From a virus: a DNA stretch of 56,695 bases. How positions within the stretch are numbered: the stretch's first letter is position 1; each line of letters opens with the position of its first letter. Under the pieces are notes generated by a model. It was given only the letters and a program-made list of their open reading frames with translations. It had not been told where the DNA came from and searched no databases. This document shows, one piece after another, positions 1 to 56,695 of this stretch. The stretch lies in the IMG/VR virus record IMGVR_UViG_3300046063_000009. One strand, 5' to 3'. The position numbers were made by a program, and so were the translations under genes.

Positions 1-55
1 CTGCTGTCTCTTTCGCCGGAGCCTCGGAGCCCTCGCCAGGGATGTCGATCTCTGC
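1..55. repeat. Terminal direct repeat, left copy (identical to 56641-56695). The window is a closed 56,640-bp unit.
   Basis: The first 55 nt (ctgctgtctctttcgccgga...gatgtcgatctctgc) recur exactly as the last 55 nt of the window. Confidence 0.97.
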
Positions 56-754
56 CGCTTGGCCGTAGATCGACAGCCCGGTGAGCTCGCCGTCGAGAAT
101 CCGCTGCCACGGTTCGTCGGCCCACTCCAGGCCGAGCATCCAGGTTCCGGTCGGGTACTCGCGCGATGTTTCCCCCGTCGGACTCTGGAAGGTCTGTTCT
201 TCTTTGAGGGTCCAGCTCTCGATCGGGTCGGCCTGCCCGGTCAGGAGGTCGTGGTCAACGTCCACCTGCCGGTGCTCTTTCAGGAAGGTGTGTGCAGCGC
301 GCTCGATCTCCGCCTTGGAAATGACGTCCTCCTGCTTGTCGGCTTCCCCGGGGATGAGCACGGCCGCCCAGGTCTTCTGCTCGTGAGCATCGTCCTCGCC
401 CTCTCCGTCGACGTCGCTCTCGTCGTCTTTCCTGAGTAGGAGTTCGCTCTCGCGGGCCCACGCCGCTTCCGACGGTGAGCTCGGAGCGTCCGAATCAGCG
501 CTCTTGAACAGGACGAAACTGCTGTCCTGCGCAGGGGTCGCAACCCCCGAGACGACCGGCACTTCCAGGTCGAGGAGCGCTGTCTTCGCGCTGTCGTCCG
601 AGAAGTAGTCGTCAGGGTTTTGCTCCATGTCCGCACAGAGCGCTTCCGGGTCGTCGACCTCCGTGTCGTCCTCGAACTCGAGAACGCAGGCCTCGAAGTC
701 CTCGAACGGACCAAACGACTTTCGCTCATCGGCCTCCTGCTCCGTCTCGGACAT
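1..754 (-). CDS. Prohead protease (XkdF-like) / scaffold fusion, N-terminal 251 codons. The ORF is open at the window start and continues in frame through the repeat into 56003-56640 (463 aa in total).
   Basis: ATG at 754-752 is preceded by an in-frame TAA (757-755). Hand translation gives MSETEQEADERKSFGPFEDFEACV...WAAVLIPGEADKQEDVISKAEIERAAHTFLKEHRQVDVDHD...WMLGLEWADEPWQRILDGELTGLSIYGQAAEIDIPGEGSEAPAKETA with no stop down to nt 2. It is missing from the ORF track because it has no stop at this end. Motifs resemble the XkdF / Peptidase_S78_2 family. Confidence 0.7.
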   Translation of the reverse strand, partial: MSETEQEADERKSFGPFEDFEACVLEFEDDTEVDDPEALCADMEQNPDDYFSDDSAKTALLDLEVPVVSGVATPAQDSSFVLFKSADSDAPSSPSEAAWARESELLLRKDDESDVDGEGEDDAHEQKTWAAVLIPGEADKQEDVISKAEIERAAHTFLKEHRQVDVDHDLLTGQADPIESWTLKEEQTFQSPTGETSREYPTGTWMLGLEWADEPWQRILDGELTGLSIYGQAAEIDIPGEGSEAPAKETA

Positions 755-837
755 TTAGTAGACCCTTATCACTCATGTAAGAAACCCCTCGCATAACAAT
801 TCGATCCGTCAACTCTTCGGATGACACCCTCGCTGGG

Positions 838-854
838 AGTGACAGCGGCGATCG
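838..854. repeat. Isolated copy of the TGACAGCGGCGATCG motif also found at 9823-9837
   Basis: 15/15 nt identity (840-854 vs 9823-9837). It lies in the intergenic region about 85 nt upstream of the protease-scaffold start. Confidence 0.6.
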
Positions 855-888
855 TGCGGCCACTCAGAACAGAGCCAATATCGACGCG

Positions 889-1281
889 CTACGCGCCGAG
901 CGCGCGAAAGGTGAACACCGTGATACACAGAACGGCGAGCGTCCACCCGTAGAAGATCCCATCGAGCGCCCGGTCGAACCAGCGATTGTCGTAGTGTTCT
1001 CGCAGCGTGCAGGCGGCTTCCTCGCTACTCGCAGCGCGCTGCACGTCCCCTCGCACCACTTCGTGTCTCCAGAGAACGTAATCGCTGACGGCCTCCGCGA
1101 ACACGAACGCGGTTCCACCCGTCGCGAGCAGCGCGACGTCGATCGGGTCGGTCGTGATAAACTCCACGACGAGGAGCACGAACCCGATAGCGAACCCGCT
1201 AAACGTCAGCACGAGCTGCACTGCCTGCCAGTAGGGGCCTATCCCCTCGGCGAACAAGAACCGGAATAGGCCGGTTTGCAT
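889..1281 (-). CDS. Membrane protein (3-4 predicted TM helices), hypothetical
   Basis: Track ORF 889..1401 trimmed to the ATG at 1281 (MQTGLFRFLFAEGIGPYWQAVQLVLTFSGFAIGFVLLVV...). This gives a TAATG overlap with the upstream gene stop. Hydrophobic segments are present. Confidence 0.7.
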   Translation of the reverse strand: MQTGLFRFLFAEGIGPYWQAVQLVLTFSGFAIGFVLLVVEFITTDPIDVALLATGGTAFVFAEAVSDYVLWRHEVVRGDVQRAASSEEAACTLREHYDNRWFDRALDGIFYGWTLAVLCITVFTFRALGA

Positions 1282-1664
1282 TAGAGACCACCACCGAGCA
1301 TCCAGGACCAGACCACGAGGCCGATCATTGCACTCTGCTCCACCAGCGAGATAAGCACTCCAGCGACCAGCAGCGCCATCCCGATCGCGTACCCCCACCA
1401 CGACCGGCGCTTGTAGCGCGGTAGTCGGTCGTCCTCGTTCATCTGTACTAGCACCCGCTCGTACTCAAGTGGGTCGCATCGGCGTGTTTCTCGTGACCGA
1501 TCGCGCGCGGCCTTCCGGCGCTCTCGGTACTCCGCGTTCACCTCACAGACCAGGTGGCCGTACCAGACGCCGCTTCCGGCGAACAGCCACCCAGAGACGA
1601 GTGAGAGAAGCCAGGCGTAGTCGTACACCGTTGTGAGTCCCATACTCCACGCGCTCGCTGCCAT
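1281..1664 (-). CDS. Membrane protein, hypothetical
   Basis: Track ORF 1281..2027 trimmed to the ATG at 1664 (MAASAWSMGLTTVYDYAWLLSLVSGWLFAGSGVWY...). The upstream part is an Arg-rich shadow overlapping the real gene 1691..1927. Confidence 0.65.
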   Translation of the reverse strand: MAASAWSMGLTTVYDYAWLLSLVSGWLFAGSGVWYGHLVCEVNAEYRERRKAARDRSRETRRCDPLEYERVLVQMNEDDRLPRYKRRSWWGYAIGMALLVAGVLISLVEQSAMIGLVVWSWMLGGGL

Positions 1665-1690
1665 TCCGTGCGTGCGTACTCCCGCCTGGG

Positions 1691-1927
1691 TTATAGAACG
1701 TCTTGTCCCTGGGTCCCGAACTCGGTGTAGAGCGCCGAGACGAGATCCGAACCGTCTGAGCGCCGGGTGACTGCTGCCGGCCAGCGCGAGTAGATGTCCT
1801 CGGCCCTGAGCGTGACCAGCTCCATCGTATCGCCGTCGATCACGCGGTAGCAAAACGCCGGGACCGTCCAGACCTGATCGGCGGAGCGGTTCGAGGGCCC
1901 GTCCTGCCGACCGTACTGCTCGCTCAT
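1691..1927 (-). CDS. Hypothetical protein (78 aa)
   Basis: ATG start, ATGA overlap with the upstream gene, acidic composition. Confidence 0.7.
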   Translation of the reverse strand: MSEQYGRQDGPSNRSADQVWTVPAFCYRVIDGDTMELVTLRAEDIYSRWPAAVTRRSDGSDLVSALYTEFGTQGQDVL

Positions 1928-2223
1928 CGATCTTGCTCTCCGTGCTGCTCGGTACGCTCGTCGTCCGCGTACTTCTCGATCCAGTTATACATCGTGCCTC
2001 GGCTGAGTCCGGGTGCGTCCTCGTCATCCGAGCGGAGTTGCTTGTTCACGCGCCGGAGCATCGCTGATCGATTGTCGTCGGTCTCATCGCCGAGTCGCTC
2101 CAACACTTTGGGGAGCGAAGCATCGAAGGCGCGCTCGACGTCGCGCTCGCGCGGTGAGCGTGCAGCGTCGGCGTTCAGGTCCTTTACTATCATCTCGTAG
2201 CTATCGCTGTGGTGTTCAGACAT
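1924..2223 (-). CDS. Hypothetical acidic protein with a possible C-terminal HTH (LSRGTMYNWIEKY)
   Basis: ATG at 2223. The start overlaps the TGA of the orphan portal-end remnant (ATGTCTGA). Confidence 0.7.
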   Translation of the reverse strand: MSEHHSDSYEMIVKDLNADAARSPRERDVERAFDASLPKVLERLGDETDDNRSAMLRRVNKQLRSDDEDAPGLSRGTMYNWIEKYADDERTEQHGEQDR

Positions 2224-2257
2224 CGACGATCCTCACGAACGTATGCCGCTCGTTGGG
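2216..2257 (-). pseudogene. Orphan remnant of the ancestral portal 3' end (PNERHTFVRIVDV*)
   Basis: 14 codons match the last 14 codons of the portal ORF (2951-2910, PNERHTFVRIVDI*). Differences are almost all at synonymous third positions, and this copy uses the genome-typical G/C-ending codons. Confidence 0.75.
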
Positions 2258-2951
2258 GGCGTTACTGGTGTCGGTCGGAGTGACACGGTGGACAAAGCGC
2301 GACCAGGTTCTCCAGGTCGAACGGCTCCCCGCCAGCACTATACGGCGTGATATGATGGGCGTGAAGTGGCTGATCCCGAGCCCCGCAGTCCTGGCACGTC
2401 CACTTGTCGCGCTCGTAACAGTCCTGCCTCGCGTCGATCCACTCGGGCCGACTGTAGAACTCGACAGCCTCCCGGTCGGGGTTCCACTGTGGGTGATCCG
2501 AACCAGTAACCCCGAACATAGGGTTGCCCTCGGCAGTTCGGCGCGCAGAGAGCACCGACCGGAACACCTCTCGTTTCTCGGGACCCCAGATTTCCCAGGA
2601 ATTTTCTCTGTTCCCAGCGAGGAGCCGGGACGCGAGCGCGCGTCTGTCCTCGGATTTCTCCATCGCCAACCGGCACGCCTCGGACTGCGAGCGCGTCTCG
2701 ATCTCGTGCCGATCGAGCCACCGCCGGATCGTCTCTTTTGTCGTCTCAACATCGTACTCGCGCTCCAGCAGGTCGGCGATCTCTTTGGTCGATAGCTGGT
2801 CGTCGTGATAGCGGGCTTCCAGCCACTCTCGATCCCTGTACGGCTCCGGGTCCTTCGGTCGGTACGGCATAGTGTGGCGATACAACGCCACACCTAATCA
2901 GCGCTAGCCTCATATGTCAACTATCCTCACAAATGTATGTCTCTCATTTGG
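2258..2951 (-). mobile_element. Putative homing-type insertion: recoded portal 3' end + spacer + HNH endonuclease gene
   Basis: It is bounded by the duplicated portal end. The AT-rich block 2892-2951 is atypical for this genome. Confidence 0.6.
2262..2870 (-). CDS. HNH endonuclease with an N-terminal HTH-like domain
   Basis: C-terminal motif CQDCGARDQPLHAHHITPYSAGGEPFDLENLVALCPPCHSDRH (HNH with CxxC pairs). ATG at 2870; the track start 2891 is a GTG. Confidence 0.85.
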   Translation of the reverse strand: MPYRPKDPEPYRDREWLEARYHDDQLSTKEIADLLEREYDVETTKETIRRWLDRHEIETRSQSEACRLAMEKSEDRRALASRLLAGNRENSWEIWGPEKREVFRSVLSARRTAEGNPMFGVTGSDHPQWNPDREAVEFYSRPEWIDARQDCYERDKWTCQDCGARDQPLHAHHITPYSAGGEPFDLENLVALCPPCHSDRHQ

Positions 2952-4964
2952 ATGTAGGCAATGAACGCGGTACTGGAGGTTGCTGAAGTATTTGGTCTGG
3001 ACCTCCCGCTCCATACGCTTGAGATCCTGCATCGACACGCCACCGTCGGTCATCGATTTCAGTTCCTCGCACGCTTCGGTCGTCCGCGAATCCGAGGGAC
3101 CGCGCCACTCGAAGCGGTAGCGCGCTGGCGGTCCCTCCGCGTCCCGGTCACCGCCGGTATCGGATCGCTCCTCGTAGCCCTGTTCGCGGGCCGAGTTGAG
3201 CACTGCTGCGCTCTCGGTGCGCGCGACCGTCTCCAAGTCGTCTTTATCGATACCGGGAAACTGGTCGCCGAGAGCGTCGGTGAGGCTCCGCAGCGACCAG
3301 CCCGACGGTTGGGTGAGCTGGTCTTTGAACACCTGCTCGATCGTCGCCCGCGTCGCCTCCTCAAGCGCGTCGATCCCGCGGAAGACCGCTCCGCGATCGA
3401 TCGCTTCTTTGACGCGCTCGATCACGAACTCGGGGACTGACTGGTCGCCGGTCCAGCTTCGCTTCTCGATCTTCTCGATCGAACGTGGCTGTATTTGCTC
3501 CCTGTGGGCATCCAGTAGCCACTCTTCTAAGGTATCGTGTTCCGCTTTCGAGAGCGCACGCGCCGACGTACCGCTGGCTGTATCGGCGTTCTGTGCAACC
3601 GCCTCCTCGCTCCCGCTCGCACCATCGCCAGCGCCGCCGGCGAATCCGGCTGGCAGGCCACCCGAACCACCCGCCCCTTCATCCCCCTCGCTGGTCTGGA
3701 CCTCGATCTCGCCGTCGTCAACGATCAGCTCGTCGTCGCGGTAGGAGACGTCGAGGCCGACGCCAGCCAGTTGCTCGGCGGCCCGGCCCTGTTGGAGCCG
3801 TACCTGGGCGCGTTCCTCGCGCTCGGTGGCAGTCTGCTCGCGCTCGAACTCGAAGCGGAGGTCTTCGTTAATGTCCGGCCACAGCAGTTGTCGGTTGATC
3901 GCCTCCTCGAGATACCGGAGCATCACCCGAAAACCCCGCTGGGCGTAAGCGTCCTGCTGGGAGGAGTCAGTTGCTCGATTCGTGTTCTGGAAATCGTAGC
4001 CCGCATACGAGGCGTTGCACTTGAAGATCGCCCCGAGGACCTGCACCCACCACTTCGATCGTTCGAGGAGCTGGAGCTCGTTGTAGTTCGGCGAGATCGG
4101 CGTGAAATCCCACCCACCACGGGAGACGATATGCCGGTGTCGCTGCCCTTCGTTGAGCTCCCACTGCCGATCGACGCGCTTGAACTCCTCGGGGGGAATC
4201 GGGTGGTCCTCGGAGTCCTTCGCCGCGACGATCCCGCTCGGGCCACCCTCTTTGAGATCCTTGACCTCTTTATCGGAGAGTTCATCCAGTAGGTCGATCA
4301 CGCCGCTCCCCTTCTCGACGGGGCCATAGCCGTACTGATAGTTCTCCCGACCGCCCTGCGCCCAGCTAAACCAGACGACCTCCTCGAGCTCGAACTCCGC
4401 ATCGATACTCCGGGTCGAAAAGCTCGCCTGCACGTACCCCTCGGTGAGTCCGTACTTACTCACCCTCTTGTAGAAGCGTGCGGAATTCACCGGAACCGCC
4501 TCGACGAGCTTCCCAGCGGGGGTGTAGTGCTTCACCCAGGCCGCATCGCCGAGTTCCAGCAGATCACGAGCACATAACTCGCGCAGGTCGCGGAAGGTAA
4601 GCTCCGGGTGCAGCTCAGTCAGCGTGCGTCGTGCGTCAGTGATCGCGGTGTCGTCGACGTCCTCGCCCTCATCTCGGACGCGCAGCGTCCAGCTCGCGGT
4701 GGCCGCGTCCTGGGAGAGCGTATCGATGTATGACTGGGCAACCGGGTTGTCTCCGAAATCGCGCAGCGTGACCGGATCGTAGGGCTTCGGAAGGCCGTCC
4801 TGGTCGCGGATGTACCGACCGATTCCAGCATCCAGCGAGGCACGCCGCTCCACGTCGTCGTCTTTCTTGACAGCATCCTCCTCGCGGTCTTCGCTCTCAC
4901 CGGCCCCCGATCCCTGGTCACTCCCCTCCCCGGCACCCGACCGGAAGCGATCGAGGAATCCCAT
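2910..4964 (-). CDS. Portal protein fused to a C-terminal Mu F / SPP1 gp7-like head-morphogenesis domain
   Basis: 684 aa in the packaging/head region. The C-terminal part carries RTESAAVLNSAREQGY...YRFEWRGPSDSRTTEACEEL, typical of Mu F-like minor head proteins. Confidence 0.65.
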   Translation of the reverse strand: MGFLDRFRSGAGEGSDQGSGAGESEDREEDAVKKDDDVERRASLDAGIGRYIRDQDGLPKPYDPVTLRDFGDNPVAQSYIDTLSQDAATASWTLRVRDEGEDVDDTAITDARRTLTELHPELTFRDLRELCARDLLELGDAAWVKHYTPAGKLVEAVPVNSARFYKRVSKYGLTEGYVQASFSTRSIDAEFELEEVVWFSWAQGGRENYQYGYGPVEKGSGVIDLLDELSDKEVKDLKEGGPSGIVAAKDSEDHPIPPEEFKRVDRQWELNEGQRHRHIVSRGGWDFTPISPNYNELQLLERSKWWVQVLGAIFKCNASYAGYDFQNTNRATDSSQQDAYAQRGFRVMLRYLEEAINRQLLWPDINEDLRFEFEREQTATEREERAQVRLQQGRAAEQLAGVGLDVSYRDDELIVDDGEIEVQTSEGDEGAGGSGGLPAGFAGGAGDGASGSEEAVAQNADTASGTSARALSKAEHDTLEEWLLDAHREQIQPRSIEKIEKRSWTGDQSVPEFVIERVKEAIDRGAVFRGIDALEEATRATIEQVFKDQLTQPSGWSLRSLTDALGDQFPGIDKDDLETVARTESAAVLNSAREQGYEERSDTGGDRDAEGPPARYRFEWRGPSDSRTTEACEELKSMTDGGVSMQDLKRMEREVQTKYFSNLQYRVHCLHPNERHTFVRIVDI

Positions 4965-4975
4965 GCACGTCCCCC

Positions 4976-5329
4976 CTACGGCCCACCGAAGACGACGATC
5001 TCAGCCCGGTAGGTGTCATCCTCGTCTGCCCGAGCGGTGAGCGCTGCTCGCGTCCGGTAGGGCAGGGGATCGAGGAAGTGCGCGCGCTCGGTCACGCCCT
5101 CGGCAGCGTACTGGGTCTTCCAGTCGCCGTCCTGGTGAACGTCGAGATCGACCTGCACGTCGAGATCGTACACCGGAGGAGCACCCAGGACGCCGGTCTC
5201 GTCCGGCTCGTCGTCGTTGACGAAGATCGCCAGCAGACTCGCGTGCTCGTCCTCGGTGCTGGCCTCGACGCTAATGTTCTCGCCGGGCTCCAATTCACCG
5301 GAAACCGGCGCTAGTTCGTATATTCGCAT
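4976..5329 (-). CDS. Hypothetical acidic protein (117 aa)
   Basis: ATG at 5329, strongly acidic, with its own upstream intergenic region. Confidence 0.75.
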   Translation of the reverse strand: MRIYELAPVSGELEPGENISVEASTEDEHASLLAIFVNDDEPDETGVLGAPPVYDLDVQVDLDVHQDGDWKTQYAAEGVTERAHFLDPLPYRTRAALTARADEDDTYRAEIVVFGGP

Positions 5330-5389
5330 GAGGGCTCTGCACGAACGTCAGGCGCTATTACCCAAATAGTTACTGATAACTACCTGTCG

Positions 5390-5396
5390 AAAAAAA
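5390..5396 (-). terminator. Oligo-T (T7) terminator candidate, next to the palindrome TAGTTACTGATAACTA (5367-5382)
   Basis: A7 on the plus strand equals T7 on the coding strand, about 35 nt after the stop of the 5432-5539 ORF. Archaeal terminators are typically oligo-T runs. Confidence 0.45.
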
Positions 5397-5431
5397 GCCA
5401 AAACTCGTTCGATTCGTCGGTCGTGGCCTGG

Positions 5432-5539
5432 TCAGTGCCAGAACGATCGCCCGGTCAGGTAGGTTCCGAGGACGATCAGTAGGCAGGTGAGCAGGCCGAC
5501 CCCGAGGGTAGCGCCGAGGAGCACGCCCTCCATGCCCAT
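5432..5539 (-). CDS. Small single-TM protein (35 aa), tentative
   Basis: MGMEGVLLGATLGVGLLTCLLIVLGTYLTGRSFWH. The ATG lies 1 nt after the stop of the upstream gene. It is below the ORF-track size cut-off when trimmed. Confidence 0.4.
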   Translation of the reverse strand: MGMEGVLLGATLGVGLLTCLLIVLGTYLTGRSFWH

Positions 5540-5540
5540 A

Positions 5541-5735
5541 TCAGTACGCACCCCCCGCGCCGGTAGCCTGCTCGCCCTTGTCGTCGTCTTCGTCGGGTTC
5601 GTAGTGGCGGCAGTAGTAGTCGAGCCACCGGGAGAACGCCCAGCCGTGTTCGACCTGCGCGTTGAGGACGGCCGCGACGTCGTCTCGATCGACACCCGTC
5701 TCCTCGGCGATCTGCTGGCTGTCGATGCGGCTCAT
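5541..5735 (-). CDS. Small acidic protein, possible HTH (64 aa)
   Basis: MSRIDSQQIAEETGVDRDDVAAVLNAQVEHGW...; ATG start overlapping the upstream stop. Confidence 0.7.
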   Translation of the reverse strand: MSRIDSQQIAEETGVDRDDVAAVLNAQVEHGWAFSRWLDYYCRHYEPDEDDDKGEQATGAGGAY

Positions 5736-6028
5736 CGATCCTCATCCGTCTCTGACGAGTTCGTAGTATCGTCCTCATCACCTTCGCGGACGACCGTTAC
5801 CTCGGTGACTCCGTACATCGGATCGCCGCAGAAGGCGCACAGAGGCATCGCCGTTGGGATACCGCCGGTGATAGGGCAGAGGTCGCCACAGTCGGGACAG
5901 GCGACGATTGTGGCGGCCTGGTCGAGCGTTCGCCAGAGTGATCGGGTCGCGTCGGTATCGAACTCCATGTCTACCATCCGGCCGTCGAGAAACTCGACGC
6001 GGAACGTGGTCGTGTTTTGGTCGCTCAT
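5732..6028 (-). CDS. Zinc-ribbon protein (CPDCGDLC...CAFCGD)
   Basis: Trimmed to the ATG at 6028 (MSDQNTTTFRVEF...), giving a TAATG overlap with the upstream gene. It has two Cys pairs. Confidence 0.7.
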   Translation of the reverse strand: MSDQNTTTFRVEFLDGRMVDMEFDTDATRSLWRTLDQAATIVACPDCGDLCPITGGIPTAMPLCAFCGDPMYGVTEVTVVREGDEDDTTNSSETDEDR

Positions 6029-6654
6029 TAGTACGTGTGAATCCATTCGCCGCGCTCGATCTCACCGTCGGGCGTGATGTATGTGCTCCGGATGTCTGTC
6101 GAGCACTCTCGGTTCCGGTCGCGGCACTGGATGTTCGCCCGCTGGATCTCTTTGCGCTCGTCGACTTCGACCGCCTCTCGGATCGCCTCGGGGTTGAGGC
6201 CCTGCGTCCGCTCGCTGAACTCCTCAAACGCCGCGCGGACGTTCGCGACCGTCGCGTCGGCCTCGCCAGCCAGGAGGTCGGCGCGAAGCTGTTCGCGCTC
6301 CTCCTTGGCAGCAGCCTCCTCGGCAGCTTCTACCGCTCGGTGATGTTCCTGCGCCGCTTCGAGGTCTTCGCGCAGCGCGTCGAGCATCGTCTCGGGGAGC
6401 CTACTGCCCTGTGTTCGCGCACCGTTGATCCTTGGTGAGCGGGGGTACATGATCGCTCCGTGCTTCGCGCTGATCTCGTCGGTGTGGCCCGTTCGCTTCC
6501 GGCCACCGTTCCACTCCGCTCTCCACGCGATCTCGCCGCGCTCGGCGTCGGCCTCGAACGTGAGGCGAATTTCGGTCCCGTCCTCGGGGTCCTCAGTCGT
6601 GTGCTCATACGTCTCGAACTCCGGTCGCGCCATAGCGTCGTCGGGTTCTACCAT
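6028..6654 (-). CDS. Hypothetical acidic coiled-coil protein
   Basis: Track ORF 6028..6984 trimmed to the ATG at 6654 (MVEPDDAMARPEFETYEH...). This ATG sits exactly 16 nt downstream of conserved promoter copy a. The upstream extension overlaps the TerL 3' end. Confidence 0.7.
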   Translation of the reverse strand: MVEPDDAMARPEFETYEHTTEDPEDGTEIRLTFEADAERGEIAWRAEWNGGRKRTGHTDEISAKHGAIMYPRSPRINGARTQGSRLPETMLDALREDLEAAQEHHRAVEAAEEAAAKEEREQLRADLLAGEADATVANVRAAFEEFSERTQGLNPEAIREAVEVDERKEIQRANIQCRDRNRECSTDIRSTYITPDGEIERGEWIHTY

Positions 6655-6670
6655 GCTACATAGCATAATA

Positions 6671-6706
6671 ATGCCCGCCGCTATATAAATGTATAGCATA
6701 GCGGTG
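6671..6706 (-). promoter_or_regulatory. Conserved viral promoter, copy a
   Basis: Coding strand reads CACCGCTATGCTATACATTTATATAGCGGCGGGCAT, with the blocks GCTATGC / TACATTTAT (TATA) / CGGG(T/C)A, 16 nt before the ATG at 6654. Confidence 0.65.
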
Positions 6707-6757
6707 GGTGGGACGAGCGTCGCCTGGTCGCCGCTCAGGTGCGTGTGATCGCGTGCG

Positions 6758-8500
6758 TCAGGACTTGTGAACGCTGGTCTCGTACTGGCCCTGGCCCGCT
6801 CCAGCGCGGCCCAGCTTCTTCTCCGAAAATAGTGCGTACCGCATCGCATCGACACCGTGATCGTCCTCTTTGACCGGCTCGTCGCCGTCGTCCTGCCACG
6901 AGTAGCCCTGGATCTCGGTGAGCGTATCGGGCGGCTTATCGTCCGTCCGAAGGTGGCGATCGGCCTGGTGCGCTCGCGCGCCACGGATGAGGTGTACCTC
7001 GGCCCGACCGTTCTCGTCCACGCGGAGCCGGCGCTTCACCTCACGGATGCCATCGCTCACGTCCTTTCGCGCCGCCGTCGTGCGGAAGTACAGCGGATCG
7101 GGGATCTCTGTCTCGTCGGTTCCCTCTTCGCGGAGGTTCGCCGCGTAGCCACGGACGCCCTCTTTCCAGTCGGCGCGCTCGCCGCTGTCGTGGTCGGCGT
7201 AGACTCGCTCGACATGTTCGTACTCGTGTGGGGCCATCCGGTGCAGCGCTTCGCCCGCGATCTCGTCCGGTAGGGTGCGGGTGCGCATCAGCTCGCGGTA
7301 GAGGATGTACCCGTGCGTGGGGGTGCGCGCCCACCACTGCACGCAGGTTGGATCGGGTCGGTAGCCCCAGTCGATGCTCATGACGATCGGCGTGCCCTCC
7401 GGCGGGATCACGCGCGCTGGTTCGTACCCCGGATCGGCGTCGGGCGCTGCCTCGGCGTCGCCGGTCGGCGAGGAATAGGCGCGCTGTCTCGAGGCGAGGG
7501 TTTCGAAATTCGTAACCTGCCATTCGTCTCCAAGGAGATCGGCGACGTCCAGCGGGTTGATGACGTGGGTGGCGATCGAGAACTCGTCGTAGACGCGCCC
7601 CTCGTAGCCGACCCACTGCCCCCGGAGGAAGCGATCGGCGTCCGTCCCGGAGAACTGGTCTTTGAGCGTCGGCGCGTAGTCGTCGGGGTTGTGGATGTTA
7701 TCTTCGGTTTCGCCCTCGAAGACGTCGCCGACGCCCTCGTTGTAGAAGCGCTTATACAGCCAGTGCGTCGGGTCGTCGGGGTTCGTCGCGGCGTAGATCT
7801 GGCGCAGGGGGAGCTTCGGCACGTAGGGGTTCGACAGCGATTCGAGACGAAGGCGACCGGCGAGCATCAGCCACTCACCTTTCGTTAGTTCGATCACCTC
7901 ATCGACGCCGACGTGGCCGAGGTTCATTGACGCGACGTTGCCACCACCGCGCTGCGTGGAGCCGATCGTGTTCAGCCCCTTGTAGTATAGCACCGAGGTC
8001 GGCACCGTCGCCAGCGTCAGCTCATCGCACGCCTGGCAGGGCACCCGGATCGGGCCGTCGATCTCGGTGACGTCTTTCCCGAGGCGATTACGGATCGGTT
8101 CGCTCGTCTCGAACTCACAACCGGGGTTCGCGCAGTAGTGGCGAGGGTACAGCGGCGAGCGGATCTCAATGCGATGCCGGCTCTGGTGGTGATCGACGAC
8201 CTGGTTCTCTGGAAGCGTCTCGTCCAGCAGGACCTCCAAAGTGGTTTCCTTCAGCGAGGAGTGCGTCTTCCGGGCGAGTAGGCCACGGTTGCCCGGATAG
8301 AGGATCGACAGCAGGTAGGCCTTCTCGGTGACGGCGCGTGACTTCCCCGAACCGAACGCGCCCGATCCAAGGATCTCCGAAGCGGTCGATTCGAGAAAGC
8401 CGCTCTGCCACTCCAGTGGCTCGAACAGGTACGCGCGGGTCCCGGCACCGAAGCCACCACCGCCGGAGTCACCTACGCCTGCTCGGTCGTCTGTTGACAT
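6758..8500 (-). CDS. terL: Terminase large subunit with a zinc-ribbon insertion in the ATPase domain
   Basis: Walker A GSGAFGSGKSRAV, about 580 aa, packaging-module position. Trimmed to the ATG at 8500 (MSTDDRAGV...). Contains CANPGC...CQAC at aa 123-158. Confidence 0.8.
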   Translation of the reverse strand: MSTDDRAGVGDSGGGGFGAGTRAYLFEPLEWQSGFLESTASEILGSGAFGSGKSRAVTEKAYLLSILYPGNRGLLARKTHSSLKETTLEVLLDETLPENQVVDHHQSRHRIEIRSPLYPRHYCANPGCEFETSEPIRNRLGKDVTEIDGPIRVPCQACDELTLATVPTSVLYYKGLNTIGSTQRGGGNVASMNLGHVGVDEVIELTKGEWLMLAGRLRLESLSNPYVPKLPLRQIYAATNPDDPTHWLYKRFYNEGVGDVFEGETEDNIHNPDDYAPTLKDQFSGTDADRFLRGQWVGYEGRVYDEFSIATHVINPLDVADLLGDEWQVTNFETLASRQRAYSSPTGDAEAAPDADPGYEPARVIPPEGTPIVMSIDWGYRPDPTCVQWWARTPTHGYILYRELMRTRTLPDEIAGEALHRMAPHEYEHVERVYADHDSGERADWKEGVRGYAANLREEGTDETEIPDPLYFRTTAARKDVSDGIREVKRRLRVDENGRAEVHLIRGARAHQADRHLRTDDKPPDTLTEIQGYSWQDDGDEPVKEDDHGVDAMRYALFSEKKLGRAGAGQGQYETSVHKS

Positions 8501-8790
8501 GAGGTGCAGTACCGGCGTGCGTCCAACTCCGATTCGAGCGTGAGGCGCTGGCAGACCATGCACTCCGTGGCGAGGGGGTGACCGGGGAACTCGGGAGCGG
8601 ACACGTCCGCACCGAAGCGTTCGAGCGGTGACACCGCGCACTCCGTGCAGGTGTACCGTCGCCGACCATCTGGCCGGCGCACCCAGGTCGTCGCGACGTG
8701 GAGGTCCGGTTCGGCGATACCGTTTTCCGATCGACGACAGCTCGTACAGCGCGAGTCGAGGACCGTCTCATCGAGCACTTCCAGCGCCAT
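8473..8790 (-). CDS. Four-CxxC zinc-ribbon protein (105 aa)
   Basis: MALEVLDETVLDSRCTSC...YTCTEC...ECMVC...YCTSC. ATG at 8790. Overlaps the terL start by 28 nt. Confidence 0.7.
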   Translation of the reverse strand: MALEVLDETVLDSRCTSCRRSENGIAEPDLHVATTWVRRPDGRRRYTCTECAVSPLERFGADVSAPEFPGHPLATECMVCQRLTLESELDARRYCTSCQQTTEQA

Positions 8791-8797
8791 CGCCGAC

Positions 8798-9568
8798 TCA
8801 CTCCGCCTCGTACCCGGACGAACCAGCAGCACCGTCCGGGCCGGGCTCGGCCTCGGCCTCGGCGTCGGCGTCGGGGTTGGAAACCTCGATACTGCTGCCG
8901 TCCTCGAGGCCCACCTGGTCGGGCGAGGCTCCGACGAGTTGGGCGTGCTCGATGCCGGGCATTGAGTTGAGATCGACGCCAGCATAGACCTTCGCCTCGC
9001 TGATCCGGTGGTCCATCTCGCCCTCGACGCGGATGTCGGCCTGGTCGGGGGCCTTATCTATCTCGCCGAAGCTCTGCCGCATCTCGATCTCGTCGTAGAC
9101 CTGCTCGGAGACCTGGGTGCGCTGGTGGCGCTCCTCGCGCGTCCATTTGATGATGTCCTGTTTGGCCTGGCCGAGCCTGGTACCGACCGTGCTAAGTTTC
9201 GCGCTGTACTCCGTCGCGGTCATGCCTACGTCGTCGGGGTTGAGGCGCTGGAGGCGCTTCATCTCCTCTTGGAGCTCTTTCACCCGGTCCTCAGCCGCTT
9301 TGCGCTCTTTCCGGGCGGTGCTCGCCAGTTGCTCGAAGCTCTCGGTCTGCGAGCGGTGCTGATACATCAGAAAGCCAGTCCGCTGCTCGAAGCTCGCCGT
9401 CGTGGCTACCTCGTCAACCCACTGATCCATTCGTCCATCGTCCTTCTCGACGGCGTTCACTGAGACGCCGAACTCCTGGGCCAAGCGCTCGCAGCGCTGC
9501 GTGAACCCGACGCCCATCCGCGTCAGTTGTAAGTGCTGCTCACGCCGCTGGCGCAACTCTTTCCGCAT
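8798..9568 (-). CDS. Putative small terminase / DNA-binding packaging protein (position-based)
   Basis: Lies upstream of terL. N-terminal HTH-like GVGFTQRCERLAQEFGVSVNAVEKD, a coiled-coil middle and an acidic tail. Trimmed to the ATG at 9568. Confidence 0.4.
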   Translation of the reverse strand: MRKELRQRREQHLQLTRMGVGFTQRCERLAQEFGVSVNAVEKDDGRMDQWVDEVATTASFEQRTGFLMYQHRSQTESFEQLASTARKERKAAEDRVKELQEEMKRLQRLNPDDVGMTATEYSAKLSTVGTRLGQAKQDIIKWTREERHQRTQVSEQVYDEIEMRQSFGEIDKAPDQADIRVEGEMDHRISEAKVYAGVDLNSMPGIEHAQLVGASPDQVGLEDGSSIEVSNPDADAEAEAEPGPDGAAGSSGYEAE

Positions 9569-9677
9569 GATACCTTTTATCGCCGCGCTCTCGGTAAAAA
9601 GAACCCGGCACGAAGGGGGTGCGTGCAGCACGGCCAGCGCTGCCGTCCACCGGCCGGCGCTCCGATCTCTCCTGGCG

Positions 9678-9873
9678 ACTGACAGCGCACCCGGTCGAAT
9701 CGCTACCCGGAGGTGAGATCGAGCTGTCAGGCGTTAAGTAGGGGGCGCGGCAGCACTGACAGCGCTGCCGAGGGGATGGTGTGAGCGGTCGCTCGCGCCG
9801 GGGTGGGAGGCTACTTAAACACTGACAGCGGCGATCGATGGCTGGCTCCCGGTTCGGTGGGGAGCGCTGTCAG
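9678..9873. repeat. Array of five CTGACAGCG / CGCTGTCAG motifs with nested inverted repeats
   Basis: Motif copies at 9678-9687, 9723-9730 (inverted), 9754-9764, 9821-9830 and 9865-9873 (inverted). Inverted repeat GCTGTCAGgcgTTAAGTAG (9723-9741) / CTACTTAAacaCTGACAGC (9811-9829). Palindrome GGCAGCACTGACAGCGCTGCC (9749-9769). Confidence 0.8.
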
Positions 9874-10712
9874 CCCGCAGGGGAAGCGTCCGTGTGCTCG
9901 CCCTCCCCCTCGGGGACCACCCGATCGACGTAATTCACATACTTGATCCACTCGCGCATATCGTGCTCATCGATGTCGCGGTGGCGACCATCGGCGTAGT
10001 GCAGGTACGGCCGATAGCTCTCGATCGAGTGGCCGGTGAAGTCGAAGATCGTCGCCGTACCGAACGAACTCCCCTTCCAGCTCCGGCTATCCACCGAGTC
10101 GAAGGGGTGGCGCGAGCAGGAGGTAGCACTCCATGGAGTGTAGCCGAGCCCGTGGATCTTACAGTCGTGCTCGTGAGCGCGCTCGATAAACCAGGGGAAA
10201 TGCTTGTAGCTTCGTGGTTTGATCTCGTTTCCCGCTCCCGACCCGATCCCGCCGATCGCCACGTAATCGTAGCGCCGAACGAGGTCGAGAAACGCATCGC
10301 GGCCCCTGGTCGCGTGCCAGACGGGGATGCACGGTTTCCCGGCCTCAGATTCCAGGTGCTCGCGGATCTCGCGCACCGGCTCGGGGTCGTAGTCGAAGAT
10401 TGCATCCAGGTCCATGCCGAGGAAGAGGTCGATCTCGTGGCGCTTGACGCACTCCGCATACCCTTCGGCGTACTCGAACCAGTCGATCTCGTCCGGGTTG
10501 CCAGCCTTCTCGGAGCCACGCATGAACGTGTACGCACCGCTGTCGAGCATGAACGACTCCGGGGGAGCCTGTGGGTCGGGTTCGAGGAAAAGATCGCGTT
10601 GCCAGTCCTTGAGGTAGGCGTAGCTCTCGAGAAGGTACGGCGGATCGAGCACGCACTGCCGACCATCGAACAGAAAGTGTGCGCCGTGGGTCGCAGCGAG
10701 GTAGAGCTTCAC
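9870..10712 (-). CDS. dpdA: DpdA-like DNA-guanine transglycosylase (TGT superfamily)
   Basis: 280 aa with FMLDSGAYTF and VAIGGIGSG motifs. It is the last gene of the preQ0-synthesis operon. GTG start in a GTGA overlap with the upstream stop. Confidence 0.7.
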   Translation of the reverse strand: MKLYLAATHGAHFLFDGRQCVLDPPYLLESYAYLKDWQRDLFLEPDPQAPPESFMLDSGAYTFMRGSEKAGNPDEIDWFEYAEGYAECVKRHEIDLFLGMDLDAIFDYDPEPVREIREHLESEAGKPCIPVWHATRGRDAFLDLVRRYDYVAIGGIGSGAGNEIKPRSYKHFPWFIERAHEHDCKIHGLGYTPWSATSCSRHPFDSVDSRSWKGSSFGTATIFDFTGHSIESYRPYLHYADGRHRDIDEHDMREWIKYVNYVDRVVPEGEGEHTDASPAG

Positions 10713-11680
10713 GAGTCCTCGTCCTCGTTGCTACCGTCTTCATCGTCTCCATCGGAGTCGTCTTGTCGATCGTCTGACGAGCCCTCTAAGACGGCCTCCG
10801 TTGGAGCCTGCGCAGCACCGGCCTCGTCGGCATCGGTAGGCGGATCGACCACGCTAATCTCGAACTCGTCGCCACACTCGGGACAGCGCACGGCGAGCAG
10901 TTCGGCTCTCTCGCCGCTGTCATCGGCGTCCGCGCTCGGTGCGTCCTCGTCGAGGTCAGTAGTGCCGTCCTCGCTGTCGGCGCTGCTGTCGCCGCTGCTG
11001 TCGCCGGCTGTGGCTGCCTCGGAGTCGCCGTCGCTGCCGTTGCTCTCGTCGCTCGGAACCGTCGATGGAATGACGCGCACACCTTCGACGCGCTTTCGAT
11101 CAGGCGAGTGGTCGGCGTCCGGTAGCTCCTCGGGGTGGTCGGTGGCTTCGTCGTCCTCGTCTTGGGTTTCGCTCGGCGGGGTCGGGTCCACCTCCTCGAA
11201 GAACTCGTCGATGTCGTATAGCCCCTGCTCGATCATCTCGTCCACTTCGTCGCTGGTGAAGCCAGTAGTATCAACAGCGAGGTCATCGACGTCAGCCAGT
11301 TCGCTGAGTTCGATCTGGAGGTTGTCGTAGTTCCAAATGGAGTCGAACGCGGTCTTGTTATCCGCGATCCGCGCTGCGCGTACTTCCTCCGGCGAGAGAT
11401 CGTCGCGAACCATGATCGGGACGCGATCGAGTCCAAGATCGAGCGCCGCTAACCGCCGCCCGTGACCTTTGATGATAACGCGCTCCTCGTCTACGACGAT
11501 CGGCTGATCCCAACCACTGAGGATCGATTTCTTCAGGTCGGCGATTTGCTTCGGTGGGTGATCCTGGGGATTCTGCTCGTAGGGGTTGATCGACTCCAGC
11601 GGGACGATCTCGACGTCAGTGTGCATCCGCACGTCTGGTGTCTCGCCGTCGTCTCCGTCCTCGCCGTCGCTATCGCTCAC
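10709..11680 (-). CDS. ParB/Srx-domain protein (DpdB-like) with an acidic linker and a C-terminal zinc-ribbon motif
   Basis: IVPLESINPYEQNPQDHPPKQIADLKKSILSGWDQPIVVDE..IIKGHGRRLAALDLG is a ParB N-terminal domain signature. RCPECGDEFEI near the C-terminus. GTG start at 11680 (alternative ATG at 11626). Confidence 0.65.
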   Translation of the reverse strand: MSDSDGEDGDDGETPDVRMHTDVEIVPLESINPYEQNPQDHPPKQIADLKKSILSGWDQPIVVDEERVIIKGHGRRLAALDLGLDRVPIMVRDDLSPEEVRAARIADNKTAFDSIWNYDNLQIELSELADVDDLAVDTTGFTSDEVDEMIEQGLYDIDEFFEEVDPTPPSETQDEDDEATDHPEELPDADHSPDRKRVEGVRVIPSTVPSDESNGSDGDSEAATAGDSSGDSSADSEDGTTDLDEDAPSADADDSGERAELLAVRCPECGDEFEISVVDPPTDADEAGAAQAPTEAVLEGSSDDRQDDSDGDDEDGSNEDEDS

Positions 11681-12297
11681 CGTGCGTCACCTCCCTGCTG
11701 CGTAGACAGTGAGAGGAGATCGAGGACTTCGCCTTTGATTTCGGGGTCGGAGCGCGCCTCGCCACGCAGCGCGCTCGTCCGGGTAGTGGAGTTCGGTTCG
11801 CGCACGCCGCGCAGGCGCATACAGTCGTGGGTCGCCTCGATCACGACCACGACCGCGACCGGCGATAGCTCCTCGTGGATAGCATCGGCGACCTGCGTAG
11901 TGAGGCGCTCCTGTACCTGTGGGCGTCGTGCGTAGCCGTCCACGACCCGCGCGAGCTTCGAGAGCCCGACGATCCGCTCGGCAGGGATGTACCCGACGTG
12001 CGCGCACCCGGTGAACGGGAGGAAGTGGTGGGCACACATAGAGGCGACTTCGATGTGGTCGACCAGCACGAGTTCGTCCGTGGCATCCTCAGTGAAGGCG
12101 GTACGCAGGTGCTCGCGCGGATCGACCTGGAGACCGCCGAGCAGTTCATCAATGCGAGAGCCGGCGACCCGCTCGGGGGTCTGTGCCAAGTGCTCAGAGT
12201 CAAGATCGATGCCGATGGCGTCCATGAACGCAGCGAAGTGCTCTGCTGCGGCGTCGTGATCGGGCGACAGGGTTCCGGTAGCGCTGGATTCAGTCAT
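11677..12297 (-). CDS. folE: GTP cyclohydrolase I
   Basis: VASMCAHHFLPFTGCAHVGYIP...GLSKLARVVDGYARRPQVQERLTTQVADAI is the canonical FolE core. ATGA overlap with queE. Confidence 0.9.
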   Translation of the reverse strand: MTESSATGTLSPDHDAAAEHFAAFMDAIGIDLDSEHLAQTPERVAGSRIDELLGGLQVDPREHLRTAFTEDATDELVLVDHIEVASMCAHHFLPFTGCAHVGYIPAERIVGLSKLARVVDGYARRPQVQERLTTQVADAIHEELSPVAVVVVIEATHDCMRLRGVREPNSTTRTSALRGEARSDPEIKGEVLDLLSLSTQQGGDAR

Positions 12298-13091
12298 ACG
12301 CCAACCGCCTGATCCCAGAGGTTCACCTGTAACCGCGGAGAGAAGCGCCAGCCACGCTCCTTACAGATCGCCGCCACCTCCGGCGCGGCCGCGCGGAGCT
12401 GTTCGCGGGTCGCGCCGGCTGGCATGAGCTGCACGCGCTCAGGGTTGATCGAGAACCGATCGATTAGCGCGTCGATCTCGGCAAGCCCTGGATCATCGTG
12501 ACCGGCGAGAACGAACTTCCAGCTCACGCGCTCCTCACCTGTGTAGGAGCGAACGGCTTCGGATCGGATTCGCTTGGCCTCGCTCATCCCCGAGTTCGAG
12601 AGCTTCAGGCTCACGTTGTATCGGTCGATCCACGAATCGAGTGGCCCGGCCGTCCGGTCGATAGTGCCGTTCGTCTCAATCTCGGTAGTGAGCACGTCCG
12701 CATCGCGCAGCAGCGCCATGAGCGATAGCTGATGGAGCATCGGTTCGCCACCAGTAATGACCAGGTGCGCCCCACCGGATCGGAGGCGATCGAGCCAACC
12801 GCGAGCCTCCCAGTGCGTCAGTAGGTCATCGATAGTCCACTCGTCGGCGCTACGCCACGTTTCGATTGTATCACAGACCCACGTCGCGCCCGCCTCGGCG
12901 TTCGGCTCCAGCTCATCTTGTGAGCGGTCGGGATCGGGCGGCGCTCCACAGAGCAGGTTACACCCGCCAGTACGCAAGAACACCGCCGGAGTACCAGCGT
13001 GCGGTCCCTCACCCTGGATTGAGTAGAACGTCTCGGCGACCGGGAGCGATGCTGAAGTGAGATCGTCGGATGCTGGTCTCGGATCACTCAC
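12294..13091 (-). CDS. queE: 7-carboxy-7-deazaguanine synthase (radical SAM)
   Basis: ETFYSIQGEGPHAGTPAVFLRTGGCNLLC is the QueE N-terminal signature. GTG start overlapping the queD stop. Confidence 0.85.
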   Translation of the reverse strand: MSDPRPASDDLTSASLPVAETFYSIQGEGPHAGTPAVFLRTGGCNLLCGAPPDPDRSQDELEPNAEAGATWVCDTIETWRSADEWTIDDLLTHWEARGWLDRLRSGGAHLVITGGEPMLHQLSLMALLRDADVLTTEIETNGTIDRTAGPLDSWIDRYNVSLKLSNSGMSEAKRIRSEAVRSYTGEERVSWKFVLAGHDDPGLAEIDALIDRFSINPERVQLMPAGATREQLRAAAPEVAAICKERGWRFSPRLQVNLWDQAVGV

Positions 13092-13566
13092 TGACTCTCA
13101 CCTCGGCAGTGACCGCGTACTTCGACGTCTCGTATAGCGTCAGTCTGACTCCCTGCACCGCGTCGTGCTCGTACACTAAGCGCCGCGCCATCCACCAGAC
13201 CAGCGTCTCGCAGGTCGGGTCGGTCTCGAAGGTGTGGACGCGCTCGGCGGCCTGCCCCTCGATGTCGCCGGAGGCGAGCACGTCGGCGAGGGGGTCGTCC
13301 TCGAACAGCAGCACCGCGTGATCCACCGCGTCGAGCGTATCGCGGAGGTCCTTGAGATCGACCGGCATCGCTCTAGTAGCGCCATCGGGGTCGGTACTGG
13401 GGTCGGGGTCCATCATGGAGACGACCGCTGCGAGTTCCCAGCGTAGGTTATGACCGTGGACGCTCCCGCAGGCTCCATCGTACTCGAACAGTCGGTGGGC
13501 CGTGCTCGTGCTCTGCTCGACGGTAAGCACGCGCTCGTCGGGATCGAGATCTGTGTCAGTTGGCAT
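13084..13566 (-). CDS. queD: 6-carboxy-5,6,7,8-tetrahydropterin synthase
   Basis: HRLFEYDGACGSVHGHNLRWE (QueD/PTPS His motif), 160 aa, within the operon. Confidence 0.8.
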   Translation of the reverse strand: MPTDTDLDPDERVLTVEQSTSTAHRLFEYDGACGSVHGHNLRWELAAVVSMMDPDPSTDPDGATRAMPVDLKDLRDTLDAVDHAVLLFEDDPLADVLASGDIEGQAAERVHTFETDPTCETLVWWMARRLVYEHDAVQGVRLTLYETSKYAVTAEVRVSE

Positions 13567-15076
13567 ACTCGATCACCTCCCCAGCGCCGTTGATCCGAAA
13601 CGCCGTCTTCCGCATGAAGCACGGTCCGCACTCCCCGCAGTGGAGCTCGCCGTCTTCGTAGCACGACCAGGTAAGATCGAGTGGCGCACCGAGATCGAGC
13701 CCCCGCCCGACGATCTCGTGTTTCATCAGGTTGCCCACCGGCATCGATACGTCTACGTGAGCGTCCGCGGCCGTCGCGTAGGGCAGCACGTCGGCGAAGC
13801 AGTCAATGAAGGCCATCTCGTTGTCGGGGAACGCGCCGGCTTCCTCGAGATTGTTCCCGAGAGCGAGGACGTCGTAGCCCTGCGCTTCGGCGATACCGGT
13901 AGCGACCGAGAGCATGAGCAGGTTGCGAGCGGGCACCCACTCGTGCGCGAACTCCGCGCCCTCCTCGCCACCGGCTATCGCAGCCGCCTCCTCGCTGGCA
14001 GCGTCACCGTTGCCAGCCAGCAGCGCCGATCCGCCGATCATGTCGTAGACATCGGTATCGGCGACCAGCAGCGGGACGCCGAGACGGTTCGATATTTTCT
14101 CGACTGCTGCGCGCTCGGAGTCCTCCGATCGGTGGCGATAGGAGAAGTGCAGCAGCGTCACGTCATAGCCCTCAGCGAGCATCTGCGAGGCGACCGTCGT
14201 GGAGTCCAGGCCGCCCGAGGCGATGACCAGCGCTCGCGCGCTCTCGCTCCCGCTCTCATCGTGCCTCGAAGCGTGGCTGTCGAACGCCGGCATCGGCGTC
14301 GGCGGCGCGAGCGAGTGCGTGCGGATCTCCTCGTCAGTGATCGTGGTCAGCGTGTAGGGGTCGATCTCGCGCGTCGAGATCCCGCCGGCATAGAGGCCGT
14401 CCTGGTCGGGCGGGAGCGAGGCGCGGAGGTAGCGCTCCGACGATGAGAAATAGAGCGTCCCCAGGTGGTCGTCGTACATGAGCGCGAGGGGCTTGTAGTT
14501 GCACGCCAGATGGAGGCGATCGGGGTGCTCGCGGTCGAGCACCGCCAGCGCGTAGGAGCCGACCACCTCGTTGACCAGGATGTCGCGCAGGTCCTCGTCG
14601 CTCCCGTCCCACGTCGCGGCGAGCAGGCATGGCAGGACTGCCGTATCGATCTCGCTCACTGGATCGAGGTCATACGCTTCGCGCAGCTCGTCGTCGTTAG
14701 CGATCGTCCCGTTGTGACTCACCCAGTAGCGCCCGCTCGGATCGGGGAAGGGCTGAACGTCGCTATCCGGGTCCTTCTGCTCGACGTACTCAGTGGTCGG
14801 CTCCGCGCGATTGTTATTGATGATCGCCCTGGCAGCAGTGAACCCGAGCGCTTCGGGCTTTGTCGAGCCGGCGGCCCGGAGCGGGGCAGTCGCGTCATCG
14901 GGGTGGCCGACCTCGCGATTGAGGCCGACCCCGCCCTCGGGAGTGATGCCGACGTACCCACAGGAGTCGCGCCCACGGTCGGCGGCGGCCTCGATCACCG
15001 TTGCGAGACGTGAGAGCCTGGCCGGAGCGAGGTCGTCAGGAGGGTGTCGAACGAACAGTCCGCTGATCGAGCACAT
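13556..15076 (-). CDS. queC: Glutamine amidotransferase (class II, Ntn) fused to 7-cyano-7-deazaguanine synthase (Gat-QueC)
   Basis: Starts MCSISGLF (catalytic Cys2). The C-terminal half has ALVIASGGLDSTTVA (PP-loop) and WSCYEDGELHCGECGPCFMR (QueC zinc site). Confidence 0.85.
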   Translation of the reverse strand: MCSISGLFVRHPPDDLAPARLSRLATVIEAAADRGRDSCGYVGITPEGGVGLNREVGHPDDATAPLRAAGSTKPEALGFTAARAIINNNRAEPTTEYVEQKDPDSDVQPFPDPSGRYWVSHNGTIANDDELREAYDLDPVSEIDTAVLPCLLAATWDGSDEDLRDILVNEVVGSYALAVLDREHPDRLHLACNYKPLALMYDDHLGTLYFSSSERYLRASLPPDQDGLYAGGISTREIDPYTLTTITDEEIRTHSLAPPTPMPAFDSHASRHDESGSESARALVIASGGLDSTTVASQMLAEGYDVTLLHFSYRHRSEDSERAAVEKISNRLGVPLLVADTDVYDMIGGSALLAGNGDAASEEAAAIAGGEEGAEFAHEWVPARNLLMLSVATGIAEAQGYDVLALGNNLEEAGAFPDNEMAFIDCFADVLPYATAADAHVDVSMPVGNLMKHEIVGRGLDLGAPLDLTWSCYEDGELHCGECGPCFMRKTAFRINGAGEVIEYAN

Positions 15077-15089
15077 GACAGTATGCGAA

Positions 15090-15117
15090 CTACCCGAGCG
15101 ACCGAGGGTAAATATTG
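15090..15117 (-). promoter_or_regulatory. Promoter candidate for the deazaguanine operon
   Basis: Coding strand reads CAATATTTACCC...CGGGTAG, 13 nt before the ATG at 15076. It shares the CGGGTAG element with the conserved promoters. Confidence 0.4.
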
Positions 15118-15181
15118 TGAGTCTAACGGTTCGAATAAAAGGCGTAGGGAGGTCGTAACTCCGGCAGCGTTGGCGCTCCGG

Positions 15182-15400
15182 TTAGGTAGCGTCGCCCTGC
15201 TCGTCGTCCAGCACGGACGGATCGGGACCGACGATCACACTGCTGGTCGCGGTAGTATCGAAGCGAACATCACAGGAGTAGCAGCGGTACTCGCCGGCTA
15301 CCGCGTCCGCGCCGACGTGGCCCACCGCCTCGGAACCACACAACGGGCATGGAGGCTCCGGCGAGGCATCGCCCCGATCGCACGACGGATCGTTACCCAT
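15182..15400 (-). CDS. Zinc-ribbon protein (72 aa)
   Basis: CPLCGSE...CYSCD; ATG start; acidic. Confidence 0.7.
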   Translation of the reverse strand: MGNDPSCDRGDASPEPPCPLCGSEAVGHVGADAVAGEYRCYSCDVRFDTTATSSVIVGPDPSVLDDEQGDAT

Positions 15401-15785
15401 CGTCGGCGGCGCTGTCCTCGGCGGGATCGGAGGCGTCCGAGAACAAGAAGCGCCCGGCAGCCTGGTCGCCGGTGAGCGTCACCTGATCCTCGTCGACGTC
15501 GGCGAACAGCGGTGCCTGCTTGTCGGCAGACTGCCGGTCGGGTGCGCCAGTATCGGCGCGATCATCGACGCCGAACTCGCTGGCAGTAGGCCGATCGGTG
15601 ACCGACTCGGGATCGCCCGGATCGACTTGCGCTCCGTAATCGGTGAGCGAGCTTGGCGCGTCGGTCGGCGCTTCGACGGTCGCTCGACCAGCACCATCGA
15701 CGGCGAACTCGTGCTGCACATCGATAGCGGGGTGTGACCGATTCCCCTCGGCAGTGATATCGGCGTCCTCATCGCCCTGGGCCAT
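15393..15785 (-). CDS. Hypothetical highly acidic protein (130 aa)
   Basis: ATG at 15785, start/stop overlaps on both sides, D/E-rich. Confidence 0.7.
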   Translation of the reverse strand: MAQGDEDADITAEGNRSHPAIDVQHEFAVDGAGRATVEAPTDAPSSLTDYGAQVDPGDPESVTDRPTASEFGVDDRADTGAPDRQSADKQAPLFADVDEDQVTLTGDQAAGRFLFSDASDPAEDSAADDG

Positions 15786-16069
15786 CAGCTCTCGACCTCC
15801 TCGGAGGCGGAGTCGGCGTCGGTATCGGTGCTCGCCTGCTCGCCGTCGGCGTCATAGCGCTCGCGGCGGACGGAGCACTCGTCGAGCGAGCGGTGGGTAT
15901 CGACGTGGTTACAGACCGTGCACCGATAGATCTCGCGCGTCGATCCGCTGGGGTACTCGACGGTCTCGGCTTCGTAATCGTGGCGCGTCTCGGCGAACTC
16001 CGCCCGGCTCATCTCCGCGTCCTCGTCCTCGACGGGCAAACCGTCGAACGGGTGGGTGTAGAGTCGCAT
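15785..16069 (-). CDS. Small Cys-containing protein (94 aa)
   Basis: Trimmed to the ATG at 16069 (MRLYTHPFDGLPVEDEDAE...CTVCNHVDTHRSLDEC), giving an ATGA overlap with the upstream gene. Confidence 0.65.
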   Translation of the reverse strand: MRLYTHPFDGLPVEDEDAEMSRAEFAETRHDYEAETVEYPSGSTREIYRCTVCNHVDTHRSLDECSVRRERYDADGEQASTDTDADSASEEVES

Positions 16070-16671
16070 CACGCCACCTCCAGCTCCTGCTCCTGCTCCT
16101 GCTCTCGATCGCGGGTGCGTGCTCGTGGCTGCACCGCTGCGAGCCACACGTCGTACTCATCGATCTCAGCAGCGGCGCACCGCGTCGCGTCCATGCACGC
16201 CGGGCAGGGGAGGCGTGGGCCGAGCGGGCCGTCACACCGCGAGTCGTTATCGGTGGGACAGCCGTGTTCCGCAGCGAAGCGGGCAACCTGTGCGACCGTC
16301 CGGGTCACGCGCTGGTCGGGGTCGATCAGGGCGACCAGCGAAGCGCGCAGCAGGTGCTTACAGCCGAGACCGCGATACTCGCAGTCGGGGCAGGTACACG
16401 CGCCGGTTGCGAGATCGACGCGGTAGGTGTCGGTCTCGCTGCCGTCGCCGGTCGCGGCGACATCCACCAGGCCCCCCGCGTCGGGGGTGGGAACGACAGC
16501 GAGGATCGGAGCCTGTAAGCAGGCGCGCTCGTAGCGGCCAGTCTCGATCGCGGCGGCGGTCAACTCGGAGTGCTCCGGGGCGAGCTGTGGCTCACTGGTC
16601 GTGGTTGTCGGGTCGGACGATACAGCGTCAGCTTCTTTGTCGGGGGTTGTGTTCGATGCCATGCGTACCAT
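16069..16671 (-). CDS. SWIM zinc-finger protein
   Basis: CTCPDCEYRGLGCKHLLRA fits the SWIM CxCxnCxH pattern, and further Cys clusters follow downstream. Confidence 0.65.
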   Translation of the reverse strand: MVRMASNTTPDKEADAVSSDPTTTTSEPQLAPEHSELTAAAIETGRYERACLQAPILAVVPTPDAGGLVDVAATGDGSETDTYRVDLATGACTCPDCEYRGLGCKHLLRASLVALIDPDQRVTRTVAQVARFAAEHGCPTDNDSRCDGPLGPRLPCPACMDATRCAAAEIDEYDVWLAAVQPRARTRDREQEQEQELEVA

Positions 16672-16788
16672 TCCGCTGAAGCGAGGCGCGACCCGGACGG
16701 TGCGTCACCACCGTCCACGCAACTCTCATCGGCGCGCGCTGCACTGTACGGAGAGCTGGCTGGCCGTCCATCGCTTCGCTAGCAGTTA

Positions 16789-16825
16789 GTGCCCCGTTAT
16801 AGATAAATGTAGGGCATAGCGATAG
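16789..16825 (-). promoter_or_regulatory. Conserved viral promoter, copy b
   Basis: Coding strand reads CTATCGCTATGCCCTACATTTATCTATAACGGGGCAC. Confidence 0.6.
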
Positions 16826-16881
16826 CGGTCGCGGTGCCGGTGCACACCTATCGCTCGGCGATCGGCGCGTGCTGCGCGGGC

Positions 16882-17046
16882 CTACCCTGTTAGGTCATCG
16901 TGGAGCGCTTCGAGCGTATCGAGTTCGTCGGCGAGTTGCGCGCGCTGGTTGGCATCGAGATCTGTATGGGAGCGCGCTAGCGTCAGTTCATCAATCGCGG
17001 TAGCGAGCCGGTCGTCGGGGGCGGGAGGAGAGTACGCCGATCCCAT
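16882..17046 (-). CDS. Small acidic protein (54 aa), not in the ORF track
   Basis: Hand translation MGSAYSPPAPDDRLATAIDELTLARSHTDLDANQRAQLADELDTLEALHDDLTG*. A TATA-like GTATTTATCG lies 22 nt upstream of the ATG. Confidence 0.5.
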   Translation of the reverse strand: MGSAYSPPAPDDRLATAIDELTLARSHTDLDANQRAQLADELDTLEALHDDLTG

Positions 17047-17270
17047 GGCCGCTGGTTCGGCGGGTTAGTCGATAAATACGGGGGACAGTGCTGCTGGGAT
17101 AACGTCTGACGGACCCGAGAATTATACGATGCGGCCGTAAAGGTGGCCTCACGGGCCGCGAGGAAGGTGCCGATGCACCCTCTGGTACTGTCGACGTGGA
17201 TCGGCACCGACACAGGCATCTCACCCCGTCGCCTCGCGGTTCCGAATCACCACCCTCGAGGAGCGGTCGA

Positions 17271-19118
17271 TCAGAGCACGTCCGACCGGAGGTCATCGAT
17301 CTGGTCGCGACGGCTCTGCTGCTCTATGATCTGTTCGAGGCCGGCGATGTTCAGCGAGTAGGCCTTCTTCCGGCCCTGTTTGTGCTCGGTGAGGATGTTC
17401 TGCTCGGCGAGGCCCGAGAGCACGGAGCGGACGGTGGTTTTGCCCGCATCGATCATCGGAAGCACGTCATCAACCGTCTGGGGACCGTCGACATCGGCGA
17501 GGTAGAACACGACCTTCCAGAAGTGCTCGTCCGAGCGGTCGGCCGACTCGGCGACAGCGGTGATCTGCTCGCGGACCGGATCGGCCCGGAGGAACTCGAC
17601 TCGCTCAGTGAAGTCCTCCGAGACGACTGAGGCGCGCTCGCGTAGCTGTTCGTTCTCCGCTTGGAGGTCTTCGACCGTCTCGCTCAGGTCATTGACCTCC
17701 GCCTGGAGGGCATCGCGGTCCTCGCGTACGGCGTCGAGCTCGTCGGTCGTCCCCTCGGAGGTGACCGGGTCGAACTCATCGGGACCGAAGCGCCGGAGAA
17801 CGGACTCGGCCTGCTCAACGAGATCCCCGCGCAACGATTCGAGGTCGCGCAGCGTTTCGAGTTCGGCTTCCAGTTGCTCTATCTGCTCGCGCTGCTCGGT
17901 GTGCTCCGCGCGGGCCTCCTCAAGTGCCTGCGACGTCTCCGATAGCTCCTTTTCGAGCTCGGCGCGCTCGGCGCGCAGCTCCTCTACCTGCTCGACTAGC
18001 TCCGGGGCCTGCACCTCCTCGGCGATGCTCCCCGAGACCTCGCCGGACTCGGCCATGTCGAAGAACTGCTGCATCGCGCGAGCGAGGCGGTTGTCGTCCT
18101 CGCGGGCCTCTTGAAGCTGGTCTACCCGCTCGGCGAGACGTTCGCGTTCGCTGCGTAGCTGGTCGATCTCGGCTTCCCGCTCGCTGCGCTGTTCGGCGTC
18201 GGCTTCGACCTCCTCTTGGAGCTCGGCGAGGACGGCTGCGAGGTCCTCGTCTGGATCTGGCAGGCTAAAGGTCTCCTCGCGGGGGTCGGGCGAGCGGCGC
18301 TTGCGAACGTCGGTCGGGCCGACGAGCGCGCCATTAGTGATCGTCCGACCACGCGCCATGATCTCGCCGACGTCCAGGGCGAGCAGCGTGCTGGCCTCGC
18401 ACTGGAGGGACTTCGCTGCGCGCTGGGCATCGTCGCCCTCGAGACCGTGGGCGATCCAGTCCTGGCAGAGCCGAATCACGCCGTTGTGGATGAACGCGCG
18501 GCGCTGGTAGCTCACGACCGTCGAGATCCCGAGGTTTCCCCCCTCGGTGGCAGCGCGGATCAGCTCGCCGCGACAGCGCCGGACGTACTCGCCTTTCTCC
18601 TCGGGCTCCGGTGCGTTGTCCTTCGGCGCGAGCCAGTGGGCCTCGTCGCCGACCAGCAACGAGCGGGTCCGATCGCCGGCTCGATACTTAGCGTGAGCGC
18701 GCTCGTTGAGCGACCGGAGCGCTTTCGCTGCCGCGAGGTGGACGCGCGAGCGCTCCTCAGTGGGATCAGCGTAGGTCGAAACGTCCACCAGCAGCTTCAT
18801 CCCGCGATCGAGAACCCACTCGCCGACGCGCTCCAGGTCATCGAGCGAGACGGCGAGATCGATCCCCTCGGCTTGGCGTGCGCCAACCACCACGAGATCG
18901 GCGTCTTCGTGGCGGACGGGAGTGAGCGCGCCGAGGCGTTCGATCACGAGCGTCGGCAGGCCCACTCCGGCGAGGTCTTCGAGCACGACGGCATCCGTGT
19001 TCGACTTCCCCGTGTTCGAGGTGCCCTCGATTGAGAGCCGGAAGTCGTTCGCGGCGACGGGATCGAACTCGATCGACCCGAGTGTGACGGTGCTGTCGGC
19101 TTCGCTCTCAGTGCTCAT
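17271..19118 (-). CDS. HerA/FtsK-like P-loop ATPase with a long coiled coil and a C-terminal winged-helix domain
   Basis: Walker A SIEGTSNTGKSNT and Walker B LLVGDEAHWLAP. About 200 aa of heptad-like E/R/L-rich sequence. C-terminus GKTTVRSVLSGLAEQNILTEHKQGRKKAYSLN. Trimmed to the ATG at 19118. Confidence 0.6.
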   Translation of the reverse strand: MSTESEADSTVTLGSIEFDPVAANDFRLSIEGTSNTGKSNTDAVVLEDLAGVGLPTLVIERLGALTPVRHEDADLVVVGARQAEGIDLAVSLDDLERVGEWVLDRGMKLLVDVSTYADPTEERSRVHLAAAKALRSLNERAHAKYRAGDRTRSLLVGDEAHWLAPKDNAPEPEEKGEYVRRCRGELIRAATEGGNLGISTVVSYQRRAFIHNGVIRLCQDWIAHGLEGDDAQRAAKSLQCEASTLLALDVGEIMARGRTITNGALVGPTDVRKRRSPDPREETFSLPDPDEDLAAVLAELQEEVEADAEQRSEREAEIDQLRSERERLAERVDQLQEAREDDNRLARAMQQFFDMAESGEVSGSIAEEVQAPELVEQVEELRAERAELEKELSETSQALEEARAEHTEQREQIEQLEAELETLRDLESLRGDLVEQAESVLRRFGPDEFDPVTSEGTTDELDAVREDRDALQAEVNDLSETVEDLQAENEQLRERASVVSEDFTERVEFLRADPVREQITAVAESADRSDEHFWKVVFYLADVDGPQTVDDVLPMIDAGKTTVRSVLSGLAEQNILTEHKQGRKKAYSLNIAGLEQIIEQQSRRDQIDDLRSDVL

Positions 19119-19395
19119 CGTCGGACTCCGCTGGGAGCGCGTACACGCCGACGTGAAGCGGCTCGTCTTTGCCATCGCAGACCGATTCGCCGGGCGAGAG
19201 GTAGCGGTGCATCGTCCCGCTGGTGAACGTCGATAGCTCCACCAGTACCACGCTATCAGGTTGGCGCTCCGCGCTGCCGGGTACATCCTCCCAGGAGGGA
19301 TACGTAGACACTACCGTCGGGTCGCCGAGGCTGTCGCCGGTCTCTGGAGCGGAGAGAGTCTGCACCTCCTTCTCGTAGGAAGCGGGCTCACCCAT
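19108..19395 (-). CDS. Hypothetical protein (95 aa)
   Basis: ATG start, operon overlaps, acidic. Confidence 0.7.
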   Translation of the reverse strand: MGEPASYEKEVQTLSAPETGDSLGDPTVVSTYPSWEDVPGSAERQPDSVVLVELSTFTSGTMHRYLSPGESVCDGKDEPLHVGVYALPAESDDEH

Positions 19396-19780
19396 CGTCG
19401 GACTCCTCGGAGTGCTTCTCGCGTAGGTACGGGGGCAGCGTCCGGGTCCCTAAATCGGTCCACTCACTCGGGTCCGAGAGCTTCAGCGCGATCTGCACCG
19501 CCTCGACTTCCGACAGGTCGTGCTCGTCGGCAACGGCACGCAGCAGGGTTCCGATATGTGCGAACTGCCGCTCGTCCTCTAGCTCCTCGTCTTCTGTGCC
19601 GGTGACGGTAGCGATCCCCGCATCGACCTCGATCAGCGCGGTGTAGGAGCTGCTGTTTTCGAGGAGGTCCTTTGCCTGCTGGACCGCTTCGTCGTAGTCA
19701 TCGGCGTCGAGTTCGGCGGGGTCATCGAAGGGGTGCGTCGTCGCCTCGACCGGGATCGAGTTATCAGACTCGTCACTCAT
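19388..19780 (-). CDS. Hypothetical acidic protein (130 aa)
   Basis: ATG start, 8-nt overlaps on both sides. Confidence 0.7.
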   Translation of the reverse strand: MSDESDNSIPVEATTHPFDDPAELDADDYDEAVQQAKDLLENSSSYTALIEVDAGIATVTGTEDEELEDERQFAHIGTLLRAVADEHDLSEVEAVQIALKLSDPSEWTDLGTRTLPPYLREKHSEESDDG

Positions 19781-20246
19781 CGTGGCCTCCGGTGGCGAAG
19801 CGGTCGAGATCGTCGGCTACCTCAACGGCCAGGCTCGCCGGGCGATCGTAGACGAACTCTAGCTCGTCGCCAGCGTGCGCGCCGAAGCTGGTCGTCTCGC
19901 CGTCTACCTCCTGGGTGAGGGTGACGGGTGACTCGACGGAGTGCTCACTTTTTTTCGGCGTCGGGTCGTCGGTGGGGCGATCGAAAAATCGATTCAGGCG
20001 ATCCTGGAGCGCGAGCAACTCCGCACGCTCGCAGGGGATCACGGTGGTTGCCTCCCGGTCGTCGGGACTGAGCACGAGGCCGTAGTCGTGGCGCGCCTCC
20101 GCGCCGAATGACTGGGGGAGCGCGACCCCGAACAGTCGGTGCTCGTCTGGATCGAAGTCGAGCGGCGCGCGCTCCTCGTGGTCGGTGTCAGTAGCGGTCT
20201 CTGCGGTGCTCTCGCGGTCGGGGTCGGATCGTGGATCGTCGGTCAT
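19773..20246 (-). CDS. Hypothetical acidic protein (157 aa)
   Basis: Track ORF trimmed to the ATG at 20246 (MTDDPRSDPDRESTAE...). The upstream extension is an Arg-rich shadow. Confidence 0.65.
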   Translation of the reverse strand: MTDDPRSDPDRESTAETATDTDHEERAPLDFDPDEHRLFGVALPQSFGAEARHDYGLVLSPDDREATTVIPCERAELLALQDRLNRFFDRPTDDPTPKKSEHSVESPVTLTQEVDGETTSFGAHAGDELEFVYDRPASLAVEVADDLDRFATGGHDE

Positions 20247-20353
20247 GGTAGGTAGGTCATGGTAGGTCGGTCGTGGGTCGGCGGTCGGTGGTCCGGTAGC
20301 GGTGAGCCGGTGCCGTAGGCGTCTCGCGGTCCGAGAGGGTTCAATAGAGCGGG

Positions 20354-20632
20354 CTACTCTTCGCTGGGGAGCACTTCGTCGTGCAGATCGGAGAGCTGGT
20401 CGCGACGCCGACGCTCGACCAGCGAGAGCCGACGGTCTGACGTACCGAGTAGCGCTACGAGGGCAGCGGCGTGCTCGTCGCTCGCTCCGCAGTGATTGTT
20501 CTCCCATGCGGCGACAGCGTTGTGCGTCACATCGAGCCGGTTGCCGACATCAGCTTGCGACCAGCCGCGCGCCTCGCGACGCTCGCGGAGCTCGGCACCC
20601 AGCGGCGGGGTGGGGTCGGGATCCTCAGACAT
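20354..20632 (-). CDS. XRE/Cro-type HTH transcriptional regulator
   Basis: LRERREARGWSQADVGNRLDVTHNAVAAWENN is a classic HTH_3 signature. Trimmed to the ATG at 20632. Confidence 0.8.
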   Translation of the reverse strand: MSEDPDPTPPLGAELRERREARGWSQADVGNRLDVTHNAVAAWENNHCGASDEHAAALVALLGTSDRRLSLVERRRRDQLSDLHDEVLPSEE

Positions 20633-20894
20633 CGCTGTTTTCGGTCCGGTTGCCGACGATCGCGACGATCTCCTCTGCACCGCCGATCCGCGCGCGCCCC
20701 GCTCGCAGGAGATTATCGACGTTCGACGCGCTCGTATCCATGAGATCGGCCGCTTCCCGCCGCCCGACCCCGTGGATCTCCCGGAGCGCGTAGGCAAGCG
20801 CCTGGCGCTCGCCGATGATTTTTGTCGTGGCGAGGCGGTCGGCGTCCGCTCGAATCCGGTCAGCGACCCCTGGCTTCGAATCGACCCCGTTCAT
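20625..20894 (-). CDS. HTH DNA-binding protein (sigma-70 region 4 / LuxR-like)
   Basis: GERQALAYALREIHGVGRREAADLMDTSASNVDNLLRAGRARI. Confidence 0.5.
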   Translation of the reverse strand: MNGVDSKPGVADRIRADADRLATTKIIGERQALAYALREIHGVGRREAADLMDTSASNVDNLLRAGRARIGGAEEIVAIVGNRTENSDV

Positions 20895-21145
20895 CGGGGC
20901 TCGAAGACTGCCTTCTCGGGGCTGCCGTGGACTTTTTCAAACCCAAAGTGCTCGATGACCTCGGCGACGAACCCGAGGTCTTCCATCCGGCTGAGTGTCT
21001 GACCGGGAGTGACGACGACCCGTTCGTCGCTGTGCGCGAGTTCGTACCCTACATCGACGAGGGTTTTGCCGTCGGCTTGGTGGATGTCGTTAGCACGCAG
21101 TTCCTCGGGGACGGCTGTCGTTTCAGTGGTGTTGTGGTCCGTCAT
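20891..21145 (-). CDS. Hypothetical protein (84 aa)
   Basis: Trimmed to the ATG at 21145 (MTDHNTTETTAVPEE...). Confidence 0.65.
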   Translation of the reverse strand: MTDHNTTETTAVPEELRANDIHQADGKTLVDVGYELAHSDERVVVTPGQTLSRMEDLGFVAEVIEHFGFEKVHGSPEKAVFEPR

Positions 21146-21268
21146 GGTCCGTCTACACCGCACCCTAAGAGGTGCAACCACTTAAACTTGCCCCTATAGA
21201 AATGCAAACCCAGGTCGCGGGGGTTAGGAAGCCCCCCAACCTACTTTGCTCGCGCTGACGCGCTCGTT

Positions 21269-21820
21269 TCAGGGGTCTTCGGAGTCCGCGCCGAAGCGGC
21301 CTGCCTGCGCGTACTCGTGCGCCCGGTTCACGATCTCGGCGTTGGCCACGCTCTCGCCCACTATGCGCAGGAACTTCACGTCGCCCTTGTCGCCGCGTTC
21401 GAGCATCACGTCGAACAGGTCGGAGAGCAGGTCGAAGCGAACCTCGTCCTGCACTCGATCGCCGTGGGCGCGTTCCGTCTCGATCCGCAGCAGGCGCGCT
21501 TCGGGGAAGTCGTACACGTCGCTCGGCTCGTTACGCGCGGAGCCGACGTACACGCACGTCCACACCGTGTCGCTCTCGGTAGCGTAGAAGCGCGTGTTGC
21601 CGTAGTTCTCCAGCAGCGCGTAGCCCTCGCGCTCGACCCACTCGTCTGCGCGGTCGGCGGCCTTCGCCTGCACCTGCATCGGGCGGCCCTGCGCGAGATC
21701 GAGCACGACGTCTCCTGGCTCGATCGGCAGGTCGCCTGTACGGGCTCGTGGAGCCGGCGTCGCCTGCTGATCTGTCTCGCTGTCCTGTGCCTCTGTCGTA
21801 GCGTGGTCGGGTTCGCTCAT
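21269..21820 (-). CDS. Hypothetical acidic protein (183 aa)
   Basis: The ATG at 21820 lies 16 nt after promoter copy c (the track start 21832 is a GTG). N-terminus MSEPDHATTEAQ is paralogous to that of the next gene. Confidence 0.75.
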   Translation of the reverse strand: MSEPDHATTEAQDSETDQQATPAPRARTGDLPIEPGDVVLDLAQGRPMQVQAKAADRADEWVEREGYALLENYGNTRFYATESDTVWTCVYVGSARNEPSDVYDFPEARLLRIETERAHGDRVQDEVRFDLLSDLFDVMLERGDKGDVKFLRIVGESVANAEIVNRAHEYAQAGRFGADSEDP

Positions 21821-21836
21821 GCTACGTCCCACCTAA

Positions 21837-21871
21837 CTACCCGCAAGAAAATAAATGTATAGCATAGCGCC
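21837..21871 (-). promoter_or_regulatory. Conserved viral promoter, copy c
   Basis: Coding strand reads GGCGCTATGCTATACATTTATTTTCTTGCGGGTAG, 16 nt before the ATG at 21820. Confidence 0.65.
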
Positions 21872-21945
21872 CGCTCCGCTCTCGGAGACGTGGCTGGCAG
21901 GAAAAGGGTGCAGCACAGCGGCTCGGTGTCGATGCAGCGCGTCGG

Positions 21946-22881
21946 TTACTCGGTGTCCACGTCGAGGTCGCTCATCGCGTGCAGGTGCTCAAGCGCCTCG
22001 CCCTCGTACTTGAACGTCGCCCCGCACGCGCAGGTATATTCGTGCGACATCGATTCCATGCTCACCGAGTCGCCTTTCACCAGCTCGTCGGCGTCGGCGT
22101 CGTAGCCGTACTCGAACCGCTCGGCGAACACCACCTCCACCTCGATCCCGTGCTCGATCTCGCCGATCTCAGCCAGGAGATCGAGCATCGCGGTGCGCAC
22201 GCGGTCGAGCGAGCGCACGATGTTGGTCGCGCTGCCGTTCTCAGGGACCTCCACGTACAGGCCCTCGGCGTCTACGTCGAAGGCGTCGGCGATCGTGCGC
22301 GCCTGCTCGACGGAGCCGACCTTTACGATCGACTTGTAGTTGATCGCGTCGAGCGCTGCGTCGGCGTGCTCGTAGTCGCCGCCGTTTAGCAGCGCCTCGC
22401 CGTGCTCGCGCGCTGCCTGGGCGTGCCATTCCATCGTGAACGCATCGGGGAGCAACGTGGGCTCGTAGTTCTCCGCGTCGGTGCCCTCGAGAGCGCGCTC
22501 GGCGTCCTCGATCGTCTGCTCGGTGTCGGTGTCGTCGCTGTCGTCTGCCTGCTCCGCCTCGGGGTCGCTCTCGTTCTCGGCCTCGTCCTCGTCGGCGATC
22601 TTCTCGGCCTGCTCGTCGGCATCCAGCGCCTCGTTGACCAGGACCTCATCGACCTTGGCTTCGAGGATCGCGTCGTACAGGTCGGCGGTCTTCTTCCCGA
22701 CCGGCGAGACGCCTGGCGTCTCGCTCGCCAGGGGTTTGAGATCGCCGTAGACGATCTCGCCATCGTCGTCGCGCGTCTTGTAGTCGAGTGCCTTCTGCAC
22801 CTGCTCGCGCACGTCCTCGACGCGCGCGTCGTCAATATCTTCGATCTGTACCTCGGTCGTAGCGTCGTCAGTTTCGCTCAT
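21946..22881 (-). CDS. Hypothetical highly acidic protein (311 aa)
   Basis: The ATG at 22881 lies 16 nt after promoter copy d. N-terminus MSETDDATTEVQ. Confidence 0.75.
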   Translation of the reverse strand: MSETDDATTEVQIEDIDDARVEDVREQVQKALDYKTRDDDGEIVYGDLKPLASETPGVSPVGKKTADLYDAILEAKVDEVLVNEALDADEQAEKIADEDEAENESDPEAEQADDSDDTDTEQTIEDAERALEGTDAENYEPTLLPDAFTMEWHAQAAREHGEALLNGGDYEHADAALDAINYKSIVKVGSVEQARTIADAFDVDAEGLYVEVPENGSATNIVRSLDRVRTAMLDLLAEIGEIEHGIEVEVVFAERFEYGYDADADELVKGDSVSMESMSHEYTCACGATFKYEGEALEHLHAMSDLDVDTE

Positions 22882-22897
22882 GCTACACCGCAAAATA

Positions 22898-22933
22898 CTA
22901 CCCGCCGCTATATAAGTGTATGGGGTAGCGGTG
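22898..22933 (-). promoter_or_regulatory. Conserved viral promoter, copy d
   Basis: Coding strand reads CACCGCTACCCCATACACTTATATAGCGGCGGGTAG, 16 nt before the ATG at 22881. Confidence 0.6.
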
Positions 22934-23019
22934 ATTCGGTATCGGGGAGGGCGACCGGAGGGGTCGGCGCGCTTGCCTGCTGTGGCAGGTTTTATTCACG
23001 GTCGCCCGGAGTTAACCCT

Positions 23020-23439
23020 ATGCAACGAGTGATACGCGAGGGCGATGCGGACGATCGGGCGGCGCGCGAGCGCCGTGACCCACCGGCCGGTGGCGAAGAC
23101 GAGGATGGCGAGCCGGCCTGGAGCGAGGATCACGCTACCCGCGACCGGGTTCCCGCGTCAGTATGTGTCGCCTGTAAGACGAGCCAAGGCGATCAGACCG
23201 GCGGCGGCCCGCGGCGGGCGCTGGAGACCGGCGAATACCTCTGTGAGAACTGTCTCGAAAGCCTGCGGCGCTTTCGGCGCGATCGGGAGGTGGTCAGCTT
23301 CGTCGGTCGCGCCGCGGAAGACGAGGAGGCCCGCGCGATCGTCGAGGAATGGTTTCGCGGGTTCATGGACGCCCTGGGTGGCACTGCCGAGACTGTCTAT
23401 CCGGCGGGGCCGAACCGCGATACGCCGCCTCAGCGATAA
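23020..23439 (+). CDS. Zinc-ribbon protein (139 aa)
   Basis: This is the internal ATG of track ORF 22402..23439 (MQRVIREGDADD...CVACK...CENC...). A TATA-like GTTTTATTCA lies 21 nt upstream. It is divergent from the 22881 gene. Confidence 0.65.
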   Translation: MQRVIREGDADDRAARERRDPPAGGEDEDGEPAWSEDHATRDRVPASVCVACKTSQGDQTGGGPRRALETGEYLCENCLESLRRFRRDREVVSFVGRAAEDEEARAIVEEWFRGFMDALGGTAETVYPAGPNRDTPPQR

Positions 23440-23558
23440 GTTCCGACAAGACGGGACGACCGAAGGGCAGTGACACCCTTGCTCGAACCCGTCGACCCCA
23501 GGTGTCGGGCGGGCCGAACGGGCACTTGAGTGCTGCACGCCATCGTAACCGCGCGGCG

Positions 23559-24842
23559 TCACCAGGCCTGTCTGGCGACCCAGTGAGCATAAATGTCGCT
23601 GAGGTCCGAGGGGTTGGCAACGAAGACGCAAATGTCGCCGTCCAAAATCCCGTGTTTAGCGCGAATATCCCCCGACCGAGTGTCCGCCGATGATCCGACG
23701 CCGGACCCTCTCGTCTGGCCGTATCCGATCTGGTAGCCGCCGGGGTTAGTAGCTACGTCAGTGACCGTGCCGTTGGCGTCCGGGAACTGATCGACCGAGG
23801 TCGATACCTCGACCGCCGAGTTTGCAGCGCTTTGTGAATCCGGCGTTTCGAAGTCGGCGTCGGTTAGCTGCGACCCGGTATCGTCGCGGACCTTCTGGGG
23901 ATCGAAGGCGAGAGCGACGACTGAAGCCGCTCCAGCCGTCAAATCTATATTCTGAAGCTCGACGCTCACGTTTTCGTCATCCGGGGCGACCCGAACCGCG
24001 AACAGCGCCTCCCAACCTCCCGTCTGAGAAGGGCTGAACGGTCCGGCCTCCGATCCTTTCGTCCTGACCACGCTATCGACATCGCCGAGAGTGATGAACG
24101 ACAGTGACCCCGCGTGGACTTCTAGATCCGACGTGCTCGCGTCGGCCTCGACCTCGATGACAACATGGCCGTTGCCGGAGATCGGGCCACGTCCGCCCAG
24201 CCCCGTGCCCGCGTCGGTCGGTTCGGCAGAGGTCGTCGCAATGTCTCTATTGATCTGCCCGTTCCGACCGTTCGTCCAGGTCTCGCCCCAGCTCGACTCT
24301 CCAACGTTGTACCAGTTATAATCTAATACCAGTCTCTGAAACGTAGTCAACGCGCGGATGACGTCTATTGTTTGCTTCTCGCCGACGACCGAGCCCTGGC
24401 GCTTGCCGTAGACGTCTACCTCTTCGGGGCCGTGATCGCCCGTGTGCTCGAGAAAGTAGCCGTCCGAAAGGTCGCCTCCGGGGCTCGTGTCTAAGCCGAC
24501 GGTCACGCGATCATCGCCGGACAGCTCTTGATTGATCGCAAGGGACCCTGACACTTCGCTGACGAAATTAACCGTGTACCTGAATCGCTCGGCTGTTTTG
24601 AACAGCAAGACATCGCCGGCGTCTGGCTGGAGGACGAACACGTCCTCGTCGCCTATGCGTTGGTCATCGAAGTGCGCGTAAGCGCCGATGTTCTCGTACT
24701 GTAACAGTTCGCGCGCACCATTGCGGTAGAGACGATACCTTTCGGGACTGTAGCGATAGTGGGCGGCGAGGTCGGCATTGTTCTGCGTCGTCCTCGAAAG
24801 CTGGTTTCCGAACGCATCTTCCCAGTCGTTTGGTGAGCTCAT
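23559..24842 (-). CDS. Hypothetical beta-rich protein (427 aa), function unknown
   Basis: Long clean ORF with an ATG start, Gly/Ser/Thr/Asp-rich. The 5' third has visibly lower GC. It is flanked by duplicated gene-end sequences. Confidence 0.8.
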   Translation of the reverse strand: MSSPNDWEDAFGNQLSRTTQNNADLAAHYRYSPERYRLYRNGARELLQYENIGAYAHFDDQRIGDEDVFVLQPDAGDVLLFKTAERFRYTVNFVSEVSGSLAINQELSGDDRVTVGLDTSPGGDLSDGYFLEHTGDHGPEEVDVYGKRQGSVVGEKQTIDVIRALTTFQRLVLDYNWYNVGESSWGETWTNGRNGQINRDIATTSAEPTDAGTGLGGRGPISGNGHVVIEVEADASTSDLEVHAGSLSFITLGDVDSVVRTKGSEAGPFSPSQTGGWEALFAVRVAPDDENVSVELQNIDLTAGAASVVALAFDPQKVRDDTGSQLTDADFETPDSQSAANSAVEVSTSVDQFPDANGTVTDVATNPGGYQIGYGQTRGSGVGSSADTRSGDIRAKHGILDGDICVFVANPSDLSDIYAHWVARQAW

Positions 24843-24953
24843 CGGTGATTGGTGTTGATCGGTGCGCCCACGACAGGCGCGTTCCGTCTAACCGTTCGTG
24901 TGGAGTCTGCCCCCAATAAGTTTCGCCGCCGCTGGACTGAATGGAAAAGGTAG

Positions 24954-25109
24954 AAGTTTGGAGTAGGGAACGAACCGGACGACGAAACGCGCGAAGCGAT
25001 CCAACAGTGGTTTCGCCAGCTCATGGACGCCCTTGGCGGCGTTGCCTCGGTTGTGTTTCCGGCGGGTTCGTACCGTGGCGATCGGCGGCTCGGTAAGCTC
25101 CGGTGGTAG
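24954..25109 (+). pseudogene. Start-less remnant paralogous to the C-terminus of the 23020-23439 protein
   Basis: Hand translation KFGVGNEPDDETREAIQQWFRQLMDALGGVASVVFPAGSYRGDRRLGKLRW*, compared with VGRAAEDEEARAIVEEWFRGFMDALGGTAETVYPAGPNRD. There is no start codon after the preceding in-frame TAG. Confidence 0.6.
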
Positions 25110-25165
25110 CGTATGGTCTTTGGTCCCCACCCCCGGTGGTAGCGTATGGTCTTTGGTCCCCACCC
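25100..25165. repeat. Perfect 33-bp tandem duplication (2 units)
   Basis: ccggtggtagcgtatggtctttggtccccaccc occurs at 25100-25132 and again at 25133-25165. Confidence 0.95.
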
Positions 25166-25385
25166 GCCGCTTGGCTATCAATTTGTGCAGATCAGGTGGA
25201 AGCCCGCGCGATACGAGCGCCGTCCGTATGACCAGTGCGAACGGTGCGGACGGTTCCGATCGACTATCCGGCGCTGGCTCCGTCCCTCTGGGCTCCCCCT
25301 CATCGGAGGAACCGAAGTGGTGCAGCGTGAGCGGTGCTTGGAGTGCGAGCGCCTCGGCGGGAAGGAAGTGGTCTATTCCTGGTGA
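25146..25385 (+). CDS. Possible small basic zinc-ribbon protein (79 aa), tentative
   Basis: CERCG...CLEC pairs. The ATG lies inside the second 33-bp repeat unit. The basic composition is atypical for this proteome. Confidence 0.3.
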   Translation: MVFGPHPPLGYQFVQIRWKPARYERRPYDQCERCGRFRSTIRRWLRPSGLPLIGGTEVVQRERCLECERLGGKEVVYSW

Positions 25386-25545
25386 TTAGAAGTTGCTCGG
25401 TGACCTGGAGGATCGACACGCCGCCGACGAAGCACGACCCTACCTCCGGAGCGGTGTCGCTCGTACGCAGGGGTTACGGCGGCGCGTGGCCCCTACACTC
25501 GGCAGTGCAGCGCCAAGTGGCTTAGTTCTCGTGTTTCAACCGCCG

Positions 25546-25589
25546 AAAAAAGAGAACCGAAACGCGGTGTGGAGCCGGCGCGCTGCCGG
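25546..25589 (-). terminator. Hairpin plus T6 terminator candidate after the 25590 gene
   Basis: CCGGC-GCGCT-GCCGG stem-loop (25575-25589) directly after the stop, and T6 on the coding strand at 25546-25551. Confidence 0.45.
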
Positions 25590-25982
25590 TTACAGGTCGG
25601 TGGCGTAGGCATCGAGCCAGTCGTCAACGAAGCCGGCCGCTAGTATCCACTCCTCGCGCTCCAGTTCGGCTATCACGTCCCACTTGAACTCCTGGTGGTG
25701 ATCGAGCGCCGTCGAGTCGTCGGTCCGATCGGCGAGCAGCGCGAGCGCGAGCTGCGCTGGCCCGCTGCCGCCGTAGCCGATCTGGAAGCCGTCGGGCGAG
25801 TGGTTGCGAAGGTCGTTTCGCGGTGGGAGTGCCGACCCGTCCGGGCGATCGACGCTACCGGGGCCGGCGTCGCCGAAGCCCCGCCCGTGGTAGACGGGGA
25901 TGCTCGCGCCCTCGCCCTCGCTCGCGGGTTCACTCTCGGCGACAGTTATGCCGGGGATCGAGTCGTCCTCTGACTCGGCCAT
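25590..25982 (-). CDS. Hypothetical protein, possibly DUF6166-like
   Basis: NHSPDGFQIGYGGSGPAQLALALL resembles the DUF6166 core. This is recalled from memory and not verified. Confidence 0.55.
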   Translation of the reverse strand: MAESEDDSIPGITVAESEPASEGEGASIPVYHGRGFGDAGPGSVDRPDGSALPPRNDLRNHSPDGFQIGYGGSGPAQLALALLADRTDDSTALDHHQEFKWDVIAELEREEWILAAGFVDDWLDAYATDL

Positions 25983-25983
25983 C

Positions 25984-26199
25984 TTAGTCGTCTCCCTCGG
26001 CGGCTTCAGTTCCGTCGTCGTCCGCGTCGGTGCTATCGGCCTTCAGATCGAGGCCGTGCTCCTCGACGCAGGCGGTGCAGGCGAAGCCCATGTGGTCCGG
26101 GCCGTGCTCGTGATATTCGAGGATCGCCAGGCGCAGGCGCTCGGTGTGGTCGTCGGGGTCCTGGTCGCTGTCGTGTTCGGCGTACAGAGCGCAGTTCAT
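25984..26199 (-). CDS. Small acidic protein (71 aa)
   Basis: ATG start, ATGA overlap with the upstream gene, CTAC motif. Confidence 0.65.
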   Translation of the reverse strand: MNCALYAEHDSDQDPDDHTERLRLAILEYHEHGPDHMGFACTACVEEHGLDLKADSTDADDDGTEAAEGDD

Positions 26200-27533
26200 C
26201 GGTTGCCTCCATCGGTGGCCTCGGCATCAGCTTCGGCGTCGGCCATGAGCTCCTGAAGCGCGGCCTGTCGGTCCTCGTGCTCGGCAGCGCGATCGGCGAC
26301 GGACGCCGAGACCTGCGCGAGCGTGGCGAGGCCTTCTTCTTCGGCGGTGGAGATCGCCTGCTGGCCGTCGCCGGCCTGCTGGCGCTCCTGCTCGATCCGG
26401 TACTCGTAGTTCTGTTCAACCTGCTCGATGACCTGGTGAGGGTTGAACAGCAGATCGTTGCTCATCCGCACGTACCCGCGGAAGGTGCTGCCCTCGGTGT
26501 TATCCCACTCGTGCTCGAGGACCGCCGTCACCCCGGAGTGCAACTCCCAGGCGTTCGGCGTGTAGCGGTCCTCGGCGCGGGCCTGCGTGTAGCCCGCTGC
26601 GAGCCTGGCGAACTCCGCTGGGAAGCCCTGGAGCTCGAAGAACTCGGTGAGATCGAACGGTAGCTCGAACAGCGGGATCTCCACATCCAGCGCTTCGCGG
26701 ATCGCCTGGTGGAGCTCGTCGGCTACGACATCGATCTTCGTCAGTATCGCCTCCCACCACTGGGTGAACTCGCCAGGCTCGCCGACGTGCCGGCGGGTGA
26801 GGCGGTCGGTGAGGTTTCGCATCGAGTTCGTGCAGGCGGTGTCCTGGGCGAAGCCCTCGGCGTAGAACGCGCGGTTGCCGAAGTAGTCGCCCCCGGAGGT
26901 GAACCCGAGGACGACCGGGTCGTCCTCGCCGGGAAGCTCGACCTCGCGGGTGTCAAATAGCCCATCGAGCACGAACGTCCCGCCACCGTTGTAGGTGCGG
27001 AACTGACCGTAGAACGCGCTCGCTAAGTCGTGCTCGCGGATCGCGTTCTCAAGCGGGCCGTAGGCCGTCGCGGGGTTGATGATCGTATAGCTATCCGAGA
27101 AGGTCTTCCACAGGGGATCGATTAGACCCCGGCGCGTGCCGTCGGCGTCCTCGTGTCGGTGCTCGCCGCGGAGCCAGCTCTCGATCTTCTCCGGTGAGTA
27201 GACCGCGTTGAAGCGGTCGGTGCTCACCCACGCAGCGCCGTCTTCGTCGTAGCGGATCTCGGCGCTGCCGCCAGCGTCCTCAATCGCCTCCTCGACCGCG
27301 AACGCGCGCTGGGCGGTGAGGTGATCGGGCAGCGGGAACTCCCAGGAGACCGAGGTGGTCTCGGCGGAGTACAGCCCGCCCTGGCGTGGGTGCTGGCGCA
27401 GCACCTCGCTGAAGCTGCGACACTCATCGGCCGCCACACCGTAGGTGTCGCCGTAGTAGTCGGGGATCGTTACCTCGTTCGCGCTCCGCCGGTCCAACCC
27501 GGCGAAGTGGATCGTTCGTTCTGGTGCGACCAT
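26196..27533 (-). CDS. Hypothetical protein (445 aa), possibly DUF932-like
   Basis: Long acidic ORF. GFAQDTACTNSMRNLT resembles the conserved Cys/Asn region of DUF932 phage/plasmid proteins. This is a weak call made by eye. Confidence 0.6.
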   Translation of the reverse strand: MVAPERTIHFAGLDRRSANEVTIPDYYGDTYGVAADECRSFSEVLRQHPRQGGLYSAETTSVSWEFPLPDHLTAQRAFAVEEAIEDAGGSAEIRYDEDGAAWVSTDRFNAVYSPEKIESWLRGEHRHEDADGTRRGLIDPLWKTFSDSYTIINPATAYGPLENAIREHDLASAFYGQFRTYNGGGTFVLDGLFDTREVELPGEDDPVVLGFTSGGDYFGNRAFYAEGFAQDTACTNSMRNLTDRLTRRHVGEPGEFTQWWEAILTKIDVVADELHQAIREALDVEIPLFELPFDLTEFFELQGFPAEFARLAAGYTQARAEDRYTPNAWELHSGVTAVLEHEWDNTEGSTFRGYVRMSNDLLFNPHQVIEQVEQNYEYRIEQERQQAGDGQQAISTAEEEGLATLAQVSASVADRAAEHEDRQAALQELMADAEADAEATDGGNR

Positions 27534-27615
27534 AGTGGTGCAACTCTCCGCGATAGCCCGACCGAGCCGACCGGAGCACTGCTGGCCCGGAACGCGCCAT
27601 CGCTACCATAGCTTT

Positions 27616-27649
27616 CTACCCGGTAAGATATAAATGTACGCATAGCGCC
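27616..27649 (-). promoter_or_regulatory. Conserved viral promoter, copy e
   Basis: Coding strand reads GGCGCTATGCGTACATTTATATCTTACCGGGTAG. Confidence 0.6.
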
Positions 27650-27739
27650 GGATCGACGGCCGGACCGACCTCCGACCCCCACCGTGTCCGCTGCTATCCG
27701 CGGCTGTGGTACTATCCAGGCGAGGAGCGAGGCAGCGAG

Positions 27740-27772
27740 AAAAAGTGACGCGCGTGTAGCGTGCAGCGCGTC
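27740..27772 (-). terminator. Hairpin plus T5 terminator candidate
   Basis: GACGCGC...GCGCGTC stem (27747-27772) immediately after the stop at 27776-27778, followed on the coding strand by TTTTT (27740-27744). Confidence 0.5.
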
Positions 27773-27775
27773 GGG

Positions 27776-28171
27776 TTAGCTGGTCGCCGGCGGTGCCGAC
27801 GCGGTGGTGTCATCGGCGTCGATCTCGCTGGTGACGTCAGCCAGCGAGGTAACGAGACGATCGATTGCTGCCGAGCGGGAGCGTGGCGTCTCGGTCCAGC
27901 CGGCGTCAGTCATGAGTGTCGAGAGCTGGTCGTCGGAGCACTCCTCGAGCATGGCGCGGATGCGGCGCTCTGAGCTGAGGGCGTGGTTCCGTGCAGTGCG
28001 ACCGTCAAGTTGCCCGCTCTGAGTGCGATAGTCGTAGCGCTCGGCGACCAGCGTCCAGGGCACCGAGGTATCGAGGTAGGCCGCGAGTTCGGCGGGGGGA
28101 GCACGGAGGTCGGGATTGATCCCTCGGAACGAAGGTGTCGATGCCGTGGACAAATCAGGATCGGCAGCCAT
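27776..28171 (-). CDS. Hypothetical protein (131 aa)
   Basis: ATG at 28171 with TATA-like CCTATAAATAAAA 24 nt upstream. It is the first gene of the leftward early block. Confidence 0.75.
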   Translation of the reverse strand: MAADPDLSTASTPSFRGINPDLRAPPAELAAYLDTSVPWTLVAERYDYRTQSGQLDGRTARNHALSSERRIRAMLEECSDDQLSTLMTDAGWTETPRSRSAAIDRLVTSLADVTSEIDADDTTASAPPATS

Positions 28172-28311
28172 GAACGAGTCTATGACCTCCGGCGGTTTTA
28201 TTTATAGGGTGCGTTTCGCCTCACGGTAGTCATACTTCAATGGATCGCCGGACGGGAGGCAGGTAGCTACCCGGACAGGTATAATTCGGTGGCCCTTTGA
28301 TTTCGACTGGA

Positions 28312-28350
28312 GCGCTGTCGATACCCCATACATTTACACGTTACGGGACA
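28312..28350 (+). promoter_or_regulatory. Conserved viral promoter, copy g (the only plus-strand copy)
   Basis: GCGCTGTCGATACCCCATACATTTACACGTTACGGGACA, 24 nt before the ATG at 28375. Confidence 0.55.
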
Positions 28351-28374
28351 TAAATTGAGGATAGCAGTGCAGTT

Positions 28375-29481
28375 ATGTCGGGATGCCACGGCACTCCGAT
28401 CCGATCACTCACCATGAGCAACCAGAACACAACCGCCGACCAGCAGGGCGATCACCGCCACGACCTTCCCTCCGACCCCGAGGACGAGGACGAGGGCGGG
28501 CGTGCAGGCTCGTCGTACACGTACGACCGGATTCACGCGGAGTACATTCCGCGCGAGCTGCGGCGCATGGCTCGCGCTCTCGATCTCGATGAGTCGGTGA
28601 TCGATCTCGCGCTCACCGTCGAGGAGCAGGCAGCGAGCGACGATCAGGAGCGCGAAGCGACCTTCAGAAGCACCGACGGGCGCGCAGCGGCGTGCCTGTT
28701 CGTTGCGCTGCGCCTCCAGGGTACCGGGGTGCCGATCTCGCAGGTGGTGGAGGTTTCGCGCGTCGAAAAGCGAACGATCCAGAACGCATACCGCGAACTC
28801 GTCCGGCGTTTGGGCCTGGAAGTACAGCCCGCACGCACCGGCCCGTTTCTCGAACGGTTCATGGACGAGCTCGGCGTGCCCGACGAGAGCCGCGAGCGCG
28901 CTCGGCGACTCCTCGAGGACGCGAAGGACGCGGGCCTCACTAGATCGAATCCCTCGGCGTCGAAGCGGACGCCAGTGCCACAGACCCTCGCTGGCTGTCT
29001 GGTCTACATCGTCGGGCGGATGGACGACCTCGGCATCTCGCAGGCAGCGATCGGTCGCGAGACGGGCGTGGCAGCGCCGACGATCCAGAAGCACTGGCTC
29101 AGGCTCGCGCGAGAGCTCCAGGTAGACGTCGAGCCACGCACGTTCGAGGCCAGCCCTGGGGACGGGAGTGCTGGCGAGGGGCGGTTCGGGACGGTCGATG
29201 ACGTCTTCGACGAGCTTCGCGAGCACGACCAGATTGGACCAGCACTGACGACCGACCTGGAGGCCGCTGCGCGCCGAACGATCCTCGACAGCGAGCTGCT
29301 GATCGGCGAGAAGCGGGTCGCGGGCGTGGTCGCCGGATCGATCTGGCACGTCCTTCGCGAGCAGCCCCGGTCGGAGCGCCCGATCGAGCAGCGCGATCTC
29401 GTTGCTGCGCTGCCGGTCTCGACGCCGACCGTGCGGAAGCGCGCCGACGAGTTCGACGAGGCGCTGCACGGAAGCGACTAA
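28375..29481 (+). CDS. TFB (TFIIB)-like protein: cyclin-fold core repeats without the N-terminal zinc ribbon
   Basis: AAACLFVALRLQGTGVPISQVVEVSRVEKRTIQNAYRELVRRLGL and TLAGCLVYIVGRMDDLGISQAAIGRETGVAAPTIQKHWLRLAREL match the two TFIIB cyclin repeats. A third similar segment is VAGVVAGSIWHVL...VAALPVSTPTVRKRADEF. There are no N-terminal Cys pairs. An alternative ATG is at 28414. Confidence 0.7.
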   Translation: MSGCHGTPIRSLTMSNQNTTADQQGDHRHDLPSDPEDEDEGGRAGSSYTYDRIHAEYIPRELRRMARALDLDESVIDLALTVEEQAASDDQEREATFRSTDGRAAACLFVALRLQGTGVPISQVVEVSRVEKRTIQNAYRELVRRLGLEVQPARTGPFLERFMDELGVPDESRERARRLLEDAKDAGLTRSNPSASKRTPVPQTLAGCLVYIVGRMDDLGISQAAIGRETGVAAPTIQKHWLRLARELQVDVEPRTFEASPGDGSAGEGRFGTVDDVFDELREHDQIGPALTTDLEAAARRTILDSELLIGEKRVAGVVAGSIWHVLREQPRSERPIEQRDLVAALPVSTPTVRKRADEFDEALHGSD

Positions 29482-29515
29482 GTAAACGATATAGCACGAT
29501 ACGATTCATACTGGC

Positions 29516-29992
29516 ATGGATCACGACTCCGATCCCCGGCACCTACCGAGTGGCTGCCTGCTCTGCGGGCGTCCACAACCTTCCCATCCAGCGCCGAGCG
29601 GCCATCTCTGTCATACCTGCCTGCGCGAGCGTGGCGAGGAGTGGGTACTGGAGCGCTTCGTGGATCACGGGTTCGCTACCGTGCTCGAGACGCGCGAGGA
29701 AACGGAGCGCTACGTCGGCGAGGAGGAGCCGGTGAGCAGGTGGACAGTTGACTCGGTGGAGTGTCGGTGGTGCGCGATGACGGTCGACATCGGGCGCGCA
29801 GCGCTGCGCGATGAAGCGGTGATCGCCACCGAGAGCCTGCCGTTTGAGCGCTACCCGCACCTGGCGACGGTCTGGTGCCAGACGTGCGCGATTCCAAACG
29901 ACCTGCTCTGCTCCGATCACACCCGCGACGTCGTGGACGACCACACTCCGATCGAGCACGTCGCGATCGAGGCGCTACGCCCCGGAGCGTAG
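29516..29992 (+). CDS. Cys-rich (multi zinc-finger) protein (158 aa)
   Basis: CLLCG...CHTC...CRWC...CQTC...C. ATG start 35 nt after the TFB-like stop. Confidence 0.7.
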   Translation: MDHDSDPRHLPSGCLLCGRPQPSHPAPSGHLCHTCLRERGEEWVLERFVDHGFATVLETREETERYVGEEEPVSRWTVDSVECRWCAMTVDIGRAALRDEAVIATESLPFERYPHLATVWCQTCAIPNDLLCSDHTRDVVDDHTPIEHVAIEALRPGA

Positions 29993-29999
29993 TGTAACG

Positions 30000-30266
30000 C
30001 TAGCTCTCGGACTCAGGCGATCGATCGAACACGAACTCCGACTCGGCTGCTCGTCGAGATGGATCATCGATCACCTCGGCTGTCGCGGCATCGGTATCCG
30101 CGGCGCTTCCGGCGACCCCCGTACAGATGGAGGTGAGCATCCCCAGGCCGAAGGCCGCGGCCGGGACAAACAAGTACACCAACACTTCGATACCGGGGAC
30201 CGTACCGGGGTCGAACGGAAGCACCGGGAGGCCGAGGGCGAGGCTGAGAACGAGTCCCCCGGTCAT
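30000..30266 (-). CDS. Small membrane protein (2 TM) with an acidic tail
   Basis: MTGGLVLSLALGLPVLPF...VLVYLFVPAAAFGLGMLTSICTGV. ATGA overlap with the upstream gene. Confidence 0.7.
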   Translation of the reverse strand: MTGGLVLSLALGLPVLPFDPGTVPGIEVLVYLFVPAAAFGLGMLTSICTGVAGSAADTDAATAEVIDDPSRRAAESEFVFDRSPESES

Positions 30267-30529
30267 TGGGATTCGAGCGGGTCGGAGCCGGGTGACTTGC
30301 CGAACTCTTCGTCGTGCGTCTCGATCAGCTTCCCGAGGGTGCGATCGAACTCCGAGCGGACGTCGCGGAGATCGTCGGTCGGGCTGCCGCTCACCTCCAC
30401 CGAGATCGACCCGAGCTGCCCCCGGATCGACGGCGGAATATCACTCGACTCCTCGAACTCCTCCTCCATACCGGCGCGCATCATCTCCTGCAGAAACCCA
30501 CCCTCACCGCGACCGCCGCCACTACCCAT
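30263..30529 (-). CDS. Hypothetical acidic protein (88 aa)
   Basis: ATG at 30529, acidic. Confidence 0.65.
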   Translation of the reverse strand: MGSGGGRGEGGFLQEMMRAGMEEEFEESSDIPPSIRGQLGSISVEVSGSPTDDLRDVRSEFDRTLGKLIETHDEEFGKSPGSDPLESQ

Positions 30530-30704
30530 TGTTCGCCTCCGTGATCGCAGCGGTGTCGTGGGCGAACTCCTCGGCGTCGGTTCCGATCGGTGTCTTTGCG
30601 CTCACAGTGCAGCGTTCGTTTCCGGCTCCATAGGTGTGTATGCTACCCGGGAGGAACGTGAATCGAACGTCGGACGACTGGCTGACGGAGCTTTAGGAGG
30701 CTGG

Positions 30705-30778
30705 GGTGTCACCCTGGCGTATGTCGAGTGGTGACGGCTCGGGTGACATACTGAGTATCGGGGTGACGGGGGAGTGAC
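30705..30778 (+). promoter_or_regulatory. (G/A)GTGAC repeat array, candidate operator of the RHH protein
   Basis: GGTGtCACC palindrome at 30705-30713. GGTGAC at 30730, 30742 and 30762, and AGTGAC at 30773, with spacings of 12, 20 and 11 nt. The last copy overlaps the GTG start. Confidence 0.45.
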
Positions 30779-31193
30779 AAGCAGCGAGAAGGCCGAGCGC
30801 CAGTCGATCCGACTGTATGACGACCAGACCGAGATCCTTGATCCGCGGATCGGAGACGGGGGGTTCGAGAACCGCTCCGAGGCGATCAGAGAGATGATTG
30901 AGGCCTACCCGGAGCTGCGCAGCGAGATCGACGCGCTCCGAGAGAACCGCGATGCGCTGCTCGATGAACACGAGCGCGAGCGCGCCGAGTTGGAGCGGGA
31001 GATCGACCGACTCGAAAACCAGTATCGCGTGCTGGTCAACGAGCGCCAGGACGAGAACCTGCCAGTGCCGCTCGACCGTGACCACGCGCTGCGCCGGTAC
31101 GCCGAGCGCCAGCAGCGCCGGAGCGAGCAACCCTTCTACCGACGGTGGTGGTGGCGGCTCGCCGGTGAGCCGGAGCTCGCGACCGGCGACTGA
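30774..31193 (+). CDS. Ribbon-helix-helix (CopG/Arc-like) regulator with a coiled-coil C-terminal half
   Basis: QSIRLYDDQTEILDPRI..GFENRSEAIREMIE fits a beta-strand/helix/helix pattern. GTG is the only available start after the in-frame stop at 30744. Confidence 0.6.
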   Translation: MTSSEKAERQSIRLYDDQTEILDPRIGDGGFENRSEAIREMIEAYPELRSEIDALRENRDALLDEHERERAELEREIDRLENQYRVLVNERQDENLPVPLDRDHALRRYAERQQRRSEQPFYRRWWWRLAGEPELATGD

Positions 31194-31706
31194 TCGAGGA
31201 AGCACAGAACCGACGTCGAACGCGAGCCGCCGAAGCCACCGACCGTGTTTATGGGCTCGACGTCGCCGCGCTATCCGAGACGGTGGACGCTCGAAGGTGG
31301 TTCGGTGGCGGGTGGTGGCTCGCGCAGCGACCCCGGCCGCCGATGCCAGTGCGAGACGGGCGGGTGCGAACTCCGATCACCGACCGGCAGCGGTGCGCCA
31401 CCGGGATCGCTACGAGAGGGCCGCTCTTCTGAGCCTTCATCGAGTGAGACACGACCGCACGACAGCGTGTCGTCCTCGATTAGCCCCGTACCAGGGGCAA
31501 CACCCGGAGTGCGTGAGTCCCTCCAGATTCACGCAGGGTGACCGGGGTACCCGAGAAGGAGACCGGAGCGGTCTTAATCATTTCCGAACCGTGAGTAACA
31601 TTAACTGAGTCTCTACTTTCCCGCAACTACCGAGCGCTGCTGGCACGCGCTGGACTTGGAAGGCCGAGAGCGGTACCTGTTAACCGATAGAGGTGTTTTT
31701 TACAAT

Positions 31707-31861
31707 TTAGCGGTAACAATATCCGGGGCTGCACACTTTGCACACTTTCTGGAGTATCTTAAGGATGGAGAGCAAAGGGGAGTAGCGTATTTCACCTCTC
31801 CATAGTAAGGAGATCGCTAAAACCGTGCAAAGTATGCAAAGCAGGTTAATATTACCGCTAA
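31707..31861. repeat. Nested inverted repeats with 9-mer iterons in an AT-rich patch, candidate replication origin
   Basis: Outer arms TTAGCGGTAA (31707-31716) / TTACCGCTAA (31852-31861). GCACACTTT x2 (31731-31748) faces GTGCAAAGTATGCAAAGC (31825-31842). Inner stem ATGGAGAG (31765-31772) / CTCTCCAT (31797-31804). Confidence 0.5.
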
Positions 31862-31935
31862 TCGGTCGCCATCAAGCGGTGGCTGATGGCCGTGCTGGTA
31901 GCTCACCGCTCACCGACTTCGTGTTCCGGTGGCCG

Positions 31936-32301
31936 TTAGCCGAACTCGTCCAGGTAGCACTGCACTGTCGCCTCGCCGTGGAACCACGCGAGCAGCACCT
32001 CGCCGTGGCAGACAAACGGACGCTCGGGCGAGCCCTCGATCACGCCATCAACGCACCAGCAGCCAAGCACCTCACCGCGCAGATCGGTGAGCGCGCGCTT
32101 GAACTCCGTGCCGTTCACGGGATCGTCGAGCCGTTGATCGAACCACTCCTCGTACTTCTCGATGGACTCCGCGCGGGTGTGCTCGCCGCCGGCCTCCTCG
32201 AGAACGTAGGGGTTCCCGAAGCGCGAGCTCCGATCGACGCGCCGAGTGACGGCGTCCTCGCGCTGGCGCATATTGACCAGCTTCGTCACGCGGTCTCTCA
32301 T
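31936..32301 (-). CDS. DUF4326-family protein
   Basis: SSRFGNPY...LRGEVLGCWC...FVCHGEVLLAWF matches the DUF4326 pattern. ATGA overlap with the primase-helicase stop. Confidence 0.7.
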   Translation of the reverse strand: MRDRVTKLVNMRQREDAVTRRVDRSSRFGNPYVLEEAGGEHTRAESIEKYEEWFDQRLDDPVNGTEFKRALTDLRGEVLGCWCVDGVIEGSPERPFVCHGEVLLAWFHGEATVQCYLDEFG

Positions 32302-35135
32302 CAGTCAAGCACCCTGCGTACCGCTGTCTCCCGCTCGGTGCTCTCGTCTTCACCGGCTGGCTGCACGTCTACACCACCGTCGGTCATCGGCTCGCCGCTC
32401 TCACCCCCGTTACTACCGTCCCCCTCGCTGTCGTCGTCCTCGTCGTCCTCTTCGTACGCTCCGAGGCCGCCCATCGGTTCACGGGTCTGCTCCTCGGCGT
32501 CCTCGCCATCGTCTTCGCGCTCCCGGAGATCGTCGAGCATCGCTCCGGGATCGAAGCCGAGCTCGTCCAGCGCGTTCCCGTTGAACTTCACGCCGACGTA
32601 AGCCGTCCACTGGCGACCGTTCGGTTTCACCTTCCGCCGCCCGTCGGTGATCTGTCCGTCGGTCTTTAGCTCTCGAGTGAGCTTTGTCTGGGTTTCGACT
32701 TCCGCACCGACGTGCTCGGCAGCGAACCTCGCGTACAGCGCGTGAGCGACCGGCTTCACGATCACGTCCTCCGGCGACCCGGTGACCTTCAAGCAGCTCT
32801 GCTTGAAGCGCTTGATCGTATCGCCGTAGGCCTCCCACTGGTCGCGCTTATCCACGACGTGCGGATCGTGAGTAAACCCGCCCTCGCGCTGGAGTCGAGC
32901 ATACCCTTCGAGCGCCCAGTTGAGGATGCCGGGGAGTTCATTCTCGATGATACGATCTGCGAGGTCGCGGTCCTGCTGGCTCCGCGGGATCGTCTCGGGG
33001 AACATAATGTGCAGCCAGCGCTCGTGGAAGGCGTCGTCGGCGTCATTCGCGGGGGGGACGCGATTCGTCGCAAAGAGGTGCTTCGCCGTCGGGTCGAACT
33101 GGAACTTGTTCTCACCCTTCCGCTCGGCAGAGACCGGATCGCCGCCGCCGACGATCGATTTGAACAGGCCCACTGATTCGAGCGTATGGGTCTCGAGCTC
33201 GTTCGAGATGTTGGCGAGCTTCCCCTGAAGCTCGGCCTTCCCCCACCTGGAGTTCACCAGCGAGTCCAGGTTCTCCGCCGAGACGTTACGCTGGCCGATC
33301 AGCTCTTTGACGATCGTCAAGAAGGTACTTTTCCCAGAGTCCTTCGGGCCGAGCAGCAGCGCCGCGCGCTTGTGTGGCTGGCCCCAGTGGTGCAGGCAGT
33401 ACCCGACGTACTCCTGTAAGGTGGCAGCGTTCTCTTCGGTCACTACGCTTCCCAAGAACTCCTCAAACTCGGGGCACTCGGCTTCGGGCTCGTAGACGGT
33501 CGGTATCCCCCGGACGAACCGGAAGGCCGGGTCGTGCTCGCCGAGGGTGACGTCGTCGGGCGTCGAGATGTCGAGGACGCCGTTCTGCACGCAGACCGCT
33601 CCGTCGGGACCGCCGATGTCGTCTATCGGCACCTGCGTCAGTCGCTTCACGACCGCCATGATCTCGTTCTCTCGGTTCACCCGGTACTCGGTGCCGAGCG
33701 CGCTAGCGAGGCGATTCTGAATCGGTGCCGATCCCCGCCGGTAGACCCCGGTGCCGGAGTCGTAGCAGAACACGTCGTTCATCTTCCCCTCGTGGGTCAC
33801 CTCCGTAATCACGGGCGTCTCACGGCGCACCTCGGTCGCCGCGTTCTGGAGCGCGCGCCCGTGGCTCCCCGCCTCGGTGGAGATAAACGAGTCGCGCACG
33901 TCGCCCCAGTGATCGCCCCGCGCCTGATCGCCGTCCTCGTAGCTCGGCCCGACCTCCGCGACCGGTACGTCCTCGGCAGCACTCTCGCTCGCAGCATCCG
34001 CCGACGTCGATGTCGCTGCCGCCTGCTCGCCCGGATCGTTCGACGTGGCCTTGGCTTCGCTGTGAGCGGTCGGTGCGTCGGGGACGTCGTAGCCCTGCTC
34101 TCGCGCAGCGTCGTAGATCGACCGCCAGGTCTGTGCATCTAGCCCATCGGGGACCCACTCACCGCACTCGATCTCGCCGACGAGCATCCCGAGCAGGTAG
34201 CCAGCGTGGCCGGTCACACCGTGTCGCCAGCACCGGAAGGTCTCGCCATCCTCGTCGACAAGGAAGTTCGCGCCCGTCGAGGAGTTATGGACCGGATGTT
34301 CGCAGCGCTCGCCAGCCGGGTACTGCGAGCGCGCGATGAGATCGTAGACGTCCAGGTCCACCGGCTCGCCCGACGCTGCTGTCGAGCCGCCACTACCGCT
34401 CGCGCTCGCGCTCCCAGCACCGCCGGAGCTCGTATCGATCCAGGGGACCCACTCGTCGGAGGTCGGATAGTCCTCGTCGGGGTGCTCTGCGTCCCACTCG
34501 TCGGCATCAGGCATCGGGTTGAACACCCACCAGGCGCGTTGTAGCCACTCTTCGAAGCGTGCCTGGTCGCTCTCGTCGAGCACGGCCGGCGTGTTGCTGT
34601 CATCGGTGAACTCCTCGGCGTCCCCGGTGACGGTAAAGTAGCGCCCCTCGGAGTACGCCGCGATCTCCCGGCTCGCGCTGCCGTCGGGCGCGTCGATCGC
34701 CTGGTTCGTCCACCACTCGGGTATCGAGACGCCCTTCAGTATCGGGTGCAGGCCGCTCCCCGAGGGTGAGCGCTCGGTGTAGCATCCCTCCAGCAGCGAG
34801 AGATCAGGCACCCAGGAGTCGCCCTCGGGGTCGTTGTCTGGCACGTCGACGTCGATACCGAGGTAGTCGTCGGCGGTTGAGAAGACGAAGCCAATCCCCG
34901 CGTAGCCATGTGCCCGCTCGCCCTCGACGGCAGTGTCGAACGGTGCCCAAGTAGCGAGATCGTCGGCCTTCGCGTAGCCGGTGCCGTTGGCCTCGCGCGG
35001 GATCTTCGTCGCTTTACTGTTGCGCTCGCCAGTCTCCCAGCAAATCCACTGGCCGCGCCTCCGCAGCTCGGTCGGGACGAGACGGTAGCGTTCGGATGCC
35101 GATGGCTGGTCGTCAGGGTTACTCTCTGCGGCCAC
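32301..35135 (-). CDS. Bifunctional primase-polymerase (AEP) / D5-P4-type SF3 helicase
   Basis: HGYAGIGFVFSTADDYLGIDVDV (prim-pol motif) and ALLLGPKDSGKSTFLTIV (Walker A). 944 aa with an acidic C-terminal tail. GTG start. Confidence 0.8.
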   Translation of the reverse strand: MAAESNPDDQPSASERYRLVPTELRRRGQWICWETGERNSKATKIPREANGTGYAKADDLATWAPFDTAVEGERAHGYAGIGFVFSTADDYLGIDVDVPDNDPEGDSWVPDLSLLEGCYTERSPSGSGLHPILKGVSIPEWWTNQAIDAPDGSASREIAAYSEGRYFTVTGDAEEFTDDSNTPAVLDESDQARFEEWLQRAWWVFNPMPDADEWDAEHPDEDYPTSDEWVPWIDTSSGGAGSASASGSGGSTAASGEPVDLDVYDLIARSQYPAGERCEHPVHNSSTGANFLVDEDGETFRCWRHGVTGHAGYLLGMLVGEIECGEWVPDGLDAQTWRSIYDAAREQGYDVPDAPTAHSEAKATSNDPGEQAAATSTSADAASESAAEDVPVAEVGPSYEDGDQARGDHWGDVRDSFISTEAGSHGRALQNAATEVRRETPVITEVTHEGKMNDVFCYDSGTGVYRRGSAPIQNRLASALGTEYRVNRENEIMAVVKRLTQVPIDDIGGPDGAVCVQNGVLDISTPDDVTLGEHDPAFRFVRGIPTVYEPEAECPEFEEFLGSVVTEENAATLQEYVGYCLHHWGQPHKRAALLLGPKDSGKSTFLTIVKELIGQRNVSAENLDSLVNSRWGKAELQGKLANISNELETHTLESVGLFKSIVGGGDPVSAERKGENKFQFDPTAKHLFATNRVPPANDADDAFHERWLHIMFPETIPRSQQDRDLADRIIENELPGILNWALEGYARLQREGGFTHDPHVVDKRDQWEAYGDTIKRFKQSCLKVTGSPEDVIVKPVAHALYARFAAEHVGAEVETQTKLTRELKTDGQITDGRRKVKPNGRQWTAYVGVKFNGNALDELGFDPGAMLDDLREREDDGEDAEEQTREPMGGLGAYEEDDEDDDSEGDGSNGGESGEPMTDGGVDVQPAGEDESTERETAVRRVLD

Positions 35136-35556
35136 CGATGATCACCGTCCCTCGCCGTTCTTCCTTTCGCCTGAATCGCCGCTAAACTGGCGATTGAAGG
35201 GGGTAAGGGTCTGAATCCAGTCGGTACTATTATTTGGTTGGGTGGTCTTTAGAATCATGCGTTGTCACGTGTCGGCGTGCTAGAACCATGCTGTATGCGT
35301 GAAGCGGTGCTGAACGTAGCTCCACGCGGTCGGGGCTGTGATCGCGCTCAACTGATCCGCTCATGCTGCTGGTCAGGGACGGCCGGTCATGCGGTCGTAG
35401 TGCAGCGGCGTAGCAACCGAGGTCGTCTCCGGTCACGGCGCGCGTCCCGCGAACGAGCCTACTACAATCCCGTACCGGGGGCACGCGGTGGCCGACGACG
35501 GCCCTGCGGTTGTTCTTCGGTGTGATGCGTCCTCTCATAGACGTGTCTAGCGTAAT

Positions 35557-35592
35557 CTACCCCGTGGCAGATAAATGTACGCGATAGCGACC
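35557..35592 (-). promoter_or_regulatory. Conserved viral promoter, copy f
   Basis: Coding strand reads GGTCGCTATCGCGTACATTTATCTGCCACGGGGTAG, about 420 nt upstream of the primase-helicase start. Confidence 0.6.
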
Positions 35593-35693
35593 ATATGCGA
35601 CTCCATAAGTGGCGCACGCGACCGCTCACGCGCCAGCACGCCATCGTTGTCGAGTGCGCAGCTCCTAACTCCCCCCGGGTAGTCGCCGATACC

Positions 35694-36314
35694 TCAGTAG
35701 TAGACACGGGTCAAGTCAAAGAAGCCGGAGTAGTATACGTTAGCATCCATTGAGTAGCAGAGCCCTATTCCACCACCCGCCGAGTAGCGGTTACCATCAG
35801 TGTGCGTCAGATCGGGAGCTGATCGATCGAACGTATCCTTCCCATCGATTCCTGCCGTACTCGACTCTTGGATCCGAACAGAAAAATCTCCAGCAGAGTT
35901 CTCCCAGCCAACGAATCTAGTGTCTCTGTTATCATTGTACCCGTCTGAGATGGTACCAGCGTCAACCCGAGCGACCCGCGTTAGCTGAATGAAACCATTA
36001 CCATCACGTCCGTCAGCATACCCGAGCACCGCAGATTCGCTGGCATCCAGGACAGCGAAGTAAAAATGACTACCATCGATAGCTCGAAAGATCGCCCCTG
36101 AATAAACGTGGTTTCGCATAAACGTCCGTATCTCGCCTTCGGCTGGAGCAGAACTGGAACTCCCGTCATTGACTATCCAAGCCTCTTCACCACCTGACTC
36201 TGAGAAAGTCAAACACGCTTCTCCGTCAACCACGCCCTTCCCTGAACTGCTTGATACGTGCCCTGGTGGATCTGTGCTATAGCCATCGTATTGAGTCCAA
36301 TCAACGAGCGACAT
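35694..36314 (-). CDS. Fibre-associated protein, possibly a concanavalin-A-like lectin/LamG fold
   Basis: Last gene of the tail module, lower GC, beta-rich Gly/Ser/Asp composition. The fold assignment is a guess. Confidence 0.55.
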   Translation of the reverse strand: MSLVDWTQYDGYSTDPPGHVSSSSGKGVVDGEACLTFSESGGEEAWIVNDGSSSSAPAEGEIRTFMRNHVYSGAIFRAIDGSHFYFAVLDASESAVLGYADGRDGNGFIQLTRVARVDAGTISDGYNDNRDTRFVGWENSAGDFSVRIQESSTAGIDGKDTFDRSAPDLTHTDGNRYSAGGGIGLCYSMDANVYYSGFFDLTRVYY

Positions 36315-36338
36315 TTTAGCAGTGTAAAGGCCTTGTAT

Positions 36339-36707
36339 TTAACTCTCCCACGATTCGGTCGTCTGTCGACTAGGGGTAGCAGGGGGTATCTCCTCCCAGG
36401 AATCGCTATCAGCAACCGCTCCGAAGCCAGGGGGTATCTCCTCCCACCCCTCAAAGGGTACCGCTCCACTCTTCGATACCGGCGTTCCCGAGACGGAGAC
36501 GTATGAGTCGCCACCACCGTCCAGCAGCGACTCGCCAGAGATGAACTCATAGTCGTGCTCGCCAACGCCGAGGGGCACCCGATCACCTGATTGAAACACA
36601 TACGTCGAGGCTGCCGAGATCTGCCCGTCGATGCCGATGAGCTGGAGGCCGAAGTCCGGCGGTCCCGGTTCCTCCCAGCGTTCGACGGTTTCGAGCGTGC
36701 CGACCAT
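36339..36707 (-). CDS. Hypothetical tail-module protein (122 aa) with an internal WEEIPP duplication
   Basis: The 19-nt repeat cagggggtatctcctccca occurs at 36380-36398 and 36428-36446. ATG at 36707. Confidence 0.65.
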   Translation of the reverse strand: MVGTLETVERWEEPGPPDFGLQLIGIDGQISAASTYVFQSGDRVPLGVGEHDYEFISGESLLDGGGDSYVSVSGTPVSKSGAVPFEGWEEIPPGFGAVADSDSWEEIPPATPSRQTTESWES

Positions 36708-36811
36708 TAGTTCTGTACCTCACCGTCGTATCGGTCGATCTGCTCGCCGACCATCATTGCTCGCTTCTGGTATTGGGTTGTATGGTGTGACATGGTTACT
36801 ACCTCGTGCAT
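36707..36811 (-). CDS. Small ORF (34 aa), tentative
   Basis: MHEVVTMSHHTTQYQKRAMMVGEQIDRYDGEVQN. It fills the gap between the fibre stop (36822) and the next start, with a TAATG-type overlap. Confidence 0.3.
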   Translation of the reverse strand: MHEVVTMSHHTTQYQKRAMMVGEQIDRYDGEVQN

Positions 36812-36821
36812 AGTGAGCAGC

Positions 36822-39023
36822 TCACCGCAGCGGTTGATATTGGACTCTGACATCAACACTGGCGCTTCCCTCTGTCTCTGAAAGCACAACCGCCCAGTTC
36901 CCAGCCGATTCGTCGTAATAGACTTTATCAACCGTTACTCCCACGTCCGATAGCCCTCCCCGCCCCGCCACGCTCACATCGAACTCGGACGGTTGGATCG
37001 GTCTAGAAAGTGCAGTCAAATCGGCGAACGAAAGCGTTGCTGAACCGCCGGCAGAGATCGTAGCAGTCTGGGTTTTGCTAATCGGATCGGCAAATCGCAT
37101 ATCCTCCTGACAGAGAAGCCCGGCAGCATACCCATCAGCTGTCGACCCGTCGAAATAGTTGACAGCCACATCGTCCGAATGCCCCCAGTACACACTTTGT
37201 CCCGAGCTGTTAGGACTAGAACTGATATTCACTTCTCCATTGTTGAATGTCGCTCCCCCTTTTCTTCCAATATGCCCGACATAGGTATTCGAGAAATTGC
37301 TCTGGAACCGGATCGCTTCGTCGTATTCAGCGTCTTGACAAACAATATATTCATAGATTGAGAGCCCAGTCCCTGAATCAACGACTGTAGAGGCCCCCGA
37401 AAGAGCTTTCTCATGCTTTATTTCGTTAATTCTGATTCGATGGTTGCTTCCAGAGAGGCGCACCATCGTCGTCGTGTCAGACTGGGATTCCTGTGCTATC
37501 GATTCAAAGCGCGCTTCCAATCCCGAATTGTTAACGTTGAGAACAATACTGTCGTCTTCTGGTCGGACGAGAATCGGCCCACACTCGATCGAATGAGCGC
37601 CTCCTCCGTTTGCATGAATGAAGCGGCCAGTATAGCTGAAGGCCGATAACTGCCCCCACCGAGCTGTAAATGGCCCAAATGAATCCAGATGGATCACGGG
37701 GTCAGTCCAGTTGGCGAAGCGAACACGGCCGAGATTGAAATGGCGGGCGTTAGCTCCAGAGAAATGGATCGCACTGCCGCCAGTCCGATCCACGTAACTT
37801 GAGCCGTCGAAGTTTAGATCGGTCATGAAGGCTCTCGCAGCGTCATTGAAACCTGAAACATCGAGACCATCGGCCGCTAAATCAGTCATCTCGATTATGG
37901 TCTCGCCGATCCCACGGCCAATGAGGCTCTTCCCGCCGAGACCGCTCAGCGTCGCTGCTTCCGTTATCCGTTTGGATGGAAGCAAAATTATTCCGTTCTG
38001 CGATCCCGAGCCGGTACCGTTAATTGCATCGATGGCATCTTGGACGGGGGTTGTGGTCGCAGTGGGGTCTATCGCATCGATGGCCCCCAATCCCTCCGCA
38101 ATCGGAACGACAAGTCCATCCCAGGCGGCTTGGATGTTGCTGTTGGCTATGTCGTTGACTACCTGCTCTGTAGTTACCGACGTGAGCGGGGTCGTCCCGC
38201 CGAGAGCCTGCCCGTCGTGGCGGTGGCTCGTATCCGATTTTCCATCGAGTTCCTGTTTCCTCCCGACGTCGCTCGCTGTACTCGGCGCGGAGCTTACCCG
38301 TGCTGCCGAGAGTTCTGCACGGGCGTTCTGAATACCACCCGCTCCATCGCTCTCGGCGTACAACCGGGCGAGCGGCGTCCCGTCGATCGCCAGGTCGTAG
38401 CTCTGCTCCGTCCCTGCTGCTGCGTTCCCGTCTACCGGCGCATCGACGATCGCTCCATAGCCACCGGGGTTCGTCCCGAGGTCGTGCGGGAAGGCGTTCT
38501 TCGACACCCGGTCGTCCAACTCACCGACCACGCCTTCTACCGTTCCGGCCTGAAAGTCTCCATCAGAATCGGTGACGACGGTACTCTCGGCATCCTGATG
38601 TTGAGCACGCCAGTTATGTACGTACCCGTCGGGAAGTACATCGTCAAATCCCTGCGGGACGTAGACGACGCCGAGTAGGAGTTCGTCGCCCTGGAGCGTC
38701 GCCGGCTCAGGTGCGGCGGCTGGCGTTCCGGCGCGAAGACCGATCGTACTGGCCGCCGTATCGAAATAGATGGTATCCCAACGGTCGTAGGTCCCATCCC
38801 CGACACCGACGGTGAGACTCGTCCCGCTCGCGCTCGCCTCGGTACCGAGGTAAACTGCCGTCCCACCACCGACGTCAACCTCACGCACGTTCGCCGTTGG
38901 CGAGATTTCGAAGTCGACCGGGGCTCGTACCCCGTTCCCGGCCAGCCCCTCTGTCACCGCACGGAGCTGTACCTCGAATAAGGGATTGCCCTGCGGCCAG
39001 TCGAAGCCCGGAGCGTTCGGCAT
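36822..39023 (-). CDS. Tail fibre / tailspike with a right-handed beta-helix (pectate-lyase-like) C-terminal part
   Basis: 733 aa. GIILLPSKRITEAATLSGLGGKSLIGRGIGETIIEMTD followed by repetitive beta-helix-like turns. The C-terminal half has clearly lower GC. Confidence 0.65.
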   Translation of the reverse strand: MPNAPGFDWPQGNPLFEVQLRAVTEGLAGNGVRAPVDFEISPTANVREVDVGGGTAVYLGTEASASGTSLTVGVGDGTYDRWDTIYFDTAASTIGLRAGTPAAAPEPATLQGDELLLGVVYVPQGFDDVLPDGYVHNWRAQHQDAESTVVTDSDGDFQAGTVEGVVGELDDRVSKNAFPHDLGTNPGGYGAIVDAPVDGNAAAGTEQSYDLAIDGTPLARLYAESDGAGGIQNARAELSAARVSSAPSTASDVGRKQELDGKSDTSHRHDGQALGGTTPLTSVTTEQVVNDIANSNIQAAWDGLVVPIAEGLGAIDAIDPTATTTPVQDAIDAINGTGSGSQNGIILLPSKRITEAATLSGLGGKSLIGRGIGETIIEMTDLAADGLDVSGFNDAARAFMTDLNFDGSSYVDRTGGSAIHFSGANARHFNLGRVRFANWTDPVIHLDSFGPFTARWGQLSAFSYTGRFIHANGGGAHSIECGPILVRPEDDSIVLNVNNSGLEARFESIAQESQSDTTTMVRLSGSNHRIRINEIKHEKALSGASTVVDSGTGLSIYEYIVCQDAEYDEAIRFQSNFSNTYVGHIGRKGGATFNNGEVNISSSPNSSGQSVYWGHSDDVAVNYFDGSTADGYAAGLLCQEDMRFADPISKTQTATISAGGSATLSFADLTALSRPIQPSEFDVSVAGRGGLSDVGVTVDKVYYDESAGNWAVVLSETEGSASVDVRVQYQPLR

Positions 39024-39117
39024 GAGTAGGTCTTAATCCAGTAACCGACCACGCGAAAGAAAAGACTGCCGAGGCTGTGGGTAGCGATAGTCTCTATCCG
39101 CCGCTCAGATACCGCTC

Positions 39118-40176
39118 CTACCGCACGAGGAACCCGACGTCGGCGCGCAGCGGCTCGTCGTCTTTGGTGAACGGTCGGGCCGTCGTCGCCCAGACGAGCC
39201 GCCCGGTCGTGTCAAACACGCCGAGCTCGCTGATCGACACCGGCTGATTTGCTGGCTCGTCCGGCGGGGTGTAGGAGCGGACGGTGAGGCGTTCCTGATC
39301 GAACCGCCGGTCGGCGTCTCTCCGGAACTCCTCGGTCGTGAGTGCCGTCGCGCTCTTCGAGAACGCGCTTGTTCCGCTGCCGAAGGCCATCTCGGCGAGA
39401 CCGACGATCACGGCCGGCGTGCGCAGCGCCTCTGCGATCGCTGCCTCGCCGTTGTTCGTCACGACGGCCACGCCCTGCCCCCGCCCGGTGATGGTAAAGG
39501 TATGCGTGAGTTCGACTTCGTGATCGACGTCGAGGAGCACCGTCGAGTCGGCTTCGACCGTCGTCCGAGCGAGGAGCCGTCCGGGGTCGCTGCTATCGTA
39601 CGCGCCGGTCTCGAGCTCCACGGTGCCGCTGGTATCCGCTTCGCTGCCGAGTTGCTGGCCCGTCGTGAAGTCATACGGCGCTCGCGCGTGCAGTTGGTTC
39701 GCGTTCTCACCGTCGATCTTGCCGGCCGCGTCCCGTCGCGTTGCCGGTAGCTCCGCGCCGAGTGCGCTGTCGGTGACGCTCGCCCGGTCAGTGTCTGTTC
39801 CGAGCGCCGCAGCGTCCTGCGCACCCGCCTTCCCGTCGAGTGCGTCACGTATCGCGTTCCGTCCGCCCTCGGTGATCGTCTTGGAGGTGACCGTGACCCC
39901 CGCCACCCCCCCATCGGGGAACGGTCCTCGGTAGTCGCCACCGACGCCACGCCCGCTACCGTGCTCCGCGTCCGGGTGGCCCGAGACGAGCATCGCCTCG
40001 CCGCTGTCGGTAGCGAGATCGCGCGTCGCGAGGGCCACGTCCACGCTCACGTCGATCGTGTTCCCGGCGAACGCGAGCTGTCGGTCCTGCTCACCGGGGA
40101 CCACGATGAATCGGGAGTCAAGCTGTCGAGTGCGCCGGGTGTTTGCCGCGACGTACTCCTCGACGGAGCGGGGCAT
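39118..40176 (-). CDS. Tail/baseplate protein with an internal domain duplication
   Basis: Two similar halves (GGRNAIRDALDG...ALGAELPATRRDA and NNGEAAIAEALRT...ALTTEEFRRDA). Tail-module position. Confidence 0.6.
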   Translation of the reverse strand: MPRSVEEYVAANTRRTRQLDSRFIVVPGEQDRQLAFAGNTIDVSVDVALATRDLATDSGEAMLVSGHPDAEHGSGRGVGGDYRGPFPDGGVAGVTVTSKTITEGGRNAIRDALDGKAGAQDAAALGTDTDRASVTDSALGAELPATRRDAAGKIDGENANQLHARAPYDFTTGQQLGSEADTSGTVELETGAYDSSDPGRLLARTTVEADSTVLLDVDHEVELTHTFTITGRGQGVAVVTNNGEAAIAEALRTPAVIVGLAEMAFGSGTSAFSKSATALTTEEFRRDADRRFDQERLTVRSYTPPDEPANQPVSISELGVFDTTGRLVWATTARPFTKDDEPLRADVGFLVR

Positions 40177-40177
40177 C

Positions 40178-41518
40178 TCACACCCCTCCGAGTTTGCCGG
40201 TCCGCGCTGGCAACCAGCAAATCTTCGCCGGTACGATGTCCTCTATTGTGACCGAGTGGCACACCATCTTGTCCCGAAAGAGCGTAAAGCGCATCCTCCG
40301 CACGCTTCCGACCGGTCCGCGAACGGTTTTCGACCGGATCACCTCGTCGTCCACGATCAGCGAGCCCGTCACGGTTAGCTCGCCCTGTGGGATCGCGCCG
40401 CCAGCCGTGTACTGCTCGCCAAGGACGACCTCGCACTCGACGCGGATCTGTTGGGGGTAGACTGGGTTCGCCGGCTCGATGCTCATGTTCTGGAAGGTAG
40501 CGATGTCGCCAGGATCCTCCGGGGCCGCCGGGTCGTTCGGCGAGCGCGTCGGTGTCGTCGGCGGTCCGCGCTGACTAGTGTGAATCTCCTGTCCGTAGAT
40601 CTCAGCGGTTCCCGAGGGCACGTTCTCGCCGTCGAAGGTAGTGCCAGGTTGCTCGTGGACTCGGATACCGGCGGTAGGTTGACCGTCCTCGCCTTTCACA
40701 TCCGACCCGATCCCTGGTGTGGTCCCGAAGTCGCTCTCGTAGTCGGCGTACGAATCCTTCCCATCGACGGTCTGCTGGTAGGCATCATAGCCAGCCTGGT
40801 CGCTCCCATACCGCTGCTGGGCTTTGGCGACGTGCTTGTCGGCTTCCTCTTGACTCCAGCCTTTATCCAGGAGGTCCTGTTTGTACTCGCTCCATGAGGA
40901 AGCGTCTGAGACCCGGTCCTGAAACTGCTCGTAGTCACCACCATCGGCCCACTTGTACGACCCGTTCGAGCCCGCCCCGCTCGCGACGTCGTAGCCCTGG
41001 CCGTTCTGTTCGTAGTCGCTCTTGAAGGAGTCGAAGCCAGCTTGATCGCTGCCGTATTCGGCCTGCTGGTCGGCGATGGTCGAGTCGGCCTCGCTCCCCG
41101 AGTAGCCGTTGTTCACGAGGTAGTCGCGGTACTCGCTCCAGCTATCGACCGAACTGTCACCCCCGTAACTCCCGTCCGTGTTCGAGAGGTCGTCGTTCGT
41201 CAGGTAGTCTTTGTACTCATCGAAGCTGCTGTATCGGTTCTTCGCATCCGTCGTGATCGCGCTCGCCTCGCTCGGCGTGTACCCGTTCTTGACCAGGTAG
41301 TCCTCGTACTCTGAATACGAATCCACTGAGTCGGGGGAGCCGTCGCCGTCGGGGTCCCACGATCCCCCCTGTCCTCCTTCGAGATCGTTCTGGAAGTCGG
41401 GGAAGTCCCCGGTCCCGCGTCTGAATCGGTCAGTGTCGTCACTGACGGGCGATTCCTCGCTGATCGGCCGGATGAGGCCGGCCCATATCTTCTTTTTCTC
41501 GCGGCTGAGTGCTGGCAT
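40178..41518 (-). CDS. Tail/baseplate protein with SWSEY(R/K)DYL repeats and a C-terminal Ig-like domain
   Basis: Three to four copies of S(W/Y)SEYxDYLxxNGYxxSEA... Confidence 0.6.
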   Translation of the reverse strand: MPALSREKKKIWAGLIRPISEESPVSDDTDRFRRGTGDFPDFQNDLEGGQGGSWDPDGDGSPDSVDSYSEYEDYLVKNGYTPSEASAITTDAKNRYSSFDEYKDYLTNDDLSNTDGSYGGDSSVDSWSEYRDYLVNNGYSGSEADSTIADQQAEYGSDQAGFDSFKSDYEQNGQGYDVASGAGSNGSYKWADGGDYEQFQDRVSDASSWSEYKQDLLDKGWSQEEADKHVAKAQQRYGSDQAGYDAYQQTVDGKDSYADYESDFGTTPGIGSDVKGEDGQPTAGIRVHEQPGTTFDGENVPSGTAEIYGQEIHTSQRGPPTTPTRSPNDPAAPEDPGDIATFQNMSIEPANPVYPQQIRVECEVVLGEQYTAGGAIPQGELTVTGSLIVDDEVIRSKTVRGPVGSVRRMRFTLFRDKMVCHSVTIEDIVPAKICWLPARTGKLGGV

Positions 41519-41523
41519 GAGTA

Positions 41524-42108
41524 TTAGTCTCCGTTGCGCTCTCCCGTCCCGGTAGCCTCGTCCTCGCTGTTAGCTTCCCCCTCCCGCAGACCGAGTGGAT
41601 CGGCCCGCCCGAGCCGGCCTAACCACTTAATCTCAACCTTCGCGGACGCCGGATCGACTACGTACCACACGGCAGTCGAGAGCATCAACACGCCCATCGT
41701 GACTGCCAGCACGCCGTAGGCGGCAAATTGGTGCTCCAGACTCCCTACTGACGTGTAGCGGAAGGCCACATACCCGGCGAGTAGGCTCCCGAGTATCCAG
41801 AGCCACGAGCGCACCTCTGCCGACGGTAGCAGTCTCCCGCTCACCTGCTCGGGTGTGCTTCGATTTCGCCCTGGAACCGAGTCGCTACGAACCTCAGCCG
41901 GTGCCTCCTGCATGGTACGGATCTCGACCAGGATAGCGAAGCACACCACGCCCAGCAGCACCCACGGGAGAGCGTATAGCCACTGGGTGAGGGTAATGCT
42001 CCCAGCGAGCAGCGGCGTCGTCCACGCGATGAACACTACCACCCCGCCGAGGATCACGGCTCCATCGAAGTGATCGCCGTCGCCTGCCGTCGAGTCGCTA
42101 CTGGACAT
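41524..42108 (-). CDS. Multi-pass membrane protein (4-5 TM) inside the tail module
   Basis: Trimmed to the ATG at 42108 (MSSSDSTAGDGDHFDGAVILGGVVVFIAWTTPLLAG...). Confidence 0.65.
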   Translation of the reverse strand: MSSSDSTAGDGDHFDGAVILGGVVVFIAWTTPLLAGSITLTQWLYALPWVLLGVVCFAILVEIRTMQEAPAEVRSDSVPGRNRSTPEQVSGRLLPSAEVRSWLWILGSLLAGYVAFRYTSVGSLEHQFAAYGVLAVTMGVLMLSTAVWYVVDPASAKVEIKWLGRLGRADPLGLREGEANSEDEATGTGERNGD

Positions 42109-43579
42109 GGCCTGTGAGTCCGATCGTAGCGATGCCGGAGGTATTAGTGCTCGTCTCGGAGACCACGAACTCACCGAGCACGGGTCTGCGGTTCGGCGGG
42201 TCCCAGCGCACGGGGAGGCGCTGGCCGGATCGGATCGCGTGAAAGCGACGGTCGGCGATCTCGAAGGTCATCGCCGTTTCCTCCCAAGCGTTCTCGGCGA
42301 GAAACCCCTGCGCGCGAGCGAGTGCTTCCCGGTTTGTTTGGATCTTCGGGTCCGACAGTGGCTCCGATCGTGGCGAAACCCCATAGAACTGGATCGAGGC
42401 GTCGTCACGAGCGGCCACCTGGACGTCGCCCGCTCCCTGCACCGTCACCTCGTTCACCACGTCGTCGTAATCGCGGTCGATCTCCGCGCTCACGACCGCC
42501 GTGCTGTCGTAGTCGATCGACAGCCCACTCGGTGCGGGTGTGCTCCCCGTCGGTTCGTAGTGTAGCACGTCGTTGCGGTCAACCCAGGAGGTCGCCTGAT
42601 CCTCCGTGCCAAGCGTCTCGATCAGTTCGAAGACCGTGCTATCGACCCGGCGCGTGATCGTTCGACCGCTGTTCTCGACCCCACCCGTCCCCAGGTCGGG
42701 GCCGCCGCCGAGCGTACGCTGGCGAACCGCGATCGGTTTCGTTCGGCAGTGATCGATGAGCGCACCCCGTGGCTCGCCCAGTGGCGAGGTGATCTCGAAC
42801 CTATAGCGCAGCGTCCCCCCGCCGAGTTCGGCGGTGATAAGGTCGCCCCTCGGTGTGGCGTCCTCCGCACGGAGCCGGTAGGTCTCGAAGCCGGTGGCCG
42901 GACCCGAGTCGCTGTCGCCAAGCGGCCAGACGTACTGATGGGTTCCGTCGTGCAGCGCCACCTCCGCTCGAAACTGCCCCCCCTCGTTGTTCACCAGCAC
43001 GCGCGTTACCAGCTCGGCGACCTGGCCCTCGCCAGGGATCGCGCCCGCCGGCACCCCTGAGTAGGTCGCAGCGTACTCGCCGGCCGCGCCGCCGCGCCAC
43101 CCGGCGAACAGCATATCCGCACCGTACTGCCGGTACGTATCGCTCTGGAAGTCACAGACCTCGAACACGGGGATGTTCGCGCTCCACCCGTCGGGGCTGC
43201 TGCCGGTATGCACTGTCACCGCACTCTCCTGCCGAGCGCGCGTCTCGATCGCCCGCCGGATGATCTTCCCCGTATCCATCTCGTAGAACGGCCGGTTGAC
43301 GTCTACCTGCTGGAGTCCATAGCGATTGTCGCGCACGTCCAGCCCGAGGAAGCCACCGTTGCCCTCGACGGAGGGCTGGCCGACCAGCGTGCCGGTGAAC
43401 TCCGTCTCGCCGTCGCGGGTTACGATCACCTGGTCGCCGCTGTCGATCCCTCGGTTCGCGTCCGTGTTCGTCACGGTGAGCGTCCCCCGCCCGAGCCGGG
43501 TGCCGTCGGCGCTATCGAGGCTCACGTCCACCAGGCCATCGACCGGCGCTCCGTCCGCTGTCGCCTCCCAGACGGGCAT
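42098..43579 (-). CDS. Baseplate hub / distal-tail (Tal/Dit-like) protein (position-based)
   Basis: 493 aa, three genes downstream of the tape measure gene. Confidence 0.5.
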   Translation of the reverse strand: MPVWEATADGAPVDGLVDVSLDSADGTRLGRGTLTVTNTDANRGIDSGDQVIVTRDGETEFTGTLVGQPSVEGNGGFLGLDVRDNRYGLQQVDVNRPFYEMDTGKIIRRAIETRARQESAVTVHTGSSPDGWSANIPVFEVCDFQSDTYRQYGADMLFAGWRGGAAGEYAATYSGVPAGAIPGEGQVAELVTRVLVNNEGGQFRAEVALHDGTHQYVWPLGDSDSGPATGFETYRLRAEDATPRGDLITAELGGGTLRYRFEITSPLGEPRGALIDHCRTKPIAVRQRTLGGGPDLGTGGVENSGRTITRRVDSTVFELIETLGTEDQATSWVDRNDVLHYEPTGSTPAPSGLSIDYDSTAVVSAEIDRDYDDVVNEVTVQGAGDVQVAARDDASIQFYGVSPRSEPLSDPKIQTNREALARAQGFLAENAWEETAMTFEIADRRFHAIRSGQRLPVRWDPPNRRPVLGEFVVSETSTNTSGIATIGLTGHVQ

Positions 43580-43583
43580 CGTA

Positions 43584-43796
43584 TCAGCGACTCACCCGCT
43601 GGCCTTTGAACAGCGGCGGCCCGACCGACTCCGCTCCATAGTTGAGGGCCTTTCGCACCGGCTCACCGCCCTCCGAGACGAATAGGACCGTACCGAACTC
43701 GCTCTCGCTGTCGTCCTCGGGTCGGCTTGGGTACGTCTGATTTCGGCGGCTGAGTAGTTCGCGCAGATCACACAACGGCAGGCGGTCGTGGCTCAT
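43584..43796 (-). CDS. Hypothetical protein (70 aa)
   Basis: ATG start with an ATGA overlap. Confidence 0.55.
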   Translation of the reverse strand: MSHDRLPLCDLRELLSRRNQTYPSRPEDDSESEFGTVLFVSEGGEPVRKALNYGAESVGPPLFKGQRVSR

Positions 43797-44143
43797 AGTC
43801 GCTCCCGCGGCTGCCGCTCGCGCTCACGGCCCCGCTCCCGATCGTTCTCGAGTTCCTGTCGGTGGCGCGCCCGCCCGATAGCGAGCGCGACGAACCCGAC
43901 CGTCACGAGGACCATCGCCACGATCCCACCGTTGATCGCCTTCGCGGTCTCCCCGGTGATGATCACCGCCTGGGCGCTGCCGAGTGCGAACGCGATTCCA
44001 ATGATGATACCGAGCGCGCCGCTACCGGCTAAGAAATCGGTGAGCAGCGTGGTGTGCTCGGCCGTCCGGTCAACTGCCGTCTGCCGGTCGTCGGGGGCGC
44101 TGCCGTCGCGCCCGGGGTCCGTTTTAGGTTTAGATGTGGGCAT
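43793..44143 (-). CDS. Membrane protein (2 TM) with a basic C-terminal tail, inside the tail module
   Basis: Trimmed to the ATG at 44143 (MPTSKPKTDPG...GALGIIIGIAFALGSAQAVIITG...GGIVAMVLVTVGFVALAIG...). Confidence 0.6.
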   Translation of the reverse strand: MPTSKPKTDPGRDGSAPDDRQTAVDRTAEHTTLLTDFLAGSGALGIIIGIAFALGSAQAVIITGETAKAINGGIVAMVLVTVGFVALAIGRARHRQELENDRERGRERERQPRERL

Positions 44144-44588
44144 CGATATGAGTGAACTCCAGGTCGAATCCGTACTCTTTCGCGAGGTCCTGGTCACGGT
44201 TTTCTTCTGCTCGGTACATCGTTAGCATCCCCGTAATCTGCCGGCCATCCCAGCGGAACTCATCGAGCCCGCCACCGCTGGTCGCCGCCGCAATAATGTC
44301 AGGTCCCCACTCTTTCGCTGCGCGTCGGAGTTCGTTCTCGAATCCGTAGTTGTCGTTCGAGTACGCTCCCGAGTTCGGGTAGTGGCTCGCCTCGGTGGCT
44401 TTCATCTCGCCGGTGATTTGGTAGGTCTCGGTGTTTATCACGATGTTCGTCCCGAAGATCTCGTTCAGCGTCGAGATCGCCGCCCGGGTGATCAGGTCGT
44501 TATCCAGCTTCACCTCGACACGGTTTGCTTTAAGCACGAACGTCTCGGTGCCGTCGGCCTTCACTAATTTCGTAGTAGGTTGTGCCAT
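44130..44588 (-). CDS. Distal tail protein-like (152 aa, position-based)
   Basis: Track ORF 44130..44969 trimmed to the ATG at 44588 (MAQPTTKLVKADGTETFVLK...). It lies directly after the tape measure stop. Confidence 0.55.
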   Translation of the reverse strand: MAQPTTKLVKADGTETFVLKANRVEVKLDNDLITRAAISTLNEIFGTNIVINTETYQITGEMKATEASHYPNSGAYSNDNYGFENELRRAAKEWGPDIIAAATSGGGLDEFRWDGRQITGMLTMYRAEENRDQDLAKEYGFDLEFTHIDAHI

Positions 44589-44622
44589 CTGTCTCTCCTG
44601 TGGTGGTATCGTAGTGGCCGAT

Positions 44623-46797
44623 TCAACGCCCGGAGTAGCCCGTCCGTAACCCGACGTCGGTGCCGATCTCCTCGGCGAGCATCCGGACGAGCTCTTGCAT
44701 CCGCGACCGCGACATTTGCGAGAGGTCCATCGTCTGATCGCCGATCTCGATAGTCCCGACGAGCGGCCCGTCGCCTGCCTGTCCACCGTTGGTCGCCTGG
44801 GCGGTCCCGCTACCGCCGCCCATCGCCTCCGCGAGCACGCCGCCGAGCGCCTCGGGATCGAACCCGCGCGACACGTCTGCGGGGGCTGGCACGACCGTCT
44901 CGCCTGGATGGAGCATCGCCGCTCCAGCCTGCTCGATGACCCCCCCGACGGCGAGCTGCGGCAGGTCAACCGTCGCCCCGCCGAAGGATTTCCCCCCGAC
45001 GTTGATCGTCGGCAACCCGACCGTCTCGGGAATCATCGCGTTCCAGGTGTCAGAAAAAATTGAACTCGCCGCTCTCGATACCGCGCCGGCCAGCCGCGAG
45101 ATCCGCCCGGGAAGCCGGCGTTCGAGATCGGCGATCGCGCTCCCCAACCGATCGAACGGTTTGAGCAGCGCCCTCTTCGCCGAGGACGCCACCCCGGTTA
45201 GCTTCTGCCACACGGTTCGACCCGCGCTCGCGCTCGTCCGAACGAGCCAGTCGTAGGTGCCCGTCACCCAATCGATCACGCCGCCTTTGAACCCCCTCCA
45301 CGCGCCGACCGCCGGCTGGACGACGTTCGTGTCGAGCCACTGGCCGACGCCGGCGAAGGTTCGCTCCCAGACATCGAAGAGCACGCCAGCGACCCGGCCA
45401 GCCTCACGGAAGCCAGCATCCACCGCCGGCACCAGCCCCTCGTCGATCTTTGAGGCGAAGCCGTTGATGAACCCCCCGAGCACGGCGATGATCCCGCCCC
45501 CACCGAGTGACCACGCGGTGAGGATCGCGTCGGCCGTCCCGGGGCCGATCCATTTGCGCAGCTTCTCGCCATACTCGCTGACCGTATCCATCACCCCGGA
45601 GTTCTGGAGCTGCCGAACGACCGCCACGCCAAGCGCCGCCCCGATCGCCGCTCCCCACGACTTCCCGCCCGCGAACTTGAGGATCGACCACCCGATCCGT
45701 AGCATCGACTTCAGCGGTCCCTTCAGTCTCCCGAGCCACCTCGCTGCCGTCTGGACGGCGCTACGGATGTACTGGCCGATGTTCAGCTTCGCGAACGCCC
45801 GGACGATCCTGCCGACCCACCCGCGCGCCCACTTCACAGCGCCACTGAGCGCCCCCCGGAGTGCCCCCGCTGCACGACTCGCGTACTGCCTGACCAGCCG
45901 CGGCAGCTCGCGGAGCCGGGGGATTCGAGCGAGCAGTCGGCCGACCCACTTCTTTACCCACCCGACGAGGCCTGACAGTTGCGCGCGGAACCACCGGGCC
46001 GCCTTCCCGGCGATCGCCTTTACGAGCTGCCACAGCCGCGCCAGTCGCGGGAACTTCGCCAGCAACCGACCGACCCACTTCTTTGCCCACCCGACCAGAG
46101 AACCGAGGAGCCGAGTAAACCAGCGCCACGCTTTGCCGGCGTACAGCTTGAGCGTCTGCCAAATCGCTCGCAGCGAAGGGAACTTCGATAACAGTCGGCC
46201 CACCCACTTCTTCGCCCACCCAACGAGTCGGCCAAGCGTCCCGGTAAACCAGCGCCATGCCTTCTGCGCGACCCCTTTGATGAACTGCCAGGCTTGCGAG
46301 AGCGAGGGGAGGCGGGCGAGGATGCGACTCACCCACTTCTTTACCCACCCGACAGCGCGCCCGAGAATCCCCTTGAGGAAGGCGACTGCTCTGCCGATCC
46401 ACTTCTTCACTAGAGACGGGATTGCCTTTAGCCGCTTCCAGATCGCCAGCACGCGGTTGATCGCCCGGAGTATCCACCCGATCGCCGAGCGGACGAGGCC
46501 CGCTGCCTTCCCGAACAGCCGGAGGATACCGAGCAACGACGTGAACTTCGCGATGAGGAAAAACAGCGTCCCGTTGAGCACCTCAGCCTTCGTATCGAAG
46601 CGATCGACCTGCCCCGAGGCCCGATCCATCGCCCCCGAGAACCGTCCCGTCTTCGCTGCGCCTCCGGCCATCCGACTGTTTGCGGCCTCCGTGCTCTCGG
46701 CGGCCTGCTGCGTCGCATCCTGGTACTTCTCAACTTCCTGCTGGGCCTCGTTGACCCCCGCGACCTTCGCTACCCACTCCAGCCCGCCGACGATCAC
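44623..46797 (-). CDS. Tail tape measure protein
   Basis: 724 aa, downstream of the chaperone pair. It has a helical repeat array, Gly-rich hydrophobic segments and a GTG start. Confidence 0.8.
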   Translation of the reverse strand: MIVGGLEWVAKVAGVNEAQQEVEKYQDATQQAAESTEAANSRMAGGAAKTGRFSGAMDRASGQVDRFDTKAEVLNGTLFFLIAKFTSLLGILRLFGKAAGLVRSAIGWILRAINRVLAIWKRLKAIPSLVKKWIGRAVAFLKGILGRAVGWVKKWVSRILARLPSLSQAWQFIKGVAQKAWRWFTGTLGRLVGWAKKWVGRLLSKFPSLRAIWQTLKLYAGKAWRWFTRLLGSLVGWAKKWVGRLLAKFPRLARLWQLVKAIAGKAARWFRAQLSGLVGWVKKWVGRLLARIPRLRELPRLVRQYASRAAGALRGALSGAVKWARGWVGRIVRAFAKLNIGQYIRSAVQTAARWLGRLKGPLKSMLRIGWSILKFAGGKSWGAAIGAALGVAVVRQLQNSGVMDTVSEYGEKLRKWIGPGTADAILTAWSLGGGGIIAVLGGFINGFASKIDEGLVPAVDAGFREAGRVAGVLFDVWERTFAGVGQWLDTNVVQPAVGAWRGFKGGVIDWVTGTYDWLVRTSASAGRTVWQKLTGVASSAKRALLKPFDRLGSAIADLERRLPGRISRLAGAVSRAASSIFSDTWNAMIPETVGLPTINVGGKSFGGATVDLPQLAVGGVIEQAGAAMLHPGETVVPAPADVSRGFDPEALGGVLAEAMGGGSGTAQATNGGQAGDGPLVGTIEIGDQTMDLSQMSRSRMQELVRMLAEEIGTDVGLRTGYSGR
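45784..46482 (-). repeat. About 5.4 tandem copies of a 129-nt (43-aa) unit within the tape measure gene
   Basis: VGW(V/A)KKWV recurs at aa 149, 192, 235 and 278 (and degenerate at 321). The units are Trp/Arg/Lys-rich, e.g. GWAKKWVGRLLSKFPSLRAIWQTLKLYAGKAWRWFTRLLGSLV. Confidence 0.85.
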
Positions 46798-46845
46798 GAT
46801 GCTTGCCCCCCACCCGCCTGCCGAGTGGTTGCGATAGCTATCGCG

Positions 46846-47184
46846 TTACTGCTCGCTGCGCTGCTGGCCGTCGCCGACGTTCGAGAGCCCCGCCTGCCGT
46901 CGAGCCCGATCGCCTTCCGCCTCGGCCCGATCGGACTTCGCCTGCTCGTGTTCCTGATGAAGCACGAGATACCGCCAGACCGAGTGTTCGGAGAGCCCGG
47001 GCGTCTCCTCGACGGATACCTCGCGGCGATACAGCGGCGGGTACACCCACCACAGACGTTTCGAGAGCCAGCGCCGTGTCCGTGCCCAGAAGCCAGACGG
47101 CTCCATGTACGTGCGCGTAACAGTGCGCTTCCCGAGCGTGGTCTCAAGCGGAACGTTGGCTTCTTTCGCCAGCAGCAGTTGCAT
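46846..47184 (-). CDS. Tail assembly chaperone, T-like frame (position-based)
   Basis: Lies between the G-like ORF and the tape measure gene. Its frame stays open upstream to 47265, overlapping the 3' end of the G-like ORF in the -1 frame. Confidence 0.45.
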   Translation of the reverse strand: MQLLLAKEANVPLETTLGKRTVTRTYMEPSGFWARTRRWLSKRLWWVYPPLYRREVSVEETPGLSEHSVWRYLVLHQEHEQAKSDRAEAEGDRARRQAGLSNVGDGQQRSEQ

Positions 47185-47207
47185 CGCATGGCGCTGGTAG
47201 AGACTGA

Positions 47208-47750
47208 CTACTGGGTTCTCCGGGCGCTCGTCTCGGATCGCTCGTCTGAGTTTTCCTCTTCGCCCTCATCGAGATCGACCCCGCCCGGATCGGGGAGGTG
47301 GCCTTCGAGCTGGGCACCAAGGTGCGAACTCAGCCCGGTCAGGAACGTGCTCAGGGTTGCGTTCTCCTCGTCGGCGAGCGACCAGTCGTCGGTTTTCGCC
47401 TCCGCGACCTCCCGGTAGTAGCGCTCCATCTGCACCTTCCCGCCGCCGCCGGCGGTCTGTTCGATACAGTCGCTCATGATCTGGTTCGTTCTGAACCAGC
47501 TTATATCGGTGAAATCAAACCACCATGCCCGCGGTGACCGCCCCTCGCTCTCGGCGACGTCCGGGTCCTCGGTGAGCACGACCCGCTCGGCATCGCTCGA
47601 GACCATCGCGTCCTGAAAGCTCCCGAGATCGTAATCGGCGTACTCCGCTGGGAGCCCCGTTTCCGGGTCGATCTCCTCGCGCCCCGCTTCCGAAGCCCCT
47701 GGCGTCTCGTCCTCTCGCCCGGCCACCGCTCGCCCCGATTCATTGTCCAT
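47208..47750 (-). CDS. Tail assembly chaperone, G-like (position-based)
   Basis: Acidic 180-aa protein. The ATG at 47750 lies 4 nt after a CGGGTAG element (the track start 47765 is a GTG). Confidence 0.5.
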   Translation of the reverse strand: MDNESGRAVAGREDETPGASEAGREEIDPETGLPAEYADYDLGSFQDAMVSSDAERVVLTEDPDVAESEGRSPRAWWFDFTDISWFRTNQIMSDCIEQTAGGGGKVQMERYYREVAEAKTDDWSLADEENATLSTFLTGLSSHLGAQLEGHLPDPGGVDLDEGEEENSDERSETSARRTQ

Positions 47751-47754
47751 CTGT

Positions 47755-47789
47755 CTACCCGGCACTCACGATAGACGGCAAATAAAATA
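47755..47789 (-). promoter_or_regulatory. Promoter candidate for the chaperone/tape-measure operon
   Basis: Coding strand reads TATTTTATTT...CCGGGTAGACAG-ATG. Confidence 0.4.
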
Positions 47790-48134
47790 CGTCGAGTATA
47801 GGGGTTGCTTTATCCACCCGATCGACACAACAGTAATGGAGGTCGCCTCCATTGGGTAGCCCGACCGCCGGAGGGCTGAGAAGGTCTGTGTCGTCGGACT
47901 TCAGTTCGGGTCCTCCGAACGGTCACGAACACGCTACCATGCGCGCGGCTTCCCCCCGCGCGGGTCGGCCCGGTCTTCCCTCCCCCCTGGTTGGCGGGCG
48001 ACCCCCAACCATCGCCGGCCCTCTCACCGCCGCCGTGAACCACCCGCCGATCACCTGCCGGAACCCGGACGGTTCACGGGGTTACTTCCGATATAATTAT
48101 AGCCAAATAAACCTCGGAACGAGTAGAGTTGCGC

Positions 48135-49376
48135 ATGGTAGACCACGAAACAATCGTTGTCGATGAGGACGACACACACAGACTCTCGCTTCGTGACGGC
48201 GACGTAGTCGAGAATCTGCTGATCGACATTACGGCCCCGGGCGCGGCCTGGGCGATCGACTGCTGGGGTGACGGCTGGGAGCTCCGTAACATCGGTATCG
48301 AGGGCAAGGTCGATCGGGCGACCGGGCCGAAGAAGGGCCTTCGTCCGGGCTGTCCCGAGGGCGGCCACGGGCTCGTCGAGAACTGCTACTTCTCCGGGCG
48401 GGCCTACGACATGGGCTGGGCCTGGGACTTCGGGAACTGCTGGATTCGGGCCAAGCACGCCGGCCACATCGACTTTCGATACGTCACCGTCGTCGATGCC
48501 GCTGACAACGGGATCTATGGGACGGGGCCGAACAAGGACGACTCGCCGCAGCGCGGCCACGGGACGGCAAAGATCGAGAAGTGCCACGCCGAGAACAACG
48601 GCAACGGGAGCTTTCGCCTGGGCGGAGCCGGGGCTGAGATCGCCGATTCGACTGTCCTGATTGAGCAGAAGACGCCGCCGACCACCCATCCGAACCCCCA
48701 CGGTGCTCGCGGCGTCGTCGCAGAGGGGGCGGACGGGATCGAGGTACGCGACTGCGACATCAAGTTCACCGGCACCGACGGGTATGGCGTCGCGGCAGTC
48801 GATAGCTGGACGGGAACCCCTATCGAGGTCTACGACTCCCGTATCACCGGGCCCATCGGCGATTCCGTTCGGCTCCACGACTCCGAACACGGCCCGCAGG
48901 CCGCCGACCCGACCCCCCGCCCGGGCGTCCCGCTGACCGCCAACCAGGCGGCGACCGGGGGCATCCCGGCGCGGCCGGAAAACGCGAAGTACGTGACGGT
49001 CCAGGGCGTCGGACAGCGCGGGGCTGGAGCTTTTGACTACGAGCTCCGGGCGGCCGGTGGGAAGATATGGCCCGGCGAGGACGCTTCCGCGGAAGACCGA
49101 ATCCACTCAGGACAGACAGTCGCCGAAGGCCGTGTCTGGGCTCCTTGGTTTGATGATTTCTGGGTGAGCCCCAGTGCGGACCTCGACGTCACGGTTGGAG
49201 ACGATCAGGCGCTGGTGACGCTCGACGGCGAGCCGCTCGACGTCGGTGTAATGGACCTTCCGAGCCAGCAAATAGATCAAGAGGCGGTCGAAAAGCGGGC
49301 GCGCGAGTTGTTCGAGCAATACCGAGCGGAGTTCCTTGACGAGACGGAAGCGTTCGTCGCGGAGTACGGCCAATGA
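48135..49376 (+). CDS. Right-handed beta-helix protein (pectate-lyase-like), putative glycan depolymerase
   Basis: VTVVDAADNGIYGTG, KCHAENNGNGSFRLGG and GVVAEGADGIEVRDCDIKFTGTDGYGVAAV are PbH1-like turns. ATG at 48135 with TATAATTATA / CAAATAAACC upstream. It is on the opposite strand to the surrounding tail genes. Confidence 0.65.
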   Translation: MVDHETIVVDEDDTHRLSLRDGDVVENLLIDITAPGAAWAIDCWGDGWELRNIGIEGKVDRATGPKKGLRPGCPEGGHGLVENCYFSGRAYDMGWAWDFGNCWIRAKHAGHIDFRYVTVVDAADNGIYGTGPNKDDSPQRGHGTAKIEKCHAENNGNGSFRLGGAGAEIADSTVLIEQKTPPTTHPNPHGARGVVAEGADGIEVRDCDIKFTGTDGYGVAAVDSWTGTPIEVYDSRITGPIGDSVRLHDSEHGPQAADPTPRPGVPLTANQAATGGIPARPENAKYVTVQGVGQRGAGAFDYELRAAGGKIWPGEDASAEDRIHSGQTVAEGRVWAPWFDDFWVSPSADLDVTVGDDQALVTLDGEPLDVGVMDLPSQQIDQEAVEKRARELFEQYRAEFLDETEAFVAEYGQ

Positions 49377-49606
49377 GAGATTCGTACCGCGGTGGACTAG
49401 ACTCGCCGGCCGGCGACGAGGCGCGGTCAATCCTCGAAGCCATCAACGACAACGCGACGGCGTTCGGGATGGGAATGATGATCGGGGCAGCGCTGGTTAT
49501 CGGCTTCGCTATGACGCTGGTATGGAAAGTCCGACTGTGCTTGATCGACCTTTGGTTGTGGGCCGACCCTCCAGACGATTGGGACACTACACTACATGAC
49601 CCATAA
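49373..49606 (+). CDS. Small membrane protein (77 aa)
   Basis: TM segment FGMGMMIGAALVIGFAMTLVW. ATGA overlap with the beta-helix gene stop. Confidence 0.55.
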   Translation: MRDSYRGGLDSPAGDEARSILEAINDNATAFGMGMMIGAALVIGFAMTLVWKVRLCLIDLWLWADPPDDWDTTLHDP

Positions 49607-49937
49607 ACAGTAACAGCGCCACCCCGCCGAGGAGGACGCCCACGCCGATCATCGTCCCTCCGAGCGCGTACCACGGCTCGGTCTGAATCGTCCGCAACCC
49701 CGGCGGCGCGTCGGGACCGACTCGCCGGAAGCCCAGCGCCACCGCGTAGTACACGAGCGCGACCACGAGCGCCCCACCGGTCAGCCCTTCGATGCCGAGC
49801 AACAGCCCGATGAGTATGGTCGCGGCGATGGCCTGCCCGATGGCCGTGCCGAGGATGAAGGCGTGGAGTTCGTCGTAAGTAAGACTGCCCCCGACCGGAA
49901 GTGAGACAACCGGGTCGCTTCCCTGTACCACGATCAC
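49587..49937 (-). CDS. Membrane protein (3 TM, 116 aa)
   Basis: AIGQAIAATILIGLLLGI, GGALVVALVYYAVALGF and MIGVGVLLGGVALLLFMG. GTGA overlap with the upstream gene. Confidence 0.65.
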   Translation of the reverse strand: MIVVQGSDPVVSLPVGGSLTYDELHAFILGTAIGQAIAATILIGLLLGIEGLTGGALVVALVYYAVALGFRRVGPDAPPGLRTIQTEPWYALGGTMIGVGVLLGGVALLLFMGHVV

Positions 49938-50263
49938 TCCTCCCCCGGGGTGTGGCTGTTGTCTCGGTCAGCGTCGTCGGTGGTTGTATCACCGGAACGA
50001 TCGAGGCTGCCGTCTTGTTCTCCGGTGGGGGCTCCGGTCTGTTTGACAGACGCCGCCCGACCGTCGCCGCGTTCGATCTGCCGCCGGGTGACGTACTGTG
50101 AGATCAACGCCACGACCAACACTGTGAGTTGATCGTAGACGGGTCCGGGGTTGGCAAACCCCATCGCTTTACCGAGATACGAAAACCCCCAGATTACGAC
50201 GATAAACCCGATAATGAAGCTTTCAAGGTCGGCCTCACCCGGCGATTTCAAACCCCGGGCCAC
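49934..50263 (-). CDS. Membrane protein (2 TM, 109 aa) with an acidic tail
   Basis: FIIGFIVVIWGFSYLG and LTVLVVALISQYV. GTG start. Confidence 0.6.
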   Translation of the reverse strand: MARGLKSPGEADLESFIIGFIVVIWGFSYLGKAMGFANPGPVYDQLTVLVVALISQYVTRRQIERGDGRAASVKQTGAPTGEQDGSLDRSGDTTTDDADRDNSHTPGEE

Positions 50264-50433
50264 TATCCGTCATCTCTCGCCGAAACCCAGTACGCTACGC
50301 CGACCGAGATGCAGAAGCTTCCGACCATCGCGATCTCGTCCGGGAGGGTTGCCGCCGCTGCGAGCAGGCCAGTAACGACGACGGGAAACCGAAGTCCGAG
50401 CGCCGTCGAACCGAGGGTACCGATAGTTCCCAT
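50263..50433 (-). CDS. Small membrane protein (56 aa)
   Basis: Trimmed to the ATG at 50433 (MGTIGTLGSTALGLRFPVVVTGLLAAAATLPDEIAMVGSFCISVGVAYWV...). Confidence 0.5.
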   Translation of the reverse strand: MGTIGTLGSTALGLRFPVVVTGLLAAAATLPDEIAMVGSFCISVGVAYWVSARDDG

Positions 50434-50444
50434 GAACGGATCAC

Positions 50445-51407
50445 TCAGACGTAGGCCGTTGAGGCCGAGTCTTCGACCGTGATCTCGACACCGAGCGGGG
50501 TGATCGAAACGTCGGGTTCGATCGGGTCCGACCCCGAGGGGAGATCGTGCGGGGCACTCTCTATCTGGCACTCCGTACAGGTGATCGTCAGCGTGTTTCC
50601 GTTCGGTCGGGTGAACTCCATCGACGCCTCGAAGCCGCCGGCCGTCGGTGAGGTCAGCTCGTTGTAAATGGCGTTATCCGTCACCCGAATCGTCGGCTCC
50701 AGGCTATAGCCCAGATTCCCGTACAGGATCTCGAACGGATCGACGCCCGTAGTGTCGTCCAGGTACCGGCCTTCCTGAAGGTTGTTCTCGATCGTCAACG
50801 AGAAGTCCTGCACCCGAGCGAAGCTGGTTCCGAATAGCGACAGCGACGATGAAACGTCTTTGAACAGCCACGGGTCGGCTTCCGGGGGAGAGATGCCTGA
50901 CGTTGCGCTCGTGCCCGATGAAACACCCAGTCCCCAATAGTCCAGACTCACGGTGAGTTCGTCGTCGTTCGAGATCGACAACTCCCCGGAGTTCGGCACA
51001 CAGCCGTCGAACGTTCGGACGATATTCGAGCCCGACCCCCGACCGTACAGCACTGCCTCGATCGTCTGTGAGGGGGGTAAGCCGTTCATCTTCGGCGTGA
51101 TCGTGTGCGTATAGGGCGCGGACGACCCGGTGACGGTGTCCGTTCCGAGCAGATACGCCAGCGGCGCACCATCGACCAGCGTGATCGGAATGTCACCGCC
51201 CTGGAACTCGCGCTGGCCTCGGTGATGCTGGTGGCCCTCACGGGTCCCACCGACAACGTGACTCAGCATCCAGTTCTGCTCGGGGTCTGGTAGCGAGGCG
51301 TCCTCTTGGATCTTCCCGAACGCGCGCGCCGGGCTTACGCTCGTCCCCTGCGTCGATTCCACGCCGACGCCGAGTTGGGCGTCTTCTGACTTGTACGGTG
51401 CAGCCAT
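50445..51407 (-). CDS. Major tail (tube) protein, siphovirus type
   Basis: 320 aa, beta-rich, located between the neck genes and the chaperone/tape-measure genes. No sheath gene is present. Confidence 0.55.
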   Translation of the reverse strand: MAAPYKSEDAQLGVGVESTQGTSVSPARAFGKIQEDASLPDPEQNWMLSHVVGGTREGHQHHRGQREFQGGDIPITLVDGAPLAYLLGTDTVTGSSAPYTHTITPKMNGLPPSQTIEAVLYGRGSGSNIVRTFDGCVPNSGELSISNDDELTVSLDYWGLGVSSGTSATSGISPPEADPWLFKDVSSSLSLFGTSFARVQDFSLTIENNLQEGRYLDDTTGVDPFEILYGNLGYSLEPTIRVTDNAIYNELTSPTAGGFEASMEFTRPNGNTLTITCTECQIESAPHDLPSGSDPIEPDVSITPLGVEITVEDSASTAYV

Positions 51408-51820
51408 TATTCACTCGCCTCCGTTGGTTCCGCGTCTGCTTCGCTCTCGCTCTCGATCTCGCTGCCTGTGCTCTCGGTACCTTCCGTCGCCTCGATCGGT
51501 CCCTCGGCAGTCGTCGCGCCGGCTGGCTCGTGCTCTGGAGTGCCGTTGTCGGCTTCCTCGACGAGTTCCAGCCCGTCGTAGTGCTCTGCCAGGTCCTCCT
51601 CGATTCGGCGGGCGCGTTGCCCGGCGTGCTGAGGGTTGTCGCCAGCGAACTCGAAGGGGAGCCGGTCGCGCACGTCGAACTCAGTGGGCGAGTCCGGTGT
51701 AGCGTAGCGCGTCCGAAGGGGGCGCAGGTAGCGCCGCCGTCCCTCGGCGATCGGGAAATCGTCGTCCGGGTCCGCGCCGGGGTGACGATAGATTTTCAGT
51801 CGCTCGGTTGAACGTAACAT
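51407..51820 (-). CDS. Neck/tail-completion protein (position-based)
   Basis: ATG at 51820; TAATG overlap with the tube gene. Confidence 0.5.
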   Translation of the reverse strand: MLRSTERLKIYRHPGADPDDDFPIAEGRRRYLRPLRTRYATPDSPTEFDVRDRLPFEFAGDNPQHAGQRARRIEEDLAEHYDGLELVEEADNGTPEHEPAGATTAEGPIEATEGTESTGSEIESESEADAEPTEASE

Positions 51821-51861
51821 GGTCGTGGTGTGGTCTGGTTCGGTTCGTGTACTCAGTCAGG

Positions 51862-52368
51862 TCAGGATCGCAGCATCGGCAGCGTCCGCGAGTCCGCCCG
51901 GTAGCCGACGGTACACTCCATCGCCCACCAGCCGAACGTCGAATCGTTCACTGGGACACCCCGGATCTCAAGTGTATCCCAGTCTCCCGGCGTTCCCGGG
52001 TTAGAGCTGCGCTTCCGGCCGCCCTCACAGACCCGGCGCACTGCCGTCCACAGGTCCTCGCGGCGGTCGCGGCTCCGTGGGGTAGCGATCTCGATAAAGC
52101 AGGCAGCGTCGTAATTGACGCTGAATAGCTCCAGATCGGCGTACTCGTGTCCCCGCTCGCTCGTCTCGGCCACGAGGACGTACTCGTTAGTGTAGTCTAC
52201 CCCCTTTCGAGCCTGCCCCGCTTCGTTCTCAGTGCGGAGTTCGATGAGATCCGGGCGCTCGATCCCCGAGTCTGGTGGCAGGTCGCCAGCCTCACCGTCC
52301 GGCCAGTGCGTATCGATAAACGAGTGCGTGAGCGCCGTCACGTCCTGTGTGGGTTCGCCGAGGGACAC
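51862..52368 (-). CDS. Neck/tail terminator-like protein (position-based)
   Basis: 168 aa, GTG start, head-tail joining region. Confidence 0.5.
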   Translation of the reverse strand: MSLGEPTQDVTALTHSFIDTHWPDGEAGDLPPDSGIERPDLIELRTENEAGQARKGVDYTNEYVLVAETSERGHEYADLELFSVNYDAACFIEIATPRSRDRREDLWTAVRRVCEGGRKRSSNPGTPGDWDTLEIRGVPVNDSTFGWWAMECTVGYRADSRTLPMLRS

Positions 52369-52370
52369 GG

Positions 52371-52577
52371 CTACTCACCGCCTCCAGAAGTATCGTTGTC
52401 GTCGTCCTCGGTCACGTCATCGCCGCCGATCCTGAGCTCCGCTTGGACGTCGCGCAGCGCGTCGAGGTATGCCTCGGGCCGTGCATCGCCGTCCTCATCG
52501 CCATCGGCGAGGCCGTGCAGCGTGGCGTGGACGTCGCGCTTGAGCAGGTATGGTCCGCCGATACTGTCGGGGGTCAT
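52371..52577 (-). CDS. Hypothetical acidic protein (68 aa)
   Basis: ATG start with an ATGA overlap. Confidence 0.6.
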   Translation of the reverse strand: MTPDSIGGPYLLKRDVHATLHGLADGDEDGDARPEAYLDALRDVQAELRIGGDDVTEDDDNDTSGGGE

Positions 52578-53146
52578 TCCTCGCCACCTCTGGTGGTCTC
52601 GGGAACGTCCACGTCGTCGGCGTCGAGTAATTCGACCATGCCCGATTGAAGGAGGTTGCCGGTGTCGCTCGCCTCATCCGCGACGATCTCCTGGGAGCGC
52701 GCGAACATGAGATCGAGCGCGTCCTCGACCAGCTTCCGGCCGGCCTCGGGGTCGTCGGAACCCTCGTACTTCGCGGCGAGCGCGTCGGCTTTGCGCTTGC
52801 CCTCCTCGAGCGAGCGCTCGGCGAAGAACACGCCCTCAGTGCCGTTCTCAGCGATCGCGTGAATGACGATCCAGGTCACGGCTGCCTTGTGGGCACCGCT
52901 GTTCGCCTCCATTCCCTCCGCGAGCGCGGCGTCTTTCAGCCCACTGTCGAGATCGGGCCACTTCCGATCGACCCACTCGCGCAGCGGATCGAACGGTGGT
53001 TGCGAGCCGGCGAACGCGGTCGGGTAGTTAACGTACTCCGCATAATCAGCAGTGTAGGCCACCCGGCCGGCGGCCCCCAGACCGGCGATCGCTTCCTCGG
53101 CGGCCTGCTCGTCGAACTCGAACGAGACGCTTCCCGCGCGGGTCAT
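52574..53146 (-). CDS. Head-tail joining protein (HK97 gp10-like?, position-based)
   Basis: 190 aa in the connector gene set. Confidence 0.45.
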   Translation of the reverse strand: MTRAGSVSFEFDEQAAEEAIAGLGAAGRVAYTADYAEYVNYPTAFAGSQPPFDPLREWVDRKWPDLDSGLKDAALAEGMEANSGAHKAAVTWIVIHAIAENGTEGVFFAERSLEEGKRKADALAAKYEGSDDPEAGRKLVEDALDLMFARSQEIVADEASDTGNLLQSGMVELLDADDVDVPETTRGGEE

Positions 53147-53553
53147 CGCGTGAACCCCGTGATAGCGTCCTCAGGGATGTCGATCCACTCAATCCGGGTA
53201 TGCTCGCCGACCAGTGGGTCGGCTTCGAGCGCTTCGATCGAGGGGTAGGTTGAGATACCCGCTCCACCCTCCATCCGGGCGAGTGTGAGTTGGCCGCTCG
53301 GGTGTGGATAGAGCGTCCCCTGCGCGACCGCCCGCTCGACGGTCGTACCTGCCGGAGTTCCCGTCTCGCGCTTCAACAGGTTGAACCGGAGAGGATCTAA
53401 CCCGTCGGCATGGCCCGGCTCCGATCCGCTTCGTTCGCGGTCGTCCGTGGCGGCCTCCTTAGCGCGCTCGCGGTGGCTCTCCTCGTCATGCTGCCGGTCG
53501 TCGGTGCGTTCCTCCTCGGTATCGCCGTCGCTGGTGGACTGTGGATCGCTCAT
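53143..53553 (-). CDS. Hypothetical head-module protein (136 aa)
   Basis: ATG start with ATGA overlaps on both sides. Confidence 0.6.
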   Translation of the reverse strand: MSDPQSTSDGDTEEERTDDRQHDEESHRERAKEAATDDRERSGSEPGHADGLDPLRFNLLKRETGTPAGTTVERAVAQGTLYPHPSGQLTLARMEGGAGISTYPSIEALEADPLVGEHTRIEWIDIPEDAITGFTR

Positions 53554-54422
53554 AGGCTCGGTCTCCTGCGGTAGGCTTGCGTCGCGTCTCGCGCAGCGGC
53601 GAACAGCTTCCCCGCTGCCGTCGTCTGATCGGGCGTGTTCTCCGGGCCGGAGGCGAGCATCGATCCGTACTGGTCGGTATGGATCAGGTCGGCCGCGACG
53701 AACTTCGCGCAGGCGTTACGCAACTCTCCGGGGACGCTCGCGCTCGGCTGGGCGTACTCCGTCTCGGCGTTCGCCGCCGTCTGTGCGCTCTCGTCGGTGC
53801 CGTAGCGGTAGCTCAGTCGGACGAGCAGCGGTGCGAGCGTCGGCTGGCTCCGTCCGTGCAGTCCGATCGCCCCGCTGCTGGTCGTCGTCCCCTCGCCACT
53901 GAAGGCAGCGAGATCGACGTGCAGTAGGCCAGAGCGCGCGTCGAGAACGAAGTCGTTGCCGTCGCCGAGCGCCCGGCCTTCGTTGGCTGTGATGTCCGTC
54001 TCTCCGTTCTCGTGGAGCACCACTACCGAGTCGCCAGCGCTCCCGTCGATCGATCGCACGTCCAGGTGATTGAGTACCGCGAGCACGCGCCGCCGCCCGC
54101 CGCCTCGGCGACCGATCCGACCGCCAGCTACTCCGTAGCCTCGACCGCGAGCGCGCCCGTGCATCGATCGCCCGCCGCGAACTGGCGTGCGGCGCTGACT
54201 GTGGCTCCGCTGCGCTGTCACCTCGATGTCGCTCACTCGGCGCGTGCGCCATGCCCGTCCGGTGATCCGGTCGATCCGGCTGGACGCGCGCAGCAGTAAC
54301 TCGCGCACCTGCTCGTCGGTCGGGTCGCTTGAGGCGTCGAAAGTCTTGTTCCGAATGTAGACCGCGACGTCACTCGGGTCTGCGTAGGGCACCTCATCGA
54401 CCAGTTCGGAGGTGACGGACAC
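53550..54422 (-). CDS. Head-tail connector/adaptor (gp6-like N-terminus) with an Arg/Gly-rich insertion
   Basis: The N-terminus YADPSDVAVYIRNKTFDASSDPTDEQVRELLLRASSRIDRITGR resembles gp6-like adaptors. The RGG-rich segment is at aa 72-113. Confidence 0.5.
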   Translation of the reverse strand: MSVTSELVDEVPYADPSDVAVYIRNKTFDASSDPTDEQVRELLLRASSRIDRITGRAWRTRRVSDIEVTAQRSHSQRRTPVRGGRSMHGRARGRGYGVAGGRIGRRGGGRRRVLAVLNHLDVRSIDGSAGDSVVVLHENGETDITANEGRALGDGNDFVLDARSGLLHVDLAAFSGEGTTTSSGAIGLHGRSQPTLAPLLVRLSYRYGTDESAQTAANAETEYAQPSASVPGELRNACAKFVAADLIHTDQYGSMLASGPENTPDQTTAAGKLFAAARDATQAYRRRPSL

Positions 54423-54442
54423 GAGCGATCAGTACCTCCGCG

Positions 54443-54766
54443 TTACCTCCGCGCTCCCGATGGGTCCGGGCCGACGACCATGAGCCACACCGAGACCGAG
54501 CCGCCGGTCGTCGTCGAGCCATCGACGTTGACCGTCGTCTGACTCGCGCCCGCACTGCTCACGTAGAAGTCGCCGTCTGCCCCGCCCGTTACCAGGGGGA
54601 AGACGTCGCCAGTAGCGAAGTCCTGCTCGTGGTTGACGACGGTCGAGCCGGTGCCGTTCGCATCGGTGTCAACCGAGACGGCGTGGAGCTCGATCGTGTA
54701 GGCCGCGAGGCCGAACACGCCGAGGCTGTTCTCGATCAACTGGAGGGCGGTGTCAGTCGCGGCCAT
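54443..54766 (-). CDS. Small head protein, possible decoration protein (107 aa)
   Basis: Trimmed to the ATG at 54766 (MAATDTALQLIENSLG...). It lies directly after the capsid gene and is beta-rich. Confidence 0.5.
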   Translation of the reverse strand: MAATDTALQLIENSLGVFGLAAYTIELHAVSVDTDANGTGSTVVNHEQDFATGDVFPLVTGGADGDFYVSSAGASQTTVNVDGSTTTGGSVSVWLMVVGPDPSGARR

Positions 54767-54782
54767 TAGTGTGTCACCGCCA

Positions 54783-56006
54783 TTACGCGAGGTTCTCCAG
54801 TGCGTAGGTCCGGCGAGTCGATTCTCCGACCATCGAACCGTAGGCATCGACGGCGAAGTCCTCGACCGGCGACGTGCGCGCGAGGGGGTGCATCGTCACG
54901 TCCTGAAGCATCCCTGCGTAACCCGCGCTCATGTCGTGGCTGATGAACACCCGCTCGCCGTTGACATCGCGCAGGCCGTGGGTCTCGAAGATCGGGGTAT
55001 TGTCCACGATAATCGCGTTGAAGCCGAAGTCGAAGGTGTCGCCCGGACTATCGTACCGGGAGAACTCCGTGAGATCCGACTTCAGGTCCTCGAACGTGGT
55101 GTGATCGGTCAGGTGGGCGATATTGTCCCGCGAGCTTTTGCCCTCTCGCCGCAGCTTCTTGATCTGCTCGCGGACCTTGTTCAGCGTAACCTGCGCGCCC
55201 GCCTCGTCGGCGATCTGCGCGGCGGGGTCGTTCACGAAGTCGAGGATGCCGAGGAAGCCGTTCGAGTCGTTGGCGTTCCCAGCAGCCGTGAGGTTCGACC
55301 CCCGCCCGAGGAGCATCTGGCGCTCCTCGTACTGCCGGATCGACCTGACCTGCGCTTCCTCGGTGAGTGCCCGCGTCGAGCGTAACGTCTGGGCGGCGAG
55401 CTGTACGAAGTCGCTCACCGTGTTCTGTCGCCCGTAGGCGTACACGTCGTAGGAGTGGTTCAGGTAGCTGTCGTCGTTCTCCGGCCAAGCTGGATTAGCC
55501 GACTCCCCGCCCTGGAACGAACTCGTATCCCCGATGTCGATCTCCTCGTCCACCTCGATAGTGTCCTGCTGGACGGCGACCCGGGGCACCATATCGGCGA
55601 AGGGCGTTGCCTCGTCGTCGGTGATGTAGACTTCAGGGGTGAAGTAGATCGGAATCGAGAAGTTCGCCCGCTCCATGTTCTTCTCGATCGCCTGCTTTGC
55701 CACGTAATCGAACGAGGCGTTGCGGTCCTGGCGGAACGACTCGTTCATCGCCTCGAACGTGGGCCGCCAGTGCTTCATCAGATCTTCTCTCAGATCGATC
55801 GGCTGGCCCGTAAGGTGGCCGTAGGGGTCCCAGTACGGCACCTCATCGCCCGGAACGCCGTACTTTTTCTCGATGAGGTCGGCCATGACGTTTCCGCCGC
55901 CGACGCCGAACGATCGCGTGTTCGCTGCACGGGTCTCGGAGTTACCCGAGGGTCTCCCCTGTGACTTGACGACGCCCTGCGGGTAGCTTTTCACGCGCCC
56001 GCTCAT
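54783..56006 (-). CDS. Major capsid protein, HK97 fold
   Basis: 407 aa, immediately downstream of the protease-scaffold gene (ATGA overlap). Length and sequence pattern are typical of HK97-family capsid proteins. Confidence 0.7.
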   Translation of the reverse strand: MSGRVKSYPQGVVKSQGRPSGNSETRAANTRSFGVGGGNVMADLIEKKYGVPGDEVPYWDPYGHLTGQPIDLREDLMKHWRPTFEAMNESFRQDRNASFDYVAKQAIEKNMERANFSIPIYFTPEVYITDDEATPFADMVPRVAVQQDTIEVDEEIDIGDTSSFQGGESANPAWPENDDSYLNHSYDVYAYGRQNTVSDFVQLAAQTLRSTRALTEEAQVRSIRQYEERQMLLGRGSNLTAAGNANDSNGFLGILDFVNDPAAQIADEAGAQVTLNKVREQIKKLRREGKSSRDNIAHLTDHTTFEDLKSDLTEFSRYDSPGDTFDFGFNAIIVDNTPIFETHGLRDVNGERVFISHDMSAGYAGMLQDVTMHPLARTSPVEDFAVDAYGSMVGESTRRTYALENLA

Positions 56007-56695
56007 TCTCCGTCACCGCCTGGAGCCAGCGAGATGTCGTCCGTGGTCATGCGGGACTTCTGCTCGTCCTGCTCGAACTCGGGATCGAACACGCTCTTAC
56101 GGACGACCTGGTTGCCGTCCTCGTCGGTCTCGAGGTCGTCGTCGTCGAGCCCGAGTATGGACTTGACAGCGCTTGTCGCGCCCTTCTCCGCACCCTTCTC
56201 GGCAGCTTCCTCTGCTACCTCGTCGACGTCCACCTCCGTGTGCTCTTTCTCGTCGTCGTCCTCGCCACCCTTGGTGCCGCTCGCGCCGCTCTCGGCACCG
56301 CCGGATTCGTCGTCGTCCTCACCTTCGGAGTCCTTATCGACCTGCTCGTGCAGCGTCGAGATCTCCGCCTCAGCCGAGTCCATCCGCTCGGCGAGGTCTT
56401 CCTGCTTGGAGACGAGATCCTCCTGGGTATCCTGTACGTTCGTTGCGATGTCGTTCGTCTTCTGGGTCAGGTCGTGGATGTCGCTGAGGGAAACCTCGTC
56501 CTCGCCGCTCTCCTTGCCTGACTCCTCGTCCTCGTCAGTCATGGGTATGCTTTTGAACTGCGTATGGAGTGTATCGGCAGCGCTAGCGAGACAGCGCCGC
56601 GCTTCCGCTTCGCTGGCGCGCTTCGCTGCTGCTCGCTCGTCTGCTGTCTCTTTCGCCGGAGCCTCGGAGCCCTCGCCAGGGATGTCGATCTCTGC
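56003..56695 (-). CDS. Protease-scaffold fusion, C-terminal part (continuation of 1-754 across the circular junction)
   Basis: The frame of track ORF 56003..56542 stays open upstream through 56543-56695 (...AKETADERAAAKRASEAEARRCLASAADTLHTQFKSIP-MTDEDEE...). The C-terminal part is hyper-acidic and coiled-coil-like. Confidence 0.7.
   Translation of the reverse strand, partial: AEIDIPGEGSEAPAKETADERAAAKRASEAEARRCLASAADTLHTQFKSIPMTDEDEESGKESGEDEVSLSDIHDLTQKTNDIATNVQDTQEDLVSKQEDLAERMDSAEAEISTLHEQVDKDSEGEDDDESGGAESGASGTKGGEDDDEKEHTEVDVDEVAEEAAEKGAEKGATSAVKSILGLDDDDLETDEDGNQVVRKSVFDPEFEQDEQKSRMTTDDISLAPGGDGE
56641..56695. repeat. Terminal direct repeat, right copy
   Basis: Identical to nt 1-55. 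Confidence 0.97.

Follow-up and report, generated by a model that had tools for sequence, protein, structure and literature searches.

The window analysed here, a viral stretch of 56,695 nt, is the complete ~56.6-kb genome of a haloarchaeal siphovirus. Its MCP is 51% identical to that of HHTV-2; megablast of one 3-kb and two 25-kb pieces against phage records returned no match, and the identity of the virus is drawn from its proteins. On the plus strand, at 28375..29481, lies a gene recognised from the ORF listing and from Pfam, NCBIfam and PDB matches as coding for a ribbon-less, three-repeat TFB-like protein. The product, of ~40 kDa, has 368 aa when read from the ATG at 28375 and 355 aa from the ATG at 28414, with the stop codon at 29479-29481 and a GC3 of 0.82. 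In a metagenomic twin, P0001, which is 98% identical, the start was called at the equivalent of 28414; 12 synonymous and 7 non-synonymous differences separate the two genes, and the gene is under purifying selection. An earlier note had the feature begin at 28312, which is non-coding because of an in-frame TAA at 28351-28353, so that the true start is one of the two ATGs; all three peptide segments quoted there occur in the translation of 28375..29481 (+). Its description as the largest plus-strand gene is probably wrong, as ORF 48129..49376 (+) encodes 415 aa with a coding-like GC3 of 0.80.

Neighbouring genes and genomic context

The TFB-like gene is divergent from a minus-strand gene of 131 aa (27776..28171), for which Pfam, PHROG, PDB and PADLOC gave no informative assignment. 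By tblastn the same gene adjoins the TFB-like gene in L004 (42% identity), L005 (37%) and L007 (53% over 36 aa), which points to a conserved divergent pairing in related viruses. Ahead of it a TATA-like box, TATAAATAAAA, can be read from the sequence (28196..28206, minus strand, 25-35 nt upstream of its ATG), a putative element outside the promoter class described below. Close relatives carry the TFB-like gene in the same early, regulatory region of related siphoviruses, and the combination of an early haloarchaeal siphovirus region with the divergent 131-aa partner is found in this genome, L001, L004, L005 and L007; in L003, tail genes are shared at 38-50% identity.

Directly downstream, at 29516..29992 (+), translation gives a Cys-rich protein of 158 aa with CxxC-x14-CxxC and CxxC-x34-CxxC arrangements and only weak generic zinc-finger matches. 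It contains no recognisable TFB Zn-ribbon (no PF08271 match) and received no informative assignment from Pfam, PDB, PHROG or PADLOC, and the gene is not conserved beside the TFB-like gene in relatives. Further on, at 30774..31193 (+), lies a gene for a 139-aa RHH (CopG-type) protein (Pfam RHH_1, 23.4 bits, cutoff 20.5). The Cys-rich and RHH genes are thus on the plus strand as the earlier note had it, but the plus-strand island that it described is broken by two likely minus-strand genes at 30000..30529. The absence of an integrase holds among the ORFs covered by a non-exhaustive scan. The suggestion that the region controls immunity or lifestyle found no direct support: the promoter of the TFB-like gene is of the same class as the six that head leftward blocks, including those for primase and DNA modification, and the nearest isolates, HHTV-2 and HCTV-2, are not known to be temperate.

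Domain architecture of the TFB-like protein

The proposed pair of TFIIB-type cyclin repeats is well supported. The Pfam TFIIB profile PF00382 matches the protein in two stretches (1.2e-17, 64.1 bits, cutoff 23.6), the match to NCBIfam PRK00423 is confined to profile positions 129-311 of 312, the core alone (80 bits, cutoff 384), and the Pyrococcus TFBc structures 1AIS_B and 1D3U_B are matched with E=1.2e-16. Comparison with the archaeal TFB core by Foldseek aligned the model to 1D3U_B over 206 columns (TM 0.77, rmsd 3.4 A), and in hhalign comparisons of the family with canonical proteins repeats 1 and 2 each scored 99.7%. The AF2 model contains 5+5+5 helices across three repeats, its inter-domain geometry being unreliable (pTM 0.41). 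The protein is a virus-encoded TFB/TFIIB core.

The modules that precede the core in canonical TFBs are missing. There is no match to the Zn-ribbon profile PF08271 and at most one Cys ahead of the first cyclin repeat, present only if translation starts at 28375; in alignment A2 the protein is gapped where P0152-154, P0009, P0010, P0016 and HRTV-DL1 ORF43 have CPECG...CxxCG. The B-reader is absent and the B-linker almost so, as the alignment with canonical TFBs begins at the last ~10 linker residues, and the haloarchaeal reader/linker signature GPEWR...HD[KR]GLST...RLRKWN is lacking throughout the family. Ribbon, reader and linker are lost in all eight aligned family members and kept in canonical TFBs and in the viral TFB of HRTV-DL1. 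In their place stands an acidic N-terminus that, as previously noted, has no Cys pairs (net charge -7 over residues 1-39), of which residues 1-32 of the 355-aa form (28414..28509, +) are predicted to be a disordered tail (AF2 pLDDT <50), unconserved and represented by gaps in relatives (alignment A1).

A missing ribbon could in principle be provided by another gene, with a separate small Zn-ribbon protein supplying the RNAP-docking ribbon in trans; the candidates would be the Cys-rich gene at 29516..29992 or a 123-aa protein with three CxxC motifs encoded just upstream in L003 and L004. TFB3 is a precedent for TFB functions provided in trans (PMC7289017), the Cys-rich gene with its CxxC-x14-CxxC is directly downstream, and the best Pfam match of the L003 neighbour is the TFIIB Zn-ribbon PF08271. 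That match, however, scores 21.5 bits where the cutoff is 29, the genome's own Cys-rich protein does not match PF08271 at all, the two candidates are non-homologous and lie on opposite sides of the TFB-like gene, no Zn-ribbon gene adjoins the TFB-like gene in L005, L006 and L008, and archaeal viruses very commonly encode small Zn-ribbon proteins. A split TFB is therefore largely rejected on the sub-cutoff or absent PF08271 matches and the three loci devoid of a neighbouring ribbon gene, and we consider it very improbable.

The conserved part of the protein opens with a motif specific to the family, S-Y-x-[WY]-x-x-x-H-x-E-Y-I-P, after which comes cyclin repeat 1 (together residues 33-136, 28510..28821, +; AF2 helices H32-133, alignments A1 and A2, hhalign). 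In alignment A1 the full motif occurs in the protein of this genome and in P0002, P0004, P0005 and P0006, and P0003, P0029 and P0007 retain only the ...Y-[IF]-x-x-E-I portion. Repeat 1 keeps the V-S-R HTH and an arginine, Arg100 in the 355-aa numbering, that is invariant in all 15 sequences of alignment A2. We take it to be the equivalent of human TFIIB R169, which contacts the TBP stirrup; TBP E284R and TFIIB R169E reportedly form an altered-specificity pair. Cyclin repeat 2 comprises residues 140-238 (28831..29127, +), as delimited by AF2 helices H142-234, hhalign and the recognition-helix sequences. In canonical TFB this is the BRE-reading repeat, with the HTH V-T-I-R (V283/R286 in human). 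The corresponding helix here reads P-T-I-Q-K-H-W, its Thr being invariant in the alignment; the recognition Arg of T-[IV]-R is found in seven of eight family members and in canonical TFBs but is Gln in this genome's protein and its twin, so BRE reading may be altered in the former.

Retention of the TBP-contact Arg together with loss of the repeat-2 recognition Arg in this genome's protein would also suit an action off DNA, in which the cyclin repeats bind and titrate host TBP(s), or certain host TFB paralogs through their N-terminal domain, and thereby reprogram the haloarchaeal multi-TBP/TFB network, haloarchaea being users of many TBP/TFB combinations (PMC7289017). Against such sequestration, all three repeats have kept basic, conserved HTH recognition helices although the rest of the protein is acidic, which argues for DNA contact, and, since many archaeal TBP-DNA complexes need TFB for stability (review PMC7289017), a core-type protein is expected to act on DNA. 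We therefore hold sequestration to be decidedly improbable.

Repeat 2 is followed by a flexible linker of about 21-25 residues (29128..29190, +; pLDDT <50 for residues 242-255) whose length differs among relatives. Beyond it, what had been noticed as a third HTH-bearing segment was borne out and extended, by AF2, hhalign and Foldseek, to a complete third TFIIB-type cyclin repeat with five predicted helices (residues 260-355, 29191..29478, +; H261-352). The profile of the family's repeat 3 aligned to canonical repeat 2 at 97.9% (E=5.6e-13), with less than 1% for a reversed-sequence control; modelled by itself, the repeat reached pLDDT 88.9 and pTM 0.84, and its Foldseek matches were mostly TFB, TFIIB, Brf and cyclins, at E 0.3-1, with 1AIS_B at probability 0.98 and rmsd 2.9 A. 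Single repeat-3 sequences fall below the Pfam TFIIB threshold, tblastn of repeat 3 against phage and plasmid records gave nothing meaningful, and a word-index protein search with its profile (A4) found no match. Taken together, the model and the profile comparison identify it as a true TFIIB-type cyclin repeat, which no canonical TFB has. Helix 5 of this repeat carries a net positive charge in seven of eight members, within a strongly acidic domain.

The ribbon-less three-repeat architecture is common to ~9 cluster representatives, all metagenomic, with 25-41% identity. The family was recovered only by exhaustive HMMER scan: a word-index search with the single protein matched the twin P0001 alone, the same search with alignment A1 as a profile brought in no more than P0151 and canonical TFBs, and scans of IMG/VR and GTDB representatives for related loci yielded no relative and hence no assignment to a host or provirus; alignments A1 and A3 were too divergent for the design of patterns. 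The ~9 representatives and the 12 synonymous against 7 non-synonymous differences from the twin argue that the architecture is selected and is not a truncated pseudogene. In a distant subfamily (P0029, P0007) the gene is paired with genes for multi-HTH and HNH proteins and its context is not siphoviral, and the architecture may for this reason serve a role other than competition with TFB. The ribbon-less triple repeat is a small, previously undescribed architecture of the TFIIB superfamily, occurring in at least two genomic contexts; among the papers covered, a literature search for a "third cyclin" TFIIB or a dominant-negative ribbon-less archaeal TFB found no description.

The promoter class and possible modes of action

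The composite motif TACAYTTAY-N6-7-SGGG occurs exactly seven times in the window, six times on the minus strand and once on the plus strand (at 28329), in agreement with the earlier claim of a real promoter motif with a single plus-strand copy. From the seven-copy alignment and pattern counts (for copy e also family D12), the minus-strand copies are a (6674..6703), b (16792..16821), c (21840..21869), d (22901..22930), e (35560..35589), which heads the primase-containing block, and f (27619..27647), upstream of a 445-aa phrog_13083 gene. The plus-strand copy g (28319..28347) reads CGATACCC-CA-TACATTTAC-ACGTTA-CGGG; it ends 28 nt upstream of the ATG at 28375, its TACATTTAC core ends 37 nt upstream, and the twin contig matches this stretch at 100% identity. 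The GCTATGC block singled out by the earlier note is at chance level as a stand-alone motif (four matches, 4.4 expected) and is exact in four of the seven copies; the specificity lies in the composite. A scan for sigma-70-type promoters, a model not relevant to archaea, found nothing. Copies a, c and d are partly duplicated modules that extend into coding sequence, so some of the conservation among copies reflects common descent and not selection.

The proposed match between the protein and a virus-specific block is weakened by HHTV-2, which lacks a TFB-like gene and has its own conserved block; a conserved promoter block consequently does not imply a viral TFB, and that line of reasoning is ruled out. 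In gene-carrying relatives the upstream block is a different one, CCTAATCGGTAG, which fits a co-variation of protein and promoter, as seen in two groups only.

These observations bear on the view that the protein acts positively, as a virus-specific initiation (selectivity) factor that would replace host TFB on promoters a-g. Repeat 3 would then read the extended upstream CGCTATGC or the downstream CGGGTAG element, and RNAP would be contacted non-canonically, the contact being made by the conserved N-terminal motif, by repeat 3 or by a host factor, for example TFE. Several points are in its favour: the gene's own promoter belongs to the seven-copy class; gene-carrying relatives differ both in the upstream block and in the recognition-helix residues of repeats 2/3 (R/Q, against Q/R in this genome's protein); TATA-N7-12-SGGTAG is present in gene-carrying contigs and missing from 100 kb of HHTV-2 and HCTV-2; the N-terminal motif is conserved; and full-length viral TFBs are presumed to recruit host RNAP (HRTV-DL1 ORF43; PMC10544981). 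On the other hand, every known element that recruits RNAP and opens DNA is missing (PMC7289017), the HHTV-2 promoter block is equally conserved and virus-specific without such a gene, the co-variation comes from two promoter groups only, and the partial duplication of copies a, c and d explains part of their conservation by common descent. On balance we judge a replacement of host TFB to be somewhat unlikely. A related and unlikely reading casts the protein as a promoter-selectivity subunit for the archaeal TBP/RNAP system, with repeat 3 reading an extended virus-specific element beyond BRE/TATA in the manner of a multi-HTH sigma factor; it could act positively via a non-canonical RNAP contact or serve as a class-specific switch.

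The explanation that we tentatively prefer, while rating it somewhat short of probable, is that the TFB-like protein is a non-recruiting, competitive occupant of TBP-promoter complexes. The virus would have adapted a TFB paralog by reducing it to its promoter-binding half and extending it with a third cyclin/HTH repeat. Repeats 1 and 2 would dock on TATA-bound host TBP as the TFB core does, and repeat 3, on its flexible tether of ~21-25 residues, would use its conserved basic recognition helix for an extra contact with DNA or protein, by which some promoters would be bound more tightly or more specifically. Without Zn-ribbon, B-reader and B-linker the bound protein would be unable to dock RNA polymerase or open DNA, so that its occupancy would be competitive and non-productive. 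Its targets might be host promoters, amounting to host take-over, or the virus's own a-g promoters, where it would provide a temporal switch with negative autoregulation via copy g. What we infer is that the protein binds TBP, that its third repeat binds DNA and that it is unable to bring in RNAP, as well as which promoters it targets; given the known roles of the TFB domains (review PMC7289017), a promoter-occupying protein unable to recruit RNA polymerase is reasonable to infer. Archaea offer precedents in TFS4, a paralog turned inhibitor, and RIP, a viral transcription shut-off factor (PMC7289017). Against a decoy, the third repeat and the conserved N-terminal S-Y-x-W...E-Y-I-P motif are not obviously needed by a simple one, and the motif or repeat 3 could form a new contact with RNAP or a factor that renders the protein productive.

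Comparison with known initiation factors

How viruses of archaea take over and time transcription is largely obscure, notably in haloarchaea, whose many TBP/TFB paralogs act like alternative sigma factors, and archaeal viruses are thought to depend wholly on host TBP, TFB and RNAP. The TFB-like protein offers a natural probe of whether a mimic of a general factor at promoters can silence or re-target archaeal transcription, of what an additional cyclin/HTH repeat contacts, and of how virus-specific extended promoters work. Should it be a selectivity subunit, natural TFBs with three cyclin-like repeat/HTH (CLR/HTH) units would have their first example in it, and it would bear directly on the reported proposal that TFB and sigma share descent from a factor with repeated CLR/HTH units.

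Like canonical archaeal TFB (for example Pyrococcus TFB, 1AIS/1D3U, and the haloarchaeal Tfb paralogs), the viral protein has a pair of TFIIB-type cyclin repeats whose helices follow in the same order, and it keeps the invariant R169-equivalent Arg; most family members also keep the T-[IV]-R HTH in repeat 2. It is 29-31% identical to haloarchaeal TFB cores. The protein differs from canonical TFB in being virus-encoded, in lacking the Zn-ribbon, the B-reader and nearly all of the B-linker, in carrying a third cyclin repeat on a flexible linker and in having R-D-x-D or F-R-S-T-D where the canonical loop is G-R-S.

Full-length viral TFBs are already known from annotations in HRTV-DL1, rudiviruses and Asgard viruses. 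ORF43 of HRTV-DL1 (OP630574), named 'transcription initiation factor IIB', has been reported from virions, and a role in recruiting RNAP has been proposed for it (PMC10544981). It too is homologous to TFB and is encoded by a haloarchaeal tailed virus, in the early/replication region near the primase gene, but it is full length, with a CxxC...CxxC ribbon, reader and linker and only two repeats, and is only 25% identical over 146 residues. The TFB homologs of Italian rudiviruses and of Asgard wyrdviruses and MGEs, which likewise place basal initiation-factor homologs on mobile elements or viruses, belong to other virus realms and hosts, and the descriptions consulted mention no ribbon-less or three-repeat form. 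Sulfolobus TFB3 is also a naturally truncated TFB paralog, one that works alongside TFB without being able to stand in for it (PMC7289017); its truncation is the mirror image, with the ribbon kept and no cyclin core, and it is a cellular, DNA-damage-induced activator.

The eukaryotic TFIIB-like factors Brf1, Brf2 and Rrn7/TAF1B, which gave weaker sequence and Foldseek matches, resemble the viral protein in that a TFIIB core is joined to a lineage-specific module at the C-terminus, which contributes specificity for promoters or partners, although they keep the Zn-ribbon and none of their extensions is a third cyclin repeat. Finally, TFS4, the ATV protein RIP and phage anti-sigma and sigma-appropriation factors, which disable or redirect the host initiation machinery, are analogous in function only: they are non-homologous and bind RNAP or sigma directly, whereas the TFB-like protein is proposed to compete at TBP-promoter complexes.

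The TFB-like gene and its three cyclin repeats

The TFB-like gene had been placed from 28312, but an in-frame TAA at 28351-28353 closes its frame upstream, leaving that start in non-coding sequence. Translation of the plus-strand open reading frame, 28375..29481, yields a protein of 368 aa (ATG 28375) or 355 aa (ATG 28414, the form numbered here), and contains all three peptide segments quoted in the earlier note; in P0001, its metagenomic twin at 98% identity, the called start corresponds to ATG 28414. The protein matches Pfam PF00382 in two stretches at 64.1 bits (cutoff 23.6) and PHROG phrog_20431 across the C-terminal two-thirds of the profile, and a phmmer search of PDB sequences retrieved Pyrococcus TFBc (1AIS/1D3U, E=1.2e-16) and the human TFIIB core (~2e-11). 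Superposing the AlphaFold2 model (mean pLDDT 77.5) on 1D3U_B gave a TM of 0.77 and an rmsd of 3.4 Å over 206 columns. Profile comparison and structure prediction thus both recover the TFIIB cyclin fold proposed from the sequence, and the TFIIB assignment is robust.

Since only positions 129-311 of the 312 in the NCBIfam full-length TFB model are matched (80 bits, cutoff 384), the protein corresponds to the core without the N-terminal third. We aligned it and its relatives with six canonical haloarchaeal TFBs and the HRTV-DL1 viral TFB. The window protein and its relatives begin where the last ~10 B-linker residues lie, and none contains the CPECG...CxxCG ribbon, the GPEWR / HD[KR]GLST reader region or the RLRKWN linker helix, which bears out the suggested loss of the Zn-ribbon and B-reader/linker. 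What precedes the core in the window protein is a 32-residue acidic tail (residues 1-39 carry a net charge of -7) for which disorder is predicted and which shows no conservation.

The third HTH-bearing segment described earlier proves, on both modelling and profile comparison, to be a complete third cyclin repeat. In the model of the whole protein, 15 helices are arranged 5+5+5 (H32-133, H142-234, H261-352), with a low-confidence linker at residues 242-255. In profile-profile comparison of independent profiles, repeat 3 matched canonical TFB repeat 2 with 97.9% probability (E=5.6e-13, 82 columns) and canonical repeat 1 with 83% (E=8e-6), as against less than 1% for a reversed-sequence control and, as a yardstick, 98.4% (E=1e-14) for canonical repeat 1 against repeat 2. 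Modelled alone, repeat 3 forms five helices with confidence (pLDDT 88.9, pTM 0.84), and its Foldseek list consists mostly of Brf1, TFB, TFIIB and cyclins (1AIS_B: probability 0.98, TMq 0.64, rmsd 2.9 Å), with E-values of 0.3-1 that are by themselves non-significant for so small a domain. Single repeat-3 sequences fall below the Pfam TFIIB threshold, which is why the repeat goes unannotated, and tblastn of repeat 3 against phage and plasmid records gave no match.

The viral genome and the family of ribbon-less proteins

The window is a tailed-virus genome, with PHROG matches to portal, large terminase, major head protein, tape measure, baseplate and tail proteins and primase. In the major capsid protein it shares 51% identity with HHTV-2 and 47% with HCTV-2 (both Saparoviridae); no deposited phage matched at the nucleotide level. 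A direct, exact overlap of 55 bp links its ends (1-55 = 56641-56695), so the assembly has most likely closed into a circle and represents the whole viral genome, ~56.64 kb long. A search for tRNAs found none, and, in line with the earlier note, the window ORFs scanned revealed no integrase.

Several other genes deserve mention. GC content, elsewhere ~0.64, falls to 0.54 at 36001-38000, within a 733-aa baseplate/tail-fibre-like gene (36822-39023) whose PHROG family match is limited to the first 250 residues, suggesting a swapped receptor-binding part. The tape-measure gene (44623-46797, minus strand) contains four tandem 129-nt (43-aa) units at 45893-46356, which, aligned over 77 nt, are 64-70% identical to the reference copy. 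A DNA modification pathway of the 7-deazaguanine type is suggested by a 506-aa glutamine amidotransferase / QueC-like protein (13556-15076, minus strand; phrog_10428, E=1e-120), near which a ParB_N-like protein is encoded (10709-11680). A 671-aa protein (17271-19286, minus strand) with long coiled-coil matches and a C-terminal winged-helix, penicillinase repressor-like match just below threshold (22.5 bits against 22.6) may be a further regulator or a structural protein.

The Cys-rich and RHH genes of the postulated plus-strand island are present, but the island is interrupted between these two genes by two 88-aa minus-strand ORFs (30000-30529), which overlap by ATGA at 30263-30266 and have coding-like GC3 (0.74 and 0.81). 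Nor, probably, is the TFB-like gene the largest on the plus strand: a second island holds a longer ORF of 415 aa (48129-49376, TTG start), probably a real gene, with a GC3 of 0.80, acidic composition, positive local AT skew (+0.116) and no family match.

When 1.84 billion cluster representatives were scanned exhaustively with HMMER, 823 TFB-like matches emerged, only a handful of which align full length including repeat 3 and begin right at the core. These family members, all metagenomic, comprise P0001-P0006, at 35-41% identity (the twin at 98%), and, further off, P0007, P0029 and P0151. The close members reside on virus-like contigs, of which L003 has a baseplate/tail block in common with the window (38-50% identity) and L004 a 445-aa phrog_13083 gene (46%). 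A 131-aa gene of no detectable family (27776-28171, minus strand), the divergent neighbour of the TFB-like gene, with a putative canonical TATA of its own at 28196-28206, is kept beside it in the diverged viruses L004, L005 and L007; the two look like a two-gene control module. These shared features place the TFB-like gene in what appears to be a conserved early-region module of one clade of haloarchaeal siphoviruses, to which the close members seemingly belong.

Between window and twin the gene differs at 19 nucleotides and 7 residues; roughly 12 synonymous against 7 non-synonymous changes indicate purifying selection. Overall, the twin contig differs at 46 positions in 3.1 kb (98.5% identity), and window positions 27858-28636, spanning the divergent control region and the 5' ends of both genes, show zero differences in 780 nt where ~12 are expected, a sign of either strong constraint or a recent recombination event.

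The TFB-like gene P0002 of L003 has directly upstream of it a gene (768-1139; the same gene in L004, 4309-4680) for a 123-aa protein that contains three CxxC pairs. The best Pfam match of this protein is the TFIIB Zn-ribbon model PF08271, at 21.5 bits, below the cutoff of 29. This sub-threshold match is the one point in favour of a split TFB, in which the core would be completed by a neighbouring Zn-ribbon protein; with no partner conserved across the family, such an arrangement is highly improbable. Each of the distant P0029 and P0007 is tightly (translationally) coupled to a large protein encoded downstream, in which an HTH repeat of ~55 aa (C..LR..Y..G...T...H..G.C.H) occurs in tandem at least four times; these partners are 34% identical to each other, and one has a C-terminal HNH nuclease. 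Such loci (L011 5674-8146, near a PLD/DrmC-like nuclease; L012; L013 232-2384) may represent a module of an MGE or a defence island, and these neighbours imply that the three-repeat architecture occurs in at least two contexts.

Promoter blocks and possible modes of action

The promoter motif described earlier is real and present in seven copies (a-g), which on the coding strand read CGCTATGC-N2-3-TACATTTAT-N7-SGGG(TAG), with an ATG ~20-25 nt further on. TACAYTTAY-N6-7-SGGG has exactly seven matches in 56.7 kb: six lie on the minus strand and, as had been noted, a single one on the plus strand, at 28329, before the TFB-like gene; this copy, g, has diverged furthest (CGATACCC and TTTACAC). On its own, the heptamer GCTATGC occurs in the window at chance level. 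Duplication accounts for part of the promoter similarity, as copies a, c and d run on into coding sequence: they sit in 85-nt repeats (6619-6703, 21785-21869, 22846-22930) that are duplicated promoter plus 5'-CDS modules, and the downstream genes have the N-terminal peptide M-[SV]-E-P/T-D-D/H-A-T in common.

The relatives do not share this motif; L004 and L006 have their own analogous block, CCTAATCGGTA[GC]-TTTTAT-N-GCGGTAG, in L006 directly upstream of the TFB-like gene. HHTV-2, which has no TFB-like gene, nevertheless has a conserved block of its own, TTCCCTCRGGGAAACC-TTTATA...GTGTAGCAGG, in at least four copies (416, 1703 and 22336 on the plus strand, 38639 on the minus strand), with palindromic TTCCCTCRGGGAAACC abutting TTTATA and GTGTAGCAGG near the start codon. 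Extended promoters specific to a virus are therefore general in this group and do not, on their own, implicate a viral TFB. Two weak leads are a TATA-N7-12-SGGTAG element observed only in contigs carrying the TFB-like gene, and a recognition-helix position in repeats 2/3 that is Gln/Arg in the window protein and Arg/Gln in relatives with the other promoter block. It is rather unlikely that the protein acts positively, as a selectivity factor specific to the virus that contacts RNAP in a non-canonical way.

Arg100, invariant in the alignment, is presumably equivalent to human R169, a TBP-stirrup contact, and the V-S-R HTH of repeat 1 is retained. In the repeat-2 recognition helix, which is basic, Thr is retained and Arg replaced by Gln. 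Canonical TFB reads the BRE with its second cyclin fold, and its B-reader and B-linker enter RNAP and stabilise the template strand (PMC7289017). Repeat 3 has a conserved net-basic helix 5 within a strongly acidic domain, and its flexible linker of ~21-25 residues would span enough to touch DNA about one helical turn or more past the BRE. The favoured reading, a tentative one, is that the protein may be a non-recruiting occupant of TBP-promoter complexes, with repeat 3 tuning affinity or specificity; sequestration of TBP or TFB off DNA is improbable. The finding of the earlier note is real and its structural reading correct; its proposed function stands as a candidate.

Comparison with known systems

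Virus-encoded TFB homologs are already on record, in Italian rudiviruses, in Asgard wyrdviruses and MGEs, and in HRTV-DL1, whose ORF43 was reported in virions and proposed to recruit RNAP (PMC10544981); we found no functional studies of these recorded homologs. Unlike the window protein, ORF43 is full length and has the ribbon. A large survey of haloarchaeal tailed viruses makes no mention of TFB, and the literature searched yielded no account of a TFB that lacks the ribbon or has three repeats. Sulfolobus TFB3 is a mirror-image truncation of the window protein (PMC7289017), and a 2026 preprint explicitly proposes host TFBs as a target of viral interference in haloarchaea. What is new is the ribbon-less three-repeat TFB itself, which is no new kind of system and is a new virus-carried architecture within the TFIIB superfamily.

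Follow-up and report, generated by a model that had tools for sequence, protein, structure and literature searches.

A possible egress locus between the tail tube and tail chaperone genes of a haloarchaeal siphovirus

A haloarchaeal siphovirus related to Saparoviridae carries 2.7 kb of DNA between its tail tube gene and its tail chaperone genes, and this island consists of two units with separate histories, that is, two insertions at the tube-chaperone junction. Unit A (49587-50433, minus strand) belongs to the late operon and encodes three small membrane proteins whose genes follow the tube gene in translational coupling. Unit B (48082-49606, plus strand) comprises two genes, for a signal-less beta-helix protein and a small membrane protein, which form a horizontally mobile operon with its own promoter-like element. 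Positions refer to the window, the whole stretch of 56,695 nucleotides that was analysed, which is a complete genome (~56.7 kb). Taken together, sequence comparison, structural models and analogy make an egress role for the locus quite possible, if somewhat short of probable. The preliminary description had treated the island as a single lysis cassette; that unity was not borne out, as the two units differ in history and in distribution.

For haloarchaeal tailed viruses, holins and envelope-degrading enzymes are unknown according to reviews from 2024 and 2025 (PMC10791045, PMC12596118), which agrees with the preliminary statement that their lysis genes are undefined. The locus is a compact candidate for this acknowledged gap and, if the egress reading is true, no lysis system of enzyme plus membrane protein would have been defined in these viruses before it. 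The argument for it is evolutionary and goes beyond gene size and hydrophobicity: the export signal of a secreted cellular family has been lost in viruses, a conserved membrane partner gained, and the pair passed between unrelated viruses.

Two units at the tail tube-chaperone junction

The tail tube gene (50445-51407, minus strand; 320 aa) was identified by matches to PF18906 (E 8.1e-43) and phrog_290 (E 7e-47), and its product is 60% identical to its counterpart in HHTV-2 and 56% to that in HCTV-2. It forms the upstream boundary of the island and is the last conserved late gene ahead of it. The downstream boundary is formed by the minus-strand chaperone genes (46846-47765), namely tail assembly chaperone G (47208-47765; phrog_25860, E 2.4e-20) and its frameshift extension T (46846-47184; phrog_35486, E 1.1e-12), beyond which lies the tape measure gene (44623-46797, minus strand; phrog_15478, E 3e-34). 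In 13 relatives with a homologous tube gene (HHTV-2, HCTV-2 and 11 metagenomic genomes) the chaperone genes begin 25-220 nt past the tube gene with no island between them. The island is thus a lineage-specific insertion which, in the manner of a moron, splits genes that are neighbours in all 13 relatives, and the reported 2.7-kb interruption is confirmed. A conserved promoter-like motif precedes the plus-strand unit, and there is no T-run or hairpin terminator 3' of either convergent unit. No deviant base composition was found, the GC content of 0.60-0.66 over 47-51 kb being like that of most of the genome. All five island ORFs have GC3 > GC1 > GC2, which supports coding, and are likewise uninterrupted in samples L003 and L087.

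Unit A begins with p56 (50263-50433, minus strand; GC3 0.70), the first gene past the tube gene, which was found in both of these samples and encodes 56 aa with two hydrophobic segments (residues 11-27 and 34-50). Between the tube stop codon and the p56 ATG lies a Shine-Dalgarno-like motif, GUGAUCC, that ends 4 nt before the ATG. The start of p109 (49934-50263, minus strand) overlaps the p56 stop (TAGTG), and its 109-aa product has a holin-like architecture, with two transmembrane (TM) segments (15-31 and 42-58, the second being the weaker in hydropathy) and a hydrophilic, charged C-terminal tail of 51 aa. It differs from the L003 copy by six synonymous and three non-synonymous codons. The third gene, p116 (49587-49937, minus strand; 116 aa, GC3 0.82), overlaps p109 by GTGA and encodes three TM segments by hydropathy. 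It is just 86% identical to its L003 copy, with 13 non-synonymous and 9 synonymous differences and in-frame indels, between flanks that are 97-100% identical, and is a fast-evolving protein. The coupling of the three genes and the TM counts given for p109 and p116 in the preliminary description agree with the ORFs and hydropathy, as does the 20-nt overlap of the p116 and p77 3' ends (49587-49606) where the two strands converge.

Unit A was found only in the lineage of this virus. Both p109 and p116 are ORFans, and none of the island membrane proteins matched a holin family at meaningful E-values in Pfam, PHROGs or PADLOC. The tail module has further holin-like ORFs at 41524-42174 and at 43793-44197, the latter with two TM segments and a strongly charged tail.

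Lysis genes have been proposed for just one haloarchaeal tailed virus, HFTV1, whose gp33 and gp34 lie beside the tube gene and are labelled a "proposed (late) lysis transcript", an assignment that rests on personal communication (PMC12542753). HFTV1 gp33 has 110 aa, two TM segments and a charged tail of ~45 aa, while gp34 is small (~52 aa) and hydrophobic; p109 and p56 match this build and share the tube gene as neighbour. The likeness does not extend to sequence, as p109 has no similarity to gp33 (BLASTP E 0.13) and an all-against-all search of the small TM proteins found nothing. The HFTV1 pair is also upstream of the tube gene whereas p109 and p56 are downstream, and HFTV1 lacks the beta-helix/p77 unit.

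The mobile beta-helix/p77 operon and its secreted relatives

The first gene of unit B (48135-49376, plus strand) encodes a 413-aa protein without a signal peptide, as had been noted. In AlphaFold2 (AF2) models, a right-handed parallel beta-helix of ~10 coils occupies residues 1-~275, with its start at residue ~4 (residues 1-285: pLDDT 88.7, pTM 0.90, ~22 short strands). After it come a low-confidence beta-rich region (~277-380/393) and a long helix (382-411) that the cellular homologues in our alignment lack. No adaptor domain for particle binding precedes the beta-helix at the N-terminus of the models. The top Foldseek matches are right-handed beta-helix carbohydrate-active enzymes or tailspikes, plus a small number of pentapeptide-repeat proteins, and every match is weak (E at least 1.8e-3, TM-score at most 0.46). 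The fold class proposed earlier was therefore upheld by AF2 and Foldseek, but these matches, the best of them at just E 1.8e-3, point to no particular enzyme family among the polysaccharide lyases and glycoside hydrolases (PL1/3/6/9, GH28, GH90). The protein scores 17.8 bits against Pfam PF13229 (Beta_helix), under the gathering cut-off of 25.9, while family member P0020 scores 26.9 bits; an NCBIfam search gave no match and a PDB profile search nothing relevant. The viral copy keeps polar residues that are invariant or near-invariant in the family (N27, D31, R51, N52, E82, N83, H108, N125, Y128, R161 and R192), for which no mapping onto a known active site was obtained. The protein is probably glycan-binding or glycan-cleaving.

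The second gene, p77 (49373-49606, plus strand), overlaps the 3' end of the beta-helix gene by ATGA, as had been reported, and encodes a 77-aa protein with one hydrophobic segment, a TM segment by hydropathy (34-50). Homologues (49% identity) lie directly 3' of the beta-helix gene in L006, L102, L104 and L105, and the N-terminal motif MRDSYRGGLD is invariant in the p77 family; p77 is a conserved, dedicated partner of the viral beta-helix clade. Ahead of the operon is an AT-rich promoter-like element (48082-48113, plus strand) of the sequence TTACTTCCGATATAATTATAG then CCAAATAAACC, ~22-53 nt from the beta-helix ATG. It is one of just 25 AT-rich islands in 56.7 kb; its motif occurs once in the window, with 0 expected by chance, and TTACTTC..ATATA.TTA.AG is invariant between the window, L003, L006 and L007. 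The TATA-like promoter of the preliminary description therefore stands as a unique motif conserved in other contigs and across lineages, from which we infer promoter activity.

A distantly related second lineage of viruses also has this two-gene module, which was exchanged between viruses with capsid genes of little or no detectable similarity. Between the two lineages the module is 78-82% identical, while the portals are just 33-43% identical and tblastx detected no similarity of the major capsid proteins (MCPs). The order in the second lineage is primase, an 82-aa ORF, the beta-helix gene, the 77-aa TM protein, a 96-aa TM protein with a charged tail, a 134-aa TM protein anchored at its C-terminus, three small ORFs (62, 108 and 57 aa), a 258-aa ORF (phrog_23205, no function assigned) and the large terminase. 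Within the part of the genome seen, the module is away from the tail genes. This lineage is temperate and carries an integrase gene that lies two genes ahead of the primase. A third element, L106, has signal-less multi-beta-helix genes facing four small TM genes in convergent orientation; small TM genes thus recur beside signal-less family members in three unrelated contexts.

The family to which the beta-helix protein belongs numbers 1109 representative proteins and ranges over Halobacteria only. A Tat export signal precedes the domain at 73 of 73 cellular loci, all in Halobacteria (70 by the RR motif and the remaining three on inspection), and most of the best matches of an exhaustive family search are likewise of the Tat-signal type. 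None of the 73 loci has a coupled small TM ORF beside the beta-helix gene. Viral and cellular proteins are homologous (25-38% identity, tblastn E down to 1e-47) and have in common the motifs ENxLID, WxIRNVG, DNGIY, FRLG and GVPxTAEEAA; examples of the latter come from Haloprofundus halobius (P0005), Natrialbaceae (P0007) and Salinibaculum salinum (L015). The viral N-terminus, MVDHETIVV, aligns with the first residues past the Tat signal of the cellular homologues, and the viral clade begins at the mature domain from residue 3 onward. The viral copies are the bare mature domain with the export signal lost, and unlike the cellular family they have a C-terminal helix, a p77 partner and a promoter-like element of their own. 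The closest cellular relative (38% identity) is encoded in a cluster for polysaccharide biosynthesis, together with a Wzx-type flippase, a UDP-GlcNAc 2-epimerase and a DUF354 protein whose matches to glycosyltransferases are weak and sub-threshold. Fusions of family members to lectin, PKD and polysaccharide-lyase domains also occur.

A possible role in egress and competing explanations

It is possible, though short of probable, that viruses captured a Tat-secreted beta-helix glycanase from their hosts, stripped it of its signal and replaced the export route with a membrane partner, giving a mobile egress module. A matching proposal, held with the same reserve, is that viruses supplement this module with holin-like proteins of their own, unrelated from one virus to the next, here p56, p109 and p116. 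The enzyme would fold and accumulate in the cytoplasm, which is plausible since Tat substrates fold before export, and would there be cut off from its extracellular substrate, presumably S-layer glycans or exopolysaccharide. At a late stage of infection the membrane would be breached by at least one of the small membrane proteins, the candidates being p77, which is the dedicated partner, and p109, which most resembles a holin; the released enzyme could then loosen the envelope or matrix and help virions to escape. The haloarchaeal envelope is S-layer glycoprotein, and we know of no established need for a glycanase to break it.

Much of this resembles the lysis cassettes of bacteriophages. In the lambda S/R and mycobacteriophage LysA-holin cassettes, too, a gene for a signal-less enzyme is coupled to one for a small membrane protein; phage holin-endolysin cassettes have small TM proteins nearby (here one with two TM segments and a charged C-terminal tail) and are mosaic and mobile. 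Lambdoid phages carry their lysis genes between replication and terminase genes, a position like that of the module between primase and terminase in the second lineage. However, phage endolysins have a muralytic fold, whereas here the fold is a beta-helix of glycanase type in a host without murein; the enzyme is encoded ahead of its TM partner; homology to holin families is lacking; and in the window unit B converges on the late operon within the tail module. Among archaeal tailed viruses, PeiW and PeiP of methanogen viruses are the only established envelope-degrading lysis enzymes and, like the 413-aa protein, have no known route of export (PMC10791045). They differ from it in having an unrelated fold and acting on pseudomurein, which S-layer haloarchaea lack.

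The holin/endolysin logic fits the locus, with an enzyme of predicted envelope-directed activity that lacks an export signal beside small TM proteins, one of them with a charged tail, and the earlier idea is therefore partly supported. In its favour are signal loss, the p77 coupling, module mobility and the likeness to HFTV1 gp33-gp34; against it stand the 13 relatives without the island, the lack of a holin family match, the other holin-like ORFs of the tail module and the HFTV1 precedent of gp31, a virion turret. As HHTV-2 and HCTV-2, which we take to be lytic isolates, lack the island, it could be at most one of several solutions to lysis or an accessory to it. Moreover, the separate histories of units A and B mean that their adjacency may be coincidental.

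The beta-helix protein might instead be a virion-associated depolymerase or decoration, trimerised perhaps through its C-terminal helix into a spike on the tail or capsid that binds or cleaves the receptor, with the membrane proteins unrelated to it. We regard this as unlikely, although its gene does lie inside the tail module, helix 382-411 is missing from the aligned cellular homologues, and signal-less multi-domain family members of 800-1575 aa occur in mobile elements. The Foldseek matches include the tailspikes of P22, Det7 and CBA120 and Klebsiella capsule depolymerases, and P22 gp9, Klebsiella K1 lyase and CBA120 TSP2 have the same ~10-coil helix, with weak matches in each case (E at least 1e-2, TM-score at most 0.4). 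A precedent is HFTV1 gp31, a signal-less 413-aa protein of carbohydrate-active type that forms the capsid turret head by cryo-EM (PMC12494034). Its gene is three genes upstream of the tube gene and co-oriented in the structural operon with that of the base protein gp30, and it has a deacetylase fold in place of a beta-helix. Unlike tailspikes, the 413-aa protein of unit B lacks an N-terminal adaptor, is encoded opposite to all structural genes behind its own promoter-like element and is coupled to a membrane protein in a conserved manner. Nor would a spike be expected from a module that is ~80% identical across viruses with MCPs of no detectable similarity and that occupies a primase-terminase position in the second lineage, or in a virus whose tail genes already form a complete Saparoviridae-type set, alongside a baseplate/RBP candidate of 733 aa.

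An equally improbable alternative is that the enzyme is passive cargo, freed by lysis through other means and degrading exopolysaccharide (EPS), biofilm or receptor debris so that progeny can diffuse, the membrane proteins again being unrelated. The relatives without the island, the autonomous movement of unit B with its promoter-like element, the different distributions of the two units (A only in this lineage) and the EPS-type cluster around the closest cellular relative would all suit such a role, which leaves unexplained why every viral copy is accompanied by a coupled TM protein whose N-terminal motif is invariant and why small TM genes lie by signal-less members in three unrelated contexts. 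Less likely still is surface remodelling or superinfection exclusion, in which p77 would hold the enzyme at the cytoplasmic face to trim lipid-linked glycan precursors and change S-layer glycosylation, and hence the receptor, while the small membrane proteins block competitors. S-layer glycans are indeed receptors for haloarchaeal tailed viruses (PMC10791045), an opposite-strand unit with its own promoter-like element is moron-like, the second lineage is temperate, and the fast evolution of p116 is what an arms race predicts. On the other hand, the cellular homologues act outside the cell, PADLOC gave no defence family match, no integrase was present among the ten largest non-structural ORFs scanned in this virus, and unit A is by position co-transcribed with late structural genes instead of being under a lysogeny-type promoter. 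Should the egress reading be wrong, the enzyme is still likely to be a haloarchaeal glycan depolymerase from an uncharacterised family of more than 1000 members, and as such useful for S-layer and EPS biology.

The spacer facing the chaperone genes

Between the divergent chaperone and beta-helix genes lies a GC-rich non-coding spacer (47766-48081) that holds no ORF with coding GC3, and the same is true of the 370-nt interval up to the beta-helix start (47766-48134), none of whose ORFs has a coding GC3 pattern. A perfect hairpin with an 8-bp stem is found at 47835-47853; the spacer has no Rfam match, and its fold energy is unexceptional (z -0.3 and -1.9). An AT-rich, TATA-like element, GTATTTTATTTGCC (47778-47792, minus strand), is located upstream of the chaperone gene, a position from which it may re-start transcription of the chaperone, tape measure and tail genes past the insertion.

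The island between the tube and chaperone genes

Structural genes lie on the minus strand of the window, which has a GC content of about 64%, and the tail genes around the island are securely annotated: the tail tube (50445-51407, minus; PF18906, E 8e-43), chaperone G (47208-47765, minus; phrog_25860, E 2e-20), its frameshift extension T (46846-47184, minus; phrog_35486) and the tape measure (44623-46797, minus; phrog_15478, E 3e-34). The tube protein is 60% identical to that of HHTV-2 and 56% to that of HCTV-2, which are Haloarcula siphoviruses of the Saparoviridae, and the tail genes downstream match PHROGs specific to viruses of this type. The gene order portal ... protease, major capsid protein (MCP) spans the window ends exactly as in L087, a related 27.7-kb contig, so that the window represents an entire 56.7-kb virus genome in circularly permuted form, which rules out a provirus or host junction as the source of the island. 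At the ends themselves (1 and 56695) the protease/scaffold gene crosses from one side to the other, with the portal block at the start. The ten largest non-structural ORFs of the window were scanned and include no integrase.

The tube and chaperone genes are separated by five ORFs, in agreement with the preliminary description and its coordinates. On the minus strand, p56 (50263-50433) begins with an ATG 11 nt from the tube stop, and the spacer between them holds GUGAUCC, complementary to the 3' end of 16S rRNA; p109 (49934-50263) overlaps p56 in TAGTG, and p116 (49587-49937) overlaps p109 in GTGA. On the plus strand, the 413-aa ORF of the beta-helix protein (48135-49376) shares an ATGA overlap with p77 (49373-49606), and the two strands converge with the 20-nt overlap already described (49587-49606). 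All five ORFs share the GC3 > GC1 > GC2 signature of genuine genes in this genome, which is found neither in ORFs of the 370-nt spacer (47766-48134) nor in long antisense ORFs. The same genes in unchanged order occur in L087 (SRR18079254) and L003 (JGI 3300046057), contigs of this lineage from other samples, and the window and L003 share 95.5% DNA identity with reading frames preserved. Codon-position GC and conservation in three samples together rule out that the small ORFs are chance products of GC-rich DNA. A structured RNA in the spacer was also considered and dropped, because Rfam scans at the gathering threshold and at E <= 1 returned no RNA family in the window or the spacer and folding of the spacer is not exceptional. 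A sigma-70/intrinsic-terminator scan, which is not meaningful for archaea, gave no convincing terminator.

A homologous tube gene is present in HHTV-2, HCTV-2 and 11 relatives from metagenomes, where the chaperone or the next tail gene follows it within 25-220 nt, and against these 13 relatives the island is confined to the window's own lineage. The proposal that the usual tube-then-chaperone order is interrupted here is thus borne out, and gene order indicates that the island is an insertion. Its base composition was not found to be deviant.

Two of the 25 AT-rich islands in the whole genome flank the spacer, one facing the chaperone gene (47778-47792) and the other the beta-helix gene (48089-48103). 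The former could serve to re-start transcription into the chaperone, tape measure and tail genes. A promoter-like element, TTACTTC..ATATA.TTA.AG, is invariant 5' of the beta-helix gene in this lineage and in lineage 2, a second virus lineage, and occurs once in the window. Another promoter-like motif of about 20 nt (ATAAATGTATAGCATAGCG in plus-strand text, with variants) recurs upstream of minus-strand gene blocks at 6681-6696, 16796-16811, 21844-21862, 22909-22921 and 27623-27639, and forms a class distinct from the two AT-rich elements beside the spacer. The virus also encodes a TFIIB/TFB homologue (28375-29481, plus; PF00382, E 1e-17) within a short plus-strand block; temporal promoter classes, the island promoter included, could be under its direction.

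The beta-helix protein and its relatives

A first structure model of the 413-aa protein is confident for residues 1-275 only, and a second, of residues 1-285 with a 38-sequence alignment, confidently gives a right-handed parallel beta-helix (pLDDT 88.7, pTM 0.90). Foldseek matches are mainly beta-helix carbohydrate-active enzymes and tailspikes, including fucoidan lyase FdlA, pectin methylesterases, PL6 alginate lyases, a PL3 pectate lyase, the Klebsiella K1 lyase and the P22 tailspike, together with a few pentapeptide-repeat proteins (Qnr family), and all are weak (E >= 1.8e-3, TM <= 0.46). The Pfam Beta_helix match falls below threshold, NCBIfam gives no match and a PDB sequence-profile search returned only a spurious one. 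The right-handed beta-helix first recognised from the sequence is therefore established as a fold class at the level of the model, but the matches assign no enzyme family and any activity is putative. Residues from about 277 to 380 model poorly, and the long helix at residues 382-411 has no counterpart in the cellular homologues aligned here.

A word-indexed search with the protein recovered only seven relatives, and an exhaustive HMMER search recovered 1109 representative family proteins, 409 of them at E <= 1e-30. The one-genome-per-species scan yielded 73 loci, all in Halobacteria, with a Tat-type RR motif ahead of the domain in 70; the other three have the motif on inspection (a mis-chosen start in L015, RRGC in L027 and RRTC in L042). 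The viral N-terminus, MVDHETIVV, lines up with the beginning of the mature cellular proteins (...A-EYETITV...), so that the viral protein starts at the mature domain of Tat-signal homologues and does lack a signal peptide, as had been suspected. None of the 73 cellular loci has a coupled small membrane ORF downstream; two flagged ORFs begin 69-77 nt away and on inspection are neither coupled-looking nor convincing.

The closest cellular relative (38% identity, Haloarculaceae MAG) is encoded near a Wzx-type flippase, a UDP-GlcNAc 2-epimerase, a type I phosphodiesterase, a second beta-helix protein and a DUF354 protein whose glycosyltransferase matches are weak and sub-threshold. Other family members are fused to polysaccharide-lyase, concanavalin-like lectin or PKD domains, and the viral copy retains the family's invariant or nearly invariant polar residues. 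This gene cluster, the domain fusions and the kept polar residues point to a glycan as the probable substrate, and we infer that the family may act on glycans outside the cell.

At both the DNA and the protein level the beta-helix gene had no match among 50,697 phage records, IMG/VR scans with the protein and the family alignment found the window's own lineage only, and two metagenome-contig scans gave no confirmed relative, the relevant samples being evidently absent from that collection. Relatives with 67-81% identity were reached through cluster members in six lineage-2 contigs (L006, L007, L102-L105). There the order runs from a minus-strand integrase through a 106-aa ORF, a primase (1025-1091 aa, phrog_1829) and an 81-82-aa ORF to the beta-helix gene (427-430 aa) and a p77 homologue (71-80 aa). 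Next come a one-TM protein of 91-96 aa, which combines a basic stretch with a long acidic tail, and one of 134 aa anchored by a TM segment at its C-terminus. After three small ORFs of 62, 108 and 57 aa and a 258-aa candidate small terminase, named from position only (phrog_23205), there follow TerL, portal, protease and MCP. The MRDSYRGGLD N-terminus and TM core of the p77 family are invariant. The two lineages share 78-82% identity in the beta-helix gene but only 33-43% local identity in the portals, and their MCPs do not detect each other by tblastx; the module has thus passed between them horizontally. In a third context, the contig pair L106/L107, a mobile element with a P4-type primase, signal-less family proteins of 903 and 800 aa (L106 8001-14533, on a 58-kb contig, ENA ERZ10759774; and L107) carry three and two copies of the beta-helix domain, and four small membrane-protein genes (83, 90, 91 and 213 aa) follow convergently. 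Small TM genes thus adjoin signal-less family members in three unrelated contexts, against none of the 73 Tat-bearing cellular loci.

Small membrane proteins and candidate roles of the island

Hydropathy gives two hydrophobic segments in p56, two in p109, the second weaker and followed by a 51-aa charged hydrophilic tail, three in p116 and one in p77, which upholds the earlier TM counts for p109 and p116. Both p109 and p116 are ORFans, seen in the three samples of this lineage only and without a tblastn match in the 50,697 phage records. No holin, PHROG or defence family matches any of the five island ORFs, and when the small TM proteins of the window, HFTV1 (a haloarchaeal tailed virus), HHTV-2, lineage 2 and L106 were compared all against all by BLASTP, cross-lineage similarity was confined to the p77 family. 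The p116 copies of window and L003 are 86% identical between flanks at 97-100%, with 13 non-synonymous versus 9 synonymous codon differences and in-frame indels, and p116 is fast-evolving.

According to a 2024 review (PMC10791045), no S-layer-hydrolysing enzyme and no holin is on record for archaeal viruses, and the factors behind the egress of tailed ones are 'completely uncharacterized'; the holin candidates of a 2025 survey are computational only (PMC12596118). HFTV1 gp33-gp34, whose transcript peaks last, has been called the 'proposed (late) lysis transcript' in a transcriptome paper, resting on personal communication (PMC12542753). In the HFTV1 record these genes, directly upstream of the tube gene, encode proteins of 110 aa (2 TM, charged tail) and 52 aa; they resemble p109 and p56 in build and in their tube-gene neighbour, but without sequence similarity.

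An egress role is the most likely reading of the island, though a tentative one. A captured glycanase of a secreted type, now signal-less, would gain access to its substrate only when the membrane is breached by small membrane proteins, with p77 as the dedicated partner of the enzyme and p56, p109 and p116 of the late operon as additional holin or antiholin-type factors. The feature itself is real, and the lysis-cassette idea finds partial, comparative support; it is weakened by the relatives that do without the island, by the lack of a holin-family match and by the separate histories of the two units, one on each strand. The island is best placed with lysis-cassette logic, as a candidate from an archaeal virus in which the enzyme is a beta-helix protein and not muralytic, and it offers a testable candidate for the means by which tailed viruses leave haloarchaeal hosts.

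The beta-helix protein could instead be a virion spike or decoration, for which HFTV1 provides a precedent: gp31, a signal-less, polysaccharide-deacetylase-like protein also of 413 aa whose gene is located three genes upstream of the tube gene, forms the head of the capsid turret (PMC12494034) and calls for caution. This is nevertheless unlikely, as an N-terminal adaptor domain is missing, the operon is autonomous and on the opposite strand, the gene has a coupled membrane partner and the transfer joins viruses with dissimilar capsids. It is similarly doubtful that the enzyme is accessory cargo, passively released and unrelated to the membrane proteins. Surface remodelling or exclusion seems rather improbable; a defence role of the island was not supported by PADLOC.

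Other features of the genome

Membrane ORFs also occur beyond the island, since the tail module holds two more that are absent from HHTV-2 and HCTV-2 and have no PHROG or PADLOC match. One (41524-42174, minus) encodes 216 aa with about 4 TM; the other (43793-44197, minus), of about 116-134 aa with 2 TM and a very charged C-tail (RARHRQELENDRERGRERERQPRERL), is arguably the most holin-like ORF of the genome. A pair of small HTH regulator genes (20391-20892, minus) shares 74-86% protein identity with L102 19017-19479, and is a second module exchanged with the otherwise distant lineage 2. A glutamine amidotransferase-QueC fusion (13556-15076, minus; PF06508, E 1e-53) suggests DNA modification of the 7-deazaguanine type.

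At 724 aa the tape measure protein is longer than its counterparts in HHTV-2 and HCTV-2 (419-435 aa), and it has four 43-aa repeats (GW.KKWVGRLL..P.L...) at residues ~145-325 that TRF did not detect at the DNA level. Positions 35000-38000 are low in GC (0.52-0.58 against ~0.64) and span downstream small ORFs and the C-terminal part of a 733-aa baseplate or receptor-binding protein candidate (36822-39023; N-terminus phrog_20556); this is probably a recently exchanged receptor-binding region. Within a 290-aa ORF (53550-54422), positions 53761-54249 are 57-64% identical to L003 between flanks at 97-99%; in this head-tail region protein, which has an RG-rich segment, the stretch is locally hypervariable or has been replaced.
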